Assembly (NCBI GenBank): GCA_964291395.2
Contig: OZ219856.1
Span: 1,856,001-1,920,000, forward strand
Length of the DNA stretch: 64,000 bases
Origin: Alphaproteobacteria bacterium
Lineage (GTDB): Bacteria > Pseudomonadota > Alphaproteobacteria > UBA2966
Reading direction: 5' to 3'
Made by a program: the position numbers and the translations under genes. Each line of letters begins with the position of its first letter. Position 1 is the first letter of the stretch. The notes below the pieces were generated by a model that had not been told where the DNA came from, did no database searches, and saw nothing but the letters and a program-made list of their open reading frames with translations. This document shows, piece after piece, positions 1 through 64,000 of the stretch.

Positions 1-758
1 TGGATTTCGGTTCGCTCGGGCCCGTCGCGCCGTTCCGTTCCGTGTTCGCCGACGAAGGCGTCGAGATCACACACGAGGAGGCGCGGAGACCCATGGGCCT
101 CGCCAAGCGCGAGCACATTGCGGCGCTGACGCGGGAACCGCGCATCGAGGCGGCCTGGACGAGCGCCAAGGGACGACCGCCGAGGGATGCGGACATCGAT
201 CGCATGTACGACCGGTTCATTCCGCGACAGGTGAATGCCATCCAGGACCACGCGACTCCCATCCCGGGGGCACCCGCCGTGCTGGCGGCGCTGCGCCGCC
301 GGGGTATCCGCGTCGGCGCCTGCACGGGCTACAACCGCCCCATGCTGAAGGCGCTCGAGGAAGCGGCGCGCGAACGAGGCCTCCACGCGGATTTTTCCGT
401 CTGCGCAGACGACGTCCCATCCGGCCGACCGGCACCGGACATGGCCCTCAAGGCACTGCAAAACCTGGGAATCACTCACCCGAACCGGTGTATCAAGGTC
501 GACGACACGACGCCGGGAATCGGGGAAGGACTGGCCGCGGGCATGTGGACCGTCGGCGTGACGGTGTCGGGCAACGAGGTGGGGCTCTCGGAACGAGACT
601 GGTCGGCGCTGCCCGACGCGCAACAGACCCGGCTGCGGGAGGCAGCCGGACGCAAGCACCGAGCGGCGGGGGCCCACCACGTCATCGACTCGGTCGCGGA
701 GCTGATGCCCTGCCTCGACGCCATTACCAGGCGTCTGGAGAACGGCGAACGACCCTGA
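1..758 (+). CDS. phnX: Phosphonoacetaldehyde hydrolase (HAD family), 5' end outside window
   Basis: Frame is open from nt 3 (DFGSLGPV..., matching the PhnX VDFGS motif); also PMGLAKREHI, GRPAPDM and KVDDTTPGIGEGLAAGMWTVGV motifs. Confidence 0.9.
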   Translation, partial: DFGSLGPVAPFRSVFADEGVEITHEEARRPMGLAKREHIAALTREPRIEAAWTSAKGRPPRDADIDRMYDRFIPRQVNAIQDHATPIPGAPAVLAALRRRGIRVGACTGYNRPMLKALEEAARERGLHADFSVCADDVPSGRPAPDMALKALQNLGITHPNRCIKVDDTTPGIGEGLAAGMWTVGVTVSGNEVGLSERDWSALPDAQQTRLREAAGRKHRAAGAHHVIDSVAELMPCLDAITRRLENGERP

Positions 759-913
759 GACCTGAAGAAGATCCCGGCTCGCTACAACGCGGCCCGCCGC
801 GATGGTAGTTTCGAGCCTACGCACGAGATGGTATCCGGCGGCATCGCCGGGACGGATGCGACACGGACGCAAGCGCGGTAAAAGAGTTTCAAACCAAAAG
901 AAAGGACAGGAAA

Positions 914-1405
914 ATGCTCTCTTCTGATGCTCCGGAGGTCAAAGAGTTCTGGGAGAAGGCGTGCGGCGAAATGGGGATCGACCCCTCTTCGACCTATCAT
1001 GCCTCGACGTTCGGTGACCCCAAATTCTTCGACGAGATCGACGAGATCACCGAACTGGCGCTGCAAGGTCAGAAGCAGGCCACGTCACATCTCGAGATCG
1101 ATTTCGAGGTCAACAACGTTCCGGTTCGCAACGAAGGCGATTACTGGCTCATGCTGGACAAATCGCTCAAGCCCCGCGGGATCGTTCAGCTCACGACCGT
1201 CAAGATCACGCCCTTCAACGAGATCGACGAGGAGTACGCGGCCGTAGAAGGCGAAGGCGATTCCAGCTTGCGCCACTGGAAGGAAGTCCACGAGGACTAT
1301 TTCAAGCTGCAGTTGAACGCCTGGGGCCGGGGCCACGAGTGGAGCGAAGACCTGCCCGTGGTCTGCGAAATCTTCAAGCTGGTGTACCCGCCGCTGGAAC
1401 AGTAA
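914..1405 (+). CDS. ASCH domain protein
   Basis: FGD...ELALQGQKQATS and EGEGDSSLRHWKEVHEDYF motifs; AAGGA RBS upstream. Confidence 0.85.
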   Translation: MLSSDAPEVKEFWEKACGEMGIDPSSTYHASTFGDPKFFDEIDEITELALQGQKQATSHLEIDFEVNNVPVRNEGDYWLMLDKSLKPRGIVQLTTVKITPFNEIDEEYAAVEGEGDSSLRHWKEVHEDYFKLQLNAWGRGHEWSEDLPVVCEIFKLVYPPLEQ

Positions 1406-1427
1406 ACCGCAATGCCGGTGGCGAACT

Positions 1428-1457
1428 CGGGCGGGCCTTCATGGGCCCGCCCGTTTT
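1428..1457 (+). terminator. Intrinsic terminator
   Basis: CGGGCGGGCC/GGCCCGCCCG stem followed by TTTT, just after the ASCH stop. Confidence 0.7.
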
Positions 1458-1502
1458 CGCTAATGTGTTCGTACACCCCAGGGACATCCCGGAGATGAAA
1501 TC

Positions 1503-1844
1503 GTGGCCGTCTACGTCATTGCCCAGGTCCGGACCGACGACCCCGACGGATACATGGAGTACGTCAAAGCGGGGCGCCCGACCCTGATCGAACACGGAGC
1601 CTGGTATGTGGGGCGCGCCAGCGCCGCGGGCGACGCCGAGGTCATCGAGGGAGAGGATCCGGGCCGGTACGTCATCATCGGCTTCGAGAACCGAGAGGCG
1701 GTCTGGAAGTGGTACAATTCGCCCGGGTATCGGGAAGCCAAGAAGATCCGTGAGCCGATTTCGAAGGTGAATCTGTTCATCATCGACGAAATTCCCCCGG
1801 GGAGCGGCCTTCCGACACGACCGCCGGGTGACATCCAGACGTGA
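1503..1844 (+). CDS. DUF1330 domain protein
   Basis: AVYVIAQV...EVIEG...IIGFENREAVWKWYNSPGYREAKKIR pattern; stop overlaps the next start (GTGA). Confidence 0.85.
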   Translation: MAVYVIAQVRTDDPDGYMEYVKAGRPTLIEHGAWYVGRASAAGDAEVIEGEDPGRYVIIGFENREAVWKWYNSPGYREAKKIREPISKVNLFIIDEIPPGSGLPTRPPGDIQT

Positions 1845-3001
1845 CGACGATTCGACCGGACATGGCACGCGCCGACCTCCCCTTCGAACCGGAAGTCCGG
1901 AAGGAGCTGGCCCGGACACGCGTTCATCCCCGTTCCAGGGCTCGCCACCTTCCGGGCTGGATGTACACCTCCGCCGAAGTATTCCGGCGCGAGACCGAGC
2001 GCATTTTCCTCAAGGACTGGCTCATCATCGGCCGGGTCGAGGAGGTCGAGAATCCCGGCGACTACTTCACCTTCGACATCGTCGACGAGCCCGTCGTCGT
2101 CGCGCGGGGAAAGGATGGCCGGCTCAACGCGTTCTCCAACGTCTGCCGGCACCGCGGCGCCAAGGTCGTCGAGGGCCGAGGGAACGCCAAGGCGTTCAGC
2201 TGCCCCTATCACGGCTGGACCTACGATATCGAAGGCAAGCTCGCGCAGACCACGTTCACCGACGACGTCGAGGGGTTCGATTTCGACGACTGCCGCCTCG
2301 CGCCGATTCAGATCGGGACCTGGGGCGGATGGATTTTCGTCAACTTCGACCCGGACGCGGCACCCCTCGAACGGCACGTGGCACCCTACGCCGAAAAGCT
2401 CGGTTATTTCCGCCAGGAGGACTGCCGGCTTTCCGACACGCTGATCGTGGAGTCGGACGTCAACTGGAAGCTGATGGCGGAGAACTTCATCGACGTCTAT
2501 CACTTCCGCACCCTCCACGCCGGGACGTTCGGAACCCGGAAGAACCCCGCGACGAACATGCCCTACGATGAAGATCAGGTGATCATCTTCCGGCCGGGAG
2601 GGAAGTCGCTGACACCCACGGGAGAGATGCTGCTGGGCCGCCTGCCCTGGCTGACCGAAGACGATCCATCGGCAGCCGGGCACATGCCGCCGAACGCCTA
2701 TTTCACGTGCCACGCCGACAACGTGCAGTTGTGGATGAGCTGGCCGCTCTCGCCGTCGCGGTCCCGCATCATGATCTACACGATCTTCTCGGAGCAGCAA
2801 TTCGCACGGGACGACTTCAAGGAGCACGCGGAGACGTATCACACCTTCGTCGCCCGCGTTCTCGACGAAGACGTGGGTATGGTAACGGCGCTGCAGAAGA
2901 CCGTGGGATCCCGGAATTTCCGACCGGGCCCCATCACCATGCTGGAAGCGGGCGTCCATGCCACCGTCAACAACTTCATCAATCGCGTATTCGACGACTG
3001 A
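1841..3001 (+). CDS. Rieske non-heme iron oxygenase alpha subunit (choline monooxygenase/CntA-like clade)
   Basis: Rieske CRHRG...CPYHGW motif; catalytic NWKLMAENFIDVYHFRTLH; late ED motif. Confidence 0.9.
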   Translation: MTTIRPDMARADLPFEPEVRKELARTRVHPRSRARHLPGWMYTSAEVFRRETERIFLKDWLIIGRVEEVENPGDYFTFDIVDEPVVVARGKDGRLNAFSNVCRHRGAKVVEGRGNAKAFSCPYHGWTYDIEGKLAQTTFTDDVEGFDFDDCRLAPIQIGTWGGWIFVNFDPDAAPLERHVAPYAEKLGYFRQEDCRLSDTLIVESDVNWKLMAENFIDVYHFRTLHAGTFGTRKNPATNMPYDEDQVIIFRPGGKSLTPTGEMLLGRLPWLTEDDPSAAGHMPPNAYFTCHADNVQLWMSWPLSPSRSRIMIYTIFSEQQFARDDFKEHAETYHTFVARVLDEDVGMVTALQKTVGSRNFRPGPITMLEAGVHATVNNFINRVFDD

Positions 3002-3041
3002 CGAGATCGTTCCGGGTGCGGGCCGAGCGGAAGAGGTACCG

Positions 3042-4181
3042 ATGACACAGATCGAAACGGGCACGGTCCCGGCGGCACGGACCGACCTCGCGGACACGCG
3101 GGACAGACGGCGCGCGCAAGCCCGCCACCTGCCGGGTTGGATGTACACCTCACCCGAAGTGTTCGACCTCGAGACCGAGCGTCTGTTCCTGAAGGAATGG
3201 CTGGTCGTCGGACGCATCGAGGAAATCGCCGACCCGGGCGACTACTTCACGTTCGACATCGTCGACGAGCCCGTCGTCGTAACCCGTGGAAAGGACGGTG
3301 AACTCCACGCCTTCTCCAACGTCTGCCGGCACCGGGGCGCCAAGGTCGTGGAGGACCGCGGCAATGCCAAGGCATTCAGCTGCCCCTATCACGGCTGGAC
3401 CTACGACATCGCGGGCAAGCTCGTCCAGACGACGTTCACCGACGACGTCGAGGACTTCGACTTCGAGAACTGCCAACTCCCGCGGGTCGGGGTCGGAGAG
3501 TGGGGCGGTTGGGTCTTCGTCAATTTCGACGCGGAAGCGACGCCTCTGGCCGAGCACGTCGCTCCATATCAGGAGCACCTCGGCTATTTCCGGCAAGAGG
3601 ACTGCCGTCTCGGCGGCAAACTGGAGCTCGAAGCGGAGGTCAACTGGAAGCTGATCGCCGAAAACCTGATCGACGTCTACCACTTCCACGTGCTGCACGC
3701 GGCTTCGTTCGGCAGCAACAAGAACCGGAACCGCATGCTGCCGTACCCGGAGAACGAGCTCATCATTCTCCGGCCCAATTCGCGCTCGCTCACCCCGACC
3801 GGGGAAGCGCTGCTCGGCCGCCTCCCATGGATCGACGACGACGCCCCGGCCGCCGCGGGGCACATGCCGCCGAACGCCTATTTCACCTGCCACGGCGACA
3901 GCGTAAAGCTCTGGATGAGCTGGCCGCTCTGCCCCACCCGGGCAAAGATCATCGTCTACTCCATCTACGCGCAGGAGCAAATCGATCGAGACGACTTTGC
4001 CGAAAAGGCGAAGGTCTACGACGACTTCCTCGCGCAAATCGTCGACGAGGACATCGGCATGGTCACGGCACTGCAGAGAAACATGGCCTCGCGCAACTTC
4101 CGGCCGGGACCGATGGTCGGTCTCGAGTCGGGGGTGCACAGCACCGTCAACACCCTCATCGACCGCCTGTTCGACAGGTAG
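3042..4181 (+). CDS. Second Rieske oxygenase alpha subunit, tandem paralogue
   Basis: Same motifs; start placed at ATG 3042 after the GAGG RBS. Confidence 0.9.
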   Translation: MTQIETGTVPAARTDLADTRDRRRAQARHLPGWMYTSPEVFDLETERLFLKEWLVVGRIEEIADPGDYFTFDIVDEPVVVTRGKDGELHAFSNVCRHRGAKVVEDRGNAKAFSCPYHGWTYDIAGKLVQTTFTDDVEDFDFENCQLPRVGVGEWGGWVFVNFDAEATPLAEHVAPYQEHLGYFRQEDCRLGGKLELEAEVNWKLIAENLIDVYHFHVLHAASFGSNKNRNRMLPYPENELIILRPNSRSLTPTGEALLGRLPWIDDDAPAAAGHMPPNAYFTCHGDSVKLWMSWPLCPTRAKIIVYSIYAQEQIDRDDFAEKAKVYDDFLAQIVDEDIGMVTALQRNMASRNFRPGPMVGLESGVHSTVNTLIDRLFDR

Positions 4182-4345
4182 AGCGGTTCCAGCTCGACTG
4201 GAACCGGTCCGGCATTCCCCGTCGCGCGCGGCAGCGGTCCGCGGGGCGGAGCAGTCGACTCTGTTCGTGGTGAACCGGGGTCGGAGTTCGGCGCCAGCCG
4301 GACGCAGGCGCGTGCCCACTTTCCGTCCTTGCCGGCATTTCGAAA

Positions 4346-4365
4346 ATGTAGTCACATAACTACAT
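4346..4365. promoter_or_regulatory. Palindromic operator upstream of TA antitoxin
   Basis: ATGTAGT-cacata-ACTACAT inverted repeat ~20 nt before the antitoxin ATG. Confidence 0.6.
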
Positions 4366-4383
4366 ACGTTCCCGGATCGTGCC

Positions 4384-4638
4384 ATGACCATCACGACTCT
4401 CACCAGCCGCGAACTCAACCACGACATCGGCCGCGCGAAAAAAGCGGCGAAGTCGGGGCCCGTCTTCATCACCGACCGGGGCAAGCCCGCGCACGTGCTG
4501 CTCAGCATCGAGGAATACCGGCGGCTGGCGGGACAACGCCGCACTCTGGTGGAGGCGTTGTCCATGGCAGGACTGGCCGATATCGACTTCGAGCCGCCGC
4601 GCATCCGCATCGAAACCCCTCCCGCCGATCTTTCCTGA
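4384..4638 (+). CDS. Phd/YefM family antitoxin
   Basis: TLTSRELNHDIGRAKKAAKSGPVFITDRGKPAHVLLSIEEY. Confidence 0.9.
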   Translation: MTITTLTSRELNHDIGRAKKAAKSGPVFITDRGKPAHVLLSIEEYRRLAGQRRTLVEALSMAGLADIDFEPPRIRIETPPADLS

Positions 4639-4852
4639 TGTTTCTGGAGCGCACGCTAGCCGGTCGATTCCGCGGTCGCCCTGAAATCGGGCTCCCACGG
4701 CTGCATGATGCCCGATCCGCATGGGTTCCGACAAACGGGACGCGCTGATCGCAGCGACAGCGATAGTGCACGGGATGACGGTCGTCACGGGCAATCCAAC
4801 CGACTTCGAGGCAACGGGCGTTGCGCTCATCGACCCCTGGGCCGAAAACTGA
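4638..4852 (+). pseudogene. VapC/PIN toxin remnant with internal deletion and frameshifts
   Basis: TGATG-coupled start MFL; PVDSAVA segment; C-terminus DALIAATAIVHGMTVVTGNPTDFEATGVALIDPW*; N-terminal DTN motif and middle are missing. Confidence 0.8.
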
Positions 4853-5129
4853 TCGATTTCCCGGCGAAGCGATCACCGGCCGCCGGACGGGCTGGATATT
4901 CACACACACCGCCGCCGCCAGCGGATCGCGGGGCGGAAAGCCGGTCGACCGGATTCAAGGGCAGGATCCGCCTGGCAACGGCAACGATGGCGTTGGATAA
5001 TTTTCCGGCAATACGTATTATTCCCGACCTGTTACCGTCGTTCACTCCACAGGCACATGGCCTGCGGGTCGCCTTCGGACCGGAGACCGGCGCAAGACGC
5101 GCCGCCGCAGCAACCCCAGGGGAATTCGG

Positions 5130-5261
5130 ATGTCAGAGCAAAACGTATCTTCGGAGCTTGGAGAGAAAGTACACAAGTGGATTGCCATCATTTCCATCGG
5201 CGGTGTCGCCCTGTTGACCCTGGTGCTCGCCTTGATAGGCGGGATCGCGCCCGCGGTCTGA
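5130..5261 (+). CDS. Small single-pass membrane protein, 43 aa (not in ORF track)
   Basis: MSEQNVSSELGEKVHKWIAIISIGGVALLTLVLALIGGIAPAV*; AGGGG RBS upstream; clear hydrophobic helix. Confidence 0.55.
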   Translation: MSEQNVSSELGEKVHKWIAIISIGGVALLTLVLALIGGIAPAV

Positions 5262-5333
5262 GAGGCCGCTGAATTCGCGGTCAGACGAACCGTCGCCGTA
5301 TCCCCATCGTCCCGCCGCGAGGGACGAGTCCGG

Positions 5334-5651
5334 CTACAACGGCAGCCGGTCGTCCGCCTTGCTGCCGAACAGCTGCTCCCGACGCATCTGGGCCACGTCC
5401 GGCTCGAGGATGGGGGCGAGCAGGTATTTGGCGAATTCCTCCCGTTCCTCGAGCAGCCAAGCCTGCAGATCCTTGTCCTGATCCAGCGCCTTGAGCGCTT
5501 TGTCGCCGACCACCTTCTTTTTCTTGAGGGCACGCTGAAGGCGCTCGTTCTTCGCCTTGAGGACAAACACTTCGCCGGCGAGGGCGACCATCATCCCCAT
5601 CAAGCGGGTGATGGCCGGATCCTCGAAGTACTGATGCTTGGGTAGGGTCAT
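5334..5651 (-). CDS. Hypothetical helical protein abutting the methyltransferase
   Basis: Starts immediately after the MTase stop; YFEDPAITRLMGMMVALAGEV; host-like codon usage. Confidence 0.75.
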   Translation of the reverse strand: MTLPKHQYFEDPAITRLMGMMVALAGEVFVLKAKNERLQRALKKKKVVGDKALKALDQDKDLQAWLLEEREEFAKYLLAPILEPDVAQMRREQLFGSKADDRLPL

Positions 5652-6728
5652 CTAAGCCGCCTTTGCGATGATCACGGTCCAGGGGAAACGCCACTCGTCG
5701 GGCAATTCCTCGCCGTTCTTGAGGGCGCCGTCGCATTCCTCGAAAGGCTCGACCCGCACGTCCGTGAAGCCGGCCTTCTCGAGTTCCGCCGTCAGGTCCA
5801 TCTTGTCCATGGTGATCATGTAAGGCTCGCGGTTACGCACCGCGTGGCCGTAGTAGATGAACTTGCCGACATCGCCGCCCGGCGGGTCGTAGAAATCGAG
5901 GTGCGTGTAGTACCCACCCTTCTTGAGCACGCGGCGCGCCTCCTTGAAGGTGTTGCGAATGGCCCGCGGCGGCAGCTCGTGAAGCACCATGGTGCCGGCG
6001 ACGGTGTCGAAACTCCCGTCCTCGAACTTCATGCCTTCGATGTCGCCCTGAACGAACTTGACCGGCACTTGCTGCTCGACGGCGCGACGGTGAGCGAGTC
6101 GCAGGCACGGCTCACTCAGGTCGACGCCCGTCACGTCCGCCTTGGGCATCTCCCTCTTCAAAGACATGGTCGTCTTGCCGAAGCCGCAGCCCTCGTCGAG
6201 CACTTTCTCGGGCTTGCAGAGCTTCTTGATCATCCGGACGTAGCGGGTGTGGAGGTCCGCGTGCGCCGTATGGGTCGGCATCGTGGTGCGAGACCCCTGC
6301 TCATAGGAATGCGCGCCGGTGTTGTTGATCCAGACGCCACCCGGGAACTGATGGAAGTCGCCGAGGGTGTAGTACTTCGGGAACTCGATATCGGGGTCGA
6401 GCTCGAGCATGTCCGCTTCGATCTTGTCGTACTCGCCGAGGATTGCGTCGAGCTCGTCCTCCTTGGGCTCGAAGTGGGACATGAATCCCCAGCGGCCCAT
6501 GAACTTGTACTGTTGCAGGTAGTGCTCCAGCCACCCGTAATACTGGTACGTCGTCGAGGCCCGCATCGCCGTCTCGATCTTCTTGGGATCCTTCAGCCCG
6601 AGAGCTTGCGCCTCTTCCACCACCTTGTCGTAGATCTCGTGGGTCCAGTGAAGCTTCATACCGACGACAAAGGATTGATACGCGAGCACCTCGAAGGGCA
6701 TGCTTTCGTCAACTGGAGTCGATGCCAT
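5652..6728 (-). CDS. Class I SAM-dependent methyltransferase
   Basis: VLDEGCGFGKT, GVDLS, FDTVAGTMVLHELP motifs; GGAGG RBS before ATG 6728. Confidence 0.88.
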   Translation of the reverse strand: MASTPVDESMPFEVLAYQSFVVGMKLHWTHEIYDKVVEEAQALGLKDPKKIETAMRASTTYQYYGWLEHYLQQYKFMGRWGFMSHFEPKEDELDAILGEYDKIEADMLELDPDIEFPKYYTLGDFHQFPGGVWINNTGAHSYEQGSRTTMPTHTAHADLHTRYVRMIKKLCKPEKVLDEGCGFGKTTMSLKREMPKADVTGVDLSEPCLRLAHRRAVEQQVPVKFVQGDIEGMKFEDGSFDTVAGTMVLHELPPRAIRNTFKEARRVLKKGGYYTHLDFYDPPGGDVGKFIYYGHAVRNREPYMITMDKMDLTAELEKAGFTDVRVEPFEECDGALKNGEELPDEWRFPWTVIIAKAA

Positions 6729-6846
6729 TTCGTTCCTCCCAAGCCGCCCGGGCAGAGTTCGCCGCCGAACGCTTGCGCCTGATTTCGGATGTGGCACCAT
6801 ACCACAAACACGCCGGCCACGCCCCAAAACCTGCCAGGAGAGCCCC

Positions 6847-7436
6847 ATGAGCCAAGTCATCGGTCCTTACGACGCCATGAGCCTGATCACCTACACGCCG
6901 CGCGCCGACTCGAACGACCGGGGCTACGAGCAGTGGCTGATCGACGTCGACAACCCCTTTTTCAACGGCTCTCCGGTCTGCGTCCGCTACACCAACTGGA
7001 AAGTGATCGACGACGCCGGCCTGAATCCGGCTTCAGCCACTTCGATTTCTTCGGCATGGACGACCGGGACTCGGCCGACAAGGTGTGGAGCGACGAGAAG
7101 TTGAGCGAGTTCCGCGTCGAGTGGCGCAGGCTGTGGGGTGCGGCGGACACCCTCGATCCGACGGCGAACAGCCACGTCAATCTATGCGAACGCGTGGGGG
7201 ACCCTCAGGCCGAAGCGGGCTATCTCGTCGTCGTGCCCGCCGCGGATGCGTCGGAAGCCGGCCCGGAAGGCAGCGAGACCTGGTCCACCTATGAAACCTA
7301 TCGGGGCGAGCAGGTCTTTCCCGCCTTTCACTTGAAGTACACGAACGATCCAGCCGACTTCGAGTCCTTCAGGCTGGCGCACGCCGACGGCGGTCCGGCG
7401 GCCCTGCTCGCGGTGCTGCTGGCGGCGCCGGACTGA
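6847..7436 (+). pseudogene. Hypothetical protein (possibly EthD/REDY-like), frameshifted near 7028
   Basis: GGAG RBS + ATG 6847; YEQWLIDVDNPFFN frame continues as GFSHFDFFGM... in another frame to stop 7436. Confidence 0.6.
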
Positions 7437-7472
7437 CGGAGCTCCGCCCGGCCTTCCCCCGGAAACTCCTCC

Positions 7473-8973
7473 TCACCGTGTCGCGCCGGGGTCGAGTGGA
7501 TAGATCGGGCGGCGCAGTCTCTCGAAGGGGAACAGGCCGTAGTCGGAGCTGCAGACTCCGGGCCCCGCGACCTCGACGATGTGCCTGGCGATCGGTTCGA
7601 AGGCGGCCCGGAAATGCTGGCGCGACTTGATCAGCAGATACTTCTTTCGGGTCGGCTCGATGCCCGCGTGGCGAAAGACGCCGAGGTCGAACGGTTCCAT
7701 GCGCTCCTCGGACACCATGATCTCGACGCCGCCACAGTCCAGCACGGCCGTCCGACCGAGGCTGATCCGCATGCCCGTCATCATCGGGCCCGTGACCGTG
7801 AAGCGGCCGTCGGTGATGGCCCGGACACGACCGGCAACCTGCAGCGGCCGCCCCTCGAGGTTGATCGCCGGCATGTCGGTCTTGCCGCCGAGGTCGAGCG
7901 CGATCTCGGTTCCCCACCCCCGCGTCGATGATCTCCGCCACGGCCCCCGGGTCCCAAACGGGCGAGACGGCGACGTCCTCGAGACCTTGGCGCATCACTT
8001 CCTCGACGGCGGCCATGACGTCCTGGTTGCCGCCGGCGCCGCAATTGTCGCCGTGTTCCACGAGCACGACCGGTCCCCCGTCGAGAGCCTTGGCGCGGGC
8101 GATGGAGTCCTCCGCCGGCTCCACGGGATAGACGAAATCCGCCCGGCGCTCCCAGGTCATGGCGAGCAGCGCCTCGGACAGCTGCACCGCCGCGCCGGCA
8201 TCCCCGTCTCCCACGACGACCGTCGATACGCCGACGTGCGGGTGATCCGCCAGCGGGAACCCGCCGAAAACGCTGGCGTTCAACACCTTCCCCTCGGCCT
8301 CGGCGGCGATCGCCATGTCCATCACGTCCTTCATGGGCTGGCGCGCCGGCGTCTGGCGGAGCATGTGAGTCAGCAGAGGCAGGGATCCCCAGGCCATGAC
8401 GGGCGTGATCTCGCCGTCGAGCGACCGCAACAGCGTTCGTCCGGCGCGTAGGCCGGCGTCGTACATGTCGACGTGCGGGTACGTGCGGTAGCCCGTGATG
8501 ATGGTGGCGTTCTCGATGGTTTCGGCGCTCAGGTTGGCGTGGAAGTCGAAAGCCACGGCGATGGGCAGGTCCGGCGCCACGGTGCGAACCCGTTTCAGGA
8601 GCCGTCCTTCCGGGTCGTCGTAGAGACCCGTCACCATGGCGCCGTGCAGGTCGAGAAACAGGGCGTCGCAGCCCACGACGACGGAATCGCAGATGGTGTT
8701 GGCGATAAGCCTCGAAGGCATCGTCCGGGACCGGCCCGCCGGGCTTGGACAGGCCTCGCCGGCGACGGGCGTGACGACCTCGGCACCCACTTCCCGCGCC
8801 AGATCGAGATAGGCGGCGATCGGGTTGTTGGTTCCGGCGTAGGCCTCGACGACCTCGTCGCCGTAGAACGGTTCCCCGTCGTGGCCCCCGGTCCGTCCGA
8901 AACTCGACAGGGGCGTCGGCAGGGGCGAGAACGTATTCGTCTCGTGTCTCATCATGGCGATGACGAATCTCAT
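7473..8973 (-). pseudogene. M81 family metallopeptidase (MlrC-like), frameshifted
   Basis: HETNTFSP, LDLHGAM, DFHAN, YRTYPHVD, DNCGAGG; C-terminus KSRQHFRAAF lies in another frame (shift ~7910); compensating shifts ~8705-8745. Confidence 0.85.
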
Positions 8974-8983
8974 GACCTCTCCT

Positions 8984-10656
8984 TCACGCCCTCCCCGCCC
9001 GCTCCCGTCCTCCGCCGTCCGACCGGCCGGGCGAACGTCCGCGGACGAGGTCCGCCGCCTTCTCGGCGACCATCACGGACGGCGCGTGCGTGTTGCTGCT
9101 GGTCAACGACGGGAACACGGAAGCGTCGGCCACCCGCAATCCCTCGACGCCCCTGACCCGGAGCTCCCCATCGACGACGGCGCCGTCGTCCGCTCCCATG
9201 CGGCAGGTGCCGACCGGATGGAACATGGTGTCGGCCGTCCGGCGAATCCACGCCTCGACGTCGGCGTCGCGCCGCACGTCCCCGCCCGGCGACAGCTCCC
9301 GTCCGCGAAAGGGATCGAAGGCCGGCTGGGCGAACACGTCGCGCAGCAACGCCACGCCCCTCTTGAGCCGTTCCATGTCGTCGGGATGCGACAAGTAGCC
9401 GGGCTGAATGGCCGGCGGCGAGAGCGGATGGGCGTCGGCCAGGCGTATCTCGCCCCGGCTGAACGGCCGCATGGGACATATGTTGGCGGTGAAACCGTGA
9501 CCTTCGGCGGTCGCGGTGCTCACCGCGAAGGGGTTGCGGCGCGGCTGCCCGGTGGACAGCGCCGGCGCGAAATGGCTCTGCAAATCCGGGAGATCGAGCG
9601 CCGGGTCCGATTTCAGGAAGGCGCCGGCCTCGAGCGGAAAGCCGGACCCCGGGCCCGTCCCGAACAACATCGCGCGAACGACGGTGAAGACCGCGCGGTC
9701 GACGCGGTCCAGCCGCGCCAGCGTGATCGGCTCGGTCGCCGCATACTGCACCCGCACCAGCACATGGTCCTGCAGGTTCCGCCCGACCTGGGACGATCCG
9801 CGACCACGCCGATGCCGTGGTCCCGCAGATGGTCGGCCGCGCCGACGCCGGAGAGCATCAACAGTTGCGGCGAATTGACGACACCGCCCGAGAGCACGAT
9901 CTCGCGACGGGCGCGGACGTCCCTCGGCCTGCCGGACCGCCGTACCCGCACGCCCACCGCCCGATTCCCCTCGAACAGGACGCGTGTCGCGTGCGCCCGC
10001 GTCCATATGGCGAGATTGGGCCGCGACCGCGCATCCCGGAGAAAGGCGTCGGCGCTGCTCACGCGCCGGCCGTCGCGAATGTTGAAATGAAAGAGGCCGA
10101 ACCCCTCGGGCCGCGGGCCGTTGAAGTCATCGGTCACCGGATGACCCGCCTGCCGGCCGGCCTCGACGTAAGCGCCGAACAGCGGACTGGACGGCCGCTC
10201 CCGCCGCGTCACCGGCAGCGGCCCCCCCGCGGCATGACGTTCGTCCGGGACACCGCCGAAGTCCTCGGAACGCCGAAAGTAGGGCAACACGTCGTCGAAG
10301 GACCACCCGGCGAGGCCGCTCTGAGCCCAGCCGTCGAAGTCGCTCGGCAATCCCCGCGAGTAGACCATGCCGTTGATCGCCGACGATCCGCCCAGCACCT
10401 TGCCGCGCGCCCAGGCGACCCGGCGGCCGTTCAGGCCGGGCACGGGTTCGGTGACATAGCTCCAGTTGTAGCGCCGCCCGCGAAACATCGCCCCGGCCAT
10501 CAGCGGCACCCGCAGCAAGGGATCGAAGTTTCCGGGGCCGGCCTCGAGCAGCAGCACGCGTACGTCCGAATCCTCGCTCAAGCGGGACGCCAGCACGCAA
10601 CCCGCCGAACCGGCGCCGACGACGACGTAGTCGAACTCGGCGGTTCCGTCCCTCAT
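8984..10656 (-). pseudogene. GMC oxidoreductase (choline dehydrogenase-like), frameshift ~9791
   Basis: VGAGSAGCVLA, GKVLGGSSAING, SPQLLMLSGVG; then VGRNLQDH...HPVGTCRMG...NTHAP in the second frame. Confidence 0.88.
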
Positions 10657-10697
10657 CGCCGGGCGTTCCCGGCTACGGGTGCGGTTTCACGGCACCG

Positions 10698-11344
10698 CTA
10701 CTCGGCATAGGCCGGCGGGCATTCGCCCGCGTCCGCCGCGCGCCGCCAAACGTCGACGGCATCGATCAGCGTGTTGGCGCCGCAGGGCATGATCAGATAG
10801 CTCAGCCCCTCGGCCACCTGCCCTTCCGTCGCGCCGTGCTCGAACGCCCGGCGAAGGTGAAACCGGAGGCCGTCGGGCACGTGGCGCGCGGCAAAGCAGA
10901 CGACGAGCATGATCTCCGCCACCCGCGCCTCGAGGCCGCCGCGGGCGGAGGCGATGACCGCGCCGTAACGCTCCATGGCGCCGGCGCGGGACATCCACTC
11001 CGGCCACCTGGACGCGGCAAACTCCATTCCCGGAACGCCTCGCTCGCCGCCGCCAGGGCGATGGCGTCGCCGATCTCCTCCCGCGTCAACCCCGCCTCGG
11101 CGCCTCTCTGCAGGTGGATGCGGCCGACCTCCTCGCGGGCGGCGGTGACGAGGGCGGTCCACACGAGCTCGCGCTCGCGGAGCGTCAGGTCGCGCCGGTT
11201 CAGCGTCAGACGGGTGTAGAACGCGTTGAAGCTCGTCAACAACCCGGGGGAATACTCGGCCAGCACCCGCTGATAAGGCAGGATGTATCCCCGGTCCTTC
11301 ACGAATGCCGCAACGGCTTCCTCCCTGGTGACGCTGTCGCTCAT
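10698..11344 (-). pseudogene. Carboxymuconolactone decarboxylase (CMD/AhpD) family, two-domain, frameshift ~11029
   Basis: LTLRERELVWTAL...HLQRGAEAGLTREEIGDAI and second domain HLRRAFEHGATEGQVAEGL. Confidence 0.75.
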
Positions 11345-11388
11345 CGATCCGCCTCCCCCGTCGCCTGACATGCCGGGCCGTCCGTCGC

Positions 11389-12141
11389 CTAGAGACCGAA
11401 GAAGATGCCGCCGGAGATCGGCAGCACGGCGCCCGTCACGTAATTCGAGGCGGGCGAGCACAGAAACCGAACCGGTTCGGCCACGTCCTCGGGATCGCCG
11501 ATCCGCCCCAACGGGATGGCGTCGAGCGGCGGCTTGTTGAAATCGGCGTTGAGCTCGGTGGCGATGACGCCCGGCGACACCGTGTTGCAGTAGATGTTGT
11601 GCGGTCCGCCGTTGCGCGCCGTATGACGCGTGAGCGCGACGATCGCGCCCTTCGAGGCCGAATACTCGGGTCCGATGGCCAGGCCGCCCTGGTGCGCGGC
11701 CATGGACGCGATGGTGACGATCTTGCCGTACGCCGCGGCGACCATGTGCGGCCAGGCCGCCGCGATGCAGTAGTAGGTGCCGTCGACGTTCACCTTGTTG
11801 ACCCGCTCCCATTGCTCGGTGCCGACCTCCATGCCCCCCTTCGGCATGATGCCGGCGCAGCAGACCAGGATGTCGAGGCGCCCGAAGTCCTCCACGATCC
11901 TGTCGACCGCGGCCGCCGCGGCGGCGCGGTCCGTGACGTCGACCTCCAATGCCGTGGCGCGGCGGCCCCGCGCCTCGGCGTCCGCGACCGTGGCGGCGCA
12001 ATCACGGAGATCGCCCGCGGCGACGTCGACGCCGGCATCCGCCAGCGTGCGGCAGACCGCCGCGCCGATGCCCCGCGCGCCGCCGGTAACGAACGCCACC
12101 TGTCCGGTCATGTCGGTCGTGCGGGAAAGTGGTGCGGGCAT
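11389..12141 (-). CDS. SDR family oxidoreductase
   Basis: TGGARGIG, YSASKGA, SPGVIAT motifs. Confidence 0.92.
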   Translation of the reverse strand: MPAPLSRTTDMTGQVAFVTGGARGIGAAVCRTLADAGVDVAAGDLRDCAATVADAEARGRRATALEVDVTDRAAAAAAVDRIVEDFGRLDILVCCAGIMPKGGMEVGTEQWERVNKVNVDGTYYCIAAAWPHMVAAAYGKIVTIASMAAHQGGLAIGPEYSASKGAIVALTRHTARNGGPHNIYCNTVSPGVIATELNADFNKPPLDAIPLGRIGDPEDVAEPVRFLCSPASNYVTGAVLPISGGIFFGL

Positions 12142-12401
12142 GATGACGGCTCCTGACTGTCAAGGTCTTCGATCGCTCGGAGTCTCCCGAGCACGCGAGA
12201 CGGGATGCGGTCGGGATGACGCCGCGCCGGCGGCCCGTTCCGAAGCTTTCCGCATCAACGCGAATCAAACCGCCTCGAGGCGCAATGGCGGGCGCGGCGA
12301 CCCGACGCAACGCGACGCGGAAAGCGCGCCCAAGGGACTCGACGGGGATGCGGCGCGCCGGCGGCGCCGCGTCGATTCATGGCCACCCCGCATCGCCTGC
12401 A

Positions 12402-12953
12402 TCACGTGCCGCCGGTCGTGTCGCCGGACCCGTCCGCCTCTTCCGTTCCGGCGGCCTCGGCGGCGGTAGCGGCGAGGTCCTTCAGAACAGCGGCGAGCTT
12501 CACGAGGTCTTTGGTCTCGACGTCCCGGAGGTGGTGGTTGAAGAGGTGCGCGATGTGGAACGTGTACTCCGGGTCGTCACACGCGGACGGGTCGAACATT
12601 TCCGCGAACGGCCCGTACGCCCGGATCAGGTACATGGCCAACGCCTCCGCGCGCTCCGGCACCCCGGAGTCCGCGGCCGGCGGCGCGCCGTCGATCCTAT
12701 CGATACGGTGGAACACCAATTCGATGGCAAGCCGCAGAGCCCACGGACTGATCGTCTCGCCCTTGCGGCGCAGACACACCTCCAGGCCCACGACATCGGC
12801 CACCCGCGCCGCCCGCTCCAGCGACGGGACCTTGCCCGCCCGCATGGCCGCCACCGCGTTGCCGCTCAACCCGGCAGCCTGGCTGATGTCCTTGTCGGAC
12901 CGGGGGCCGCGGGCGTTATCGATGCAGTCCAGGAACGCGGCGACATCCATCAT
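12402..12953 (-). CDS. Cro/CI-like HTH regulator
   Basis: SDKDISQAAGLSGNAVAAMRAGKVPSLERAARVADVVGLE; divergent from a phage-like gene across an AT-rich spacer. Confidence 0.65.
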   Translation of the reverse strand: MMDVAAFLDCIDNARGPRSDKDISQAAGLSGNAVAAMRAGKVPSLERAARVADVVGLEVCLRRKGETISPWALRLAIELVFHRIDRIDGAPPAADSGVPERAEALAMYLIRAYGPFAEMFDPSACDDPEYTFHIAHLFNHHLRDVETKDLVKLAAVLKDLAATAAEAAGTEEADGSGDTTGGT

Positions 12954-13028
12954 GGGGAGACGGTACCACGGGCATCACTTTGGTGCAAGTTCACTAAAAT
13001 AGTTATATCAAGACTCTTATAATGTGCT

Positions 13029-13679
13029 ATGATCACCGTCATGCCGCCCCGCAGCACCGTCTACACCCTCCCCGAACCGGTGCGCGAGGCGCTCGACCGG
13101 CGCATCATCGCCGCCGGCTTCGGGCGCTACGCCGATCATGGCGCCTGGCTGGCCGGCCAGGGCCACGCGATCAGCCTGGCCGCGCTCCAGCGCTACGGGA
13201 GGCGGCTTCGGGACGGCGTCGAGCGCGACCGCGCGGGAGCGCGCGAGGCCGCGGCGGCCATGACGGCGCGCATCCGCCGGAGCAACGAGATGGCGCGGGC
13301 AATCGACGAGGCCACGGACGACGACCCCCTGGCCTTGCCGGAGCGGGCGGTGGGCATGTGCCTGCTCCGCATCTGCGAGGCCGCGACCGAGGAAGACGTC
13401 GACCCCAGGACCCTCCAGGCCGCCGGGCGCCTGCTGAACGACTGCCTGCGCGGCATGGAGTTCATCCGGTCCGAGCGGGAAGAGGCGCGGAAACGGGCCC
13501 TGCGAGCATCGCGGGGAGGGGCAGGTGCGGACAGGAAGGGACTCAGCCCGGAACTCGCGGCCGCGATCCGCCTGATGGTCGAAGGCCCCCCGCAAGAAGG
13601 CGGCCCCCCGCAAGATTTCAACGGCGGCCGGATCCGGAATGAACGGCTCGGGGCGGACTATCCCGACGACTCCGCGTGA
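13029..13679 (+). CDS. DUF3486 / Mu gp27-like protein
   Basis: MPPRSTVYTLPEPVREALDRRI...GF..Y...WL..QGHAISLAALQRYG and C-terminal GLSPELAAAIR, typical of Mu-like gp27. Confidence 0.75.
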   Translation: MITVMPPRSTVYTLPEPVREALDRRIIAAGFGRYADHGAWLAGQGHAISLAALQRYGRRLRDGVERDRAGAREAAAAMTARIRRSNEMARAIDEATDDDPLALPERAVGMCLLRICEAATEEDVDPRTLQAAGRLLNDCLRGMEFIRSEREEARKRALRASRGGAGADRKGLSPELAAAIRLMVEGPPQEGGPPQDFNGGRIRNERLGADYPDDSA

Positions 13680-13849
13680 GGGTCCCCGCGACCGGTCTCC
13701 CCCTGCCCCGTCGGCGCGAACGTCGGGGGTGGGGGTGTCCGAAATCACGGGTCTCGCGCGGTCACCGTCCGACGCCGCACGACACCCATCGCGCTGGCGG
13801 CGGGCGTCCAGCTTGGCCGAAAAACCTGCAGTGCACTAACATTCGAACC

Positions 13850-14071
13850 GGACCAGTTCGGACCGTTTTCTTCCGCTCCACACCGCTGGGTAGATTTCAT
13901 GCGGGGGCCCACCACCCCATCCCTCATGTGCCAATTGAGGGAGCCATGCAGCTTGTACAGGTTGATGCCCGCGCTGGGATTCTGGAACAGAGATGGCGAC
14001 CAATCTCCGGTGTCTCGCCAGAGTGTCGGTATTGTGATGCCAAAGCCGACGGCAGGGGGTATTGCACCGAT
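13850..14071 (-). pseudogene. SIR2-like (SIR2_2) domain fragment
   Basis: Minus strand reads ...VGFG...GDWSPSLFQNPSAGINLYKLHGSLNWH; no start codon, in-frame TAG upstream. Confidence 0.55.
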
Positions 14072-14174
14072 CTATGTGCCTTGACGAATGGTCCGCCTTC
14101 TCTCGAGGGCTGCAATTTCTTGACAATTTGCAAGTATAACTTTCAATATCACAAATTGCAAGTTACTATGCGCT

Positions 14175-15356
14175 ATGATCGACCGTGAGATCGCACCCTG
14201 CCTGGTCGCATTGTTCGAGCAATACCCGTTCGTCACCGTGACCGGGCCACGACAGTCGGGCAAGACCACGCTCTGCCGCGCCGCCTTCCCGCATCTCGAC
14301 TATGTCAATCTGGAAGCGCCCGATCAGCGGGAATTCGCGGAGTCCGATCCGAGGGGGTTTCTTGCGCGTTTCCGCGAAGGAGCCATCCTGGATGAAATCC
14401 AGCGCGTCCCCGATCTCTTGTCCTACCTGCAGGTTCTGGCGGACGAGGCGGGGCGGAACGGCCTCTTCGTTCTGACCGGGAGCGAGCAGTTCCGGCTCTC
14501 CGACGCCATAAGCCAGTCGCTAGCCGGACGCACCGCGTTGCTTCGTCTGCTGCCATTCTCGCTTGTCGAACGCCGGCGAACCGGTGCGAGCGACAGCATC
14601 GACGACATCCTCTATTCCGGCTTCTATCCCCGGATTCACGACCGGAAACTCGAGCCCCGGCAGGCGCTTGGCGACTATTTCGAGACCTATGTCGAGCGCG
14701 ACGTGCGCAGGATCGGCGAGATCCGGAACCTCGCAAACTTCCGCAGGTTTGTCCGCCTGTGCGCCGGTCGTGTGGGGCAACTGGCCAACCTGTCGTCCCT
14801 TGGCGCGGATGCCGGGGTGTCCCACACCACGGCAAGCCATTGGCTCACGGTTCTGGAGGCAAGCTATGTCGTGTTCCGGCTCCCGCCGTTTCACGCCAAT
14901 ATCCGCAAGCGGCTGGTCAAGTCGCCGAAGCTCTACTTCTACGACGTCGGGCTGGCGAGCCACCTAATCGGCATCGAACATGCCGGACAGATCGGCACCC
15001 ACCCGCTTCGCGGGCCGCTGTTCGAGAATGCCGTCGTGGTAGAGGCGCTCAAACACCGCTTCAATCGGGGCCGCCGACCCAACCTGTCCTTTTTCCGGGA
15101 CAGCCGTGGTCTCGAGTGCGATCTGCTGTACGAGAACGGCCACGGCATGGCGGCCATGGAGATCAAGTCAGGTGCGACGGTCGCTTCCGACTGGTTCGAT
15201 TCGCTCAACCGGGTGGCGAAAGAGCTGCCGGAGATCGCCACCAAGGCTGTTGTCTATGGAGGTGCGGAACGACAATCTCGGCGGGACGGAGAGGTGGTTC
15301 CTCTGACTGACCTGTGCGAAATGCTTGAGCGACTCGAAGATCGGAAGGAATCCTGA
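14175..15356 (+). CDS. AAA_14 ATPase with DUF4143 C-terminal domain
   Basis: TGPRQSGKTT, ILDEIQR, LTGS, KSPKLYFYDVGL, ECDLL...EIKS. Confidence 0.9.
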   Translation: MIDREIAPCLVALFEQYPFVTVTGPRQSGKTTLCRAAFPHLDYVNLEAPDQREFAESDPRGFLARFREGAILDEIQRVPDLLSYLQVLADEAGRNGLFVLTGSEQFRLSDAISQSLAGRTALLRLLPFSLVERRRTGASDSIDDILYSGFYPRIHDRKLEPRQALGDYFETYVERDVRRIGEIRNLANFRRFVRLCAGRVGQLANLSSLGADAGVSHTTASHWLTVLEASYVVFRLPPFHANIRKRLVKSPKLYFYDVGLASHLIGIEHAGQIGTHPLRGPLFENAVVVEALKHRFNRGRRPNLSFFRDSRGLECDLLYENGHGMAAMEIKSGATVASDWFDSLNRVAKELPEIATKAVVYGGAERQSRRDGEVVPLTDLCEMLERLEDRKES

Positions 15357-15498
15357 TGGGCGCAATTTGTAAAGCATCGCTCCACAGGAGGCGGGTTTGC
15401 TCCGGGGTCTGTGCCGATTCATGGTCAGACGCGCCGGAAGATTGGCCGACGATCATGCGAACGCAGTCTACGTGGACCGCTTGCGCCGAGAGCTTGTG

Positions 15499-15730
15499 AT
15501 GGACGTATTCGATCTCGATGAAGCCGTCATCGATCGCTACAAAGCGTTCGCGCGCTCGTTCACCGATATCCGCTCACCGGAGTTGAGCGCCAAGGTCGAC
15601 GAACTGTATGCCACCAGGCATTTCTGGCCGGAGCCGCTGATCCAGCTGAATCTGCACTACGCCGACGGCGGCTCGATACAGGATTTCATCGACGCAGGCG
15701 ATCTGGAACCGGAATGCGTCGAGGTGTTTC
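15499..15730 (+). pseudogene. N-terminal fragment of a large DEAD/DEAH (DUF1998-type) helicase
   Basis: MDVFDLDEAVIDRYKAFARSFTDIR...FWPEPLIQLN...GG.I; similarity ends before Walker A. Confidence 0.6.
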
Positions 15731-15978
15731 GGGGCGTGCCGGATTCTGCGGCGGGACGGCATGCTGACGGTCAACGACTACCACCCGTTTCGCAGGATCT
15801 GGCGGCAATCCCCTCCATCGATGTTCAACATCGATCAACACCCATCAGTTTCGCCACGAACAATACCTCCCAATTCCTGCAAATTGTGTGGGTAGGAATG
15901 TTGGGACAAAGTGAGTTGTAAGAAAAATTTTATATGTGATTCAAAGGTGTAGTGATCAGTATCGGCATCGCATCGCTG

Positions 15979-16294
15979 CGGCTTCGGGCGCTACGCCGAT
16001 CATGGCGCCTGGCTGGCCGGCCAGGGCCACGCGATCAGCCCGGCCGCGCTCCAGCGCTACGGGAGGCGGCTTCGGGACGGCGTCGAGCGCGACCGCGCGG
16101 GAGCGCGCGAGGCCGCGGCGGCCATGACGGCGCGCATCCGCCGGAGCAACGAGATGGCGCGGGCAATCGACGAGGCCACGGACGACGACCCCCTGGCCTT
16201 GCCGGCCCGAACGTCGGGGGGTGTCGGAAGCCCCGGACCTCGCGCGGTCACCGTTCGACGCCGCACGACACCCATCGCGCCGGCGGCGGGCGTC
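15979..16294 (+). repeat. Internally deleted second copy of the DUF3486 locus
   Basis: 15979-16205 matches 13115-13341 (227 bp, 1 mismatch seen); 16208-16294 resembles 13717-13808. Confidence 0.92.
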
Positions 16295-16429
16295 ACAGAG
16301 GACAAGTCCCCGGCCTCCGACAGGGCGTTCGTGAGAATTTGCGGGAGACAGGCGGGGCCACGTTCGCCGAAATGGCCGCAGGCGGTCGCCCACGCGAGGA
16401 GACCGCCCAAAAAGGCTTCGCGAGGGGGC

Positions 16430-17469
16430 AACATCGGCACCACATGCTCCCAAGCGCGCCGCCAGGCCGGCGCGACCGCCAGGTAGCGCTCACCCCAGCC
16501 GGCCTCGAACTCATCGAGCCTGGCCGCCGCCTCGGCCGTCTCGGCGCGGTAGATCGCCCGCAGGTCGGGCATGACCTTCTTGCGGTCCTTCCAGGAGACG
16601 AAGGCCAGAGAGTTGCGGATCAGATGCACGATGCAGGTCTGAACCGCGGTCTGCGGGAACACCGCGGCGATCGCGTCGGGGAAGCCGGTCAGCCCGTCGA
16701 CCACCGCGATCAGAATGTCGCCGACGCCGCGGGTCTGCAGCTCGTTCATCACCTTGAGCCAGAACTTGGCGCCCTCGGTCTGCTCGATCCACAGCCCCAG
16801 CACCTCCTTCTCGCCCTGACAGGTGATCCCCAGCGCCAGATACACCGCCTTGTTGCGGACCAACCCCACGTCGCGGATCTTGACCCGGAGCGCATCGAAG
16901 AACACCACCGGATAGACCGCATCCAGAGGCCGGTTCTGCCACTCGCGGACCTCCTCGAGCACCGCGTCGGTCACCCGGCTGATCAGGTCCGGCGATACGT
17001 CAACCCTGTAGAGATCCTACAGGTGTCCCTGGATCTCGCGCACCGTCATGCCGCGCGCATAGAGCGATAGGATGCGGTCGTCGAAGCCGTCGAGACGGCG
17101 CTCGCCCTTCGGCACGATCGCCGGCTCGAAGCTGCCGTTGCGGTCGCGCGGAACCGCCAGCTCGACCGCGCCGTCCTCGGTCAGAACCTTCTGGCCCGAA
17201 TGGCCGTTGCGGCTGTTGCCCGTGCCGCGGCCCGCCGGGTCGCCCTTCTCGTAGCCCAGGTGATCGGTCAGCTCGGCGCCAAGCGCACGCTCCAGAAGCG
17301 CCTTCTTCAGCTGCTTGAAAAGCCCCTCATCGCCCAACAGGTCCTCCGGCGTCTCATAATCGGCCAGTAGCTCGTCCAAAAGTTCGGGTCTCAGTGTCGT
17401 CATCGCAGGTCCTCCCCTACAAGATATAGGACCCACAGCAGTCACCTACACAAGATATCGGACAGTCTC
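16430..17469 (-). mobile_element. IS256-family element, defective (in-frame TAG at 17017-17019, 3' truncated)
   Basis: LERALGAELTDHLGYEK, VPRDRNGSFEP, VFFDALRVKIR, DGLTGF, QTCIVHLIRNS; terminal IR GAGACTGTCCGATATCTTGTGT at 17469-17448; CDS starts 17403. Confidence 0.92.
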
Positions 17470-18007
17470 TGGCCAGCCCATGTTCCCTCCTATGCCTCAG
17501 ATGCTTGCGCCACCGTTCGACGCGAGATATTTCTGTTTCCTTGAGCCAAACACAGGTGACGCCCGCCCATGGGTCACAACGGGAAACAGACGATCAAGGT
17601 ACGCCTCGCAAAGGCAATCCCTGACATCTGCTTACCCCCTCTCCCTGCTCCAGGATTATCGCACCAGCTTTCCGCCCCTCAACTGGACCCACGCTCTCAC
17701 GACCGCCACGATCGTTCATGGGCACAGCCGGAGGCTTCCATTGTTTTGACTATCACACCTCAACGACAACGTGTCGGAGCATCTCGCGTGTCAAGCCGAC
17801 AGCTACCTTCACAGGGTTCGAACGAAGAGCCTTGTGATCCGCGAGTCCGTGTCGGAGGTTGGAGTGAGCGTCACCAGCATCGAGAAGGGGTAACACGCGA
17901 TACCTTGGCTTGGTCAACAAATTCTCTTCCTCTCAGCCAGAGCCCCATTTCACCTCCTTTGCCAGGACCGTACTGGAGCCAAGTAAGTACACCCGACAGC
18001 ATCCGGC

Positions 18008-19975
18008 GTGGAGGACCAAAGCATTAGTACACCACTTCCATGCTCTGATGGATTGCGGCAACTAACGATTCCCGCCACGCTCGACACTTCTACCCACGAT
18101 GTCGCCGAGGTCTTATACAATCCAGCGTTGAGTGTCTCAGTCGCTTATGATCGTGGCGTTGGTTTCTTCTCTTCTGCCTGGCTACGTCATGTGGGAAAGG
18201 GACTCACTCCATTTGCGGACCGCGGAGGACGCATGCGTTTGATTACGAGTCCGAAGCTGCGCGCACAAGATTGGGCCGCTATCAAAATGGGTGAGGATGC
18301 ACGAAATAATCCCCTTATACTGTCATCTCTTCTAGCTGAAATCGATGACTTGCGGAGCTTTTCCAGAGAGCGACCGGTTCAACTTCTTGCCTGGATGGTC
18401 GCTGATGGGCTATTAGACATTCGTATCGCCGTGCCAACATCAAAGCTTGATGGCGACTTTCACCCCAAATTGGGCATCTTTACTGATCCCGCAGGAAATT
18501 CCATAGTCTTTCATGGTTCGCAGAACGAAACGGACCAGGGTTTTCGCAATTATGAAACGCTTGATATCTATACCAGTTGGACCGACGATAGAGACGCTCA
18601 ACGGTGTGCATATCACCAAACCCTATTCGAGCGCATTTGGGATCAACGTGATGCTAACGTCCTTTGTTTCACCCTACCCTCGGCAATTCGCCGGAGGCTT
18701 GTTAGTTTCGTCGAACAGGGAAAGCGTCCTTTCTCTTCTCCGTTTGACGCACGAACGACAAGTGATAACAGATGGCAACACCAAGCAAGAGCGATTGAAG
18801 TCTTTCTTGATAAGCGTTGTGGCGTTTTGGAAATGGCTACAGGAACGGGTAAGACCCGAGTAGCTCTGGATATTCATGACCAGTTGACGGCTCGAAACAT
18901 GGTCTCAACCACGGTCGTCAACATGTACGGCACAGATCTTCTCAATCAATGGTATCGGGCTCTTATTACAAGAGTAGATCTACCGGTGTACCGGCAATAC
19001 GGAGCACACAAAGAAGCTTCAGCTTTTTTTTCCTGTCGAACACCCCGCATCCTGCTAGCGGCACGTCAGCAGCTAGCCGCAATATTACCGCACATGGACA
19101 ACGATACGGTTAAAGGCGGCCTGCTTATTTGCGACGAAGTGCATGGTCTCGGTTCGCCCGCTCTAATCCGAGATCTGAGTGGTCAGTTTCGACGTTTCCG
19201 ATTTCGTCTGGGTCTCAGTGCTACGCCGGAACGCGAGTACGATGAGATAGGAAACTCTTTTATTGAAGAGGAAATCGGCCCGGTCATTTTTGAGTTCTCG
19301 CTTGAAGATGCGATTCGAAACGGTGTTCTTTGCGAGTTTGATTATGAGCCATTGGCCTATGCGTTGTCTGACGAGGATCGGCACGCAATACGCAACGCCA
19401 TCAAGCGCCACTATGCCCGGCGTGCTCAAGGAGAGCTGAGTTCCGAAGAAGCGCTTTATCGCGAGATTGCATTTGTCCGAAAGACGACTGAACAAAAGCT
19501 ACTTCCCTTTAAGCTGTTTTTGAGTCAGAAAGGATCGGGACTATCACGTTCTCTAATCTTCGTAGAAACCGCGGAGTTTGGACTCAAGATACAACCACTA
19601 TTGATGCATTACCGTATCCCATTTCATACCTATTATCAGTCGGAAGATAGGATAAATCTTCAGCGCTTTGCAGATGGTGAACTAGATTGCCTCATCAGTT
19701 GCCATCGACTTTCTGAAGGCATTGACATTAGATCTGTGAGTAGTATCGTTTTGTTTGCCTCGTCTCGAGCACGTCTAGAAACTATACAGCGTCTCGGACG
19801 ATGTTTGCGAACCGATCCTGACAACCCGAATAAGAGAGCCCTCGTCGTTGACTTCGTGGATTTTGAATCAGAGACGGATGAACCCGACTCTTCACATCTT
19901 TCCGCTGATTTGGTTAGATACGAGTGGTTTCGGAAGTTATCAACGGTTCGTGGTTTGAATAACGCGGTACAGTGA
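18008..19975 (+). CDS. pbeA: PLD-nuclease + SF2 helicase, PbeA-like phosphorothioation-associated restriction protein
   Basis: GVGFFSS; PLD FHPKLGIFTD...GSQNET; Walker A MATGTGKT; DEVH; SATPER; LSEGIDI; QRLGRCLR; context next to dnd. Confidence 0.75.
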   Translation: MEDQSISTPLPCSDGLRQLTIPATLDTSTHDVAEVLYNPALSVSVAYDRGVGFFSSAWLRHVGKGLTPFADRGGRMRLITSPKLRAQDWAAIKMGEDARNNPLILSSLLAEIDDLRSFSRERPVQLLAWMVADGLLDIRIAVPTSKLDGDFHPKLGIFTDPAGNSIVFHGSQNETDQGFRNYETLDIYTSWTDDRDAQRCAYHQTLFERIWDQRDANVLCFTLPSAIRRRLVSFVEQGKRPFSSPFDARTTSDNRWQHQARAIEVFLDKRCGVLEMATGTGKTRVALDIHDQLTARNMVSTTVVNMYGTDLLNQWYRALITRVDLPVYRQYGAHKEASAFFSCRTPRILLAARQQLAAILPHMDNDTVKGGLLICDEVHGLGSPALIRDLSGQFRRFRFRLGLSATPEREYDEIGNSFIEEEIGPVIFEFSLEDAIRNGVLCEFDYEPLAYALSDEDRHAIRNAIKRHYARRAQGELSSEEALYREIAFVRKTTEQKLLPFKLFLSQKGSGLSRSLIFVETAEFGLKIQPLLMHYRIPFHTYYQSEDRINLQRFADGELDCLISCHRLSEGIDIRSVSSIVLFASSRARLETIQRLGRCLRTDPDNPNKRALVVDFVDFESETDEPDSSHLSADLVRYEWFRKLSTVRGLNNAVQ

Positions 19976-19979
19976 GTAC

Positions 19980-20186
19980 TTGTCTATGAATGAAAATATG
20001 TCACTTGATCAATCTATCTATGAAGCGATAGAGAACACGATATCGCCTTTCGAGAGTGAAGCGCCGAGGTTTGCGAGGAAGTTTAGAAGGCGGCTAGAAC
20101 TTAAGCTCACTGGTCGCCTGCTTCAGTCAGATCTCTTGGACCTTATTGAAGAGGTGCCGGTTGAGTTGCAGGAGCCAGGAAGTTGA
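19980..20186 (+). CDS. pbeB: Small protein between helicase and CxC ATPase, PbeB-like
   Basis: 68 aa; 4 nt after the pbeA stop, stop overlaps the ATPase start; assignment by position and size. Confidence 0.6.
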   Translation: MSMNENMSLDQSIYEAIENTISPFESEAPRFARKFRRRLELKLTGRLLQSDLLDLIEEVPVELQEPGS

Positions 20187-22114
20187 AGATTGAGTTGACA
20201 GGGTGGCGAGCTTGCAATCTGCGGGGATATCTGCGCCAGGCAGACATCAGGCTTGGACCGCCTACCGCTACTTGGACCCTTCTTCAGATGCCGAACGGCA
20301 CTGGTAAAACCACCACGATGAATTTGTTACGAGCTGCCTTTTCGGGGCGTCCGCTCAACGCGGAAACAATTAGATCTCTGAAGGCCGATGATATTGTCGG
20401 AGATGGCTACTTTGAGATGTCGCTTGTCGTTGACGACTCTCCGTGGCGAGTAGAAATGGAGTTCGACTTTCGTCGGGAACAGTGCAGGTTCTTTACTACC
20501 TCTCCTGCGGAACAGTCCGGAGGGCGTCGAACGGTGCATAGCATGCCCGGAATATTGGGTGATACTCTTCGCAGGGGCCTCACAGAGCTATTCATCTTTA
20601 ATGGCGAACTTGCGGCAGAAATAATTAAATTGGGGCAAAATAGGGCTGATGCTGCGATCCGCTCTCTTTATCAGCTTGATCGGCTCTCGGACCTGAATGA
20701 AGAAATCAAACAATTGGCGCGAAAGCGCCAAGCGAGGGCTGGTGCTACGAGCGCGGCAAGCAAACATGCCATCAGGAGATTTGCTACGGATGTTGAGGAG
20801 GCAGAAACTATATTGGAAGAACTTGAGGCCAAAGAACGTACATTGACTAAGCAAATACGTGGGTGTGATGAAAGAATCAAGAACATAGAGGAAGAAATAG
20901 AGGATAAGGAAGAGCAAAGTGACGAGTATGCAGACCAGATGCGGGAAGTTAACGCAGAAATTGGCTCGCTTGAAGACCTTGTCACACGCCTGGGTTCATC
21001 GGCTTTGCAGACTTTCCGGGTCCCACCGCTCCTTCATGCTGTTCTGAGAGAGCGTCTGGCTTCATTGGGAGGGCGATTGAGTAAACTGCGCCTGCCAAGG
21101 ACTATGTCCGAAGAATTCTTTCTACAACTCGCAGAAGCTGCTGATTGCATTTGCGATCGCCCACTGGGCCCGACGGAACAAGCTGCCATTAGGCGCAATG
21201 CAACAGATTTCCTGGGACAAGATGAGGTGGCTGTAATCAATCAAATGAAACTCGCGTTACGTGATACCAGCGACATGCCCGTACGCTTTGAGGAACTGGC
21301 GGAACAGCTGCGCACGGCTCAGCAGGACTTGCAAAGCCAAGAGCAGCGTAAGCGACGACTTCATGTACAAATGAGCGAGGCGGGAACAGAAGACTTCACG
21401 GACCTGCAGAACGAAAGGGACAAGCTCAAGCGAACGCGTGAGCGAGCAGCCGACGCGCTATATCAGCTCACTCATGTTGACGGTTCGCCGGGTAGTCTGA
21501 ATTGGAGAGCGAACATTCCGTTGTGCCGGATTGAACTGAAGGATCGGGAGCGTAAGCATGAAACGGCTACGGGGACCCATGACTTCATGCAACGTACAGC
21601 GCACCTGCGCAATCTCGTGGCTTCTGTGGAGCGCGATTCTCTGCGTCGCTTAAGGCGAAGGATACAAACGGATACTAACGCAACGTTGGAGAGGATTTTA
21701 CCAAACGAACAACTGCGCATTTCCGCAATTGATGGGAGCCTTCGCCTTGAAACACCCGAAGTAGCGGAAAAGACGGGCGTGAGCGAGGGTCAGAAGCTTG
21801 CGGTGGCATATGCGTTCCTCACCTCACTATTAGCCAGGGCACCGTACGAACTGCCCTTCGTCGTTGATTCTCCAGCTGTCTCGCTGGATGTCGAGATACG
21901 TCGAACAGTGGCTCAGTTCATCCCAGATCTTTTCGAACAAATGATTATGTTTGTTATATCGAGCGAGCGAGATGGATTCGTGGACGGCTTTTATGAGCGG
22001 CAGGATGCTCGTTTCCTGACCGTGGCCTTATCACAGGCCGGGGGCGAGACCGAACTTCGGGAGGGAATCGATGCCTTCAAAGCCTTTCAAAGCTTGGAAG
22101 ATACTAGGTTATGA
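20183..22114 (+). CDS. pbeC: SMC/Rad50-like ABC ATPase with CxC hook, PbeC-like
   Basis: Walker A MPNGTGKTT, IFNGE, coiled coils, CICDRPL, signature VSEGQK, Walker B FVVDSP. Confidence 0.72.
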   Translation: MKIELTGWRACNLRGYLRQADIRLGPPTATWTLLQMPNGTGKTTTMNLLRAAFSGRPLNAETIRSLKADDIVGDGYFEMSLVVDDSPWRVEMEFDFRREQCRFFTTSPAEQSGGRRTVHSMPGILGDTLRRGLTELFIFNGELAAEIIKLGQNRADAAIRSLYQLDRLSDLNEEIKQLARKRQARAGATSAASKHAIRRFATDVEEAETILEELEAKERTLTKQIRGCDERIKNIEEEIEDKEEQSDEYADQMREVNAEIGSLEDLVTRLGSSALQTFRVPPLLHAVLRERLASLGGRLSKLRLPRTMSEEFFLQLAEAADCICDRPLGPTEQAAIRRNATDFLGQDEVAVINQMKLALRDTSDMPVRFEELAEQLRTAQQDLQSQEQRKRRLHVQMSEAGTEDFTDLQNERDKLKRTRERAADALYQLTHVDGSPGSLNWRANIPLCRIELKDRERKHETATGTHDFMQRTAHLRNLVASVERDSLRRLRRRIQTDTNATLERILPNEQLRISAIDGSLRLETPEVAEKTGVSEGQKLAVAYAFLTSLLARAPYELPFVVDSPAVSLDVEIRRTVAQFIPDLFEQMIMFVISSERDGFVDGFYERQDARFLTVALSQAGGETELREGIDAFKAFQSLEDTRL

Positions 22115-22611
22115 GTTTCGTAGTTCACTGTGACCTACGCGAATATTTCGGGTTTCGCGGTGGTCGAGCCTTCGCGGCCACCGGTATACCAGAAGAAGGT
22201 CCTAGACAGTTTCTGCTGTTTGATGCTTTCTACGCCTGCTTACTTCTTGGTTTAGCAAGGGAGACGTTGGGAAAGGAGGAAGTATTGGAAGGTGATCCCT
22301 TTGTTGTAGGCTATCCAGAAGACTTTAGACAATCCCGTGAGTTCATCGCTGGCTTAATAGTAGAGACCGAATTGAGGAGATTGGATACAGAGTACTATAG
22401 TGAAAGAGATTTCGAGCGCGAAATTGCTAAACTTTTGGATTTGAACGAGCCCACGCGGCTGAGCAGTTCCACGGGCATAACTTGCGCCAATCTTTACGCA
22501 GCGGGTGGTTTTGAATATATGCGGGATGCGTTACAGCCCAAACCCACAAGCGTCGAGGACTTTCTATTGCGCTATCATGACTTGTGGTCAAACGACGCGC
22601 GATCAGAGTAA
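22111..22611 (+). CDS. pbeD: Small protein, PbeD-like
   Basis: ATGA overlap with the ATPase; FDAFYACLLLGL...YPEDF...NLYAAGGFEY; assignment by position. Confidence 0.6.
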   Translation: MSFVVHCDLREYFGFRGGRAFAATGIPEEGPRQFLLFDAFYACLLLGLARETLGKEEVLEGDPFVVGYPEDFRQSREFIAGLIVETELRRLDTEYYSERDFEREIAKLLDLNEPTRLSSSTGITCANLYAAGGFEYMRDALQPKPTSVEDFLLRYHDLWSNDARSE

Positions 22612-24461
22612 TGGACGTCGCGACACGATATCGGGATAGCGTTTTGTGCCTACGCACCGCGCCAACGACGTTATCGGGACTGCTCGGCGGTTTTGGAACT
22701 TTGGCAGTTCCTCCTTTTCAACGCGCTTATGCGTGGGAAGAGGCTCAAGTGTCTGCGTTTCTTTCGGATATCGAGCGCTGCCGTCTAGCACGATTAGGCG
22801 GTGACAGCACCCCACATTACTTCGGTGCGATTGTGTCTAGCTTGTCAGCCGTACCCGGTTCATCCCGCCCGCATAAGATACTTATCGACGGACAGCAGAG
22901 GCTAGCAACGTTATACATGTTGATTGTGCACCTGAGGCGTCGGTTTGAACAAGCGTCAAAGTTGGCGGCGGCTGAGAAAGACGGAGAACGTGAAAGAGTC
23001 CTGGAAGCGAGAGCCATTGGGTTGTTACATCAATTTGAGATAACTCGAGATGTTGAGTTTACTGATCCAAAAACCGTTCGAAAGTTAAGTCTGAGTAATG
23101 CCGACAATGCATTCTTTGTAGCGTTGACGACAGGAGAGAATTGTAGTCCCGATCGGGTTTCGCATGAGCGTTTGAAGACAGCTTTTGAGATGATTGGGGA
23201 TCACTTTAATAGGCTGTTGGAACGTGCAACGGACTCGGGAGGACATCTGCGATCATTGGAACCGCTTTATCAAGCCTTCATACGAGATTGGTCTGTCGTT
23301 CACTTGGCTGTCGATGATCGACGACATGCCAATCTAATTTTCCGAGTTCTAAATACGCGCGGCATTCGCATCACAGAGGGTGAACTGTTGCGCTCCCGCA
23401 CTCTAGAGGCAGCGGCGCCGCAGCTCGAAGCGGCCAAGGTATCTGCGATGTCGGACGCGTGGGACAGTATATTGATCGGTGAGCCGATCGTGGCGGATGA
23501 AGCGCTGGGCATGGTTTTTCAAGCTCGCTATGGTCGCAAGCCGTCAGTGGGTAAGATGGACTCGGACTACGAGACGGAATGTTTCCCGGCCGTCTTGGAG
23601 ACCGAAGGCCTAACCAAGACGGAAGCAGAGAATCTGCATCGAGCCGTCCTTGTTCTGCGGGAAGATATGCGTGCTCTGGCACGGTTAGGCTCCGGCTATC
23701 CGCCCTTCGAGGATGCAAACACAATTGATGCCGTCAGTCGCTCACGCTTACACGCATTGATCACAATCTTAAAGCAGAGCTACTGCTTACCTCTGTTACT
23801 CGCAGGACGATCCCTGAACCCCAACTCATTCGCAAGTCTTTGCGATGTGGTCGAACGATTTGCGTTTAGGTATTCTGTTATTGCCCGGGCTCCGATCTAT
23901 CCGGTGGATGCTATTTTTTCGGAACACGCTATCCTGCTCAGCAATGAGCCAGGCACCTTCAAGCTCGGAAAACTCGTTGAAGATCTACAAGGCCTGCTAG
24001 ACGACTTTGCGAATGATGAGCATTTTGCACAATGCCTACGATCGCTGAGGTACGGCCAAAACTTGAATCCGGCTATCCGATATCTTCTTATACTTCTCGA
24101 ACAAATGCATGCATGGTGGAAGAACAACCCACAGGGAAAGCCAGTCTGCCGCGATCCGACGAGGATACTCGATTTTGTCACAATGACAATTGAGCATGTC
24201 CAGTCTCCAAAGGAACCTGGTTTGGACCCGGACCTGATTCCCTTCATTGACACGCTGGGCAATCTTACTGTGCTGAGTAGTGGTCAGAACGACGCTCAGG
24301 GGAACAAAGCGTTTGCCGAAAAGAAACCGATTTTAGAAGATTCAAATCTCGGAATGAATAGAGAATTAGCGGAGAATGATGTTTGGTCGATTGAAACGAT
24401 ACAGGCCCGAACAGACGAACTTGTTAGAATGTGCCTAGCGGTCTTCACACTGACACGATAA
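22611..24461 (+). CDS. DUF262 + DUF1524 (HNH) protein, GmrSD/SspE-like
   Basis: VPPFQRAYAW, YFGAIV, LIDGQQRLATL, IFRVLNTRG; C-terminal TIEHVQSP...LGNLTVL...N...GNKAFAEKK; TAATG coupling to the previous gene. Confidence 0.88.
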   Translation: MDVATRYRDSVLCLRTAPTTLSGLLGGFGTLAVPPFQRAYAWEEAQVSAFLSDIERCRLARLGGDSTPHYFGAIVSSLSAVPGSSRPHKILIDGQQRLATLYMLIVHLRRRFEQASKLAAAEKDGERERVLEARAIGLLHQFEITRDVEFTDPKTVRKLSLSNADNAFFVALTTGENCSPDRVSHERLKTAFEMIGDHFNRLLERATDSGGHLRSLEPLYQAFIRDWSVVHLAVDDRRHANLIFRVLNTRGIRITEGELLRSRTLEAAAPQLEAAKVSAMSDAWDSILIGEPIVADEALGMVFQARYGRKPSVGKMDSDYETECFPAVLETEGLTKTEAENLHRAVLVLREDMRALARLGSGYPPFEDANTIDAVSRSRLHALITILKQSYCLPLLLAGRSLNPNSFASLCDVVERFAFRYSVIARAPIYPVDAIFSEHAILLSNEPGTFKLGKLVEDLQGLLDDFANDEHFAQCLRSLRYGQNLNPAIRYLLILLEQMHAWWKNNPQGKPVCRDPTRILDFVTMTIEHVQSPKEPGLDPDLIPFIDTLGNLTVLSSGQNDAQGNKAFAEKKPILEDSNLGMNRELAENDVWSIETIQARTDELVRMCLAVFTLTR

Positions 24462-24475
24462 CCGGAAAGTGCCTA

Positions 24476-25645
24476 TCAGTCGCCTAAAGCACCACTACGG
24501 AGCTGTTCCACCGCTTTGGCGAAGGCCCCAGCCACAAAGTCGACATCCGCATCCTCAGTGTATCGCCCCAACCCTAGCCGAAAGGCCTCCCGTGCCCTGG
24601 GCTGATCTCCGAACATCGCCTTAAGGACATGCGAGGTCTCAACTTTTTCAGTCGAACAGGCGCTTGACGCAGAGAATACAACCTGATTGCGCAGAAAATG
24701 CATGAGGGCGAGCGGTTCTATTCCGCTGATGGAGATCGACGTTGTATTAGGTAATCGGCATATGCGATCACCATTGATACGGGATCCCGAAATTCCTAGA
24801 AGTGTCTCCTCTAATCTATTTCGACGGAACGCAATCGCGGCAGCATCTGTGGTTCGGCGCGCCTTAACAAGAGCAAATGCCTTTCCAAGTCCAACAATTC
24901 CGTGGGTATTGAGTGTTCCTGATCGCAAACCCCTTTCCTGGCCACCACCATAGATGAGTGATTGCATATTCACTCGCGGTTTTCGTAGTCTGACGTATAA
25001 AGCTCCTACACCTTTTGGGCCGTACATCTTGTGCCCGGAAAAACTAGCGAGGTGTATATTCTCCAAGCCCACATTAATTGCGATATATGCGGTTGCTTGA
25101 GAAAAGTCTGTATGGAACAACGTGCCTGAATTTGCACAGATTGCACCAATTTCTCCAATTGGCTGTAAAGTTCCTGTCTCATTATTCGCAGCCATAACAG
25201 ACACCAGCCCCGTGTGTTCTGTCACCACTTCTCGAACATCTGAAAGGGCGACTCTGCAGTCCTTATCGACAGGCAAAATGGTAATCCTGGCTCCTTCATC
25301 TTTTAGGGAATTGACTGTCTCGAGTATAGAGGGGTGTTCGATTGCAGTCGTAACGACGTGGGGTCGTCCAGCCCGGCGCAGGGCTGGAAATGCTCCGCGG
25401 ATGGCAAGATTATTGGATTCGGTTGCACCACTCGTAAAGATTACCTCCTGCTGCCTACAGTGAATCAGAGTTGCTACCTCTCTCCGTGCTTGTTCTATTG
25501 CTGATTGTGCTTGATATCCGGCAATATGTTCGACACTGGAGGGATTGGCCGAATGTAAACGCATTGAGCAGCCGGTCGCCTCAATAACGCTCTCGTCCAC
25601 AGGCGTTGAGGCATTATGGTCGAGATAGATGGGTTGTGCCGTCAC
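24476..25645 (-). CDS. dndA: Cysteine desulfurase, DndA
   Basis: IYLDHNASTP, FTSGATESNN, SGHKMYGPKGVG, SASSACS; coupled to dndE. Confidence 0.88.
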   Translation of the reverse strand: MTAQPIYLDHNASTPVDESVIEATGCSMRLHSANPSSVEHIAGYQAQSAIEQARREVATLIHCRQQEVIFTSGATESNNLAIRGAFPALRRAGRPHVVTTAIEHPSILETVNSLKDEGARITILPVDKDCRVALSDVREVVTEHTGLVSVMAANNETGTLQPIGEIGAICANSGTLFHTDFSQATAYIAINVGLENIHLASFSGHKMYGPKGVGALYVRLRKPRVNMQSLIYGGGQERGLRSGTLNTHGIVGLGKAFALVKARRTTDAAAIAFRRNRLEETLLGISGSRINGDRICRLPNTTSISISGIEPLALMHFLRNQVVFSASSACSTEKVETSHVLKAMFGDQPRAREAFRLGLGRYTEDADVDFVAGAFAKAVEQLRSGALGD

Positions 25646-26019
25646 GTTACTTCGTTTCCCGCTAGCAAACGTGCAGCATCCGCCGGCGTTTTGATCCGGG
25701 TCGAGAGCTGACGAACACCGCGGTCAATATGACATCGTAGGCGATTTAAGAGTTCAGTTTCATCGAGGACTTCCCCATTTGGCGCTTCAACCAACCGCAA
25801 TAGGGAAGTGTAAATGGGCTGATCAACACCAAAAAGTGTGTACGCATTGAATTCCTGGCCGTCCTCAAGGGCACTTCCAACGGGACCAACGGTACCCTCG
25901 TGTAAAGAGGTTGCGATCGCCATGCGACAGATGAGATTTGGCGTGAGCCCGGCGCGCTGGCGCAACACCCTCAAGCGGTTGGTAGCTTCGGCAGAAATTC
26001 GGAATTTGCTAATGTGCAT
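25642..26019 (-). CDS. dndE: DNA sulfur modification protein DndE
   Basis: FRISAEATNRLRVLRQRAGLTPNLICRMAIATSL...EFNAYTLFG...HIDRG. Confidence 0.85.
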   Translation of the reverse strand: MHISKFRISAEATNRLRVLRQRAGLTPNLICRMAIATSLHEGTVGPVGSALEDGQEFNAYTLFGVDQPIYTSLLRLVEAPNGEVLDETELLNRLRCHIDRGVRQLSTRIKTPADAARLLAGNEVT

Positions 26020-27961
26020 GCGGGATACCACTGCCGATGGTCGTCGCGTGAGGTCGGGCTACAGTCTGGCGCGTCCCCTCAGAGACACTAAGCTCAAAGC
26101 GACGCGCGACATAGGGTAGTATAATAGCCTCCAAGTCCTCGGTAAGTTCAGAGTCGGTACAGAGCAAAATGACCTGATGACTTGCAGCAGGAACATATTG
26201 CTCAACGATTGCACGGCGATGAGAGCGATCCAGGTGGGATAGGGGCGTATCTATAATGACTGGAAGCTCTCGACCACTGCTTTTCGCCAAAGCCCAGAGC
26301 ATTGAAATTGCGAAGATTTGTCGCTCGCCGGCGGAGAGTGACTCTTTCAATACACTCTTTCCGTGATCATCAATAAGTGCAATTGCAAAGCTTTCCCGAT
26401 CTACCTCCACTCTTGATACAAAGTGCTTCTTTCTTATGAGTACGTTGAAGCACTCCGCGAAATGGCTTGAGAGGGTTTCCAATCTTTGTTCCAGCACTTG
26501 GCATTCATAATCTGCAAGAGCCCGTTGCGCTCGGGTAGCTAAATCAAGCTGACGTTCTTGGTAGTTCCGGCGTAGGAGGGCGTCGCGAGCGTTATTGTGC
26601 TCCTTTTCAAGGACTTGAACTTGGAAACGAAGTCGATCAATTTCTGATGTCAGGGTTCGTAGTGTTGTTTCCACAACTCCGAGATCATACTCTGCCGATT
26701 TCAATGCCTCCAGCGCTTCCGTGGCAGCATTGGTGTCTAGTGAAGATTGTTGTGCCTTTAGTCTATCGCGCTCCTGAAGAGCCTCGTCCAAATGATCTCC
26801 AACGCTCAATGCGCCCAACCGCAGTTGCACATCTACTTGGCTTAGACGATCTGCGATCCAAGCAGGTTCAGCGTCGAACGTGAATTCTGGTTCCTTTGTC
26901 TGTTCATTCAAGAATTGATGCATTGCCCTAAAGTGCTCCTTGGTCCAGGCAGGCTCCCTCTGTGGACCGTTGAGTCTCGCCTTTTCGAAAGCCGCCAAGA
27001 AGGACATAACGGCCCTTTGTGAGCTGCGTGACACTTCATCTGTTGTCAAGTTCCGCAGTCGTATGAGTAAGGAGGGAGCCATGCCGAGGGGCAGCACGCC
27101 ATTCGCTAGTCGCTTCAGTTCGCTGTACAGGCTCTCAATCCGCTTTTCACTAGCAGCTCTTGCCTTTAGAAGCGCGTCCCGATCGATCGCGAGGGTTCCT
27201 CCTTCTTGCTGAAAAGCCCTCTGGGCTCTTTCGATGCGCCGGGCCACTTGATCGCGTGAGCTCCGCAAGTCCGCGGCCTTGTCTTCTCTAAGCGCGAGCT
27301 CTTCCCTTTTTGCTTTCAAATCACGCTCGATCGATTCAAAATCAATATCGCCGCCGTCTTCATCAACACGGCTGACGTAAAGCGCCAAGTCGTTGCGTAG
27401 TTGTTCAACCAAATCGAGTCCCAGAACAGACCGAACTGATTCCCGGAAACCAGCCGCTTCGGTGCTATCTGCAATATCTCGTACCTTATCTCCATCAAAG
27501 AAAAAAAGTTGCGACACTCCCGTTGGAATCAGATCCTCAACATAGTGCTCCCAGTCTTCGCGTGGGATATTTTCGACTTCTTGACCGTCACAGATCAGCT
27601 GCAAGGAATCTATCACAGTTGCACCGTGCGCTGCCCAGGTTCGGGTTACCTCATAAAGTTGTTGCTTCCCTCCCTCGCGAAGCGAGAACGCCAAACTCAC
27701 CGAGGCTTGTCGCATGGGTGCAAATGAGTAAATCTTCTCCAACAAATACTTCTCATATTGCAGCCGTGATACCCTAGGTCCCAGAGCGCGTCTACCGTAA
27801 AGTACCAGTCTCACAGCTTCTAAGAAGGTTGTTTTGCCACTTCCATTGTGACCCCCAATGACAATTACATGCCTATCTCCCGCCGGTTCCGGTTGGAGTT
27901 GAAATATATTGGTGCCGCCATATAGGCCGAAATTTTCGAGCTGAAGACGTTGCAAAATCAC
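26009..27961 (-). CDS. dndD: DNA sulfur modification protein DndD (SMC-like ATPase)
   Basis: LENFGLYGG, GHNGSGKTTFLEAVRLVLYG, LFFFDGDK, LSAGERQIFA, PVIIDTPL, ASHQVILLCTDSE. Confidence 0.92.
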   Translation of the reverse strand: MILQRLQLENFGLYGGTNIFQLQPEPAGDRHVIVIGGHNGSGKTTFLEAVRLVLYGRRALGPRVSRLQYEKYLLEKIYSFAPMRQASVSLAFSLREGGKQQLYEVTRTWAAHGATVIDSLQLICDGQEVENIPREDWEHYVEDLIPTGVSQLFFFDGDKVRDIADSTEAAGFRESVRSVLGLDLVEQLRNDLALYVSRVDEDGGDIDFESIERDLKAKREELALREDKAADLRSSRDQVARRIERAQRAFQQEGGTLAIDRDALLKARAASEKRIESLYSELKRLANGVLPLGMAPSLLIRLRNLTTDEVSRSSQRAVMSFLAAFEKARLNGPQREPAWTKEHFRAMHQFLNEQTKEPEFTFDAEPAWIADRLSQVDVQLRLGALSVGDHLDEALQERDRLKAQQSSLDTNAATEALEALKSAEYDLGVVETTLRTLTSEIDRLRFQVQVLEKEHNNARDALLRRNYQERQLDLATRAQRALADYECQVLEQRLETLSSHFAECFNVLIRKKHFVSRVEVDRESFAIALIDDHGKSVLKESLSAGERQIFAISMLWALAKSSGRELPVIIDTPLSHLDRSHRRAIVEQYVPAASHQVILLCTDSELTEDLEAIILPYVARRFELSVSEGTRQTVARPHATTIGSGIPHAH

Positions 27962-29425
27962 GTCTTCTCTCCTTGGACTGGATTGACTGATCCAACGGAC
28001 GCTAAGCTCGCCGTCTCGCGCTCCTTCAAAACTTCCTCTATGCTACGCCATTCCTTTTCCATGACCGCAGCAATACGTTTGTGAACTGTCGCTCGTCGCT
28101 TTAGGCCACGTACCGAGCGTTCTACATCCAAGAGTTCGGCGAGCAACTCTAATTGATACTTCGTGCTTGTCACACACTGACCGCAACAAGACTCCGTCCT
28201 CGTGCGAAAATTGGTAGCCATCATCTTCTTCCACTGTTAATTTACGTCTAAGCACCTCTGATACAATAAGACTTACGCTATCTGACCAGTCGCCCTTCTC
28301 TGTACGCCACAGTCTCCGTATCTCTCTGAGTTCTTCGTCCTGAATGAGAATTATCTTCTCACCCGGTGGAGCATCGCTAGAGATTCTCAGCTGAGCTTCA
28401 AGAAGTTTACGCAAGAATGCCTTGCGATATTCAAGTGTGTACGGTCCAGGTATAGGATCGGAGCGACTTTCGACAAAGGTTACTTTGCCACTGCGTCGCC
28501 GAAACTCTCTCACCGTGGTCTTCCTCTTTGGATCCTGGGTCGAAGCCAATTCATCTCGGAGCTCGAGTAGCGGCTCAAGCCACTCCTCTCCATTATCAAT
28601 TAGGGCTTCCATGGCCCTGTCCCTTGAAACAACGGTGCAAACCCAGCATCCGAATCGAGAGTTCCCGCAACTTTCCGTGTGCTTGTCTACTACAAGCGGA
28701 CACTCCCCTGCTTGCGCGTTCCTATAAAGGGCAAGGAGCTGGCGGTTGTCGACGCCCCAGGGTGATGGCACTTGCAGAAGATAGGTCCATACGTCATCGA
28801 TTGTGAAGGACTCAATGGGAGTGTACACATAGGCGCCTTGAAGGGTGGAATGCCGCGACAGCGGGGAACCCGATATTCGATGAAGCGCCATCACTTGTGC
28901 ACGCGTCGCGCTTTCTGCCTTACGTACCCCTAGCACCATGACAACTTCACCATATTCTGCTACCGTATTCTTAATGAAGGCATTCGCTGGATCGATTTTT
29001 AAGCGCTCAGTGCACCAGCGGAAGCGTTTTGACGGAGCCGGATATCCCCTTCCGATCAAATTTACCCAAAAGCTATTCTCCACCTCGGGAACCACCTTCT
29101 GGGCAGAGATGGGCATGCCCTGTTTGCGGGCGGCATCATTTATTGCTATGAGTGCATTATCGATATAATTGACAATGACGGGAGTCTCGACAAGTGTGTC
29201 GGAACTCAACACATAAATTGGCTTCTTATAATCCGCCTTAGAAAGTGACGCAATCGCGTTCCAGATTAACTGCAAAGCACATGTTGAGTCTTTTCCGCCG
29301 CTGTACCCAATTACCCATGGCCGCTCGTCCGCTTGATAAACGCGTCGGATCTCCTGCTCTAAGTCGCTAACAGAACGAGTAGCCTCATAGGGCTCGTTGT
29401 TCTGGTCAAACAAATCCTGCATCAC
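27958..29425 (-). CDS. dndC: DndC sulfurtransferase; apparent single-base frameshift near 28152
   Basis: PWVIGYSGGKDS, DTLVE, FRWCTERLKI, ECPL, SCGNSRFGCWVCTVV; the DndC-like tail ELLAELLDVERS..RRA lies in another frame ending at 27958, overlapping the dndD GTG. Confidence 0.9.
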
Positions 29426-30543
29426 TCCGCTTCCTCCATGGCACGGTCGTCCGTAGTAATTCTTATCAAACTGTCTTCGGCCACCTTCCCGCGTTCATCG
29501 AGTGGCAAACCGATTGCTCGAAAGAGGACATTAGCGCCCAGAAGTACAGCCCGGCGTTGACCGTTCATCCTCACACCATTCATGACACGTCCCTCCCAAA
29601 GTCCAGAGTTTCGACGTGACCAATCGATTCGTGCAAGTGCTGTAAGGTCTTGTTTCCACTGGGTGGGACGACACTCAAGCAATTTACCACCAAGCACGCC
29701 AAATGCTTGAAGCATAACTCCATGGGCATGTACCGTGTTTTGACGAAGGTCACAGGCTGAATGCGCGCCAGCTTCAAGTCGCCTCCAATCCTCCATGACA
29801 TCGTAGAGCGCTGTCCAATATGTCCTGACGGCATTCTCTGTATCGTCCCCGAAGCGATCCGCCGCCGAACCTACCATCCACTCATGGGCCTGATTGAGGC
29901 TTGACAGAGTGTACAGTTTAGTAGTGCGGTTGGAGAGAGATACCTTTTCAAGTTCGACGAAACTTCTAAAAAATGGCACTTGCTCCAATACACGGGATGA
30001 CAATCGAGATAACGGGCTACGATGATCGAAAAGTACATTGAGAGACCCGGACGGACGAATAGCATTCTTGTTGAGGTCAGCAAACATCTGTTGGCTACGC
30101 TTCAATCCGCGATCAGCAAATACGACAACAGAAATCGTTTCGTTTTCTAGTTCAGGGCGTATCTTAAGTGCTTCCCCAATTGCAGCCATTCGGTGCTGGC
30201 CGTCATTGAGAACAATGCGCGCTTCCATCGGTATGGTTAGGGTTCCTACATTCCGCAATGCAGAATCTTCACCAGCTGAGTGAAAGTCGAGATCCCCATC
30301 GACTGACGCACAGAGAGATGACAGAATGTAGTCTTCCCAATTCGTTGCAAGATAGGCCGCAATCTGCGGCACACGGGCCTTGGATAACACCCGCTGTGCT
30401 CGCATATCGGCTGGTAAGTCTTCATTATCAAAAACGAAAATCCGCTGGACCAATTTCAGCGGAATCATCACAGTGAAATACGCCGTTCGTGCCTGCACCC
30501 CACGAATGGCTGAGAAGCTGTAGGTATTTCCATGCACGCCCAC
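29422..30543 (-). CDS. dndB: DndB DGQHR-domain regulator
   Basis: AIRGVQA, RAQRVLSKARVPQIAAY, NDGQHR, SQQMFADLN, LFDHR. Confidence 0.92.
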   Translation of the reverse strand: MGVHGNTYSFSAIRGVQARTAYFTVMIPLKLVQRIFVFDNEDLPADMRAQRVLSKARVPQIAAYLATNWEDYILSSLCASVDGDLDFHSAGEDSALRNVGTLTIPMEARIVLNDGQHRMAAIGEALKIRPELENETISVVVFADRGLKRSQQMFADLNKNAIRPSGSLNVLFDHRSPLSRLSSRVLEQVPFFRSFVELEKVSLSNRTTKLYTLSSLNQAHEWMVGSAADRFGDDTENAVRTYWTALYDVMEDWRRLEAGAHSACDLRQNTVHAHGVMLQAFGVLGGKLLECRPTQWKQDLTALARIDWSRRNSGLWEGRVMNGVRMNGQRRAVLLGANVLFRAIGLPLDERGKVAEDSLIRITTDDRAMEEAE

Positions 30544-30938
30544 ACCTCCAAGTGAGTGTGGAAGTTTATGGAAGTTGGCAGGGAAGTCAAGAGAAATCTG
30601 GGGCAGGTGTTGCTAATATCGCGTGGTGCCCGCCACGCAAGGCGACGCCTTGGGATATTGCCACTCCCAATTCAGGTCGTTCAGTTCCAACCCGCCTGGC
30701 CCGTCACTTGTCGATTCGCAGCAGAGTTGACATCTGAAAGCGCCTCCCGACCTTATGGACACCATCCGTATGTCCAGCATGTGACCTGTGAAACAGCTTG
30801 CAATCCCACCCAGTGGGCATACATTGCCGTTCAAGAGAACCCATCGGACTGCCGCCCAGAAAGGGAGATACGGGGTCCGATTACTACGACCCCAGGGACG
30901 CCTCGTGCGTCCCTGTATTTTTTGCGGTGTGACGCGAT

Positions 30939-31267
30939 ATGCCCGCTGACGCCCCGGTTCAAGCCCCCGTCATCGAGTGCGTGTGTTCGTCGACTTCTGG
31001 AACTACAAGCTTTCCATGCGGGACGCCGACGCGGCGTTCCGCACGGACCGGGCGAAGCTCGGGCCGGTGCTCGCGCTCGCCGCGGCTGCGGTCGTCGATG
31101 TCGCTACCCCCTCGGACCTCGACCTGCCCGGATACCGGCTTCACCCGCTGAAGGGGTATTGGAGCATCTCGATATCCGGCAACCGGCGGTTGATCTTCCG
31201 TTTCGAGGAGGGCGATGCCTACGACGCCCACCCGGTCGACCACCACCAGCGAGAGACCGCGCCATGA
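30939..31267 (+). pseudogene. Chimeric remnant: NYN-domain N-terminus fused to HigB toxin C-terminus
   Basis: RVFVDFWNY... (NYN-like) joined at VVD/DVA to [39 protein letters not shown] (HigB-like). Confidence 0.65.
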
Positions 31268-31539
31268 CGATGAGCAATCCCCCGCATCCCGGACGAAGCA
31301 TCCGGGAGAACTGCCTCGATCCGCTCGACCTGAGCGTCTCCGAGGCGGCAAGGGTGCTGGGCGTCGCCCGTCACACCCTCTCGCGGGTGCTGAACGGCCA
31401 CGCGGCCATCTCCCCGGAGATGGCCATTCGGCTGGAGAAGGCCGGCTGGTCCAGTGCGGAGTTCTGGCTGCGCCGCCCTGACGGACGAAGAGGCCGCGCG
31501 CATCGAAGGCATTTACCGGGACGTGTTCGCCAACGATGA
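31264..31539 (+). pseudogene. higA: HigA antitoxin, C-terminally truncated
   Basis: [55 protein letters not shown]...EFWLR, then unrelated tail. Confidence 0.8.
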
Positions 31540-31710
31540 ACGTGCGTAACCGAACCAGGCCCTGTCATAGCGTCCAAGAAGGCCCGCTTCACGGCATGGC
31601 ATGGCGGAAACAGCCCGTGAGCGGGCTTGCCCCTCCGGGCGTCGCATAGGGGTAAGAGCCGTGCCGGGGCTCCACCGGGCCACGTCGCCGGCGCCCACGC
31701 CCGGGCATTG

Positions 31711-33000
31711 CTACCGCCCGAACGGCACCGCCTCGACGTCCTCGATCCGTTCGTCCCCGGTGAAGCGCCAGACGCCGACGTGGCCGCGGCGCAGGTCGCC
31801 GTTCCCGTCCCAGTCCATGCCGCCCGAGGCGCCTTCGTAGTCGATCTCCCCGCCCCCGGCGAGAATGCGCAGCGCGTCGGCGACGCCCCGCGGGCCGGCG
31901 GTCACCACCGTGCCCGGCCCGCCGCCGACCGCCCGCAGCCGGTCGCGGATGGCGGCGCCGTCCACCCGGCCGGCGGCCTGCGCGGCGAGCGCCAGGACGA
32001 CCGTGGCGTCGTAGGCCTCCTTGACGTATGCGAGCACCGGCAGCGCGCCGTGCTGGTCGACCCAGGCCGCCTCCCACGCGGCGGACGACACGCTCTCGGG
32101 CGCGGTCGCGGGCCCGGTGCCGTACATGCCGCCGAGGCGGGCGCCGCCGATGGACCGGACCAGGCTCAGCCGCTTGGCGGCGTCGCCGAAGACGAAGTCG
32201 TCGTAAAGGCCGTCGTCGATCGCCTCGCGGACGATGGCGAGCGCCGCCGACTCGAAGGCGATCACCACCAGGGCCTGGGCGCCGCCGCCCGCGGACTCGC
32301 GCAGCGCCGTCAGGAAGCCGGTCTCGGCGCGGTCCACCGGGACGGCCTCGAGGGCGCCGTCCCAGGCCGCCGCGAAGGCGCCGGCGAGGCCCCGCCCCCA
32401 GGGGTCGTCGACATAGAGCAGGCCGACATTGTCGAAGCCCCGCTCGCGCGCGAGACGGGCGAGGACGGGTCCCTGGGAGACGTCGGAAAGGGCGGTCCGA
32501 AACAGGAAATCGTCGTCGGCGGCCCCGGTCAGCTCCGGCGACGTGGCCGAGAAGCTGACGGTGGGGACGGCGGCCGGACCGGTCACCCGCTCGGCCACCG
32601 GCAGCGCGCTGGCGCTGGCGTTGGGGCCGACGACGGCATGGACGCCCTCGACCTCGACGAGGCGCCGCGCCGCCGCGACCGCCTTCTCCGGGTCCGCCGT
32701 GGCGTCGGCGACCGCGACCGCCACGGGCAGGCCGAACACGCCGCCGCCGCCGTTGACGTGCGCGATCGCGAGCTCGAACGCCCGCCGCCTGTCCCTCGGG
32801 ACCTCGGCCGAGCCGCTGCTGAAATCCATCAGCAATCCGATCTTGAGCGCCGTGGCCTCGTCCGCCCGCGCCGCCGACGGCTCCGCCGCCGCTCCAACCA
32901 GCGAGATGCCGGCCGCACCGAGCAGCATCCCGACCGCACGCGCCCGGAAAGACGCCCGGTGGCAGAAATTGCGGATCATCGTGAATTTCCTCCACTCCAA
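31711..33000 (-). CDS. ABC transporter substrate-binding protein, branched-chain amino acid type
   Basis: Signal peptide; KIGLLMDFS, VNGGGGVFG, SATSPEL, FLFRTALSD, YEGASG. Confidence 0.88.
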   Translation of the reverse strand: MEWRKFTMIRNFCHRASFRARAVGMLLGAAGISLVGAAAEPSAARADEATALKIGLLMDFSSGSAEVPRDRRRAFELAIAHVNGGGGVFGLPVAVAVADATADPEKAVAAARRLVEVEGVHAVVGPNASASALPVAERVTGPAAVPTVSFSATSPELTGAADDDFLFRTALSDVSQGPVLARLARERGFDNVGLLYVDDPWGRGLAGAFAAAWDGALEAVPVDRAETGFLTALRESAGGGAQALVVIAFESAALAIVREAIDDGLYDDFVFGDAAKRLSLVRSIGGARLGGMYGTGPATAPESVSSAAWEAAWVDQHGALPVLAYVKEAYDATVVLALAAQAAGRVDGAAIRDRLRAVGGGPGTVVTAGPRGVADALRILAGGGEIDYEGASGGMDWDGNGDLRRGHVGVWRFTGDERIEDVEAVPFGR

Positions 33001-33219
33001 CGTGAAGCCGCGGAAACCGGCCCGCTCCCGGCCGACCGCACCGCGTCACCAGCGACAGCGACCATGCGATGCACGACGCCGTCCTGTCCAGCGCCCGGGA
33101 GAGGGTCCGGCCCGTCACCGGGGAAACCCGCCGAGGTTCGCGTCCCGCCAGCCGCGCGGCGTCCGGGCGCCGACGAGGTTCCGCGATTCGCCGCGGCCGC
33201 GACGGAACGGCCCGAGGCT

Positions 33220-34065
33220 TCAACCGGACAGGAATTCCTCGATGACGGCGGCCCTGGCGGCCGTCGCTTCCAGGCCGTCCGGCAGCCTCCCCAGCGCCGC
33301 CCCCGGAACGAGGGCGGCGACGTCCCGCGCCGCCCCGGAAGCGAGGTGAGCGGGATCCTCCAGGACCAGGGTCGGGACCCGGATCAGCGGCAGGCGCCGG
33401 CGCCGCGGATGGCGGAACGCGGCGCGGTACGAGTGGTGGAACGTGCGCAGGCCCTTGAGCACCTCCAGCGTCGACTCGTGGAGGTCGCCCGCCGGGGGAA
33501 GGCCGAGGTGCAGGCGATGATCGCGGTCGCGCGCGAACCAGGGGTGGAACAGCGAATGGTCCCGCATGACGTGCCACGCCCAGAGGAGATGGCGCCCCAT
33601 GTCGTCGGGCTCGACCTCGGGCGAATGCGTTTCCAGCGCGCGTTCCATCTCGCCCTCCGCGGGCAGACTCACCTCGTCGAGGACGAGGCGCCGAACGCGG
33701 TCCGGCCGCGCGATGGCGACCTCGGCCGAGATCAGGGCCCCGGTGCGCACGCCGTAGAGATCGACCCTGTTCAGACCGAGGACGTCCAGCAGGCGCAGGG
33801 CGGCGTCGGCGAAGTAGTCGAGCCCCGGATCCCCCCGGTCGGGGGGCGCGGAGTCCCCGTTGCCGAGGGTGTCCGGCGCGACGAGCAGCCGCCCGCCGGC
33901 GAGGGCCCGCATCAACGGCACGAGGGAACCCGAGGCGACGGGCGACGAGTGCAGCAGGACGAGCGGCGCGGCGCCGGCCCCCTCCCGCGGCAGGCACCGG
34001 CGCAGGTGAACCTGGCCTTCCCGAATTCGGACGAAATCACGATCGATCGCCGGCATCCGGCTCAC
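33220..34065 (-). CDS. Alpha/beta hydrolase fold protein
   Basis: PLVLLHSSP, APDTLGNGDS, atypical nucleophile elbow GVRTG. Confidence 0.8.
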   Translation of the reverse strand: MSRMPAIDRDFVRIREGQVHLRRCLPREGAGAAPLVLLHSSPVASGSLVPLMRALAGGRLLVAPDTLGNGDSAPPDRGDPGLDYFADAALRLLDVLGLNRVDLYGVRTGALISAEVAIARPDRVRRLVLDEVSLPAEGEMERALETHSPEVEPDDMGRHLLWAWHVMRDHSLFHPWFARDRDHRLHLGLPPAGDLHESTLEVLKGLRTFHHSYRAAFRHPRRRRLPLIRVPTLVLEDPAHLASGAARDVAALVPGAALGRLPDGLEATAARAAVIEEFLSG

Positions 34066-34068
34066 CGC

Positions 34069-34530
34069 TCAGAGGATCTCGAACACGCGATAGAGGATGT
34101 GGTCGGGGTGGCGCTCCGCCTTGGCGACGCCGACGACGCGATTGAGCCAGAGGTAGCCGTCCGCGCCGGTCTCGAAGAACAGCGCGGCGCGCTGGTAGTA
34201 CGCGCCGGGGTCGACCGGTTCGCCCCTCACGATCCGGTCGAGCACCTCCCGGGGGCCGTGACGGAACCCGCGGAAGGCGACGTAGACGAAGGCGCCGTCG
34301 TCGGTCTCGAGGGTCATGCGCACGTCCATCTCGAGCACGCCGTCGGACCGTTCGAGGATCCAGTCGGCGCCGCCGGGCAGGATGCGGCCCCGCAGGCGGT
34401 CGCCTTCGAACCTGTCGCCCGTGATGGCGACGATTCGACGCCGGCCGTAGGGCGCGTCGCCCACCCGGACCTGCCCGGCGTCCGCCGTGACGAAGAGGTC
34501 GAACAGGTGGCGGGTGTCGATGCCGCTCAT
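34069..34530 (-). CDS. DUF3237 protein
   Basis: GDAPYGRRRIVAITG..FEG.RLRGRILPGGADW...LETDDGA...FETG..YLWLN. Confidence 0.88.
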   Translation of the reverse strand: MSGIDTRHLFDLFVTADAGQVRVGDAPYGRRRIVAITGDRFEGDRLRGRILPGGADWILERSDGVLEMDVRMTLETDDGAFVYVAFRGFRHGPREVLDRIVRGEPVDPGAYYQRAALFFETGADGYLWLNRVVGVAKAERHPDHILYRVFEIL

Positions 34531-34685
34531 GGCGCGCCCTCCGCGGTTCCTGCCGCGCGACCGGAGCCCGCGTTTACTTTCCCCCGGCGCGGTCCTATCA
34601 TTCTTGCAGGGGGCGGGTGAGAGTCAAACCCATCTCGCGGCAGCCACCGGCCTCCATGCAGCGCACGGGCAGGGAGGATTCAACC

Positions 34686-35759
34686 ATGAGACGTGCCGAC
34701 TCTCGGAAAAATTCGGAAAAATCGCTTATCTCGCGGCGCCAGGCCCTGAAGGCGTCTTCGGCCGTCGCCATCGGCGCGGCGGCCGGGCTCACGGGCTTTC
34801 CGGCCATCGTCCGCTCGGCCGGGATGCAGAAGTTCGGGCGCCCGATCATCGCGCCCATCGGCTCGAAGCCGGACGAGCCCTTCTACGTCGCCATAACGGG
34901 CGTGCAGAAGATCCTCAAGGAGAAGTACGACTGGGAGATCAACATGCTCACCCAGCCCTACGGCACCCTGGGGTCGAACCGCGGCCAGCTGGTGTCGGTC
35001 CAGTCCGGCTTCATCGACATCGCTCCGGGCTCGACCGGCAACTGGTCGTCGCTCACCAAGCTCTGGCAGTTCATGGACATGCCCTACCTGTTCGACGACT
35101 GGGAGCATGCCATGCGCACCGTCACGTCCGACGTCTGGTGGGAAACCGCCAAGAAGATGGAAGACGAGTTCGGCACCATCAAGGTGCTGCCGCCCATCAC
35201 CAGCGGCGGCTTCCGCATGCTGTCGAACAACACGCGCGAGCTCAAGGTGCCGGGCGACGTCGACGGCCTGAAGTTCCGCACCACGGCGTCACCGATCACC
35301 ATCGAGCTGATCCGCAAGTGGGGCGGCAACCCGACGCCCGTCGACTGGTTCGAGACCTATTCCTCGATCCAGCAGAACGTCGTCAACGGCATCCACGTGC
35401 AACCCTACTGGACCCACAAGTTCAACTTCCACGAGGTGCTGACCAACGCGACCGAAGTGCGGGCGGTGTGGGCCGTGAACGTCCTGGCCATGAACCGGAA
35501 CACGTTCGAATCCATGCCGGAGCCGCTGCAGGGCGCCTTCATGGAAGCGGCGAAGGAGGCGTTCGCCGTCGCCAACAAGATGGACTGGGACCTCGAAGAC
35601 ACGATGAAGGACAACCTGCGCCAGAACGGCGTCGAGATCTACACGCCGAGCAAGGCCGAGTACGACGCGTGGCGCAAGCTCGGCGAAGAGGTGTGGGAGA
35701 CCGACATCGGCAAGAGCGTCGACAAGTCCATGGTCGACAAGGTGATGGCGCAGCGGTAG
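34686..35759 (+). CDS. dctP: TRAP transporter substrate-binding protein, Tat signal
   Basis: SRRQALK twin-arginine; DMPYLF, GFR, GLKFRT, GGNPTPV; GGAGG RBS. Confidence 0.88.
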   Translation: MRRADSRKNSEKSLISRRQALKASSAVAIGAAAGLTGFPAIVRSAGMQKFGRPIIAPIGSKPDEPFYVAITGVQKILKEKYDWEINMLTQPYGTLGSNRGQLVSVQSGFIDIAPGSTGNWSSLTKLWQFMDMPYLFDDWEHAMRTVTSDVWWETAKKMEDEFGTIKVLPPITSGGFRMLSNNTRELKVPGDVDGLKFRTTASPITIELIRKWGGNPTPVDWFETYSSIQQNVVNGIHVQPYWTHKFNFHEVLTNATEVRAVWAVNVLAMNRNTFESMPEPLQGAFMEAAKEAFAVANKMDWDLEDTMKDNLRQNGVEIYTPSKAEYDAWRKLGEEVWETDIGKSVDKSMVDKVMAQR

Positions 35760-35844
35760 AGGCCCGCGTCGCGCATCGGCGCGCCGAAGGGGCGGCGGCG
35801 GCACGACCGGCCGCCGCCCCGCGCGCCAGCCCGACGGCCCCGGC

Positions 35845-36369
35845 ATGCAGGCCCTCCGACGCCTCGCCGACACCCTGAACCTGGCGGCGCAGGTGGTCGC
35901 CGGCGGCGCCCTGGCCGTCATCGCCGTCATCACCCTGATGCAGATCTACTTCCGCTTCGTCGTCAACGAGTCGCTCGTGTGGTCGGTGGAGCTGGGGACG
36001 TTCCTCAACGTCTGGGTGGGCTTCATCGGCGCCATCGTGGTCATGCGGACGTGGCAGCACACCAACATCCCGACGTTCGTGAGCATGGTGCCGACTCCCG
36101 CCCGCTACTACGTCATGACGGCCGTCAAGCTCATCCCCTTCGCCTTCGTGCTCTACGTGGCCGTCAACGGGATCGACTTCATCCAGGGCCCCTTCCACCT
36201 GACCTCGCCGGCCATGGGGTTCAACACGCGCTGGGTCAAGCTCGCCATCCCGATCTCCGCGGCGGTCATGGCCTTCTTCTGCATCCTCATCATCCTCGAG
36301 GACGTCCTCGCCCTCAGACGGGGCGACGAGGACCACTTCGACAAACAGGGCAGCGCGGGGGTCGAATAG
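35845..36369 (+). CDS. dctQ: TRAP small permease
   Basis: 4 TM helices; QIYFRFVVNESLVWSVEL. Confidence 0.88.
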   Translation: MQALRRLADTLNLAAQVVAGGALAVIAVITLMQIYFRFVVNESLVWSVELGTFLNVWVGFIGAIVVMRTWQHTNIPTFVSMVPTPARYYVMTAVKLIPFAFVLYVAVNGIDFIQGPFHLTSPAMGFNTRWVKLAIPISAAVMAFFCILIILEDVLALRRGDEDHFDKQGSAGVE

Positions 36370-36402
36370 GGCGCGCCGGACGCCGTCCGACTCGAGCACG
36401 TC

Positions 36403-37701
36403 ATGGAATTCGTCGGACCCTGGCTGATCCTGCCCTTCTTCGTCCTGCTGGTGCTGGGCGTGCCGGTCGCCTTCTGCCTCGGCTTCTCGGTGCTGTTCTT
36501 CTTCTTCTTCTCGGGAACGACCATCCCGATCGTCATCGTGTTCACCGAGATGTACGACGGGGTGGCCATCGGCGCCCTCCTCGCCTTTCCGCTGTTCATC
36601 CTCACGGGGGAGCTGCTCACGCGCGCGGAGATCACCGAAAAACTGGTGAAGCTGTCCAATTCCCTGGTGGGCTGGATGAAGGGCGGCCTCGGCCACGTCA
36701 ACATCGTCACCAGCATGTTCTTCGCCGGCATCTCGGGATCCGCCATCGCGGACACGGCCTCCATCGGCCCCATCCTGATCCCGGCCATGGTGCGCGAGAA
36801 GTTTCCCAGGGCGTTCTCGGCGGCCGTGACGGCGGCGAGCTCCATCGTCGGACCCGTCATCCCGCCGAGCATTCCCATCATCATCGTCGGCGCGCAGCTC
36901 GACATCTCGATCGGCGGACTGTTCGCCGCGGGCATCGTGCCGGGAATCCTGCTGGGGCTCGCGCTCATGACCGTCAACTACGTCATCTGCGCGCGCAACG
37001 ACTACGGCGAGATCCATCCCTTCGCCGGCGTGCCGGCGGCGATAAGGGCAACCGGCGCGGCCGTCCCGGCGCTCCTGATCCCGGTCATACTGCTGGGCGG
37101 CATCCTGTCCGGCGTGTTCACGCCGGGAGAAGCCGGCGCCGTGGCCGCCGCCTACACCGTGCTGGTCGGCGTCTTCTACTACCGGACGCTGAACCTGACG
37201 CGCCTCGGAATGGCGCTGGCCTCGGCCGCCCGGGTCGTGGGATCGGTGATGATCATCCTGGCCTGCGCCGTGATCTTCAGCCGCATCCTCGCCTTCTACC
37301 AGATCCCGAAGGAGCTGCTGGATTTCCTGGTGTCGATCACCGAGAACCGGATCGTCCTCATACTGCTGATCGTCGTGCTGTTCCTGTTCGTCGGCATGTT
37401 CATGGACGCGGTCGTCAACATGATCATCCTGGGGCCCCTGCTGATGCCCCTGTTCGTCCAGGGCCTCGGCTTCCACCCGATCCAGTTCGGCATGTTCCTG
37501 ATGGTCGGGCTCCTGCTCGGCCTGGTCACGCCGCCGCTGGGCCTGTGCCTGTTCATCGCCGCGCCCATCGCGCGGGAAACGCTCGACCGCACCGCGCTGG
37601 CCGTCCTCCCCTTCCTGCTCGCGGAAATCGTCATCCTGCTGCTGATCGCGTTCGTGCCGGACGTCACCATGCACGTGCCGCGCCTGCTCGATTTCTCGTA
37701 G
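36403..37701 (+). CDS. dctM: TRAP large permease
   Basis: GISGSAIAD, IPPSIP, TPGEAGA, TPPLG. Confidence 0.92.
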   Translation: MEFVGPWLILPFFVLLVLGVPVAFCLGFSVLFFFFFSGTTIPIVIVFTEMYDGVAIGALLAFPLFILTGELLTRAEITEKLVKLSNSLVGWMKGGLGHVNIVTSMFFAGISGSAIADTASIGPILIPAMVREKFPRAFSAAVTAASSIVGPVIPPSIPIIIVGAQLDISIGGLFAAGIVPGILLGLALMTVNYVICARNDYGEIHPFAGVPAAIRATGAAVPALLIPVILLGGILSGVFTPGEAGAVAAAYTVLVGVFYYRTLNLTRLGMALASAARVVGSVMIILACAVIFSRILAFYQIPKELLDFLVSITENRIVLILLIVVLFLFVGMFMDAVVNMIILGPLLMPLFVQGLGFHPIQFGMFLMVGLLLGLVTPPLGLCLFIAAPIARETLDRTALAVLPFLLAEIVILLLIAFVPDVTMHVPRLLDFS

Positions 37702-37770
37702 CGAAGGAAGGACGGGACAGACGGGAGCGGAGCACGTCATGGGAACCGCGTACGGCCGGCCGGATTCAAG

Positions 37771-39459
37771 ATGACCGACGCCATCCCGACGATCGCCGAG
37801 GCGGCCCGGGCGATCGAAGCGAAAGACCTGTCGGCGACCGAGCTCACCGAGGCGTCGCTGCGCCGCGCCGAGGCCTGGCAGCCGCACCTCGACGCCTTCA
37901 TCACGCTGACCGCCGACCAGGCGCTGGAACAGGCCCGTGCCGCCGACCGGGAATTGTCGGCCGGCAACCACCGCGGGCCCCTGCACGGCATCCCGTTCGG
38001 CCTCAAGGACATCTACGAGACGGCCGGCATCCTCACGACGGCGCACTCGAAGATCCTGGCGAATCACCTTCCCGCCGAAGACTGCGCGCCCGTCGAGCGG
38101 CTCTACGCCGGCGGCGCGGTCCTGCTCGGAAAGCTGGCGACGCACGAGTTCGCGCACGGCGGGCCGGCCTTCGACCTGCCCTGGCCGCCCGCGCGCAACC
38201 CGTGGAACCCCGCCCATTTCACGGGCGGTTCGAGCAGCGGCTCCGGCGCCGCGGTGGCAGCCGGACTCGTGCCCGGCGCCATGGGGTCCGACACCGGCGG
38301 CTCGGTGCGCAATCCCGCGAGCCTGTGCGGCACGGTCGGCCTCAAGCCAACCTACGGCCTGATCAGCCGGCACGGGGTTCTTCCCAACTCCTACACGTTC
38401 GACGTGTGCGGACCGCTGACGTGGACGGTCGAGGACTGCGCGATCATGCTGCAGGCGCTGGCCGGGTTCGATCCGCGGGACGCGGGGAGCGCCGACCGCG
38501 AGCCCCCCGACTACCGCGCCGCGCTGACCGGCGACATACGGGGCCTGCGGGTCGGCGTCGTGCGGCATTTCTGGGAAGAGGACCTTCCCGCCAATTCCGA
38601 GGTAAGGGCGGGCATGGAAGCGGCCCTCGCCGTGCTCGCGGACCTGGGCGCGGTCCCGGAGGACGTCCGCCTGCGGCCGATGCAGGACTACTGCGACGTC
38701 AAGATCGTCATCGGCGAGTCGGAGCTCTTCGCCCTCCACCACCGGGACTTCATGACCCGTCCCGGCGACTTCTGCCGGGACTTTCTCGGCCGCAGCCTGC
38801 CCGCCGTGCTGTTCAGCGGCGCCGACTACGTGCATGCCCAGCGCGAACGGCGCATCATGCTGCGCGAGATGGAGGACGTCTACGAACGATTCGACGTCCT
38901 GGTATCGCCGAGCCAGTACGGCCCGGCGCCCCTGCTGAACGGGTTCGACACGGTCTCCTACTTCTGGCGGAACCCCACCATCGCCACGCCGTTCAGCGTC
39001 ACGGGCGGCCCCGCCATATCGGTGTGCATGGGCTTCAGCGAGTCCGGCCTGCCGCTCGGCCTGCAGATCGCCGGCCGCCCCTTCGACGACGCGCGGGTCC
39101 TGCGAGCCGCCCACGCCTACGAATCGGCGACGCCGTGGCGCGGGAAGCGCCCGTCGCTGGAAGCGGCCAGGAACGCCGAAGTCAAGAGCGAGAGCGCGCC
39201 GGCGGCGGAACGCGGGACGCCCGGCGGCGGCGCCCTGCGCGACGAAGTCGGGCGGGCCGTCCGCGCGCACGGCCTGACCCTCGGCGACGAGCTGCTGGCA
39301 ATCATCGAGGAAGCCGCGCCGCACGCGAAGGCCCGGGCCGAACGACTGCGCACCGGGCGCCCCTACGACGTCGAACTGTCGAACACCTTCAGCTTCGAAA
39401 CGGGCGCCTCATCGCCGACCGATCACGAGTCGGCCTCACGAAGGGGGAGGAACAGATGA
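37771..39459 (+). CDS. Amidase signature family protein with C-terminal extension
   Basis: GPLHGIPFGLKD, GGSSSGSG, GSDTGGSVRNPAS. Confidence 0.9.
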   Translation: MTDAIPTIAEAARAIEAKDLSATELTEASLRRAEAWQPHLDAFITLTADQALEQARAADRELSAGNHRGPLHGIPFGLKDIYETAGILTTAHSKILANHLPAEDCAPVERLYAGGAVLLGKLATHEFAHGGPAFDLPWPPARNPWNPAHFTGGSSSGSGAAVAAGLVPGAMGSDTGGSVRNPASLCGTVGLKPTYGLISRHGVLPNSYTFDVCGPLTWTVEDCAIMLQALAGFDPRDAGSADREPPDYRAALTGDIRGLRVGVVRHFWEEDLPANSEVRAGMEAALAVLADLGAVPEDVRLRPMQDYCDVKIVIGESELFALHHRDFMTRPGDFCRDFLGRSLPAVLFSGADYVHAQRERRIMLREMEDVYERFDVLVSPSQYGPAPLLNGFDTVSYFWRNPTIATPFSVTGGPAISVCMGFSESGLPLGLQIAGRPFDDARVLRAAHAYESATPWRGKRPSLEAARNAEVKSESAPAAERGTPGGGALRDEVGRAVRAHGLTLGDELLAIIEEAAPHAKARAERLRTGRPYDVELSNTFSFETGASSPTDHESASRRGRNR

Positions 39460-40325
39460 ACGACGAAGCTGGAAGAAAGCCGTGGCGGGGCTTTTCCGCG
39501 CCGCTCCATCCCGAAGGCAGGTACGCGCTCTACGGGCCGCCGCCCTGGCATTTCGAGGGGTACATGTCGGCCGTACGGCTGCGGTGCGACCGCGACGCCA
39601 TCGACCACATGGTCCCCGAACCGATGAAAACGGCGGCGGACCCCCTCGTCGAGATCGCCGTGTTCGACTGCCGCTGCGACTACGGCCTCGGCGAGGAATA
39701 CGCGCAGCGGAACCCGGACCAGGTCCGCTTTCAGGAATCGTTCGCCCGCCACTTCATCGAATACGAGGGAGCGGTGGGCTACTGGATGCCGTACATCTGG
39801 TGCAACACCGACAGCGAATTCGCCATCGGCCGCGAGATGTACGGGTGGCCCCACAAATGGGGCAACGTGGCCCTGACCGAACGTCCCTTCCGGGGATGGC
39901 GGGCCGGCGACATCGTGACGGGGCTCGTCGGCCGCGGCTGCCGCGCCGTGCTGGAGTTCGAGATCGAGCTCGAACGACCGGGCGACCTCGGCGGCATCGG
40001 CATGGCCCAGGGCGCGGACGACGACAGATCCGCGGGCACCGCGCCGGGGCGGACCGGCACCGACGTGCGCTGGGGTTCCAGCTTCACCCAGGTCGCGCTG
40101 CCCCACCCCGCCGAGCAGGGCATGGTCCTGCAGCGCCTGGTGCGCAACCAGATGCTGGACGTCGAGTTCACCGATATCTGGACGGGAAAGGGTTCGTTCG
40201 AGGTCTACGCCCCCGAGCTCCAATACCTCGAGGGCGCGGAAGTCGTCAGCGCCCGCTGGCACACGATCGTCTGGACGAAGCCCTATCCGGCCGAGGTCGT
40301 GCTGGAGGAACTGGTCGCGGCGTAA
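39456..40325 (+). CDS. Acetoacetate decarboxylase family protein
   Basis: GGAGG RBS, ATGA overlap; PPPWHFEG, GREMYGWPHK; it is the real coding tail of the 1448-aa shadow ORF. Confidence 0.8.
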   Translation: MNDEAGRKPWRGFSAPLHPEGRYALYGPPPWHFEGYMSAVRLRCDRDAIDHMVPEPMKTAADPLVEIAVFDCRCDYGLGEEYAQRNPDQVRFQESFARHFIEYEGAVGYWMPYIWCNTDSEFAIGREMYGWPHKWGNVALTERPFRGWRAGDIVTGLVGRGCRAVLEFEIELERPGDLGGIGMAQGADDDRSAGTAPGRTGTDVRWGSSFTQVALPHPAEQGMVLQRLVRNQMLDVEFTDIWTGKGSFEVYAPELQYLEGAEVVSARWHTIVWTKPYPAEVVLEELVAA

Positions 40326-40371
40326 CCGCCGTCACGGGAGCGGCCTCGGCGCCGCCGGTTCGGCCCGCCTC

Positions 40372-40400
40372 GAGAGGTTCCGGTCAAACCGGAACCTCTC
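40372..40400. terminator. Hairpin between convergent genes
   Basis: Perfect 13-bp stem GAGAGGTTCCGGT-caa-ACCGGAACCTCTC. Confidence 0.65.
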
Positions 40401-40978
40401 TAGCCCCGCACCTCCAGGATCACGCCGAAGCGTTTCTGCAGGTCAATCTTCTCGAGATCGCCGCCGCGGGCCCCGCCGTCCCCGGTATTCTTCAAGTCGC
40501 GCTTCGTTTCCTCGCTCATGACCACGACGACGTTCGTCGCGGCTTCCAGCGGAAACGGGAATTCGTGCCAAGTGCCGATGTCGAGGCACATGCCCGCCGA
40601 CCCGTCGAAAGCGAACGCCTCGACCTCTTCGATCTCCGGCGCCCGCGGCGCGTCGCCGTCCCACGAACCGTCGGGCCGCCGGCAGGTGGGACGGCCGAGC
40701 ACCATCACGAACGGCTTGCCGCCCAGGGGGATGAAGGTCTGGGTATGCTTGTTGTGGTACTCCATCCACCGCACCTCCATGGGCCGCGGATCGAGCATCG
40801 CAAGCGTCAGGCACACGTCGTCCCGGGCAGTGAACGCCGCCGGCTGGCTCACGCGCACGGCCTCGGCATAGAACCCCGTTTCCCGGACCAGGTCGGCAGG
40901 GGGCGGCGCCAGCAAGCTGCCGTAGCCGGCCAATGCATCCGGCGTCGCCCGTTTCGGCGTCAGGACCTTGCGCTTCAA
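40400..40978 (-). CDS. Ureidoglycolate lyase (AllA)-like cupin
   Basis: TPDALAGYG, MEYHNKHTQTFIPLGG, GTWHEFPFPL; TTG start overlapping the upstream stop. Confidence 0.75.
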   Translation of the reverse strand: MKRKVLTPKRATPDALAGYGSLLAPPPADLVRETGFYAEAVRVSQPAAFTARDDVCLTLAMLDPRPMEVRWMEYHNKHTQTFIPLGGKPFVMVLGRPTCRRPDGSWDGDAPRAPEIEEVEAFAFDGSAGMCLDIGTWHEFPFPLEAATNVVVVMSEETKRDLKNTGDGGARGGDLEKIDLQKRFGVILEVRG

Positions 40979-41520
40979 AACAGGTCCGCCTGGGCCGTCG
41001 GGTAGTGCACGGTGCGGTCGGGCCGGATCACGGCATCCCCGTCCAGTTCCGCCGGCTCGACGCGGCCCGGCGCCACGATATGCCGCACCTCGGTGCCCGC
41101 GGCCAGAAGGTGATCGGCGATGATACGCCGGTGACACTGCCGCCACGCCTTCTCCGCACACATCACCGCGCAGGCATCGACATCCGATCGGGCGACGAGG
41201 GCGACGAGCGCCTCGCGAAACGGCGGCGTCAGCGCGTAGTCCGCGTAGTTCCTGAAGGCCGCCACCCGCCACGCGGTGTTGGGCGAGGTCTCCGACCCCG
41301 CCTGCTTCGGCCGCCGCCCGCCGAGCGCCCCGGCGTGGCGGTAGCGGATTCCCGCCGTTCCCAGATCGCCGGGCAACGCGTCGACGTCGAATTGCGGATT
41401 GCGGCGCGACCGCGGAAAGCTTCGCACGTCGATCAGCAGTTCCACACCCGCCTCCTCGAGCAGCGCGACGAGCTCGCCGACGCTGCGCGTCGAATGACCG
41501 ATGGTATGAACGACACCCAC
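40975..41520 (-). CDS. DUF488 protein
   Basis: HTIGHSTR, DVRSFPRSRRNPQF, LGGRR, MCAE...CHR. Confidence 0.9.
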   Translation of the reverse strand: MGVVHTIGHSTRSVGELVALLEEAGVELLIDVRSFPRSRRNPQFDVDALPGDLGTAGIRYRHAGALGGRRPKQAGSETSPNTAWRVAAFRNYADYALTPPFREALVALVARSDVDACAVMCAEKAWRQCHRRIIADHLLAAGTEVRHIVAPGRVEPAELDGDAVIRPDRTVHYPTAQADLF

Positions 41521-41550
41521 GCCGTCCTCGAGGTTCCGGGCAGCCGCCGC

Positions 41551-42081
41551 CTAACGGCAGAGGCGGTCGACGTAGTCGGCGCCGAGACCGTTCCCGGCAT
41601 AGTGCTTCTTATACGCCGCAATCCGGGTAAAGACGTCCTCGTAGCCGATCTGACCGCCGTTTTCGTCGACGTAGAGAATCGGGCCCATGTTGTGAAACAA
41701 CGTCTTCATGCGGCCCGCTTCCGGATGCACGACGAGGGTGTGGGTCTCGCCCGCGGGCTCGTAGACGAAGTCGCCCGGCCGGGCGATCCAGTCGCCTTCG
41801 AGATAGCCCCAGGTGCCCTCGAGAGTGTATCCCAGGACGGGCGCCGGGTGCCGGTGACGTCCCACGACGCCCTCGCCCTCGGCCTTGACGATGTTGCACC
41901 AGGTGCCCTGAACGACGTTGAACAGGAGCGGACGGATCCAGACGTTGTCGGCGAGCGGCATCCACACGCGCTCGTCGTCGTCGTCGCATTCATGGAAAAT
42001 CTCCTGCGACGCCTCCCCCGGCAGCGGGATGCTGAGATGCCGGACGTGTTCGAATCCCGCGAGCTTGGCCATCTCGTTCAT
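41551..42081 (-). CDS. 2,4'-dihydroxyacetophenone dioxygenase-like cupin
   Basis: DERVWMP, RHRHPAPVLGYTLEGTWGYLE.DW, YEPAGETHTL. Confidence 0.85.
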   Translation of the reverse strand: MNEMAKLAGFEHVRHLSIPLPGEASQEIFHECDDDDERVWMPLADNVWIRPLLFNVVQGTWCNIVKAEGEGVVGRHRHPAPVLGYTLEGTWGYLEGDWIARPGDFVYEPAGETHTLVVHPEAGRMKTLFHNMGPILYVDENGGQIGYEDVFTRIAAYKKHYAGNGLGADYVDRLCR

Positions 42082-42283
42082 GTCGGCCTCCTGAGCTGAT
42101 TTCGGCGCCTGACGCCGCACGGCGACACTTTACGGCCGCCCTCCCCCGGTTACAACCGCGTGCCGGACCCGGGGCCGGATCCCGGGTCCGACCCCAAATT
42201 GCCTCTGGTGCGGCCCGATCGAAACGGCTAGGAGTCCCACCGGGATCGCCTTCGATCCCGGGGCCATCGAACAGCGAGAGTCC

Positions 42284-43201
42284 GTGACGACACCGACGAA
42301 ATCCGACGGCCAGCTCGAGCGGTCCCTGCTTACCGGCCGGTTCGCCGTGACGGCGGAGATCACGCCGCCTCTCTCGGCCGATCCGGGTTCGATGATCGAG
42401 CGGGCCGTGCCGCTCAAGGGGCTGGTGGACGCCGTCAACGTCACCGAGGGCGCGGGCGCCCGGGCGCACCTGTCCAGTCTCGCCGCGGCGGGCCAACTGG
42501 TCCGGGCCGGGCTCGAGCCGGTGCTGCAGATCAACGGGCGCGACCGCAACAGACTTCTTCTCCAGCGGGACGTCCTGGGCGCCGCCGCCCTCGGCATCCC
42601 CAATCTGCTGGCGTTGCGGGGCGATCCGATTTTCAACGGCGACGAACCGGAAGCCACGGAGGTTCCGGATCTCGGCGCGGCGGACATCGTCCGGATCGCC
42701 GCGCGCATGCGCGACACCGGCACGCTGCCGTCCGGCCGCGGGATCGAGGCGGCTCCGCGCGTCCTCGTGGGCGCGACCGACATGCCCGTGGAGCCGGCCG
42801 TCGGCTGGACCCCGGAGAGCCTGCGGCGGAAGCTCGATGCCGGAGCCGACTTCATCCAGACCCAGTTCTGCTTCGACGCCGGGCTCCTCAAACGGTACAT
42901 GGCCGCCCTCGCCGACGCGGGACTCGGCGGGACGACCGGGTACCTGGTGGGACTCGGCCCCCTGACCTCCGAGCGTCAGGCGCGCTGGCTCGTCGACAAC
43001 CTGTTCGGCACGGTGATTCCCGAACCCGTCATCTCCCATCTCGGCAAGGCGACGGACCCGCGCGGCGAGGGCCGCCGCATCGTCGCGGACCTGGCGCGCG
43101 AAATCGTGGAGATACCGGGCGTCGACGGCGTCCACCTGATGGGGCACCGGGCCGAGGCCGAGTCGGCGGAGATCATCGCCGTTTCGGGCCTCCGGGGTTG
43201 A
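42284..43201 (+). CDS. metF: Methylenetetrahydrofolate reductase
   Basis: TAEITPP, AVNVTE, RDRNR, LRGD, KLDAGADFIQTQFCFD, GVHLM. Confidence 0.85.
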   Translation: MTTPTKSDGQLERSLLTGRFAVTAEITPPLSADPGSMIERAVPLKGLVDAVNVTEGAGARAHLSSLAAAGQLVRAGLEPVLQINGRDRNRLLLQRDVLGAAALGIPNLLALRGDPIFNGDEPEATEVPDLGAADIVRIAARMRDTGTLPSGRGIEAAPRVLVGATDMPVEPAVGWTPESLRRKLDAGADFIQTQFCFDAGLLKRYMAALADAGLGGTTGYLVGLGPLTSERQARWLVDNLFGTVIPEPVISHLGKATDPRGEGRRIVADLAREIVEIPGVDGVHLMGHRAEAESAEIIAVSGLRG

Positions 43202-43235
43202 CGGCGGGCCGGATCGGACAAGGGAAACGACGACG

Positions 43236-44354
43236 GTGCAGACGGACCACGACACGGACGCGCAGGCCTGGCTTCGTCCGAGCGTTCGGGACATCCCGGC
43301 CTACGAAGGGCCGAAGACGGCGGCCGACGTGGACACCGGCAAGGTGCGGCTGCTCCACCTGAACGAGAGCCCGCATCCGCCGTCGCCCAAAGCCATCGAG
43401 GCCATCCGGGATTTCGGCGATCACCTCAACCGCTACCCGGACATCCACGCGCGGGCCCTGGCGGACGCCCTCTCGGCGCGAACGGGAGTACCCGCCGGCC
43501 AGATCATCTTCGGCGCCGGCACCGACGAGCTGGTGCATTTCGTCTGCCAGATCACCACCGGCCCCGGGGACGCCGCGGTCATGCCCTGGCCGACGTTCCC
43601 CCGGTATGCGCTGACGACCCGAATCGGGGGCGGCGAGGCGATCAAGGTGCCCCTCGACGGCGGCGGGGCCAACGACGCGGGCGCCCTGCTCGCCGCGATC
43701 AACAACCGGACGCGCACGGTGTGGTGCTGCACTCCGAACCCGCCGTCCGGCGGCATGATGGACGAGACGGCCCTGCGCCGACTCGCCGAGGGCGTGCCGG
43801 AAAACGTGCTGCTCGCGGTCGACGAGGCCTATCACGAATACGGCCGGCACGCGGGCGGACCGGACGTCCTGGCGGCACTGAAGGGCCGCCGCGGCCCGTG
43901 GCTGGTCTTGCGGACATTTTCCAAGGCCTACGGCCTCGGCGCCGTGCGGGTGGGGTATGCGCTCTGCGGTTCGGCCGAAGTCTCCGACGCGCTGCGCAAG
44001 ACCAGGCTGCAATACGGCGCCAACTCGCCGGGCCAGGCGGCCGCCCTCGCCGCCCTCGGAGACGATGCCTACCTGCAAAAGACCCTGGATCTGATGACCG
44101 CCGAGCGGACGCGGCTCGCCGAAGGCCTCGCGGCCCTGGGTCTGACACCCCTGCCGACCGCGGCGAATTTCGTTTCCGCGGAACTGCCTTGCGACGCCGC
44201 GGTGGTCTCGCGGGCGCTCGCCGAACGCGACATCCTGACGCGGGGCTGGCGCGATCCCGGGCATCCCCGCCACATCCGTATCACCGTGGGCCTGCCCGAG
44301 GACACCGACGCGGTGCTGACGGCCATGAAGGACGTCCTGGAGGATCTGCCTTGA
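43236..44354 (+). CDS. HisC-like PLP aminotransferase (class I/II)
   Basis: LHLNESP, NRYPD, PNPPSG, VDEAY, LRTFSKAYGL..RVGY. Confidence 0.88.
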   Translation: MQTDHDTDAQAWLRPSVRDIPAYEGPKTAADVDTGKVRLLHLNESPHPPSPKAIEAIRDFGDHLNRYPDIHARALADALSARTGVPAGQIIFGAGTDELVHFVCQITTGPGDAAVMPWPTFPRYALTTRIGGGEAIKVPLDGGGANDAGALLAAINNRTRTVWCCTPNPPSGGMMDETALRRLAEGVPENVLLAVDEAYHEYGRHAGGPDVLAALKGRRGPWLVLRTFSKAYGLGAVRVGYALCGSAEVSDALRKTRLQYGANSPGQAAALAALGDDAYLQKTLDLMTAERTRLAEGLAALGLTPLPTAANFVSAELPCDAAVVSRALAERDILTRGWRDPGHPRHIRITVGLPEDTDAVLTAMKDVLEDLP

Positions 44355-44875
44355 CGGCCGCGGACAACAACGGTCCGCTGTCGGGCCGCGCCATCATCCA
44401 CGCGATCAAGGCCGCCGGCGTCGAGTACGTCGTCTCGGTTCCCGACATCGTGACCAGCGACGGCCTGCTGTGGCCGATCTCCCGCGATGCGGACCTCACG
44501 CACATCCGGGTGTGCAAGGAGGACGAGGGCGTATCCATCTGCACGGCGCTCGCCTATTGCGGCAAGCGCGCCCTCCTGCTGATCCAGAACACGGGATTCC
44601 TCGATTCCATCAACGCCATCCGCGCCATCGGCGTGGAATACGACAATCCGCTCTGCATGATGATCGGCCTCCAGGGAAAGGAGCCGGAGGTTCTCCCGAC
44701 CCGATCGAGCAAGGTGAGCGTGCGCATCGTCGAGCCCATGCTCGACGTCATGGGGATCGCGCACCATCTCCTGCAGACGACGGCGAACACCGATGCCATC
44801 GCGCCGGCGATCGAAGCCGCCTACCGGGACGACCATCCCGTGTGCTTCGTCATCGGCCAGAGCCCGAGCGCGTGA
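44351..44875 (+). CDS. TPP-dependent decarboxylase alpha subunit (ComD/phosphonopyruvate decarboxylase-like)
   Basis: TTG overlap with the previous stop; VSVPD, KEDEGVSIC, LIQNTG. Confidence 0.8.
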   Translation: MTAADNNGPLSGRAIIHAIKAAGVEYVVSVPDIVTSDGLLWPISRDADLTHIRVCKEDEGVSICTALAYCGKRALLLIQNTGFLDSINAIRAIGVEYDNPLCMMIGLQGKEPEVLPTRSSKVSVRIVEPMLDVMGIAHHLLQTTANTDAIAPAIEAAYRDDHPVCFVIGQSPSA

Positions 44876-44885
44876 AGGCGTCCCC

Positions 44886-45530
44886 ATGAAACGGATGAAG
44901 CGCGACGCGGCACTGAAGGTCATTGCCCGGCATGCGGGCGACAGCCTCGTGGTCGCGGCGTACCAGGCCGCCTTCGAGTGGATCGTCATCCGCCCGAGCG
45001 ATTGCAACCTCATCGCCACGGGCGCCATGGGCCAAGCCTCCTCGCACGGTCTGGGGCTCGCCATCGGCCGGCCCGACCGCAAGGTCCTCGTGCTGGACGG
45101 CGACGGCAGCCTGCTGATGAACCTCGGCTCCCTCGTGACCATCGCCGAGGTGGCGCCGGCGAACCTCTTCCACTTCGTGTGCAACAACGGCGTCTACGAG
45201 GCCAACGGCGCTCACCCGACGCCGGGCTCCGACACCGTCGATTTTCCCGGACTGGCCCTCGCGGCCGGCTATGGATCGGCGGAGTCCTTCGACAACCTCC
45301 CCGACCTGGAGTCGCGTATCGGCGACGTGCTCGGCGGGCAAGGTCCCGTGCTCATCGACCTCAGGGTCGAGCAGGGCGAGGCCTATCCCCAGGACTACGC
45401 CTACATGCACGGCGCCGAGCACCGGGCCGCCTTCAAGGCCGCCCTTCGCGCCTCCGGGACCGGCACGGCCGCCTCCGACGGCGCGCACGGTCCGCGTCAG
45501 CCGCCGCGCGGGCGGGCCACGACCCGGTGA
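44886..45530 (+). CDS. TPP-dependent decarboxylase beta subunit (ComE-like)
   Basis: GAMGQASSHGLGLA, DGDGSLLMNLG...NNG TPP-binding motif. Confidence 0.85.
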   Translation: MKRMKRDAALKVIARHAGDSLVVAAYQAAFEWIVIRPSDCNLIATGAMGQASSHGLGLAIGRPDRKVLVLDGDGSLLMNLGSLVTIAEVAPANLFHFVCNNGVYEANGAHPTPGSDTVDFPGLALAAGYGSAESFDNLPDLESRIGDVLGGQGPVLIDLRVEQGEAYPQDYAYMHGAEHRAAFKAALRASGTGTAASDGAHGPRQPPRGRATTR

Positions 45531-45551
45531 CGACGGACAGGAAGGATCGAG

Positions 45552-45974
45552 ATGAGCGACGACGTCCCCAGCATCGTGTCGCACGTATCCATCGGCACGA
45601 ACGACTTCGAGCGGGCGATGGCCTTCTACGACGCCGTCATGCCCGCGGTCGGCGCCCGGCGCGTCATGGAGCATCCCGGCGCGGTCGCCTACGGCAAGCA
45701 GTTCCCCGAATTCTGGGTGCAGACCCCGGTCGACGAAACGCCGGCCACCACGGGCAACGGCATCCATTTCGGCTTCATCGCCTCGTCGAAGGAAATGGTG
45801 CGGGCCTTCTACGACGCGGCCATCGCGGCGGGCGCGGCCGACGACGGCGCCCCGGGTCCGCGCCCCCTCTACGGCGAGCCCTATTACGGCTGCTTCGTTC
45901 GCGACCCCGACGGCCACAAGATCGAAGCGGCATATTGGGACACGGAACTCGCGCGGAAGCTCGGCATGGGCTGA
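45552..45974 (+). CDS. VOC/glyoxalase family protein
   Basis: SHVSIGTNDF, GNGIHFGF, GAPGPR, YYGCFVRDPDGHKIE. Confidence 0.9.
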   Translation: MSDDVPSIVSHVSIGTNDFERAMAFYDAVMPAVGARRVMEHPGAVAYGKQFPEFWVQTPVDETPATTGNGIHFGFIASSKEMVRAFYDAAIAAGAADDGAPGPRPLYGEPYYGCFVRDPDGHKIEAAYWDTELARKLGMG

Positions 45975-46118
45975 CTCAGGCCCTCCCCCGCCCGGCCCGG
46001 CTCTCGTAACGGGCGGCGAGGGTATTGGCGCCCAACGCCAAACCCCGCCACTTGGCGATGAACGCGCCCGGCATCATCGCGGGCGGCTCCGGATGCTCCG
46101 TCGCCCGCAGCGAAACGC

Positions 46119-46541
46119 TCACGCGTCCGTCCACGGGTCGATCACGTCGACGCCCGCGTCCGCGAAGTCCCGGACGTTACGCGTCGCCACCGTCATGCCG
46201 CGCGAGCGCGCAATGGCCGCGATCTGACAGTCCGACTGGGAAACCGGACGCCCAGCGGCGCGGCAGGCCGCCGCAATATCGGCGTAGGCGCGCGCCGCAC
46301 CACTATCAAACGGCAGAATCCGACCGGCGAACAGCTCCCCGAGCGTTCGCTCGGCGGCGTCCGCGAGACCTCGCCGCCGCGCACCGTCCGGCAAGACGGC
46401 GATTCCCGTGCGGACCTCCGCTTCCGTGACCGCCGTCACGAACAACTCGCGCGTCGGTTGCTCGTCCATCCAGGAAAGAACCTCCGCGCTCGGCGCGTCG
46501 CGCATCAGTTCGGATACCACGTTCGTGTCCAGCAAGACCAT
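46119..46541 (-). CDS. VapC/FitB PIN toxin
   Basis: LLDTNVVSELMR...DCQIAAIA...ATRNVRDF...IDPW. Confidence 0.93.
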   Translation of the reverse strand: MVLLDTNVVSELMRDAPSAEVLSWMDEQPTRELFVTAVTEAEVRTGIAVLPDGARRRGLADAAERTLGELFAGRILPFDSGAARAYADIAAACRAAGRPVSQSDCQIAAIARSRGMTVATRNVRDFADAGVDVIDPWTDA

Positions 46542-46548
46542 GGCCGTC

Positions 46549-46794
46549 TCAGTCGAAGCTCGGCGGCTCGCGCATCGGGCCGCGCGGCGGCAACTCCAAC
46601 TCGACGCCGCCGAAGGGCCTGAACAGTTCGTGGATCGCCGTTCCGAGACCCTTCTCCGGCACGGCTTGCCGTCCGACCGCCTCGCGCAGGATCAGCCGCA
46701 CTTCCTCTTCCATGGAACGGCCGTTTCCCGCCGCGCGTTTGCGAAGCCGGGTCTTCACGTCGTCGTCGAGATTGCGGATCGTGATGCTCGCCAT
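46549..46794 (-). CDS. FitA-like ribbon-helix-helix antitoxin
   Basis: MASITIRNLDDDVKTRLRKRAAGNGRSMEEEVRLIL; AAGGA RBS. Confidence 0.92.
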   Translation of the reverse strand: MASITIRNLDDDVKTRLRKRAAGNGRSMEEEVRLILREAVGRQAVPEKGLGTAIHELFRPFGGVELELPPRGPMREPPSFD

Positions 46795-46871
46795 GTCCTT
46801 GCTCTCCGTCGGCACATCTAACGGAAGCCTACGCAGTGCTTGCGACGCGATCAAACCGTGGTTTTCCCGCT

Positions 46872-47732
46872 TTACTTCCGACCTATCCGGCGCGATCCGG
46901 CCCGGCTCTCGTAACGGGTGGCGAGGGTATTGGCGCCGACGATCAGGACGGCGCCGAGCCAGGTCCAGACGTCCGGCACCTGCGAAAAGACCAAAAAGCC
47001 GATGACGGTGACGAATATCAGGCGCATGAAGTCGAAAGGCACGATGACCGAGACGTCGGCTGCGCCATAGGCCTTTACCAGGCAGAGCTGGGCGATGGTG
47101 CCCAGCAAACCCGACGCGGCGGCGACCCCGAGGATCTCGGTGGACGGAGTTCGCCAGAACGGCAGGGACATGCCGAGGGTGACCACCGACATGAACAGGG
47201 AGACGTAGAAGACCACGGTGAACGGAGCTTCGGTGGCGCTGAGCCGTCGGGTGATGAGCGCCGAGGCGGCGAAGCCGCACGCCGCCGCAAGCGCCACCAG
47301 CGCCCCGGGCTGCACGATGGCGATGCCGGGCCGGATGATCGCCAGCACCCCGACGAAGCCCGCCAAGACCGCCAACCATCGGGCGCGGGTAACGTCCTCG
47401 CGCAGAATCAACGCTCCGCCCAAGACCGTGAAGATCGGCATGGAAAAGCTGAGGGCCGTCGCCTCGGCCAACGGCACCAGGCTGAGGGCCACGACCCAGA
47501 GGGTGAACCCGAACACGCTCGAACAGCCCCGCGCCAGGTGCAAACCGGGGCGGCGGGTCTTCAGGGCACCGAACCCGGTCCTCAGTATCCACGGACCGAG
47601 GAACAGCAGACCGAAGACGCTTCGCAGGAAGACGGTCTGGAAGGGATGCAGCTCCAGGGTGATGTGACGGAGCATCCCGTCCATCGAGGCGAAGCAGAAC
47701 ATCGCCACGGACATCCACAGCCCGCCCCGCAC
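46872..47732 (-). CDS. DMT/EamA family transporter
   Basis: Ten TM pattern; QTVFLRS, PLAEATAL, VGVLAIIRPG. Confidence 0.88.
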   Translation of the reverse strand: MRGGLWMSVAMFCFASMDGMLRHITLELHPFQTVFLRSVFGLLFLGPWILRTGFGALKTRRPGLHLARGCSSVFGFTLWVVALSLVPLAEATALSFSMPIFTVLGGALILREDVTRARWLAVLAGFVGVLAIIRPGIAIVQPGALVALAAACGFAASALITRRLSATEAPFTVVFYVSLFMSVVTLGMSLPFWRTPSTEILGVAAASGLLGTIAQLCLVKAYGAADVSVIVPFDFMRLIFVTVIGFLVFSQVPDVWTWLGAVLIVGANTLATRYESRAGSRRIGRK

Positions 47733-47795
47733 GGCGGCGGGCAGTCCGGTGCCGCTTACGGTCCGTATCGTCTCCGGCCCCGGGGCGCGGCCTCC

Positions 47796-48662
47796 CTATC
47801 CCAGGCCCATCTGCGCCAGGACGGCCAGGGTCAGGGGATGGCCGGGGTCGGCCAGCCGGTCCGTGACGTCGAAATGGTTGTCGCCGTCCAGCTCCACGTA
47901 TTCGCTCTCGAGGCCGAGATCCCCGCACTTCTCGGCGAAATCCTTCGACTGCCGCCTGAAGGTCTCCGACTCCGCACCGCCGACCGCGCAAAGGACCGGT
48001 CCATTGAAATGCAACGGCAGGTATTGCGGGCTGCAGGCCGCCGCATCCTCGGCGGTCAGACGGATGTCCTTCTGCAGGTCGCTGTGGCGATGGGGCTCGA
48101 TGTCGAACAGGCCGCTGAGCGGTACGGCCCCGCGGATCAGATCCGCCGGCAGGCCGTGGTCGGCCGACCAGTCGGTCGCCATCATCATGCCGGTCAGGTG
48201 CCCGCCGGCGGAATGGCCGCACACGTGAATGCGCCCCGGATCGCCGTTGTGATCCGCGATGTTGTCGAAGGTCCAGATCAGCGCCCTGCGGACCTGCTCC
48301 ACGATGTCCGGGACCGCGACGCCGGGGCAGAGCTCGTACTCGGGCGTCACCGCCGCGCCGCCGGCGGCGACCACGGGCTCCACGCACTCGCTATAGACGC
48401 TCTTCTCGAGCGCGCGCCAGTAGCCGCCGTGGATGAAGAAGAACACCGGCGCCCCGGGCCGGGCTGCGGGAAAGACGTCGAGGACCTGCCGCGGCGTGTC
48501 TCCATAGGGGACATCCAGATGACAGGGCAGACGTTCGCGGGCTGCGGCGCTGCGCTCGGCCCCCTTCGCCAGATGTCCGTCGACATCGGGCACGGTGAGG
48601 CGCGGCAACAGCTCGAGGTCGAGCTGCCGGCGCTCGGCCTCGGTCATGTTCTCGTAGTCCAT
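47796..48662 (-). CDS. Alpha/beta hydrolase, arylformamidase-like
   Basis: FIHGGYWR, GHSAGGHL, NHF. Confidence 0.88.
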   Translation of the reverse strand: MDYENMTEAERRQLDLELLPRLTVPDVDGHLAKGAERSAAARERLPCHLDVPYGDTPRQVLDVFPAARPGAPVFFFIHGGYWRALEKSVYSECVEPVVAAGGAAVTPEYELCPGVAVPDIVEQVRRALIWTFDNIADHNGDPGRIHVCGHSAGGHLTGMMMATDWSADHGLPADLIRGAVPLSGLFDIEPHRHSDLQKDIRLTAEDAAACSPQYLPLHFNGPVLCAVGGAESETFRRQSKDFAEKCGDLGLESEYVELDGDNHFDVTDRLADPGHPLTLAVLAQMGLG

Positions 48663-48892
48663 GGCATCTCCCCGTCAAACCACCGAGGCACGGAGGCGCC
48701 CCGCATGCGGCCGGATCGGCTCGTTCCCGGTCCACCTTAGGTGATGATTCACGTTTGTTCCATTTCTCGGGCACGCGATGCCCGAAAAAGGACGCCGAAC
48801 GGAACCTTCCACGCCAACCGGTCCGACGCCGGCATCATCGCCTCTGTGTCCGCGGGGCTCCGTGGTTCATAATCCGCCGGGGAGGAACGAAC

Positions 48893-49957
48893 ATGACCTA
48901 CACCTTCGGCGTCATGCCGGGCGACGACATCGGACCCGAGGTGGTCCCGGAAGCGCTGCGGGTCGCCCGCGCGGCGCTCGACAAGGCCGGCGTCGACGCG
49001 ACATGGGAGGACCTGCCGGTCGGCTGGGCCGCCTACCAGGAGCTCGGCACCACCATGCCCGAAGACACCATCCCGCGGCTCCGGGAAATGGACGGCTGCG
49101 TGCTCGGCCCCATCGGCCACCGCGCCTATCCGCGGGACGATCCCAAGGCCATCCGCCCGGTGCCGGTGATGCGAAAGCAGATGGACCTCTACATGAGCGT
49201 GCGGCCGGCCAAGTCCTACCCTTCCCTGACCTCTCTCCACCAGGACGTCGATCTCGCTATCGTTCGGGAGAACTCCGAGGGCTTTCCGCCCGACCGGAAC
49301 ATGGTCATGGGCTCCGGCGAGTTTCGGCCGACCGAGGACGTGACGCTCTCGGTCCGGGTGATCACGCGCCGGGCGAGCGAGCGTATCGCCCGCGCCGCCT
49401 TCGAGGTGGCCCGCGCCCGGCCCGCCAGGCACGTCACCGCCGTGCACAAGGACACGGTGTTCATGCTGAGCTGCGGCATGTTCGCCGAGGAGTGCCGCAA
49501 GGTCGCCGCCGAGTACCCGGACATCGCCTTCGACGAGGTCATGGTCGACAGCTTCGCCGCTCACCTCGTCATGAAGCCCCAGCAGTTCGACACGATCTGC
49601 ATCACCAATACCTTCGGCGACATCATGGTGGACCTCGCCTCGGGCCTCGTCGGCGGCATGGGCATGGCGCCCGCCATTTCGGCGAGCGACTCCTTCGTCA
49701 TGGCCCAGGCCAGCCACGGCTCGGCACCGGACATCGCCGGCCGGGGCATCGCCAATCCCTACGCCGAGATCATGTCGATGGCGATGATGTTCGAGCACCT
49801 CGGCCGCACGCGCTCCGACGCGGGTATGAGCAAGGCCGCCCGGCTCGTCGAAGGCGCCGTGGAAGGCGTCATCGCGGACGGCGCGCCGCTGACGCCGGAT
49901 CTCGGCGGCACGGCTTCGACGTCGGAAATGGGCGCCGCCATCGCCGCCTCCGTATAA
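48893..49957 (+). CDS. Isocitrate/isopropylmalate/tartrate dehydrogenase family
   Basis: PGDDIGPEV, VRENSEG, NTFGDI, HGSAPDIAG. Confidence 0.9.
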   Translation: MTYTFGVMPGDDIGPEVVPEALRVARAALDKAGVDATWEDLPVGWAAYQELGTTMPEDTIPRLREMDGCVLGPIGHRAYPRDDPKAIRPVPVMRKQMDLYMSVRPAKSYPSLTSLHQDVDLAIVRENSEGFPPDRNMVMGSGEFRPTEDVTLSVRVITRRASERIARAAFEVARARPARHVTAVHKDTVFMLSCGMFAEECRKVAAEYPDIAFDEVMVDSFAAHLVMKPQQFDTICITNTFGDIMVDLASGLVGGMGMAPAISASDSFVMAQASHGSAPDIAGRGIANPYAEIMSMAMMFEHLGRTRSDAGMSKAARLVEGAVEGVIADGAPLTPDLGGTASTSEMGAAIAASV

Positions 49958-50017
49958 TCGAACCACGGACAGCAACCGAATTCATCGGAAACATCCACGA
50001 CGGGGAGACGCACCTTC

Positions 50018-51466
50018 ATGGAACACTTCGGCATGTACATCGACGGCGAGCGCTGCGAGGCCGCCGCCGGCGCCTGGTTCGACACGGACAACCCCTATAC
50101 CGCCGCGCCCTGGGCCAAGGTCGCCAAGGCCGACGCCGGGGACGCCGACCGGGCCGTACGGGCCGCGCACCGCGCCTTCACCGCCGGCGACTGGCCGAAG
50201 ATGAAGGCCTCGGACCGCGGCAGGCTCCTGGGCCGCCTCGGCGATCTGGTCCTGGAGAACGCCGAGGAACTCGCCCAGGCCGAAACGCGCGACAACGGCA
50301 AGGTCATCAGCGAGACCCGCAACCAGATGCGCACCATGGCCGGCTGGTATCACTACTACGCGGGCCTCGCCGACAAGATCCAGGGCGACACCATCCCCGT
50401 CGACGAGGACACGTTCCTCAACTACACGCGCTTCGAGCCGGTCGGCGTCTGCGTCGCCATCACGCCGTGGAATTCCCCGCTCAGGTTGCTGTCATGGAAG
50501 CTCGCGCCGGCGCTCGCCGCGGGCAACACCGTGGTCGTCAAGCCCTCGAGCAACACGTCGACCTCGACCCTCGTCTTCATGCGTCTCGTAGAGGAGGCGG
50601 GGTTTCCAGCCGGTGTCGTCAACGTCGTCACCGGGGGCGGCGGCGAGGTCGGCATGGCGCTGGTCGAGCACCCGCTGACCGCCAAGATCGCCTTCACCGG
50701 GAGCACCGAGGCCGGCACGCGGGTCTACGAGGCCGGCGCCCGGCACCTCAAGCGCGTGACGCTGGAGCTCGGCGGCAAATCCCCCAACATCCTGTTCGCC
50801 GACGCGGACCTCGAAAAAGCCGTCCCCGGCGTCGTCGCCGGCATCTTCGCCTCGACCGGCCAGACCTGCATCGCCGGCTCGCGCCTCCTGGTCCAGGAGA
50901 GCGTCCACGAAGAGGTTCTGAACAAGATCGTCGCCGTCGCCACGTCCCGGAAGATGGGTGATCCGACCCACGAGGGCACGCAACTCGGCCCCGTGGCCAC
51001 CGCTTCGCAGTTCGACAAGATCATGGAATACGTCGGCGTGGCCAAGGCCGACGGCGCGGAGCTCATGTGCGGCGGCAACCGGGGCACCGGGCCGGAATGC
51101 GGCGACGGGCGCTTCATCGAGGCCACCGTGTTCGACGGCGTCGACAACAAGATGCGCGTGGCGCAGGAGGAGATCTTCGGCCCCATCCTTTCGGTCATCC
51201 GCTTCAAGGACGACGACGAGGCCGTGAGCATCGCCAACGACATCGATTTCGGTCTCGCCGCCGGCATCTGGACCGAAAATCTGAGCCGCGCACACAGGGT
51301 CGCCCGCGGCGTGCAGGCCGGAACGGTGTGGGTCAACACGTACCGCCAGCAATCCCCGATGATGCCCTTCGGCGGCTACAAGAAATCGGGGCTCGGGCGC
51401 GAATCGGGCGCCGCCATGATCCGCGAGTACCTCCAGCAGAAAAGCGTCTGGGTGGGGCTGGCGTAA
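50018..51466 (+). CDS. Aldehyde dehydrogenase
   Basis: PWNSP, FTGST, LELGGKSP, GQTCIAG, EEIFGP, PFGGYKKSG. Confidence 0.95.
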   Translation: MEHFGMYIDGERCEAAAGAWFDTDNPYTAAPWAKVAKADAGDADRAVRAAHRAFTAGDWPKMKASDRGRLLGRLGDLVLENAEELAQAETRDNGKVISETRNQMRTMAGWYHYYAGLADKIQGDTIPVDEDTFLNYTRFEPVGVCVAITPWNSPLRLLSWKLAPALAAGNTVVVKPSSNTSTSTLVFMRLVEEAGFPAGVVNVVTGGGGEVGMALVEHPLTAKIAFTGSTEAGTRVYEAGARHLKRVTLELGGKSPNILFADADLEKAVPGVVAGIFASTGQTCIAGSRLLVQESVHEEVLNKIVAVATSRKMGDPTHEGTQLGPVATASQFDKIMEYVGVAKADGAELMCGGNRGTGPECGDGRFIEATVFDGVDNKMRVAQEEIFGPILSVIRFKDDDEAVSIANDIDFGLAAGIWTENLSRAHRVARGVQAGTVWVNTYRQQSPMMPFGGYKKSGLGRESGAAMIREYLQQKSVWVGLA

Positions 51467-51490
51467 CAGGCGTCTTCCCCGGAGCCTCCG

Positions 51491-52669
51491 TTGAAACGAG
51501 CCGAAGGCGCGGCCTTCGTCGCCACCCTCGGCGCCCTGCTGGCGATGACGGCGGCCTCGAACGACATCATGGTGCCGGCCCAACCGCCGATCGCCCGCGC
51601 GTTCGGCATGCCGGAGGCGGCCGGCGCCACCATGGTCGGCATGTTCTCCGTGGGCTTCGGATTCGGGCTGGCGGTCTGGGGACCGCTGTCCGACCGCTTC
51701 GGCCGCCTGCCGCCGCTGTACGCGGCGGCGGCGGGCTACGTCCTGGCCGGCGCGGTTTGCGCCCTGACCGACTCGTTCGGCGTCCTGCTGGCCGGCCGGT
51801 TCGTGCAGGGCTTCATGGGAGGCGTCGGACCGACCCTCGCCCGCGCCATCTCGCGCGACCTCGGCGGCGGCGCCCGGACCGCGCAGGCCCTGTCGGCGGC
51901 GACGGTCGTGCAGGGGGCGGCACCCGTGTTCGCTCCCCTCCTGGCGTCGGGCCTGCTCGTCGCCGCCGATTGGCGCTGGGTCTTCTGGGCCCTCGTCGTC
52001 TTCGGACTCGCGGTGATTCTTTCCGTCATGCTCTTCGTGCCCGAGACGCTTCCGCCGGAGAAGCGGGAAGCCCCGTCGATCAGGCAGATGGGCCGGGAAA
52101 CCCGCCTGCTGATGGTGACGCCGGGCTTCCTCTACGGCACGGCCATGGTCATGACCGTGTTCTTCGGCTACATGGCGCTGCTCGGCATGGGCGCCGCCGT
52201 GACGGAGAGCGTCTACGGCCTGCCCCCCGAGTGGTTCGGCCCCCTGTTCGCCGTCAATTCCGCCGCCTACGTCCTGGGCGCCCTCGCCGCCAATCGCCTG
52301 GCCGGCCGGTTCGGGGTCTCCACGATCATCAGGGCGGGAGCCCTCACGGCGGGCGCTTCGGGCGTCTTCCTGCTGGCGCTGTCGGCGGTCGCGCCGCCGC
52401 TCATCGTGCTGTGGACCGGCGTCGTCATCTACGTCTTCGCCTTCGGCACCCTGCTGGCGCTGTGCGCCGCCCGGGGGCTGGAGCCCGCCGGCGCGGTCGC
52501 CGGCACGGCCGCGTCGATCATGGGCCTCGCCCAGACGTTGTTCAGCGCCGCGGGCGCCTTCACCGCGGCGGGCCTGTTCGACGGTTCCCACCGCTCGCTC
52601 TGCTGGGTCATGGGGGTGTCCGGCGTCATGCTGCTCGTGCTGTGGGCCAAGGGGAGGAGATATCTGTGA
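51491..52669 (+). CDS. MFS transporter, Bcr/CflA type
   Basis: GPLSDRFGR motif A, 12 TM. Confidence 0.88.
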   Translation: MKRAEGAAFVATLGALLAMTAASNDIMVPAQPPIARAFGMPEAAGATMVGMFSVGFGFGLAVWGPLSDRFGRLPPLYAAAAGYVLAGAVCALTDSFGVLLAGRFVQGFMGGVGPTLARAISRDLGGGARTAQALSAATVVQGAAPVFAPLLASGLLVAADWRWVFWALVVFGLAVILSVMLFVPETLPPEKREAPSIRQMGRETRLLMVTPGFLYGTAMVMTVFFGYMALLGMGAAVTESVYGLPPEWFGPLFAVNSAAYVLGALAANRLAGRFGVSTIIRAGALTAGASGVFLLALSAVAPPLIVLWTGVVIYVFAFGTLLALCAARGLEPAGAVAGTAASIMGLAQTLFSAAGAFTAAGLFDGSHRSLCWVMGVSGVMLLVLWAKGRRYL

Positions 52670-52698
52670 GGAGGGATCGGGGAGGCGCCGGACCCCCG

Positions 52699-53877
52699 GT
52701 GAAGCGGGCCGAAGGCGCGGCCTTCGTCGCCACCCTCGGCGCCCTGCTGGCGGTGACGGCCACCTCGGTCGACATCATGATCCCCGCCCAGCCGAGCATC
52801 GCGCGCGACTTCGCGCTGCCGGAAAGCGCGGGGGCGGCCATGGTCGGCGCCTTCTCCATCGGCTACGGCATCGGCCAGGCGATGTGGGGCCCCCTGTCCG
52901 ACCGGTACGGCCGGCTGCCGATCCTCTATGTGGCGCTCGCCGGCTTCATTCTCGCCGGAACGGTGTGCGCGGTGACGGAGGCCTTCGCGACCTTGCTCGC
53001 CGCGCGCTTTTTCCACGGCTTCATGGGCGGCGCCGGACCGACGCTTGCCCGCGCCATCTCGCGCGACCTGGGCGGAGGCGCGCGGACGGCCCGTGTGCTG
53101 TCCGCGGCGACGGTTTTCCTCGGGGGCGCGCCGTTGCTCGCGCCTCTCGGGGCGTCGGGAATCCTCGTCGTCGGCGACTGGCGCTGGATCTTCTGGACGC
53201 TCGTGATCTTCGGCGGATTGGTCGTCCTGGCGACGCTGCTGTTCGTGCCGGAGACCCATCCGCCGGAGCGGCGCAGCACGCCCTCGATCCGGCAGACGGG
53301 CCGGGAGGTGCGGCAGCTTCTCGTGACACCGGGATTTCTCTACGGCACGGGCATCGTGATGGCGGTGTTCTTCGGCTACATGGCGCTGCTGGGCATGGGA
53401 TCCGCCGTGACGGAAAGGGCCTACGGCCTGCCGCCGACCCTGTTCGGCCCCCTGTTCTCGGTCAGCGCGCTCGCCTTCATCGTCGGCGCGGCCGCGGCGG
53501 TGCGGATGGCGGGCCGCTACGGCGTCTCCGCCGTACTCCGGGCCGGTGCCGCCATCGCGCTGGCCTCGGGCGTCTTCCTGCTCGCCCTGTCGGCAACAAC
53601 CCCGGGACTGACGGTGCTCTGGATCGGCGTAGTCGCCTTCAAGCTGTCGTTCGGCACCCTGCTCGCGCTGGCCACGGCGCGGGCGCTGGAGCCCGCGGGC
53701 AAGATCGCCGGCACGGCCTCTTCGGTGCTGGGGCTGGTCCAGACCCTGCTCAGCGCTTCCGGGGCCTTCGCGGCCGCCGCGCTGTTCGACGGCTCCCACC
53801 GCTCGCTGTGCTGGACGATGGGCGCCGCCGCCGTGGCGACCTTTCTGCTGTGGTGGAAGGGGCGGAGGTATCTATAG
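52699..53877 (+). CDS. MFS transporter, Bcr/CflA type, tandem paralogue
   Basis: GTG start 52699; same length (1179 nt) and same N-terminus KRAEGAAFVATLGALLA as the previous gene. Confidence 0.88.
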   Translation: MKRAEGAAFVATLGALLAVTATSVDIMIPAQPSIARDFALPESAGAAMVGAFSIGYGIGQAMWGPLSDRYGRLPILYVALAGFILAGTVCAVTEAFATLLAARFFHGFMGGAGPTLARAISRDLGGGARTARVLSAATVFLGGAPLLAPLGASGILVVGDWRWIFWTLVIFGGLVVLATLLFVPETHPPERRSTPSIRQTGREVRQLLVTPGFLYGTGIVMAVFFGYMALLGMGSAVTERAYGLPPTLFGPLFSVSALAFIVGAAAAVRMAGRYGVSAVLRAGAAIALASGVFLLALSATTPGLTVLWIGVVAFKLSFGTLLALATARALEPAGKIAGTASSVLGLVQTLLSASGAFAAAALFDGSHRSLCWTMGAAAVATFLLWWKGRRYL

Positions 53878-53898
53878 GGCGCGGTCGGGCGCTTCTCG

Positions 53899-54166
53899 TC
53901 ACCCCGCGTCGACTTTCTCCGCGAGCCATATCTTGATGAGAGACTGATACGGGACATCACGCTTGTTGGCGGTGACCTTGATTTGCTCGAGCAATCCGAT
54001 CGGCAGGCGCAGAGAGATCGACTTGGTCGAAGGTTTGAGGTTCGGAAAGCGCACGCGTTCCGCATGCTCCCAATTCACGTGATCGCTCGAGTCGTGAGTC
54101 TCCCAGTAACTCCGTTCCTGGATTTCGTCATGAAACCTGGGAGGGCTCTTAGCGTTTCTCCGTCAT
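53899..54166 (-). pseudogene. BrnA/CopG antitoxin with a one-base frameshift just after the start (not in ORF track)
   Basis: PPRFHDEIQERSYWETHDSSDHVNW...FPNLKPSTKSISLRLP...ANKRDVPYQSLIKIWLAEKV*; ATG-to-stop length is 268 nt. Confidence 0.8.
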
Positions 54167-54231
54167 AGTACAGTCTTTCCTTCCGGTGCATATTCACGGG
54201 CCGAATGACATGACCAGTCGAACCCGACCAA
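54146..54231 (-). pseudogene. BrnT toxin remnant
   Basis: N-terminal LVGFDW joined almost directly to C-terminal VI...MHRKERLYY. Confidence 0.55.
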
Positions 54232-54280
54232 CGTGCCGTCCCCCCCCTCTTGGAGGAAGGGGGCAAGGCGGACCGCGGCG

Positions 54281-55366
54281 CTACTCCGCTTCGAGGGGCG
54301 CGGTGAGGACCTGGCCGGGGACTCGGAGGCCGCCGCGCAGCGGACTGCCGACCTCGAGCTCGCGGTAGCGGGGCCGCAGGGATTCCGGCAACGGCAGGCC
54401 ATCCGCGCAGTTGAGCCACAGCCGCAGCAAGTGGCGCTTGCGCTCGGGCTCCGGCCAATCCTCGAATTCGGTGCGGTCGTGCAGGGTCTGGTGGTTGTGG
54501 ATGAGCTGAACGTCCCCTGCCCTGAATTCCATCTTCAGATGGATGCCGGGATCGTCCGCCACCGAATCGAAGAAATCGAGCGCTTCGATCTCCCGCTCCG
54601 TCAGCGGCGGCACGTCGTCGAAACGCTGGGCCGAATCGATGTAGCGCCGGGCGTACCGGCAGTAGAGCCGTCCCGCGTGCCAGCTGAAGACCGGTACGGA
54701 GTAGTGACCCTCGCCCCCCTCGGGCGCCTCGTTGCGCCAGTCCGTGGCATAGGGCTGGAAGAGCAGCGGAAGCAGATCCGGGCGACGGCGGCGCACCTCG
54801 TTGTAGAGAGTGTCGGAGGAGACGACGGCCGATTCCCCACCCTTCCTGGCCGGATGCAGGCACATGAGGCCGACGATGTCCGCCGTATCCGAATGAAAGG
54901 TCTGACGCGCGGTCGTCTGGTAGATGCGCGACTTGGTATCGAACTCGTGGCGGCCGAGGTCCTTGACGTGCCCGAGCACGTGCCCCTTGGCGTTCTGCGG
55001 CAGCGGGATGCCGAAGTACGAGCCGATGCCGAAATAGATGATCGCCGCCTCCTCGATGGAATAGCGCTCGACCGGAATTCCGCGCAGCAGGACGAAACCG
55101 CGGCCGCGCAGCACTTCGTGACGGATCCCGTCGAAGACCGGGGAGAGCCCGGGCAGCGGGAACGCGTCGCTGTCGATGTCCAGAATGCCGAGGCCTCGGG
55201 ATTTCACCCCCTGCATGGCGGCCTCGAGCTCGGCGAGCTCTTCCTCGCCGAAGGGACGAATCCACTCGTCCTCCCGCGCGGCCATATCGGGGCCATACCA
55301 GACGGACGGTCCGGCAATCTCACGGGGCGGCATGGCGTAGTCGGTCAATTCCTGGGCTGCAGACAT
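54281..55366 (-). CDS. TauD/TfdA family 2-oxoglutarate dioxygenase
   Basis: GRGFVLLRG, FHSD, HNHQTLHDR, RHLLRLW. Confidence 0.9.
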   Translation of the reverse strand: MSAAQELTDYAMPPREIAGPSVWYGPDMAAREDEWIRPFGEEELAELEAAMQGVKSRGLGILDIDSDAFPLPGLSPVFDGIRHEVLRGRGFVLLRGIPVERYSIEEAAIIYFGIGSYFGIPLPQNAKGHVLGHVKDLGRHEFDTKSRIYQTTARQTFHSDTADIVGLMCLHPARKGGESAVVSSDTLYNEVRRRRPDLLPLLFQPYATDWRNEAPEGGEGHYSVPVFSWHAGRLYCRYARRYIDSAQRFDDVPPLTEREIEALDFFDSVADDPGIHLKMEFRAGDVQLIHNHQTLHDRTEFEDWPEPERKRHLLRLWLNCADGLPLPESLRPRYRELEVGSPLRGGLRVPGQVLTAPLEAE

Positions 55367-55452
55367 GCGCGTTCTCTCCAGGTTCGCCTTCTCTCTCGAA
55401 AGGGTTCGTCGGTATGTATCATGCCCCGCCGCGCCCTGTCGAACCGACAGGT

Positions 55453-56658
55453 TCACGCGCGTTCGACACGGGCGGCGCCCTCGTCGATCAAGGCGTCGAT
55501 CTCGTCGTCCGCGTAGCCGACCTCGCCCAGCACCTGGCGCGTCGACGAACCGTAGAGAGGGGGTGTGGCCCGGGCGGCGCCGGGCGTTCGGCTGAACTTG
55601 ATGGGCAGGCCGGTGCCCGTGTAATCGTCGATCTCCACCACCATTTCCCGGTGCGCCGTATGGGGGTGCGCCGCCATCTCGGGGATGGTCAGCACGGCGC
55701 CCGCCGGCACTCCCTTGGCCAGCAGGTGGCGCGAGACCTCCTCGGCGTCGCGGTCGGCCAGGGCCGCGGCGATCAGGGCGTTGAGCGCGGCACGGTTCTC
55801 GACGCGATCGCCGTTCCGGCGGAATCTCGGATCGTCGGCAACCTCGGGACGGCCCAGCTCTTCCCAGAGGTAGCGGAACTGCCGCTCGTTGCCGACGGCG
55901 AGGAAGAGGTTGCCCTTGCCCGTGGGGTACTGGTCGTAGGGGGAGATGTTGGGATGCGAATCCCCCGTCGGGACCGGTGTCTTGCCGCTCATGAAATAGT
56001 TGGCCGCCTGAGGATGAAGCAGCGCCACGCCGGTATCGAACAGCGACGCGTCGACGCGCTGGCCGCAACCGGAGCGCCGCCGCTCCTCGGCCGCCATGAG
56101 CACGCCGATCGCGGCGAACAGTCCGGTCGCCAGGTCGACGATGGGAATGCCGAGGCGTATCGGACCCGTCTCCGGCGTCCCGTTGACGGAGATCTGACCG
56201 GACAGCGCCTGGGCGACCGCGTCATAGCCGGGAAAGCCGCCGAACGGACCGTCGGCGCCGAATCCCGTGATCGAGCAATAGATCAGGCGGGGGAAGCGCT
56301 CCTGCAGGACGTCCTCGTAACCGATTCCCCAACGCTCCAGGCTTCCCGGCTTGAAGTTGTCGATCATCACGTCGGCATCCTCGAGCAGGCGGAACAGCAC
56401 CTCCTGCCCTTCCGATGTGCGGAGATCGAGCCCCACGGCACGCTTGTTGCGGTTCACGCCCGCAAAATAGGCGGAGAGCCCGCCCTTGAACGGTGGCCCC
56501 CAGTCCCGCACCTCGTCCCCCTGGGGCGGTTCGACCTTGATCACTTCGGCGCCGTTGTCGGCAAGGATCTGAGTGCAATAGGGCCCGCCCAGCACGCGGG
56601 TCAGATCGATCACCCTGAAGCCGGCCAGCGCTCCGCCGGCGTCCGCACCTTCGGTCAT
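55453..56658 (-). CDS. CaiB/BaiF class III CoA-transferase
   Basis: VIDLTRVLGGPYC, KVEPP.GD, NRNKR, PGYD. Confidence 0.92.
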   Translation of the reverse strand: MTEGADAGGALAGFRVIDLTRVLGGPYCTQILADNGAEVIKVEPPQGDEVRDWGPPFKGGLSAYFAGVNRNKRAVGLDLRTSEGQEVLFRLLEDADVMIDNFKPGSLERWGIGYEDVLQERFPRLIYCSITGFGADGPFGGFPGYDAVAQALSGQISVNGTPETGPIRLGIPIVDLATGLFAAIGVLMAAEERRRSGCGQRVDASLFDTGVALLHPQAANYFMSGKTPVPTGDSHPNISPYDQYPTGKGNLFLAVGNERQFRYLWEELGRPEVADDPRFRRNGDRVENRAALNALIAAALADRDAEEVSRHLLAKGVPAGAVLTIPEMAAHPHTAHREMVVEIDDYTGTGLPIKFSRTPGAARATPPLYGSSTRQVLGEVGYADDEIDALIDEGAARVERA

Positions 56659-57437
56659 GTCGAGTTTCCTTTCAGTCCAAGCATCTCGGCGGCGAATTTC
56701 GGGTAAGGATCGGCGATGGCCGCCGCGATCTCGCCACGTATGAGGGCGAGGCGCGACTCGTCGGGCACCGGCGTCTCCGGGATGGAAGCCGAAGCTTCCG
56801 GCACGTCGAAATCGAATCCCGTGTTGTCCCGCACCTCTTCCACCGTATGCCCCGGATGTACCGAGTCCAGCCGGAAACGCCGCCGCTCCCGGTCAAAGGC
56901 GAAAAGGCAGATGTCGGTGATCAACGCGTACGGGCCACCCGGACGATAGACGTTGTCCGCGCTCGTCCCCGGGGCCGAGATGAAGTCGACCCGCTCGACC
57001 ATGGTCCGCCGCGTGTGCTCGAGACGAAACAGGATCACCCGGGGCACGAGATAGTAGAGGTAGGCGGAACCGAATGAGCCGGACCAACGCACCTTCTGCC
57101 GCGGGTAGTCGCCCACGCCGACCAGGTTGATGTTGCCGGCGCCGTCGATCTGGCCGCCGCTCAGGAAAAACGCATCGATCCGGCCCTGCGCCGCGAGGTC
57201 GAAGATCTCGACCCCGCCGTCGGTGAAGTCCTGAAGGCTGCGGGAACCCAGCACCGAGACGCGCATGTCGCCGCCGGACAAGTGCCGGGCCAGCAGGGCT
57301 GCGGAACCGGGGATGGGCGAGGAGGCGCCGACGGCGACGTGGCGGGACCCTTCCAGCAGATCCGCGATACGGCCGATCAGCAACTCTTCGAGGCGGTACC
57401 GGGGAGTCACCGCCGCGTCCCGGAGGGTGCCGCTCAC
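56655..57437 (-). CDS. CoA-transferase subunit B (GctB-like)
   Basis: FLSGGQIDGAGNINL, GSFG, VERVDFISAPG. Confidence 0.85.
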   Translation of the reverse strand: MSGTLRDAAVTPRYRLEELLIGRIADLLEGSRHVAVGASSPIPGSAALLARHLSGGDMRVSVLGSRSLQDFTDGGVEIFDLAAQGRIDAFFLSGGQIDGAGNINLVGVGDYPRQKVRWSGSFGSAYLYYLVPRVILFRLEHTRRTMVERVDFISAPGTSADNVYRPGGPYALITDICLFAFDRERRRFRLDSVHPGHTVEEVRDNTGFDFDVPEASASIPETPVPDESRLALIRGEIAAAIADPYPKFAAEMLGLKGNST

Positions 57438-58261
57438 TCCGCCGCGGCTTTACGATCGAAGACGAACCTGTCGAGATACTCGGCGAAGCCGGCCTCGTCG
57501 CGCGCCATGTCGGCATATAGCGCGAGGTGTTCGTCGTCCGTGTCATAGGCGCCGGGGAGGCCGAGGGGGCGGGCCCCGTCCCGCGCCTCGGCGACGGCCG
57601 ATACGTAGATGCCGGGGATGACGCCCGGGCGCAGCGCCGCGTCGTCGACCAGACTCCCGTCGAATATCGACTCCGCGGTGGCCAAGGTCTCGCGGGCAGC
57701 GTGGGCCATCAGCATCATCTCACGCGCATCCCCGACGTAGAGGTTGCCCTGCCGGTCGGTGCGCCGCACGTGGATCAGGGCCAGGTCCGGAACGATGGCC
57801 GGCAGGCAGACGATGGGATCGTCCCCGCCAAAGGGGTTGTCGATGAGCTTCCAGTCCGTCCGATGTCTGACGAGGTCGGACCCTACCAGGCCGCGCAAGG
57901 GCATGAAGGGGAGCCCCTTTTCCCCCGCCTGCAGCCCGGCATATACGGCGGGGCACGTCGCATCGAGCAGCCGCAAGCCGCCGGCACGCACGGCGCGTCC
58001 GAAGGCCGGCGCCTGACCGAATTCGTCCAACGTGACCGCGGAGGTCTCAAGGGCATCGACGCAACCGGCGCCGACGAGCAGATCGACGGCGAGACCACCG
58101 GTCGGCACGCAGACCAGATGGAGGCCGCGCGCGCCACGGCGTATCAACGCCCGCACCAATGCCATCGGCGGGCCGCTCGCGCTCTTGACCAGCGCGATCC
58201 TGGCGCCGTCGGGGACGCGCGCCGCCAGCGCCTCGATATCGGTGATGACTTGGACGGGCAT
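57434..58261 (-). CDS. CoA-transferase subunit A (GctA-like)
   Basis: PMALVRALIRRG, AGEKGLPFMPLRGLVGSDL, PAIVPDLALIH. Confidence 0.85.
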   Translation of the reverse strand: MPVQVITDIEALAARVPDGARIALVKSASGPPMALVRALIRRGARGLHLVCVPTGGLAVDLLVGAGCVDALETSAVTLDEFGQAPAFGRAVRAGGLRLLDATCPAVYAGLQAGEKGLPFMPLRGLVGSDLVRHRTDWKLIDNPFGGDDPIVCLPAIVPDLALIHVRRTDRQGNLYVGDAREMMLMAHAARETLATAESIFDGSLVDDAALRPGVIPGIYVSAVAEARDGARPLGLPGAYDTDDEHLALYADMARDEAGFAEYLDRFVFDRKAAAE

Positions 58262-58376
58262 GTTGCGGAGTCTAGCCTAGATCGTTCCCAACGTTAACGA
58301 CGGCACCTTCGATGCCCGCGCGCCAATATGCTCACGATGAAATTCGGGCCAAGCACCCTTGCGGAGAGAGTCGGGA

Positions 58377-58985
58377 ATGAAGCTCTACTACTACGACACG
58401 CAGAATCCCTGGCGAGCCTGCGCCGTCGCCAAGTACCTGGACTTCAAAGCGGACTACGTCCACGTGGACGTGGGCAAGGGTGAGCACCGCAGCCCCGAAT
58501 TCCTCGCCGTCAACCCGAACGGCAAGGTGCCGGCGCTCGTGGACGGCGACGTGAAGATGTGGGAGTCGGTGGCGATCATGGCCTACCTGTCGGACAAGGC
58601 GGGCTCCGACCTCTGGCCCAAGGACGAACGCCAGATCGAGATCATGCGTTGGCTGGTCTGGGACGCGGCCCAGTTCACGCGCTGGGGCAGCATTCTTCAT
58701 TTCGAGAACCGCATCCGGAAGCGGTTCGACCTGGGCGACCCCGATCCCGCCACGGTCGAAGAGGCGTTGAGCAACTGGAAGCGGTTCGCCGCGGTGCTGG
58801 ACGCGCACCTCAGGGGCCGGACCTACGTCGTCGCGGACACCCTCAGCATCGCCGACTTCGCCGTCGCCTGCCTGCTCCCTCTGGCAGAGGTCTCGAAGCT
58901 ACCGCTCGATGACTATCCCGAGCTCCGGCGTTTTCACGACAACCTGATGGAGATTCCCGCCTGGCGGCGTCCGTTCCCGGAGTAG
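58377..58985 (+). CDS. Glutathione S-transferase
   Basis: NPNGKVPAL, WESVAI, SIADF. Confidence 0.92.
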   Translation: MKLYYYDTQNPWRACAVAKYLDFKADYVHVDVGKGEHRSPEFLAVNPNGKVPALVDGDVKMWESVAIMAYLSDKAGSDLWPKDERQIEIMRWLVWDAAQFTRWGSILHFENRIRKRFDLGDPDPATVEEALSNWKRFAAVLDAHLRGRTYVVADTLSIADFAVACLLPLAEVSKLPLDDYPELRRFHDNLMEIPAWRRPFPE

Positions 58986-59206
58986 CGCCGCCCTTGCAGT
59001 AACTCGACCCCAGCCCGTTGAGCAGATGCTCGAAGGTGTTGAACCACCCGCTGTACGGGTCGGTGCAAGAAATAGGCCGACATCGCGTCGAGGTAGCGGG
59101 ACGGCTCCCGGTCGCGGTTGCCCTCTGCGAGGGGAAGGCGCCGGAAGCTGCGCTCCTGCAGCCACATCGTCCGGCTCATCCAGGCCCCTCCTCACGGAGA
59201 CACCTG

Positions 59207-59257
59207 ACCGGACAACTCACGTGCTACCCAAACCGGACAGATCATGCACCAGCGACA
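59207..59257. mobile_element. Orphan IS terminal sequence, ISNCY/IS1202-like
   Basis: ACCGGACAactcacgtgctacccaaACCGGACAgatcatgcaccagcgACA: repeated CCGGACA boxes and ACA terminus; no transposase. Confidence 0.5.
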
Positions 59258-59299
59258 GGAGAAATTGCGAAACGAAGTCGTTGTGGCTATCTTGGCTAC

Positions 59300-59551
59300 A
59301 TGAGGGAAATCGCCGCCAGAGACGCCAAGAACCGCTTCGGCCATCTGCTGGATGCCGCGCAGAGTGCACCTGTGCGCGTGACCCGGAAGGGCCGCGCCGT
59401 GGGTGTGATGATGTCGGTGCAGCAGTATGAGCGGCTTCGCGGCGCAGCCTGGGAGCGCCTGACCGCGACCATGGACGCCCTAGGCGAGGAAGCTTCGGCG
59501 AAGGGCTTGACGGAGGCGAGGCTCGAAGCGCTTCTGTCGGATGAAAGCTGA
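59300..59551 (+). CDS. Phd/YefM antitoxin
   Basis: MREIAARDAKNRFGHLLDAAQSAPVRVTRKGRAVGVMMS. Confidence 0.9.
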   Translation: MREIAARDAKNRFGHLLDAAQSAPVRVTRKGRAVGVMMSVQQYERLRGAAWERLTATMDALGEEASAKGLTEARLEALLSDES

Positions 59552-59963
59552 GCGTGTCGTAGTAGACACCAACGTGCTGATCAGCGCGGCGCTTCGTCCG
59601 CACGGGCCTCCGCGGGCGGTCGTGGAGGCGGTGCGGGAGGCGCGCGGCGTGCTGTTATTCTGCGACCAGACGTTCGATGAGCTGCGAAGCCGGTTTCATC
59701 GCCCGAAGTTCGATCGTTACGTCGGTCGGCACGGCAGGGCTGTCTACCTGGCCCAGCTCGAAGCGGTCTCCGAATGGGTTTCAATCGCCGGTGCGAAGCT
59801 TGGATGCCGCGACCCCGATGACGACAAGCTGCTCGAAACTGCGCTGATGGGCGAGGCGGACTGCCTGGTCACGGGGGACCGGGACCTTCTGGAGATGTCT
59901 CCGTTTCAGGACATTCCGATAGTAACGCCGGCGGGTTTTCTGGTTGTTTGGGCAGTCCGATAA
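59541..59963 (+). CDS. PIN-family toxin (PIN_3 type)
   Basis: VVVDTNVLISA...CRDPDDDKLLETAL...LVTGDRDLL. Confidence 0.92.
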   Translation: MKAERVVVDTNVLISAALRPHGPPRAVVEAVREARGVLLFCDQTFDELRSRFHRPKFDRYVGRHGRAVYLAQLEAVSEWVSIAGAKLGCRDPDDDKLLETALMGEADCLVTGDRDLLEMSPFQDIPIVTPAGFLVVWAVR

Positions 59964-60161
59964 CGGCAGCCGCAATCGGTGTGGTTCAGGACTGCGCTCC
60001 TCGGCAGCGGCTAGATCGCCGTCGCCTGCCTGCTCCCTCTGGCAGAGGTCTCGAAGCTACCGCTCGATGACTATCCCGAGCTCCGGCGTTTTCACGACAA
60101 CCTGACGGAGATTCCCGCCTGGCGGCGGCCGTTCCCGGAGTAGCGGAGCGCCCGGCCGCCG

Positions 60162-61067
60162 TTACGCCTTCATCTTCATCAAGCCCGGGTCCTCCGTGAG
60201 CACGATGCCGGCGCGGTCGAGATCGCCGTGGCCCGCCGCCATGCCCCTCTCGTACCAACTCAGGGCGGCGCGTCCCATGTCGGAGGGCGAATCCAACTCG
60301 CCAGCCATCTCCACGGCCAGCGCCACGTCCTTGCGGGCGAGCGATATCTTGAAGCGCGGCGAGAAATCGCCGGCCAGGGCCTTGCCGATGAGGCCGTTGC
60401 GCAACTGCCAGGAGTCCGCGGCCGAACTCGGCAGCAGCCGCGTCATGAGCTCGATATCGGCGCCGGCGCGCCTGGCCAGCGCATAGCCCTCCGCCACGAC
60501 CGCCATGGTGGTCGAAGAGACCATGTTATTGACGAGCTTGATGGCCTGCCCCGCGCCGAGAGGCCCGCAATAATGGACGTCGCTCCCCAGCAGCGACAGC
60601 AGTCCGCGCACCGCGTCGCAGTCCTCGGGCTCGCCGCCCATCAGGACGAACAGGTCGCCGGTCTCCGCCTCCGCCGGGCCGCGTCCCACCGGCGCGTCGA
60701 CGATGCGGATGCCCTTCTCCGCCAGCGGTTCCGACAGCCGCTTCACCACCGACATGCCGTCCGTCGCCATGTCGACCAGAAGACTGCCTTCGGCCATCCC
60801 TTCGATCAGCCCGTCTTCTCCGAGCGTAACCGTCTCGAGAATTTGGGGGCTCGGCAACATCGCTATGACCACGTCGCCGGCGGCACCCAGTTCCTTCGGG
60901 CTCGCCGCGACCTTGGCGCCGGCGTCGGCCGCCGCCTGCACCGCCGTTGCGTCGACGTCATGGACGGTGAGGTCGACGCCGCCCCCGAGCAGGCGGCGAA
61001 TCATGCGGCTGCCCATGAGGCCAAGCCCGATAAAGCCGACGCGCGGCGACGCTACGTCCTGTGCCAT
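60162..61067 (-). CDS. 3-hydroxyisobutyrate/beta-hydroxyacid dehydrogenase family
   Basis: GFIGLGLMG, DAPV, KLVNN, F...LARKD. Confidence 0.9.
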   Translation of the reverse strand: MAQDVASPRVGFIGLGLMGSRMIRRLLGGGVDLTVHDVDATAVQAAADAGAKVAASPKELGAAGDVVIAMLPSPQILETVTLGEDGLIEGMAEGSLLVDMATDGMSVVKRLSEPLAEKGIRIVDAPVGRGPAEAETGDLFVLMGGEPEDCDAVRGLLSLLGSDVHYCGPLGAGQAIKLVNNMVSSTTMAVVAEGYALARRAGADIELMTRLLPSSAADSWQLRNGLIGKALAGDFSPRFKISLARKDVALAVEMAGELDSPSDMGRAALSWYERGMAAGHGDLDRAGIVLTEDPGLMKMKA

Positions 61068-61089
61068 GTGTTTATCTCTCCTGGTCGAT

Positions 61090-61458
61090 TCATCCGAACA
61101 ACAGCTCCGACAGCAATCGGTCGGGCGAAAGGGCGATTGCCCCGGCTATGACGAGACCGCTGAAGGTGCCGATCATCCAGCCGGCGTGATTGCGAACCTT
61201 GCCCCGCCTGATGGCCAGGACTCCCATGGTCACGGCGAACAAAGTCCATACGGAAAGCAGATGAATGATGCTGAAGCCCGCCCCCTCGCGGATCTGGAGA
61301 ATCCAAAAGGACACGATCGACGTGATCACGATCAACCCCACCCAGGTCCGGCCGAACGCCTTGTGCGTGGGCGTACCCTTGGGTCTCAGAAGCACGAAGG
61401 AACCGAATCCCAAGGCCGCCAATGCGGTGACGAGGTGGATCGCGATGGGGATGGTCAT
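61090..61458 (-). CDS. DUF2306 membrane protein
   Basis: IHL...PKGTPTHKAFGRTWV...FSIIHLLS. Confidence 0.8.
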   Translation of the reverse strand: MTIPIAIHLVTALAALGFGSFVLLRPKGTPTHKAFGRTWVGLIVITSIVSFWILQIREGAGFSIIHLLSVWTLFAVTMGVLAIRRGKVRNHAGWMIGTFSGLVIAGAIALSPDRLLSELLFG

Positions 61459-61571
61459 GACCGCGGGGCACTATACACGCTGAACGGGATGAAACCTTTT
61501 CTCGCCGGGCCCGGTAGTGGACACTGGCCTTCCAGCCATCCTTCGCAATCGACGGGAAGAGGTTTCTAGAC

Positions 61572-62567
61572 ATGAAAGCGGTGGAAATCGACGCCTTCGG
61601 CGGAATCGACGTGCTCCAGATCCGGGACGTGCCCGAGCCCGAGCCGGCGGAGAACGAGGTCGTCGTGAAGCTGTCCTATGCCGGGGTCAACTACACGGAC
61701 ATCTATCGCCGGAACGGCGACTACGCCCAGTCCCCGACCTATCCGACACCGCTCCCGGCGCGCATCGGAGTCGATGGTGCGGGCACCGTGAGCGCGGTCG
61801 GAAATGCGGTGTCCGACATGGCCGTCGGCGACCGCGTGGCTTTCACCCGCATCCAGGGAAGCTACGCCGAATACGCCGCCGTGCCCGACGCCGTGGTCAT
61901 GCCGGTGCCCGGTGAATTGGCACTGGACGTGGCGGCGGCCCTGATCACGCAAGGCACGACAGCTCATTACCTCGCCACGTCTGCCTGGCCGCTGGAGGCC
62001 GGAAACACCTGCCTCGTTCATGCCGGTGCCGGCGGTGTAGGACAGCTCCTGATCCAGATCGCCAAGATCAGGGGCGCGCGGGTGCTGGCCACGGTGGGAT
62101 CGGCGGAAAAAGCCGAGATCGCAGCGTCAAGAGGCGCCGACACGACCATCCTCTACCGCGACGTGGATTTTCGGGAAGCCGTGATGGATGCGACCAACGG
62201 CAGGGGCGCGGATGTGGTCTACGACTCCGTCGGCAAAGCAACGTTCCATGATTCCATCCGCTGCCTGCGCCCGCGCGGACTCTGCGTCCTGTTCGGCCAC
62301 GCCTCGGGCAAGGTCGACAGCCTCGACCCCTTGGATCTGTCCGAGGCCGGGTCGGTCTTCTTTACCCGCCCGCACATGGCGCACTACATCCAGACGCGGG
62401 ACGAACTCGCCGATCGCTGGCGGGATCTCGCCGGCTGGGCGCTCGACGGCCGTCTCGCCGTGGCCGTCGACCGCGTCCTGCCGCTCGACCGGGCGGGCGA
62501 GGCCCACCGGGTCATGGAAGCCCGCGAGTCCCGCGGCAAGCTCCTGTTGGAAGTCGGTGGGGGCTAG
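61572..62567 (+). CDS. qor: NADPH:quinone oxidoreductase (zeta-crystallin/MDR)
   Basis: GVNYTD, QGTTAHYL, HAGAGGVG, VYDSVGK, GKLLL. Confidence 0.88.
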   Translation: MKAVEIDAFGGIDVLQIRDVPEPEPAENEVVVKLSYAGVNYTDIYRRNGDYAQSPTYPTPLPARIGVDGAGTVSAVGNAVSDMAVGDRVAFTRIQGSYAEYAAVPDAVVMPVPGELALDVAAALITQGTTAHYLATSAWPLEAGNTCLVHAGAGGVGQLLIQIAKIRGARVLATVGSAEKAEIAASRGADTTILYRDVDFREAVMDATNGRGADVVYDSVGKATFHDSIRCLRPRGLCVLFGHASGKVDSLDPLDLSEAGSVFFTRPHMAHYIQTRDELADRWRDLAGWALDGRLAVAVDRVLPLDRAGEAHRVMEARESRGKLLLEVGGG

Positions 62568-62598
62568 AACCGTTCAAGCCGGCCCTGAACCGCCGTGA

Positions 62599-63447
62599 TC
62601 AATCGTCCGCCACCAGCTCCTGACGCTGAGTACCCAGACCCTCCACGCCGAGCTCCATCACGTCGCCGGGCTTGAGGAACCTGGGTGGCTTGAAGCCCGA
62701 ACCGACACCCGGCGGCGTGCCCGTCGACACGATATCGCCGGTCTGCAACGACATCATGGTGCTGAGATAGCTCAGCAGGTGTTTCAGGCCATAGACCATC
62801 TTGTCGGTGTTGCCGTCCTGCCGGGTCTCGCCGTTGACCTTCGTCCAGAGGCCGAGCTTCTGGGGATCGGCGATCTCATCGCGCGACACGAGCCAGGGAC
62901 CGATGGGTGCGAAGGTGTCGCAGGACTTTCCCTTGGTCCACTGGCCGGCACGGTGGAGCTGGAACTCGCGCTCGCTGACGTCGTTGCAGATGCAGTAGCC
63001 GGCGACGTGGTCGAGGGCATCGGCCTCGTCCACATACTTGCCCGGCGTGCCGACGACGGCGGCGAGTTCGACCTCGTAGTCGGTTTTCTCGGAACCGCGG
63101 GGGATGACGACCGGATCGTCGGGACCGCTGATCGCGCTGGTGGCCTTCATGAACAGCACGGGCTCGGGCGGCACGTCGAGCCCCGTCTCCGCCGCATGGT
63201 CGGAATAGTTGAGGCCGATGGCCATGATCTTGCCGACGCCAGCCACGGGTGGACCCAACCGCGGGCTTCCGTCGACCCGGGGCAGAGAGGCGGGATCGAG
63301 CGCCTCAAGCCTTGCCATGCCTTCCGGAAGCAGGACATCGCCCGCGATGTCGTCGACTTCCCCGGAAAGATCGCGGATGCCGCCATCCGCATCGACCAGG
63401 CCGGGTTTTTCCTGTCCCGCGGGACCATAGCGAACCAGTTTGACCAT
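62599..63447 (-). CDS. Fumarylacetoacetate hydrolase family protein
   Basis: IGLNYSDH, DYEVEL, NDVSER, KGKSCDTF, TGTPPGVG. Confidence 0.93.
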   Translation of the reverse strand: MVKLVRYGPAGQEKPGLVDADGGIRDLSGEVDDIAGDVLLPEGMARLEALDPASLPRVDGSPRLGPPVAGVGKIMAIGLNYSDHAAETGLDVPPEPVLFMKATSAISGPDDPVVIPRGSEKTDYEVELAAVVGTPGKYVDEADALDHVAGYCICNDVSEREFQLHRAGQWTKGKSCDTFAPIGPWLVSRDEIADPQKLGLWTKVNGETRQDGNTDKMVYGLKHLLSYLSTMMSLQTGDIVSTGTPPGVGSGFKPPRFLKPGDVMELGVEGLGTQRQELVADD

Positions 63448-63474
63448 AGTTCCTCCTGTGCGTTTGCGGGCGTG

Positions 63475-64000
63475 CTAGCCGCCGCCCTCTCCCACGGTCG
63501 CCCGCTCCACCGCGAGCCACCGCTCGATACCGATCGTCTCGTGAATCTGGTCGAGTTCCGACGCCTGGCCGTCCGAACCCAGGATCGGATCCGGCTCCCC
63601 GCGGGCGATCGCCTCGTACGATAACCGCAACGCCTTGTGCATGGCGAGCAGCGACGTCATGGGGTCGACCAGAAACCGGTATCCGAGTCCGTGGAGATCC
63701 TCCCGGCTCATCCCCAAGTTCGCGAGTCCGCCCCGCAAGGACATCATCATCAGGGGCGGCGGCAGGCGCTCCCCGACGAATCGCAGGTCGTCCGGCGTCG
63801 GCGCCAACACGAACAGCATGTCCGAGCCGGCCTCCTTGTAGGCTTCGGCCCTCCGCACGGCATCATCCCGTTGATCCTTCCGGATCTGGTTGGTGCGCCC
63901 GATGATGACGAAGTCGGAATCCCGCCGCGCGGCAACGGCTTCGCGGATCTTGGAGACCATCAGGTCCCGCGGGATGGGATGCTCGATGCCGATGTGGTGA
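63475..64000 (-). CDS. Isocitrate lyase/PEP mutase family protein, 5' end outside window
   Basis: MVSKIREAVAARRDSDFVIIGRT...AVRRAEAYKEAGSDMLFV. Confidence 0.82.
   Translation of the reverse strand, partial: HHIGIEHPIPRDLMVSKIREAVAARRDSDFVIIGRTNQIRKDQRDDAVRRAEAYKEAGSDMLFVLAPTPDDLRFVGERLPPPLMMMSLRGGLANLGMSREDLHGLGYRFLVDPMTSLLAMHKALRLSYEAIARGEPDPILGSDGQASELDQIHETIGIERWLAVERATVGEGGG

Follow-up and report, generated by a model that had tools for sequence, protein, structure and literature searches.

A low-GC alphaproteobacterial island with a dndBCDEA operon facing a pbeABCD-dndI operon, a probable phosphorothioation-based defence locus

Organization of the locus

The window, a 64,000-nucleotide stretch of an Alphaproteobacteria bacterium assembly (GCA_964291395.2, OZ219856.1:1856001-1920000), holds ten open reading frames (ORFs) at exactly the places predicted by a first-pass annotation, five on each strand. 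On the plus strand lie pbeA (18008-19975, 655 aa), pbeB (19980-20186, 68 aa), pbeC (20183-22114, 643 aa), pbeD (22111-22611, 166 aa) and a dndI-like gene (PADLOC 'Orf5'), whose longest ORF spans 22584-24461 (625 aa). The minus strand carries dndB, encoding a DGQHR/ParB-superfamily regulator (29422-30543), dndC, for a PAPS-reductase-like sulfurtransferase (28043-29425), dndD, for an ABC ATPase (26009-27961), dndE (25642-26031) and dndA, for a cysteine desulfurase (24476-25645). The stop codons at 24461 and 24476 face each other, and the 14 bp left between the convergent operons agree with the gap first described.

All four junctions of the plus-strand operon have start and stop codons that overlap or lie at most 4 nt apart. 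The pbeB stop and pbeC start overlap by 4 nt, the pbeC stop and pbeD start overlap as ATGA, and the pbeD stop and the ATG at 22611 have one base in common (TAATG). This ATG, rather than the GTG at 22584, is most likely the start of the dndI-like gene, which would then run from 22611 to 24461. The five effector genes are translationally coupled and probably share one transcript that converges on the dnd operon. The first-pass annotation had described a coupled operon of PLD-helicase, 68-aa protein, CxC ATPase, 166-aa protein and nuclease, in agreement with the genes found here. It had also described overlapping stops and starts along the dnd operon; this holds for dndB/dndC and dndE/dndA (4 nt each) and, by ORF call, for dndD/dndE, but not for dndC and dndD, where 81 nt separate 28043 from 27961.

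The ten genes sit in a single low-GC foreign block of ~13 kb (17446-30800), delimited by its GC profile and GC3 contrast, as had been proposed. GC content is 0.48-0.53 over 18-31 kb compared to 0.60-0.75 in the flanks, and GC3 is 0.46-0.53 in the island genes compared to 0.77-0.97 in the called flank genes; overall, the block has ~50% GC in a genome of 68-70% GC. The left edge abuts a broken transposase gene of a multi-copy IS of the IS256/Mutator type; its two minus-strand pieces (16057-16974 and 17017-17445) each match Pfam Transposase_mut. The right edge lies upstream of a HigB-like/HigA pair (30977-31539; weak Pfam match for the HigB-like protein, TIGR02607 for HigA). Direct repeats flanking the island were looked for and none were found.

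Assembly support and sequencing depth

An independent public contig of 7,715 nt covers 17362-25076 and bridges pbeA through the dndI/dndA convergent junction, while other public contigs tile 25058-30602. In the single public run holding the island, contig depth was 2.3-7.4 for the island and 21-280 for the flanks, a contrast that is inflated because flank depth was summed over relatives at ≥90% likeness; it rises stepwise between 30602 and about 30800. With depth this low in the only run containing it, the island may belong to a minority strain, and its join at the IS256 copy is provisional. The genome is rated 98.1% complete and 9% contaminated. No relative keeps the island flanks in synteny, and therefore no empty site could be found.

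These observations bear on whether the island is a working part of this chromosome at all. An assembly misjoin at the IS256 repeat, or silent cargo, would fit the step in GC3 (about 0.5 against about 0.9), the multi-copy IS at the left edge, the contamination, the depth difference (roughly 3 against 21-280) and the missing synteny. We nevertheless regard either as very improbable, since none of the ten genes is broken, their motifs are conserved and the depth contrast is overstated by the summing of related organisms. Moreover, two species of the same genus have dnd or pbe clusters of their own, one intact (G402) and one broken (G405), so such islands do occur in this genus, and a second DndC fragment lies elsewhere in the genome.

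The dnd operon encodes a modification module without DndFGH

The NCBIfam curated (equivalog) cut-offs were taken as the criterion for membership of DndB, DndC, DndD and DndE, and all four proteins score above them: DndB with 404.1 bits against 328 (TIGR03233; PADLOC E 1.9e-132, Pfam DndB E 1.3e-114), DndC with 551.5 against 290.4 (TIGR03183; PADLOC E 1.5e-188), DndD with 470 against 245.85 (TIGR03185; PADLOC E 1.1e-180) and DndE with 87.8 against 71.85 (TIGR03184; PADLOC E 1e-43, Pfam DndE). The dndA product matches PADLOC DndA strongly (E 2.6e-133) and Pfam Aminotran_5 (E 4.3e-70), although its TIGR03235 score of 395.6 bits is under the equivalog cut-off of 480; we therefore describe it, from its sequence, as a desulfurase in the DndA position and not as a strict DndA equivalog. 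With this qualification, the dndBCDEA identity first assigned to the operon stands.

No DndFGH was found: the DptF/G/H profiles (TIGR03238, TIGR03236, TIGR03237) gave 0 matches in the 98.1%-complete genome, the island included, whereas all three scored above cut-off in the E. coli B7A chromosome used as positive control. The absence of dndFGH claimed at the outset was thus confirmed at the level of the assembly.

The plus-strand operon contains a Pbe-type cassette

PbeA, an HKD (PLD-type) nuclease fused to an SF2 helicase, matches PADLOC PDLC02703 over residues 17-625 (E 4.7e-193), together with Pfam ResIII, DEAD and Helicase_C. It scores 147.9 bits with TIGR04095 ('DNA phosphorothioation system restriction enzyme'), under the 600-bit cut-off. 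Its motifs H152-P-K154...GSQN170-173, ATGTGKT277-283 and DEVH376-379 align with those of 13 relatives. PbeC, a CxC ABC ATPase, has PADLOC PbeC as its best match, a weak one (E 2.8e-25, 87 bits) compared to DndD at 5.5e-19, and matches Pfam AAA_23; its Walker A NGTGKTT (residues 38-44), C322-I-C324, SEGQ signature, Walker-B-like VVDSPAVSLD and D-loop are kept in 14/14 aligned sequences. These two PADLOC matches and the CxC motif substantiate the Pbe-type cassette that had been suspected. Overall, the catalytic motifs (HKD, helicase I/II, Walker A, CxC, ABC-signature) are all intact and conserved across 14 related cassettes.

PADLOC matches had been expected for every component; they were obtained for the Dnd proteins, PbeA and PbeC, but PbeB and PbeD matched no PADLOC, Pfam or NCBIfam profile (for PADLOC and NCBIfam, none even at E ≤ 10). 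Given that no curated profile matches either, both were assigned by position and size, with a middling fold match in the case of PbeD. Between pbeA and pbeC, where a Pbe cassette is expected to carry a small, fast-evolving PbeB, 14/14 loci examined have an ORF of 56-86 aa; the 68-aa ORF here is the putative pbeB, judged by position and size only. For PbeD, a profile built from 25 homologues found nothing significant among PDB sequences. Its AF2 model (pLDDT 82.9) had no significant match with Foldseek alone; after VIA re-alignment the top structure was E. coli DndE (4lrv_K, Z 6.4, rmsd 2.9 Å, 91/104 residues), and the next unrelated structure reached only Z 2.4. PbeD is thus with moderate support a DndE-like protein, a DndE cognate, the support being no higher because the sequence profiles are blank and Foldseek alone is not significant. 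PbeD proteins generally have been described as DndE cognates (PMC10853773).

The fifth gene encodes a DndI homologue

The dndI-like product matches PADLOC Orf5 (PDLC02695, E 2.2e-163) and Pfam GmrSD_N and GmrSD_C, i.e., a DUF262 NTPase and a DUF1524 HNH domain. It also matches Salmonella DndI (PDB 9JFL) over its full length (E 6.1e-55, residues 40-622 against 20-594). The conserved DGQQR is present at residues 102-106, and H538 and N569 are the residues aligned with the HNH motif (N541 in DndI), whose Asn is conserved. Tyr25, the phosphorothioate (PT)-sensing residue of Salmonella DndI, aligns with Phe45 here; among nine aligned sequences this position holds six Phe and three Tyr. The resemblance of the N-terminal 100 residues to SspE is weak (6jiv E 1.7e-06; PADLOC SspE E 4e-16). 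Judged by its sequence, the fifth gene product is a full-length homologue of DndI, which was reported in 2024 to be a PT-sensing effector and DUF262-NTPase/HNH nickase (Tang et al. 2024, PMC11662687). The 'extra effector' of the first-pass annotation is a homologue of an already characterised PT-sensing nickase.

Comparison with known systems

The gene order HKD/SF2-helicase, small protein, CxC ATPase and DndE-like protein is that of DndCDEA-PbeABCD in Haloterrigena jeotgali A29 (Xiong et al. 2019, PMC6459918), with similar sizes for the small protein (68 aa here, 66 aa in Haloterrigena) and the DndE-like protein (166 and 152 aa); both cassettes adjoin a dnd operon that includes dndA, and both lack dndFGH. 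Unlike the haloarchaeal system, the present one has a bacterial host, contains dndB, converges on dnd instead of trailing it, and has a fifth, dndI-like gene translationally coupled to pbeD. Its PbeB and PbeD are too diverged for the PADLOC profiles, and its PbeC matches weakly.

With IscS-DndBCDE-DndI of Salmonella enterica Cerro 87, the locus shares the DUF262 (DGQQR NTPase) plus DUF1524 (HNH) effector and its linkage to dndBCDE. The Salmonella dndI is co-transcribed with dndFGH, whereas the gene here ends the pbeABCD operon; as here, dndI occurs without dndFGH in 61 of the 568 dndBCD genomes reported in PMC11662687. The DUF262-DUF1524 plan also recalls SspABCD-SspE, but the modification genes are Dnd-type (DndD/DndE) rather than SspBC, and the effector is much nearer DndI than SspE. 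On plasmid pRspNXC14a of Rhizobium sp. NXC14 (NZ_CP021031.1), pbeA-B-C-D likewise converges on a cysteine desulfurase gene and dndE-D-C-B, and RefSeq labels the small gene 'CxC ATPase DNA modification system associated small protein'. Unlike the window, this locus lacks dndI after pbeD; its proteins are 30-62% identical, and its additional neighbours are a DndB-like gene, a methyltransferase, RelA/SpoT and a sigma-like HTH gene.

The first-pass annotation was right in its reading, but it overstated the novelty of a Pbe cassette in a bacterium: the cassette is real, but bacterial Pbe with dnd was reported both in 2019, with pbeAC adjoining dndCD in 235 bacterial genomes (PMC6459918), and in 2024, with tandem DndD- and CxC-centred systems in 936 bacterial taxa (PMC10853773).

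The pbeABCD-dndI operon recurs in related loci

The five-gene operon was found again in three genomes or plasmids and ten metagenome contigs. The full ten-gene layout is repeated in genome G084 (locus L035) and in Methylobacterium bullatum NZ_LR743510.1 (L039), at 36-63% amino acid identity, as well as in metagenome contigs L044, L050 and L052. In 12 of 23 metagenome loci, dnd genes are next to the PbeD relative; the other 11 are mostly too short to tell. We found no earlier description of the pbeABCD-dndI operon in the literature searched. This operon is a modest new point; the remainder is a fresh example of known systems.

This recurrence raises the question of whether DndI is an integral fifth subunit of the Pbe machine rather than a separate effector, in which case it would sense PT and nick, with PbeCD and PbeA serving to load it or to propel it along DNA. 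The dndI gene directly follows pbeD in 10/10 metagenome loci with the closest PbeD (42-63% identity; L049 duplicates L050) and in L035 and L039, and its first codon adjoins or overlaps the stop codon of pbeD in six relatives as well as in the window. The five genes also remain linked while the dnd operon moves, being convergent in L044, L050 and L052 and upstream on the same strand in L046. However, Salmonella DndI functions without any Pbe protein (PMC11662687), and on the PbeA tree the DndI link must have been gained or lost at least twice, with L057, which lacks DndI, clustering with L035 and L039. Other islands also differ after pbeD, where L075 has a DndB-like 586-aa protein and a RelA/SpoT protein and the Rhizobium locus has nothing. 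We consider an integral subunit rather unlikely.

Proposed function of the island

Taken together, we consider it likely that the locus is a horizontally acquired, PT-based restriction-modification-like defence island that combines one modification module with two effector modules, each of a known kind. Gene identities, intact motifs, tight operons, layout recurrence and the absence of dndFGH from the assembly are direct observations, and the steps of the mechanism rest on homology to proteins of published function (Pbe, PMC6459918; DndI, PMC11662687). DndA would take sulfur from cysteine, DndC, DndD and DndE would place PT, a sulfur mark on the DNA backbone, at a short consensus in host DNA, and DndB would damp dnd transcription. 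The DndI-like effector would be DNA-bound; host PT would stimulate its DUF262 NTPase and so release self DNA, whereas on unmarked phage DNA it would remain bound and its HNH domain would nick. In the second effector, the CxC ATPase PbeC and the DndE-like PbeD would scan DNA, PbeA would translocate on it and possibly cut via its HKD domain, and the small PbeB would be a regulator or trigger sensor. Jointly, the Pbe proteins would give a PT-dependent block of phage DNA replication.

There is a small chance that the PT mark is read only by the DndI-like nickase and that PbeABCD is a PT-independent passenger of the same island, for instance an abortive-infection or suicide nuclease curbed by PbeB and freed by a phage trigger. 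The 2024 reappraisal proposes this model, describing CxC/Pbe cassettes that often occur without dnd in numerous taxa and are possibly not PT-dependent effectors (PMC10853773). In the same direction, 320 of 553 pbeAC pairs lack dnd (PMC6459918), three loci examined here (L033, L034 and the Bacillus thuringiensis plasmid locus L040) have pbeA-B-C-D with no dnd gene within the range examined, and DndI alone with dndBCDE is reported to suffice to protect E. coli (PMC11662687). On the other hand, the effect of Haloterrigena Pbe is reportedly abolished against PT-modified virus (PMC6459918), dnd is adjacent in nearly every contig of adequate length in the subgroup nearest this locus, and pbeABCD is translationally coupled with dndI, all of which speak against this view.

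We tentatively suggest, as a less probable refinement, that DndI was recruited into a Pbe subgroup as a fixed fifth gene. The resulting effector would have five components, with physical coupling of the PT-sensing nickase to both the PbeC/PbeD scanner and the PbeA translocase. If true, such an effector could reconcile the reported non-cleavage of DNA by four-gene PbeABCD with a nuclease-based model, and it would reveal the way in which a Pbe machine is connected to PT sensing.

Two convergent operons in a low-GC block

The ORF map claimed for the ten genes by the first-pass annotation was matched exactly in the window. On the plus strand, pbeA (18008-19975, 655 aa), pbeB (19980-20186, 68 aa), pbeC (20183-22114, 643 aa), pbeD (22111-22611, 166 aa) and a dndI-like gene (22584-24461 in its longest form, 625 aa) follow one another, with junctions that are either ATGA/TTGA-type overlaps or a 4-nt spacer. 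The stop codon of pbeD overlaps an ATG at 22611 (TAATG), which, judging from this arrangement, is likely the true start of the fifth gene. Facing this set across a gap of 14 bp, dndA (24476-25645), dndE (25642-26031), dndD (26009-27961), dndC (28043-29425) and dndB (29422-30543) occupy the minus strand. The overlapping stops and starts ascribed to the dnd operon were found for dndB/dndC and dndE/dndA, which overlap by 4 nt, but not for dndC and dndD, which are 81 nt apart.

The island block has a GC content of 48-53%, compared to 60-75% in the rest of the window, and the GC3 of its genes is 0.46-0.53, compared to 0.77-0.97 in the called flank genes. A scan for promoters and terminators did not rise above shuffled expectation (12 promoter-like sites vs 10.2 expected, and 8 terminator-like sites vs 14.9), and a comparison of 8 loci revealed neither conserved DNA nor a conserved ORF upstream of pbeA. 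Among the public runs searched, no RNA run was listed as holding the effector operon.

Modification genes without dndFGH

The identities proposed for dndA-E were borne out by PADLOC, Pfam and NCBIfam profiles. DndB, DndC, DndD and DndE scored above the curated equivalog cut-offs; DndA gave a strong PADLOC DndA match, yet remained below the TIGR03235 cut-off. The absence of dndFGH was likewise upheld. For this, the genome (3 contigs, 98.1% complete and rated 9% contaminated) was searched together with the E. coli B7A chromosome, a positive control in which dndC had been located first. The DptF, DptG and DptH profiles found no match in the genome, and all three exceeded the cut-off in the control.

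A lone DndC fragment lies far from the island, at 854456-854638 of contig C1 of the same genome (9457-9633, minus strand, of locus L074). Over 59 aligned aa it is 56% identical to the island DndC, with a TIGR03183 score of 92.8 bits, and the surrounding ~9 kb hold no other dnd or pbe gene. The fragment is apparently a relic of an older dnd cluster.

PbeABCD proteins and two short genes missed by current profiles

PADLOC matches had been expected for the whole Pbe set, and were obtained for half of it. PADLOC recognised the 655-aa protein, which contains ResIII and Helicase_C domains, as PbeA (E 4.7e-193). For the 643-aa protein the PbeC match is weak (PADLOC E 2.8e-25), though better than its DndD match; C-I-C is present at residues 322-324. 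The 68-aa PbeB and the 166-aa PbeD matched nothing relevant at E <= 10 in NCBIfam or PADLOC. [quoted passage not shown] An ORF of 56-86 aa, loosely alike in sequence, occupies the pbeB position between pbeA and pbeC in all 14 loci examined.

As for PbeD, 25 homologues were found, all annotated as 'hypothetical', the named ones coming from Celeribacter and Shimia. A profile built from them gave only chance-level matches against PDB sequences, and in a Foldseek search of the AF2 model (pLDDT 82.9) against the PDB nothing reached E <= 0.001; DndE (4lrv_K) ranked 23rd. Upon re-alignment of the model, the top match was E. coli DndE (4lrv_K; Z 6.4, rmsd 2.9 A, 91/104 residues), while the next unrelated entry reached Z 2.4. 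The predicted fold gives moderate support to PbeD being a DndE-like protein at the island locus.

The catalytic signatures of PbeA, PbeC and DndI are all intact and conserved in alignments of 14, 14 and 9 sequences, respectively. These are HxK...GSxN, ATGTGKT and DEVH in PbeA; NGTGKTT, CxC, SEGQ and VVDSPAVSLD in PbeC; and [F/Y]QR, DGQQR and EH...N...N in DndI. Two residues of the window proteins depart from their relatives: the PbeA HKD motif (18461-18469, residues 152-154) reads HPK instead of the HDK or HEK of all 13 aligned relatives, and after the CxC, PbeC has Asp in place of the Gly found in 12 of the 14 sequences.

The fifth gene encodes a DndI homologue

The 625-aa nuclease matched PADLOC 'Orf5' (E 2.2e-163) and Pfam GmrSD_N and GmrSD_C. 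ORF5 was described in the dnd cluster of Salmonella Cerro 87 (PMC2978375), renamed dndI (PMC4198939), and shown in 2024 to be a phosphorothioate (PT)-sensing effector in its own right (PMC11662687). As reported in the latter, DndI joins a DUF262 NTPase with DGQQR to a DUF1524 HNH nickase, PT-DNA stimulates its ATPase, leading to release from self DNA, and dndI occurs without dndFGH in 61 of 568 dndBCD genomes. Residues 40-622 of the window protein align with the sequence of the DndI structure 9JFL (E 6.1e-55), DGQQR is kept, and the HNH asparagine N541 aligns with N569; in contrast, the PT-sensing Tyr25 of Salmonella DndI is Phe45 here. On these sequence grounds, the 'extra effector' is a DndI homologue. 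The first-pass annotation was right as to a nuclease-type effector, but this effector is not anonymous, DndI having already been characterised.

Recurrence of the pbeABCD-dndI unit

We found no description of a five-gene pbeABCD-dndI operon in the papers searched, although the supplementary tables of PMC6459918, PMC10853773 and PMC11662687 may list such neighbourhoods. PMC10853773 mentions neither DndI nor DUF262, and the only paper among those searched that names both dndI and pbeA mentions Pbe once, in its introduction.

A single-protein search of genome contigs with PbeA yielded two relatives, both weak and partial. Full-length PbeA of the window type (E < 1e-50) was present in 7 of 401 genomes of a phylum-level sample, the window's own genome included; genome-wide frequency rests on samples. 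One of the six other genomes (locus L035) has a ten-gene layout identical to that of the window. The plasmid collection held 24 records with a PbeA match; among the five inspected, Methylobacterium bullatum NZ_LR743510.1 (L039) shows this same layout.

Moreover, a metagenome scan with the PbeD alignment returned 23 loci. In the 10 loci whose PbeD is closest (42-63% identity, L049 and L050 being duplicates), DndI comes directly after pbeD. It is missing from all eight more distant loci for which 1 kb or more of downstream sequence is available (of these, L064 and L065 seem to be duplicates); the other five are too short to judge. Six relatives, too, have the DndI start adjoining or overlapping the stop of pbeD. 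Relative to the five genes, the dnd operon takes several positions: convergent in metagenome loci L044, L050 and L052, and on the same strand but upstream in L046; in L051, dndC comes after dndI. In a maximum-likelihood tree of PbeA (20 rows), DndI-linked cassettes were clustered to a degree equalled in 0 of 500 label shuffles. They do not form one clade, and the DndI link must have been gained or lost twice or more; L057, which lacks DndI, falls with L035 and L039 (98/95 support).

Known systems and other Pbe islands

The reading of the locus as a Pbe-type PT system in a bacterium is supported, but such systems are already known in all essentials. Xiong et al. 2019 (PMC6459918) counted 235 bacterial pbeAC adjoining dndCD and 553 PbeAC overall, and PMC10853773 reports tandem DndD- and CxC-centred systems in 936 bacterial taxa. 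RefSeq plasmid records already name a 'CxC ATPase DNA modification system associated small protein', and also carry 'DNA phosphorothioation system restriction enzyme' and 'DNA phosphorothioation-associated protein 4'. A Rhizobium sp. NXC14 plasmid has, like the window, convergent pbeABCD and dndBCDE-desulfurase operons but, unlike the window, no dndI.

The slot after pbeD differs among islands. Another species of the genus carries a different Pbe and Dnd island (L075, G402:C1:910000-929900; PbeA 42% identical). Behind its pbeA-C-D come genes for an unknown protein of 280 aa, a DndB-like protein of 586 aa and a protein with a RelA/SpoT domain, and after these dndA (convergent) and dndB-C-D; this gene content indicates that the slot holds varied accessory genes. 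In a further congener (L076, G405:C5:198518-199766), dndC is broken by a TAG stop and a DndD-like gene adjoins; this is a decaying dnd cluster. The B. thuringiensis plasmid NZ_CP016589.1 (L040) bears a solitary pbeABCD with no dnd gene within 13 kb, and a divergent 331-aa 'DUF262 domain-containing protein' directly upstream of pbeA, so that a ParB-superfamily gene accompanies a Pbe cassette here as well. Locus L037 (G099:C1:123500-142900, 35% GC) contains dndA and dndBCDE, a 7.4-kb stretch, and a DndD-like ATPase with a distant PbeA (28% identical); its genome has no match to the DptH profile.

Island edges and assembly support

The left edge adjoins a broken IS256/Mutator transposase gene (16057-16974 and 17017-17445), parts of whose element are repeated at 13.1-13.8 kb as direct repeats of 240 nt (13115-13354 with 15979-16218, 97%) and 78 nt (13731-13808 with 16217-16294, 90%). 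With a Mu Gp27-like gene (13029-13679) and an AAA_14/DUF4143 ATPase (14175-15356), the stretch 13029-17445 is a mobile-element graveyard. The sole tRNA found, tRNA-Arg(CCT) (12122-12190), is 5 kb to the left; at the island edges themselves, no flanking direct repeats, integrase or tRNA were found. The right edge is upstream of a HigB-like/HigA toxin-antitoxin pair of host-like GC (30977-31539; HigB-like by a weak Pfam match, E 8.4e-05, and HigA by TIGR02607, E 1.7e-22), and a strong terminator-like hairpin with a T-run occurs at 30893-30915.

Only one public run (X1) holds the island. Its contigs independently confirm contiguity over 17362-25076 and tile 25058-30602. Their summed depth is 2.3-7.4 over the island (17820-30435) and 21-280 over the flanks, a contrast that is inflated because flank depth sums related organisms at >= 90% likeness; a relative's contig of depth 17.7 covers ~30807-31105. 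The sample may be mixed, with the island belonging to a minority strain, and the depth contrast still allows an unsound join to the flanks at the IS. Against an artefact count the lone DndC fragment of this genome and the occurrence of dndC in two of five further congeneric species, in G402 intact and accompanied by a pbe cassette of its own, in G405 broken by TAG. Two other runs (X2, X3) contain almost nothing of the island; as their contigs give little coverage of the flanks too, they are uninformative on its presence or absence. The only long-range joint seen, 16475-33882, was rejected as an empty site, as it relied on one contig with a 22-letter side, and a flank search in 20 relatives revealed no syntenic empty site.

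Proposed mechanism and significance

The observation is confirmed, and its interpretation as a PT defence island is supported. By homology, DndA-E would install PT on host DNA, with DndB limiting their expression. DndI, either on its own or within the Pbe machine, would nick PT-free DNA and come off self DNA that bears PT through PT-stimulated ATP hydrolysis. PbeC together with PbeD would scan DNA, along which PbeA would translocate and which it may cleave, so that phage replication would be halted, perhaps in dependence on PT; PbeB may regulate the system. How PbeABCD acts is disputed, PMC6459918 favouring a replication block without cleavage and PMC10853773 an HKD-nuclease restriction or suicide system.

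The component systems are already known and, apart from the tie between pbeABCD and dndI, the locus is an ordinary, already-classifiable defence island, whose practical value lies mainly in the annotation of pbeB and pbeD, two short genes overlooked by current profiles. The one feature for which the papers searched gave no description is the five-gene operon, a natural link of pbeABCD to DndI, the one PT effector with a solved sensing mechanism. Since it has this tie, and recurs while its position relative to dnd shifts, the operon would be a convenient construct for distinguishing independent, additive or one-complex effectors.

Follow-up and report, generated by a model that had tools for sequence, protein, structure and literature searches.

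Why does a gene for a DUF262-DUF1524 protein follow the pbe-like genes of an island that also carries phosphorothioate (PT) modification genes of the Dnd type, and what would its product do there? This gene lies at positions 22611..24461 of the window, which is the whole stretch of 64,000 nucleotides analysed. A first-pass annotation had put it forward as a candidate new system, an SspE/GmrSD-like nuclease that would be the fifth gene of a pbe-like operon. The gene probably encodes instead a DndI-family protein, acting as a second PT-dependent effector that is separate from Pbe, translationally coupled to pbeD and restrained by PT. The locus is not a new system but a modest variation on PT defence as already known.

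The DndI-like gene, the pbe-like genes and a convergent, complete dndBCDEA cluster are located in a low-GC island of 12.5 kb. The GC content, calculated in 2-kb steps, is 48.7-51.8% from 18001 to 30000, in agreement with the shared island composition described in the first-pass annotation. The flanks mostly have 63-75% GC, with 59% in the interval 14001-16000. The genes of the island are the following:

18008..19975, + strand: pbeA, PLD (HKD) nuclease fused to an SF2 helicase (PADLOC PbeA PDLC02703 4.7e-193, residues 17-625)
19980..20186, + strand: pbeB-like gene for a small acidic protein of 68 aa, TTG start (assigned by size, position and conservation)
20183..22114, + strand: pbeC (PADLOC PbeC 2.8e-25, weak; DndD matches weaker)
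22111..22611, + strand: pbeD-like fourth gene, 166 aa (assigned by position, size and conservation only)
22611..24461, + strand: dndI-like gene, 616 aa, predicted DUF262 NTPase and DUF1524 HNH nickase (PADLOC, PDB, Pfam)
24476..25645, - strand: dndA, cysteine desulfurase (PADLOC DndA 2.6e-133; Pfam Aminotran_5)
25642..26031, - strand: dndE (PADLOC DndE 1e-43; Pfam DndE 3.5e-21)
26009..27961, - strand: dndD (PADLOC DndD 1.1e-180)
28043..29425, - strand: dndC (PADLOC DndC 1.5e-188)
29422..30543, - strand: dndB (Pfam DndB 1.3e-114; PADLOC DndB 1.9e-132)

PbeA contains the Pfam domains ResIII, DEAD and Helicase_C, together with a weak PLDc_2 match. The pbeB-like ORF overlaps the start of pbeC by 4 nt, and an ORF of 61-86 aa is present in the gap between pbeA and pbeC in 10 out of 10 loci checked; the prototype PbeB has 66 aa (PMC6459918). 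PbeC matches AAA_23 and SMC_N in Pfam, and the C-I-C found in its translation is a C-x-C motif in the sense of the CxC definition of PMC10853773. The first 4 nt of the pbeD-like ORF are shared with the end of pbeC, and this ORF terminates with its own TAA at 22609-22611. Its product, which can be compared with the 152 aa of the prototype PbeD (PMC6459918), is 40-60% identical in loci L001-L005, L012 and L020 and has no match in Pfam, PADLOC or the PDB, the last of these including a profile search. The idea that PbeD is recognisably DndE-like was rejected, the hhalign probabilities being 0.56% and 0.35% and the PDB profile search having also failed.

On the other side, the stop codon of the dndI-like gene is separated by 14 bp from that of the convergent dndA. 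The DndA and SspA models of PADLOC score nearly equally on the dndA product, and no neighbour of the DndI-like gene has an Ssp model as its top PADLOC match. Between positions 17000 and 25000, promoter-like sites (6 versus 6.2 expected) and terminator-like sites (5 versus 8.1 expected) are at chance level. The models dnd_assoc_1/2/3 (TIGR03236-8, which we take to be DptF, DptG and DptH) have no match in the genome of the window (98.1% complete); since these models were also without a match in the control genomes, this result counts only as "not found".

The domain pair reported in the first-pass annotation was confirmed by Pfam, in which GmrSD_N (DUF262) covers residues 31-263 (E 2.9e-25) and GmrSD_C (DUF1524) residues 468-606 (E 9.3e-16). 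The kinship proposed there was not. The best PADLOC family is Orf5 (PDLC02695; 2.1e-163, 543 bits), with residues 18-612 aligned to positions 7-601 of a model of 601. Lower PADLOC matches are HEC-06 (176 bits, 2.6e-52), SspE (residues 30-142 only; 56.6 bits, 3.9e-16) and mREase_IV (49.5 bits, 5.8e-14, partial). The top PDB chain is DndI 9JFL of Salmonella Cerro 87 (E 5.9e-55), which is collinear over residues 31-613 versus 20-594. With 189.9 bits for some 580 aligned residues, this match shows low identity to the characterised DndI. The single-sequence match to SspE in the PDB is restricted to residues 16-117 (E 1.6e-6, 29.9 bits). With profile A1, built from 31 close homologues, 9JFL scores 405.6 bits versus 81.6 bits for SspE. 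Chains named GmrSD or BrxU, which we assume to be present in the PDB copy searched, were not found among the matches at E <= 0.001 with either the single sequence or the profile. By these comparisons, the window gene is a member of the Orf5/DndI family, and its kinship with SspE and GmrSD is more distant. This family is not new: ORF5 had been noted by 2010 in the dpt cluster of Salmonella (PMC2978375) and was characterised as DndI in 2024, with structure 9JFL, as a PT-sensing ATPase/nickase (PMC11662687). For annotation, genes of this type at the tail of pbe operons should be named DndI/Orf5-type, not GmrSD or SspE.

The catalytic residues of DndI are conserved in the window protein, the two motifs being located as follows:

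22887..22901, + strand: DGQQR NTPase motif, D93-R97, read from the sequence, with R97 equivalent to DndI R87
24192..24290, + strand: HNH core E528-H529 ... N551 ... N560, from the alignment to 9JFL, with N560 equivalent to DndI N541

The R87A change abolishes the ATPase activity of DndI, N541A eliminates nicking and defence, and alanine mutants of R87 and N541 lose defence, as described in PMC11662687. DGQQR is present in the 21 members of the clade described below and in the 60 other proteins of the tree, and is invariant in alignment A1. H529, N551 and N560 are kept in 21/21 clade members. The first-pass annotation had doubted nuclease activity because the HNH motif reads EHVQSP rather than EHxxP. 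This doubt is unfounded, since the proline column is variable within the clade (P in 15, A in 5 and S in 1 of the 21). P34 and Q37 are conserved and align with DndI P23 and Q26. The residue between them that corresponds to the PT-sensing Y25 of DndI is F36 (clade column: Y in 18, F in 3), which means that PT might be sensed differently here.

A tree of 81 relatives places the window gene in a clade with L001-L020 (n=21) that has an SH-aLRT support of 100, the remaining 60 rows being outside it. A search of genome contigs with the single protein gave no relative, and the relatives came from alignment A1. Salmonella DndI is tied to this PT-linked clade by scores only: its 189.9 bits fall within the range of L001-L020 (180-546), whereas the other 60 relatives do not exceed 100.6 bits. 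It was left out of the tree because the homologue search with profile A1 returned the same 31 proteins, Salmonella DndI not among them. A profile of the relatives that are not PT-linked (A2) also matches 9JFL with 251.4 bits, so that the boundary between "DndI-like" proteins and a broader stand-alone family is gradual. Among 400 genomes sampled from the class of L005 there was one more match, G1022 (190 bits), which has no defence neighbours on its 10-kb contig.

Rare linkage to pbe or dnd had been named beforehand as an observation that would count against the operon reading, and it is not what was found. Pbe genes adjoin 16 of the 21 clade members, 10 of them with the order pbeA-(B)-C-small ORF-dndI and 6 with pbe nearby in another order; two more members are beside dnd genes only, and none of these genes were seen around the other three (one of them on a contig of 7.7 kb). 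Only one of the 60 non-clade rows has dnd genes. The order pbeA-(B)-C-small ORF-dndI spans Pseudomonadota (Alpha- and Gammaproteobacteria), Actinomycetota and Chloroflexota, and a Methylobacterium record has a layout identical to that of the window. Among 14 metagenome loci of the clade, pbe lies directly upstream in 5 and pbeA is located elsewhere in the flank in 2; another 4 have only dnd genes, and the last 3 (contigs of 4.9-6.2 kb) have neither.

The junction itself is also kept. In the window the two ORFs meet in TAATG, the ATG at 22611-22613 sharing 1 nt with the TAA stop of the pbeD-like gene, just as the first-pass annotation had read it; an alternative in-frame GTG start exists at 22584, and the protein stored in the database begins at the ATG and has 616 aa. 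Of 8 close loci, 7 have an overlap of 1, 4 or 8 nt between the stop of pbeD and the start of dndI, and L002 has a 36-nt gap. Since the gene order recurs and the overlap is kept in these loci, the pbeD-dndI junction is more than chance.

How such a protein might work can be proposed from what is known of its relatives. DndI nicks unmarked DNA and spares the PT-marked DNA of the cell, and PT restrains it but switches SspE on (PMC11662687). Further traits of DndI are an ATPase that PT stimulates, nicking that does not depend on PT, toxicity when PT is absent and a homodimeric state. Salmonella dndI is co-transcribed with dndFGH, yet it defends with DndBCDE alone, according to the same source. The proposal for the window gene applies this published mechanism by analogy. 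The N-terminal half would be a ParB-like (DUF262) NTPase with the DGQQR motif and the C-terminal DUF1524 an HNH nickase, and the enzyme, as Salmonella DndI does, would bind DNA and nick it when PT is absent. PT marks written on the host chromosome by the convergent dndBCDEA would stimulate the NTPase and make the enzyme release DNA, and self DNA would be spared for this reason. The dndI-like gene would be expressed from one message with pbeABCD, all five genes presumably being co-transcribed, and its product would be independent of the Pbe proteins, in the same way that dndI rides on dndFGH in Salmonella. The suggestion of the first-pass annotation that the protein reads Dnd-type PT marks is probably right.

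Comparison with characterised systems indicates what is particular to this locus. The protein shares with DndI the DUF262 (DGQQR) and DUF1524 (HNH) domains, the R87 and N541 equivalents and collinear full-length homology, with similar lengths of 616 aa for the window protein and 596 residues for the 9JFL chain. Its gene likewise adjoins a Dnd-type PT modification cluster and is the last of a PT-dependent restriction operon. However, its operon partner is pbeABCD and not dndFGH, Tyr25 is replaced by Phe36, the proline of EHxxP is shifted by one residue, and the cluster includes a dndA of its own, in place of which the Salmonella system relies on IscS (PMC11662687). The Salmonella dndFGHI arrangement, in which two PT-dependent effectors share one transcript, also has a DUF262-type gene at the tail of a restriction operon facing the dnd modification genes; the lead effector here is Pbe. 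PADLOC scans of the flanks of 22 clade loci found no DndFGH beside any of them, so the only context in which DndI has been characterised differs from the one here. With respect to DndCDEA-PbeABCD of Haloterrigena jeotgali, also known as the CxC ABC-ATPase system, the gene order pbeA-B-C-fourth gene and the position beside dnd are shared. Four genes were described there and a fifth is present here, dndB is present here, and the described PbeD is a DndE cognate whereas the fourth gene of the window matches no PbeD or DndE model. That the DndI-like gene falls outside described pbeABCD, as previously noted, is consistent with the main text of the 2019 paper, in which orf5, DUF262 and DUF1524 do not occur. 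A pbe-dndI linkage appears in none of the main texts searched; Table S4 of PMC11662687, which covers 61 genomes that have dndBCD and dndI but lack dndFGH, and Data S1 of PMC10853773 may list such loci.

Three other explanations deserve to be weighed. The DndI-like protein could be an integral fifth subunit of Pbe, a PT sensor and/or nickase docked on PbeD or PbeC, which we regard as unlikely. Tight translational coupling is also expected of the subunits of one complex, and the overlap in 7/8 loci therefore favours this explanation, as does the recurrence of the gene order in three phyla. In addition, as far as the account in PMC6459918 goes, Pbe has no known PT sensor. A further point comes from L091, an Ssp-type locus in which SspE (PADLOC 2.4e-304) comes after a pbeA-pbeC-156-aa operon, with SspC convergent. 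Since SspE, the other PT-sensing DUF262-DUF1524 enzyme, ends this operon, a nickase that reads PT is found at the pbe tail with either type of PT chemistry. However, four genes are enough for the archaeal prototype PbeABCD to work (PMC6459918), Salmonella DndI provides defence in the absence of its operon partners, and clade members are found beside dnd but without pbe genes (L006, L010, L096, L100, L103, L104 and L106). Seen from the pbe side, 14 full-length pbeA loci were sampled, of which one ends in DndI and one in SspE; the other 12 (11-17 kb each) have no DUF262 gene. DndI is a minority add-on in these loci. The fuller version, in which pbeABCD-dndI is one five-part machine with an exchangeable reader (DndI for Dnd-type and SspE for Ssp-type marks), is of similarly low probability. 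If it were true, the tail gene would be the PT reader/nickase that explains how Pbe senses phosphorothioate, and, more generally, PT-dependent restriction operons would offer NTPase sensors of the ParB-like type a docking place in their tail slot.

The gene could also belong to the DndI family and follow the opposite logic, that of SspE, being inert without PT and switched on by PT of the host. Such behaviour would be coherent with PbeABCD, which requires PT to act and is not toxic in its absence (PMC6459918), and both F36 at the Y25 position and the SspE in the same slot of L091 would fit. SspE, a PT-sensing NTPase-nickase (PMC11662687, PMC10952713), has the same two-domain design, and its PxYQRxYxW and DGQQR region aligns with residues 16-117. 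The likeness stops at these N-terminal ~100 residues, whereas DndI is favoured by 189.9 versus 29.9 bits and, with the profile, by 405.6 versus 81.6. SspE (PDB 6JIV/7DRS) has 771 aa with a different C-terminal half, there are no ssp genes here, and the 616 aa resemble the length of DndI; we consider this logic improbable. The least probable alternative, to which we give very little credit, is a stand-alone type IV enzyme like GmrSD, BrxU or HEC-06 that would attack hypermodified phage DNA and have nothing but the island in common with its neighbours. GmrSD and BrxU enzymes target modified cytosines, alone or with BREX (PMC12707154, PMC10952713). The NTP-regulated HNH nuclease design is common to all, both Pfam domains are named after GmrSD, PADLOC returns the single-gene candidate HEC-06 as well as mREase_IV, and relatives of 550-600 aa without dnd or pbe neighbours are common (59/60 non-clade genome loci and 63/80 metagenome loci). 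However, the window gene is in a separate PT-linked clade, set apart from these unlinked proteins with an SH-aLRT of 100, and pbe or dnd genes adjoin 18 of its 21 rows. The preference of Orf5 over HEC-06 (543 versus 176 bits), the conserved overlap with pbeD and the lack of GmrSD- or BrxU-named chains among the PDB matches also argue against it.

PbeABCD is the least understood PT-dependent defence, and according to its describers it does not visibly cut viral DNA. The conserved sub-type in which the gene for a putative PT-sensing nickase of the DndI family is coupled to pbeD offers a natural system in which to ask whether two PT-dependent effectors are additive, back each other up or physically cooperate. 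In E. coli, dnd islands were located through DNA similarity to dndC (20 of 5426 genomes), and two of them were read. At the tail of dptFGH, these two islands carry no DndI but other ParB-like genes: one has a 401-aa DUF262 protein together with an "ATP-dependent nuclease", the other a DGQHR protein.

The protein encoded by the fifth gene of the pbe-like operon (616 aa) contains a DUF262 and a DUF1524 domain (Pfam GmrSD_N, residues 31-263, and GmrSD_C, residues 468-606), the pair recognized in the first-pass annotation. The PADLOC model Orf5 (PDLC02695) matches residues 18-612 with model positions 7-601 of 601 (543 bits, E 2.1e-163), whereas HEC-06 reaches 176 bits, SspE 56.6 bits over residues 30-142 only, and the GmrSD-type model mREase_IV 49.5 bits in a partial match. 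This ranking, with Orf5 far ahead, is the decisive result for the identity of the gene. Among all PDB chains the best match is 9JFL, the phosphorothioate (PT)-sensing DndI of Salmonella Cerro 87 (E 5.9e-55, 189.9 bits, collinear from 31-613 to 20-594), SspE being second (E 1.6e-6) over residues 16-117 only. With a profile of 31 close homologues, 9JFL scores 405.6 bits versus 81.6 for SspE. On these comparisons the gene is assigned to the DndI/Orf5 family, in a recurrent pbeABCD-dndI arrangement, and constitutes a variant of known PT-based defence. The initial proposal of a new system is thus abandoned; its idea of a PT-reading nuclease coupled to pbe holds, but not the SspE/GmrSD-like affiliation.

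Orf5 corresponds to ORF5 of the Salmonella Cerro 87 dpt cluster, drawn by Xu et al. 2010 and dispensable for dptFGH restriction (PMC2978375). The gene was named dndI and characterized in 2024 as a DUF262 plus DUF1524 protein of known crystal structure (9JFL). Its ATPase activity needs D83GQQR87 (R87A is dead) and owes its PT response to a Tyr25 patch, its HNH nickase is dead in N541A, and the protein is toxic in cells devoid of PT; together with IscS-DndBCDE it suffices for anti-phage defence (PMC11662687). In 61 genomes dndBCD and dndI are present and dndFGH absent (PMC11662687), and these may include pbe-linked cases. That paper mentions Pbe a single time, in the introduction. The partners named in the text on the CxC/Pbe system are HKD-SF2, a small protein, methylases and MTaX1, a ParB-HNH protein being absent among them there, and other nucleases are reported in Dnd neighbourhoods (PMC10853773). 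The main text of the pbe paper (PMC6459918) contains none of the terms orf5, DUF262 and DUF1524, and the search of main texts turned up no description of a pbe-dndI linkage. Among the matches listed, those for the name "PbeE" were all unrelated, and only PMC11662687 treats the defence protein DndI.

A residue-by-residue alignment to 9JFL equates R97 and N560 of the window protein with R87 and N541 of DndI, and P34, F36 and Q37 with P23, Y25 and Q26. DGQQR, H529, N551 and N560 are conserved in all 21 rows of the clade formed by the window and its closest relatives, L001-L020, and in nearly all others of the 80 relatives. The first-pass annotation had questioned nuclease activity because the HNH motif reads EHVQSP instead of EHxxP. 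In the clade the proline position is P in 15 rows, A in five and S in one; it is therefore no conserved catalytic feature, which resolves the concern. The PT-sensing Tyr is replaced by Phe36 (column Y 18, F 3 in the clade). This substitution is the real difference from DndI and may alter PT sensing.

Five ORFs are packed nearly without spacing on the + strand from 18008 to 24461, and a convergent dnd cluster opens 14 bases past the stop of the dndI-like gene at 24461.

Genes of the pbe-like operon and the dnd cluster (window coordinates)
18008-19975, + strand: PbeA gene, 655 aa (PADLOC PbeA 4.7e-193; ResIII/DEAD/Helicase_C; weak PLD match)
19980-20186, + strand: pbeB-like ORF, 68 aa (size, position, conservation)
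20183-22114, + strand: pbeC-like gene, 643 aa (PADLOC PbeC 2.8e-25, weak; C-x-C motif)
22111-22611, + strand: pbeD-like gene, 166 aa (place, size, conservation)
22611-24461, + strand: dndI-like gene, 616 aa (PADLOC Orf5 2.1e-163)
24476-25645, - strand: dndA (PADLOC 2.6e-133)
25642-26031, - strand: dndE (PADLOC 1e-43)
26009-27961, - strand: dndD (PADLOC 1.1e-180)
28043-29425, - strand: dndC (PADLOC 1.5e-188)
29422-30543, - strand: dndB (PADLOC 1.9e-132)

The successive junctions of the five ORFs are a 4-nt gap, two 4-nt overlaps and a 1-nt overlap. The last one is TAATG (TAA 22609-22611, ATG 22611-22613), exactly as first described. The GC content of 18001-30000 is 48.7-51.8%, the flanking 2-kb windows being mostly 63-75% (59% in 14001-16000). 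This low-GC block is one acquired island whose composition the dndI-like gene shares, as previously noted.

The operon preceding dndI is predicted to be pbe-like, with the caveat that its fourth gene matches no PbeD or DndE. A 61-86-aa ORF occupies the same pbeA-pbeC gap in all ten loci checked, the prototype PbeB having 66 aa (PMC6459918), and the C-x-C motif is the defining mark of this ATPase clade (PMC10853773). The fourth gene is called PbeD by place, size (166 versus 152 aa in the prototype; PMC6459918) and conservation (40-60% identity across seven loci); Pfam, PADLOC and PDB searches gave no match for its product. A recognizable likeness to DndE was rejected, since profile comparison with DndE gave a probability below 1%.

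Other features surround the island. A tRNA-Arg (CCT) lies at 12122-12190, about 6 kb upstream. An AAA_14 plus DUF4143 ATPase (14175-15356; PADLOC candidate PDC-S01, 1.9e-94) is followed by ORFs at 15397-15921, 15952-17070 and 17569-18027, all without family match. At the island edge, divergent from dndB, a 327-aa protein (30556-31539) carries a C-terminal HigA-type HTH (TIGR02607, 1.7e-22, residues 239-306) and is possibly a regulator or antitoxin. A 997-aa ORF (31627-34620) in a 75% GC stretch, without Pfam, PADLOC or NCBIfam match, may be a high-GC artefact or an unknown gene.

Relatives were collected by scanning one genome per species, the best 80 of 532 being kept. Phmmer scores against the window protein form two groups separated by a wide gap: L001-L020 at 180-546 bits, a range that includes 9JFL, and 60 others at 100.6 bits or less. 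In a maximum-likelihood tree of 81 rows (IQ-TREE quick search, LG+G4) the window and L001-L020 split from the remaining rows with SH-aLRT 100, and eight proteobacterial rows form an inner clade (support 99). PDLC02695 fits the clade proteins at 1e-185 to 1e-216; database curators have therefore already collected them.

Neighbours were identified by tblastn with the window proteins and by PADLOC on called ORFs. Ten of the 21 clade rows (window, L001-L005, L012, L020, L013, L014) have pbeA-(B)-C-small ORF-dndI in this order and all on the same strand; their hosts are the window's bacterium, Thalassospira, Sphingomonas, Methylobrevis, a Sphingomonadaceae MAG, Pseudomonas fluorescens, Rhizobium, Sulfitobacter, Amycolatopsis and an Ardenticatenaceae MAG. 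In six rows the adjacent pbe genes are ordered or oriented differently (L008, L009, L011, L017-L019), two have dnd genes only (L006, L010), and in three neither was seen (L007, on a 7.7-kb contig, L015, L016). Seen from its own side, dndI is thus mostly found with pbe. A Methylobacterium bullatum record has exactly the window's layout. The pbeD stop and dndI start overlap by 1 nt in the window and L012, 4 nt in L001, L005 and L020, and 8 nt in L003 and L004; L002 is the sole one of these eight loci with a gap (36 nt). The DndF, DndG and DndH models matched no flank ORF of the 22 loci scanned with PADLOC. Metagenome contigs repeat this pattern. Among 80 loci on such contigs, 14 exceed 150 bits: pbe lies directly upstream in five, pbeA elsewhere in the flank in two, dnd only in four, and nothing in three (contigs of 4.9-6.2 kb).

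In three acidobacterial loci (L008:11779-12786, L009:11788-12714, L016:11794-12714) a same-strand gene for a protein of about 310-335 aa follows the DndI-like gene (PADLOC PDC-S02 about 1e-30, mREase_IV about 1e-20). In three actinobacterial loci (L017:1119-8196, L018:2491-9562, L019:5403-9744) the DndI-like gene is divergent from a pbe-like operon encoded on the other strand. This operon begins with an unannotated gene of about 740 aa, then pbeA (two ORFs in L019); in L017 and L018 pbeA is followed by a pbeC/dndD-like gene and an ORF of 157 aa. Outside the clade, dnd genes occur in one of 60 rows, L079. Here (L079:3554-11653, Actinomadura), and in the metagenome contigs L160 and L161:1542-9626, a non-clade DUF262-DUF1524 gene lies directly after dndBCD(E); its product shares 23% identity with the window protein (64-75 bits), and it may represent a second, independent recruitment to Dnd.

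The pbe side was searched with PDLC02703, one of five PADLOC PbeA models, in two even samples of 400 genomes (the window's phylum and class). Apart from the genome of the window itself, this gave 14 full-length pbeA loci in 12 genomes. A DndI-like gene ends the operon in one of the 14 (L084), and 12 lack a DUF262 gene within the 11-17 kb fetched. In the remaining locus, L091:5998-16872 (G413:C1), a 770-aa SspE (PADLOC 2.4e-304) comes 61 nt after pbeA, pbeC and a 156-aa ORF and faces SspC. This appears to be a pbe operon with the Ssp-type PT reader at its end, a counterpart of DndI in the window. By these counts pbe operons carry the fifth gene only as an optional extra. Full-length clade-type proteins occur in two of 400 other genomes of the phylum sample (G084 and G119); in G119 the gene faces dndDCB, without pbe.

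The protein is probably a DndI-type second effector on a transcript shared with pbe. A DndI-type enzyme is suggested because of family membership, intact catalytic residues and the complete dnd cluster 14 bp away, and a second effector on a shared transcript is the simplest reading because dndI is co-transcribed with dndFGH yet functions without them (PMC11662687). If the mechanism from the Salmonella work, rather than from this locus, applied, an NTPase-gated nickase would damage DNA devoid of PT, and PT would stimulate NTP hydrolysis, so that the enzyme would be released from self DNA. A true fifth subunit or PT sensor of Pbe would fit the conserved pbeD-dndI overlap and the SspE parallel, but is unlikely given that 12 of the 14 pbe loci lack a DUF262 gene and that the prototype has four genes. 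That a DndI-family protein follows an SspE-like, PT-activated logic is also unlikely, and an unrelated type IV enzyme very unlikely.

Other occupants were seen at the tail of PT restriction operons, a position that seems to accommodate varying ParB-like NTPases. The dptH-dndE slot holds a 401-aa DUF262 protein and an "ATP-dependent nuclease" in E. coli B7A (L179:21684-32510), and a DGQHR-domain protein and a hypothetical protein in E. coli FORC_041 (L180:16662-26111). At G127:C89:5378-7807, a 1264-aa ORF whose N-terminus is a PbeA-like PLD region adjoins a same-strand 665-aa ORF with a DUF262 N-terminus, another PLD-plus-DUF262 pairing.
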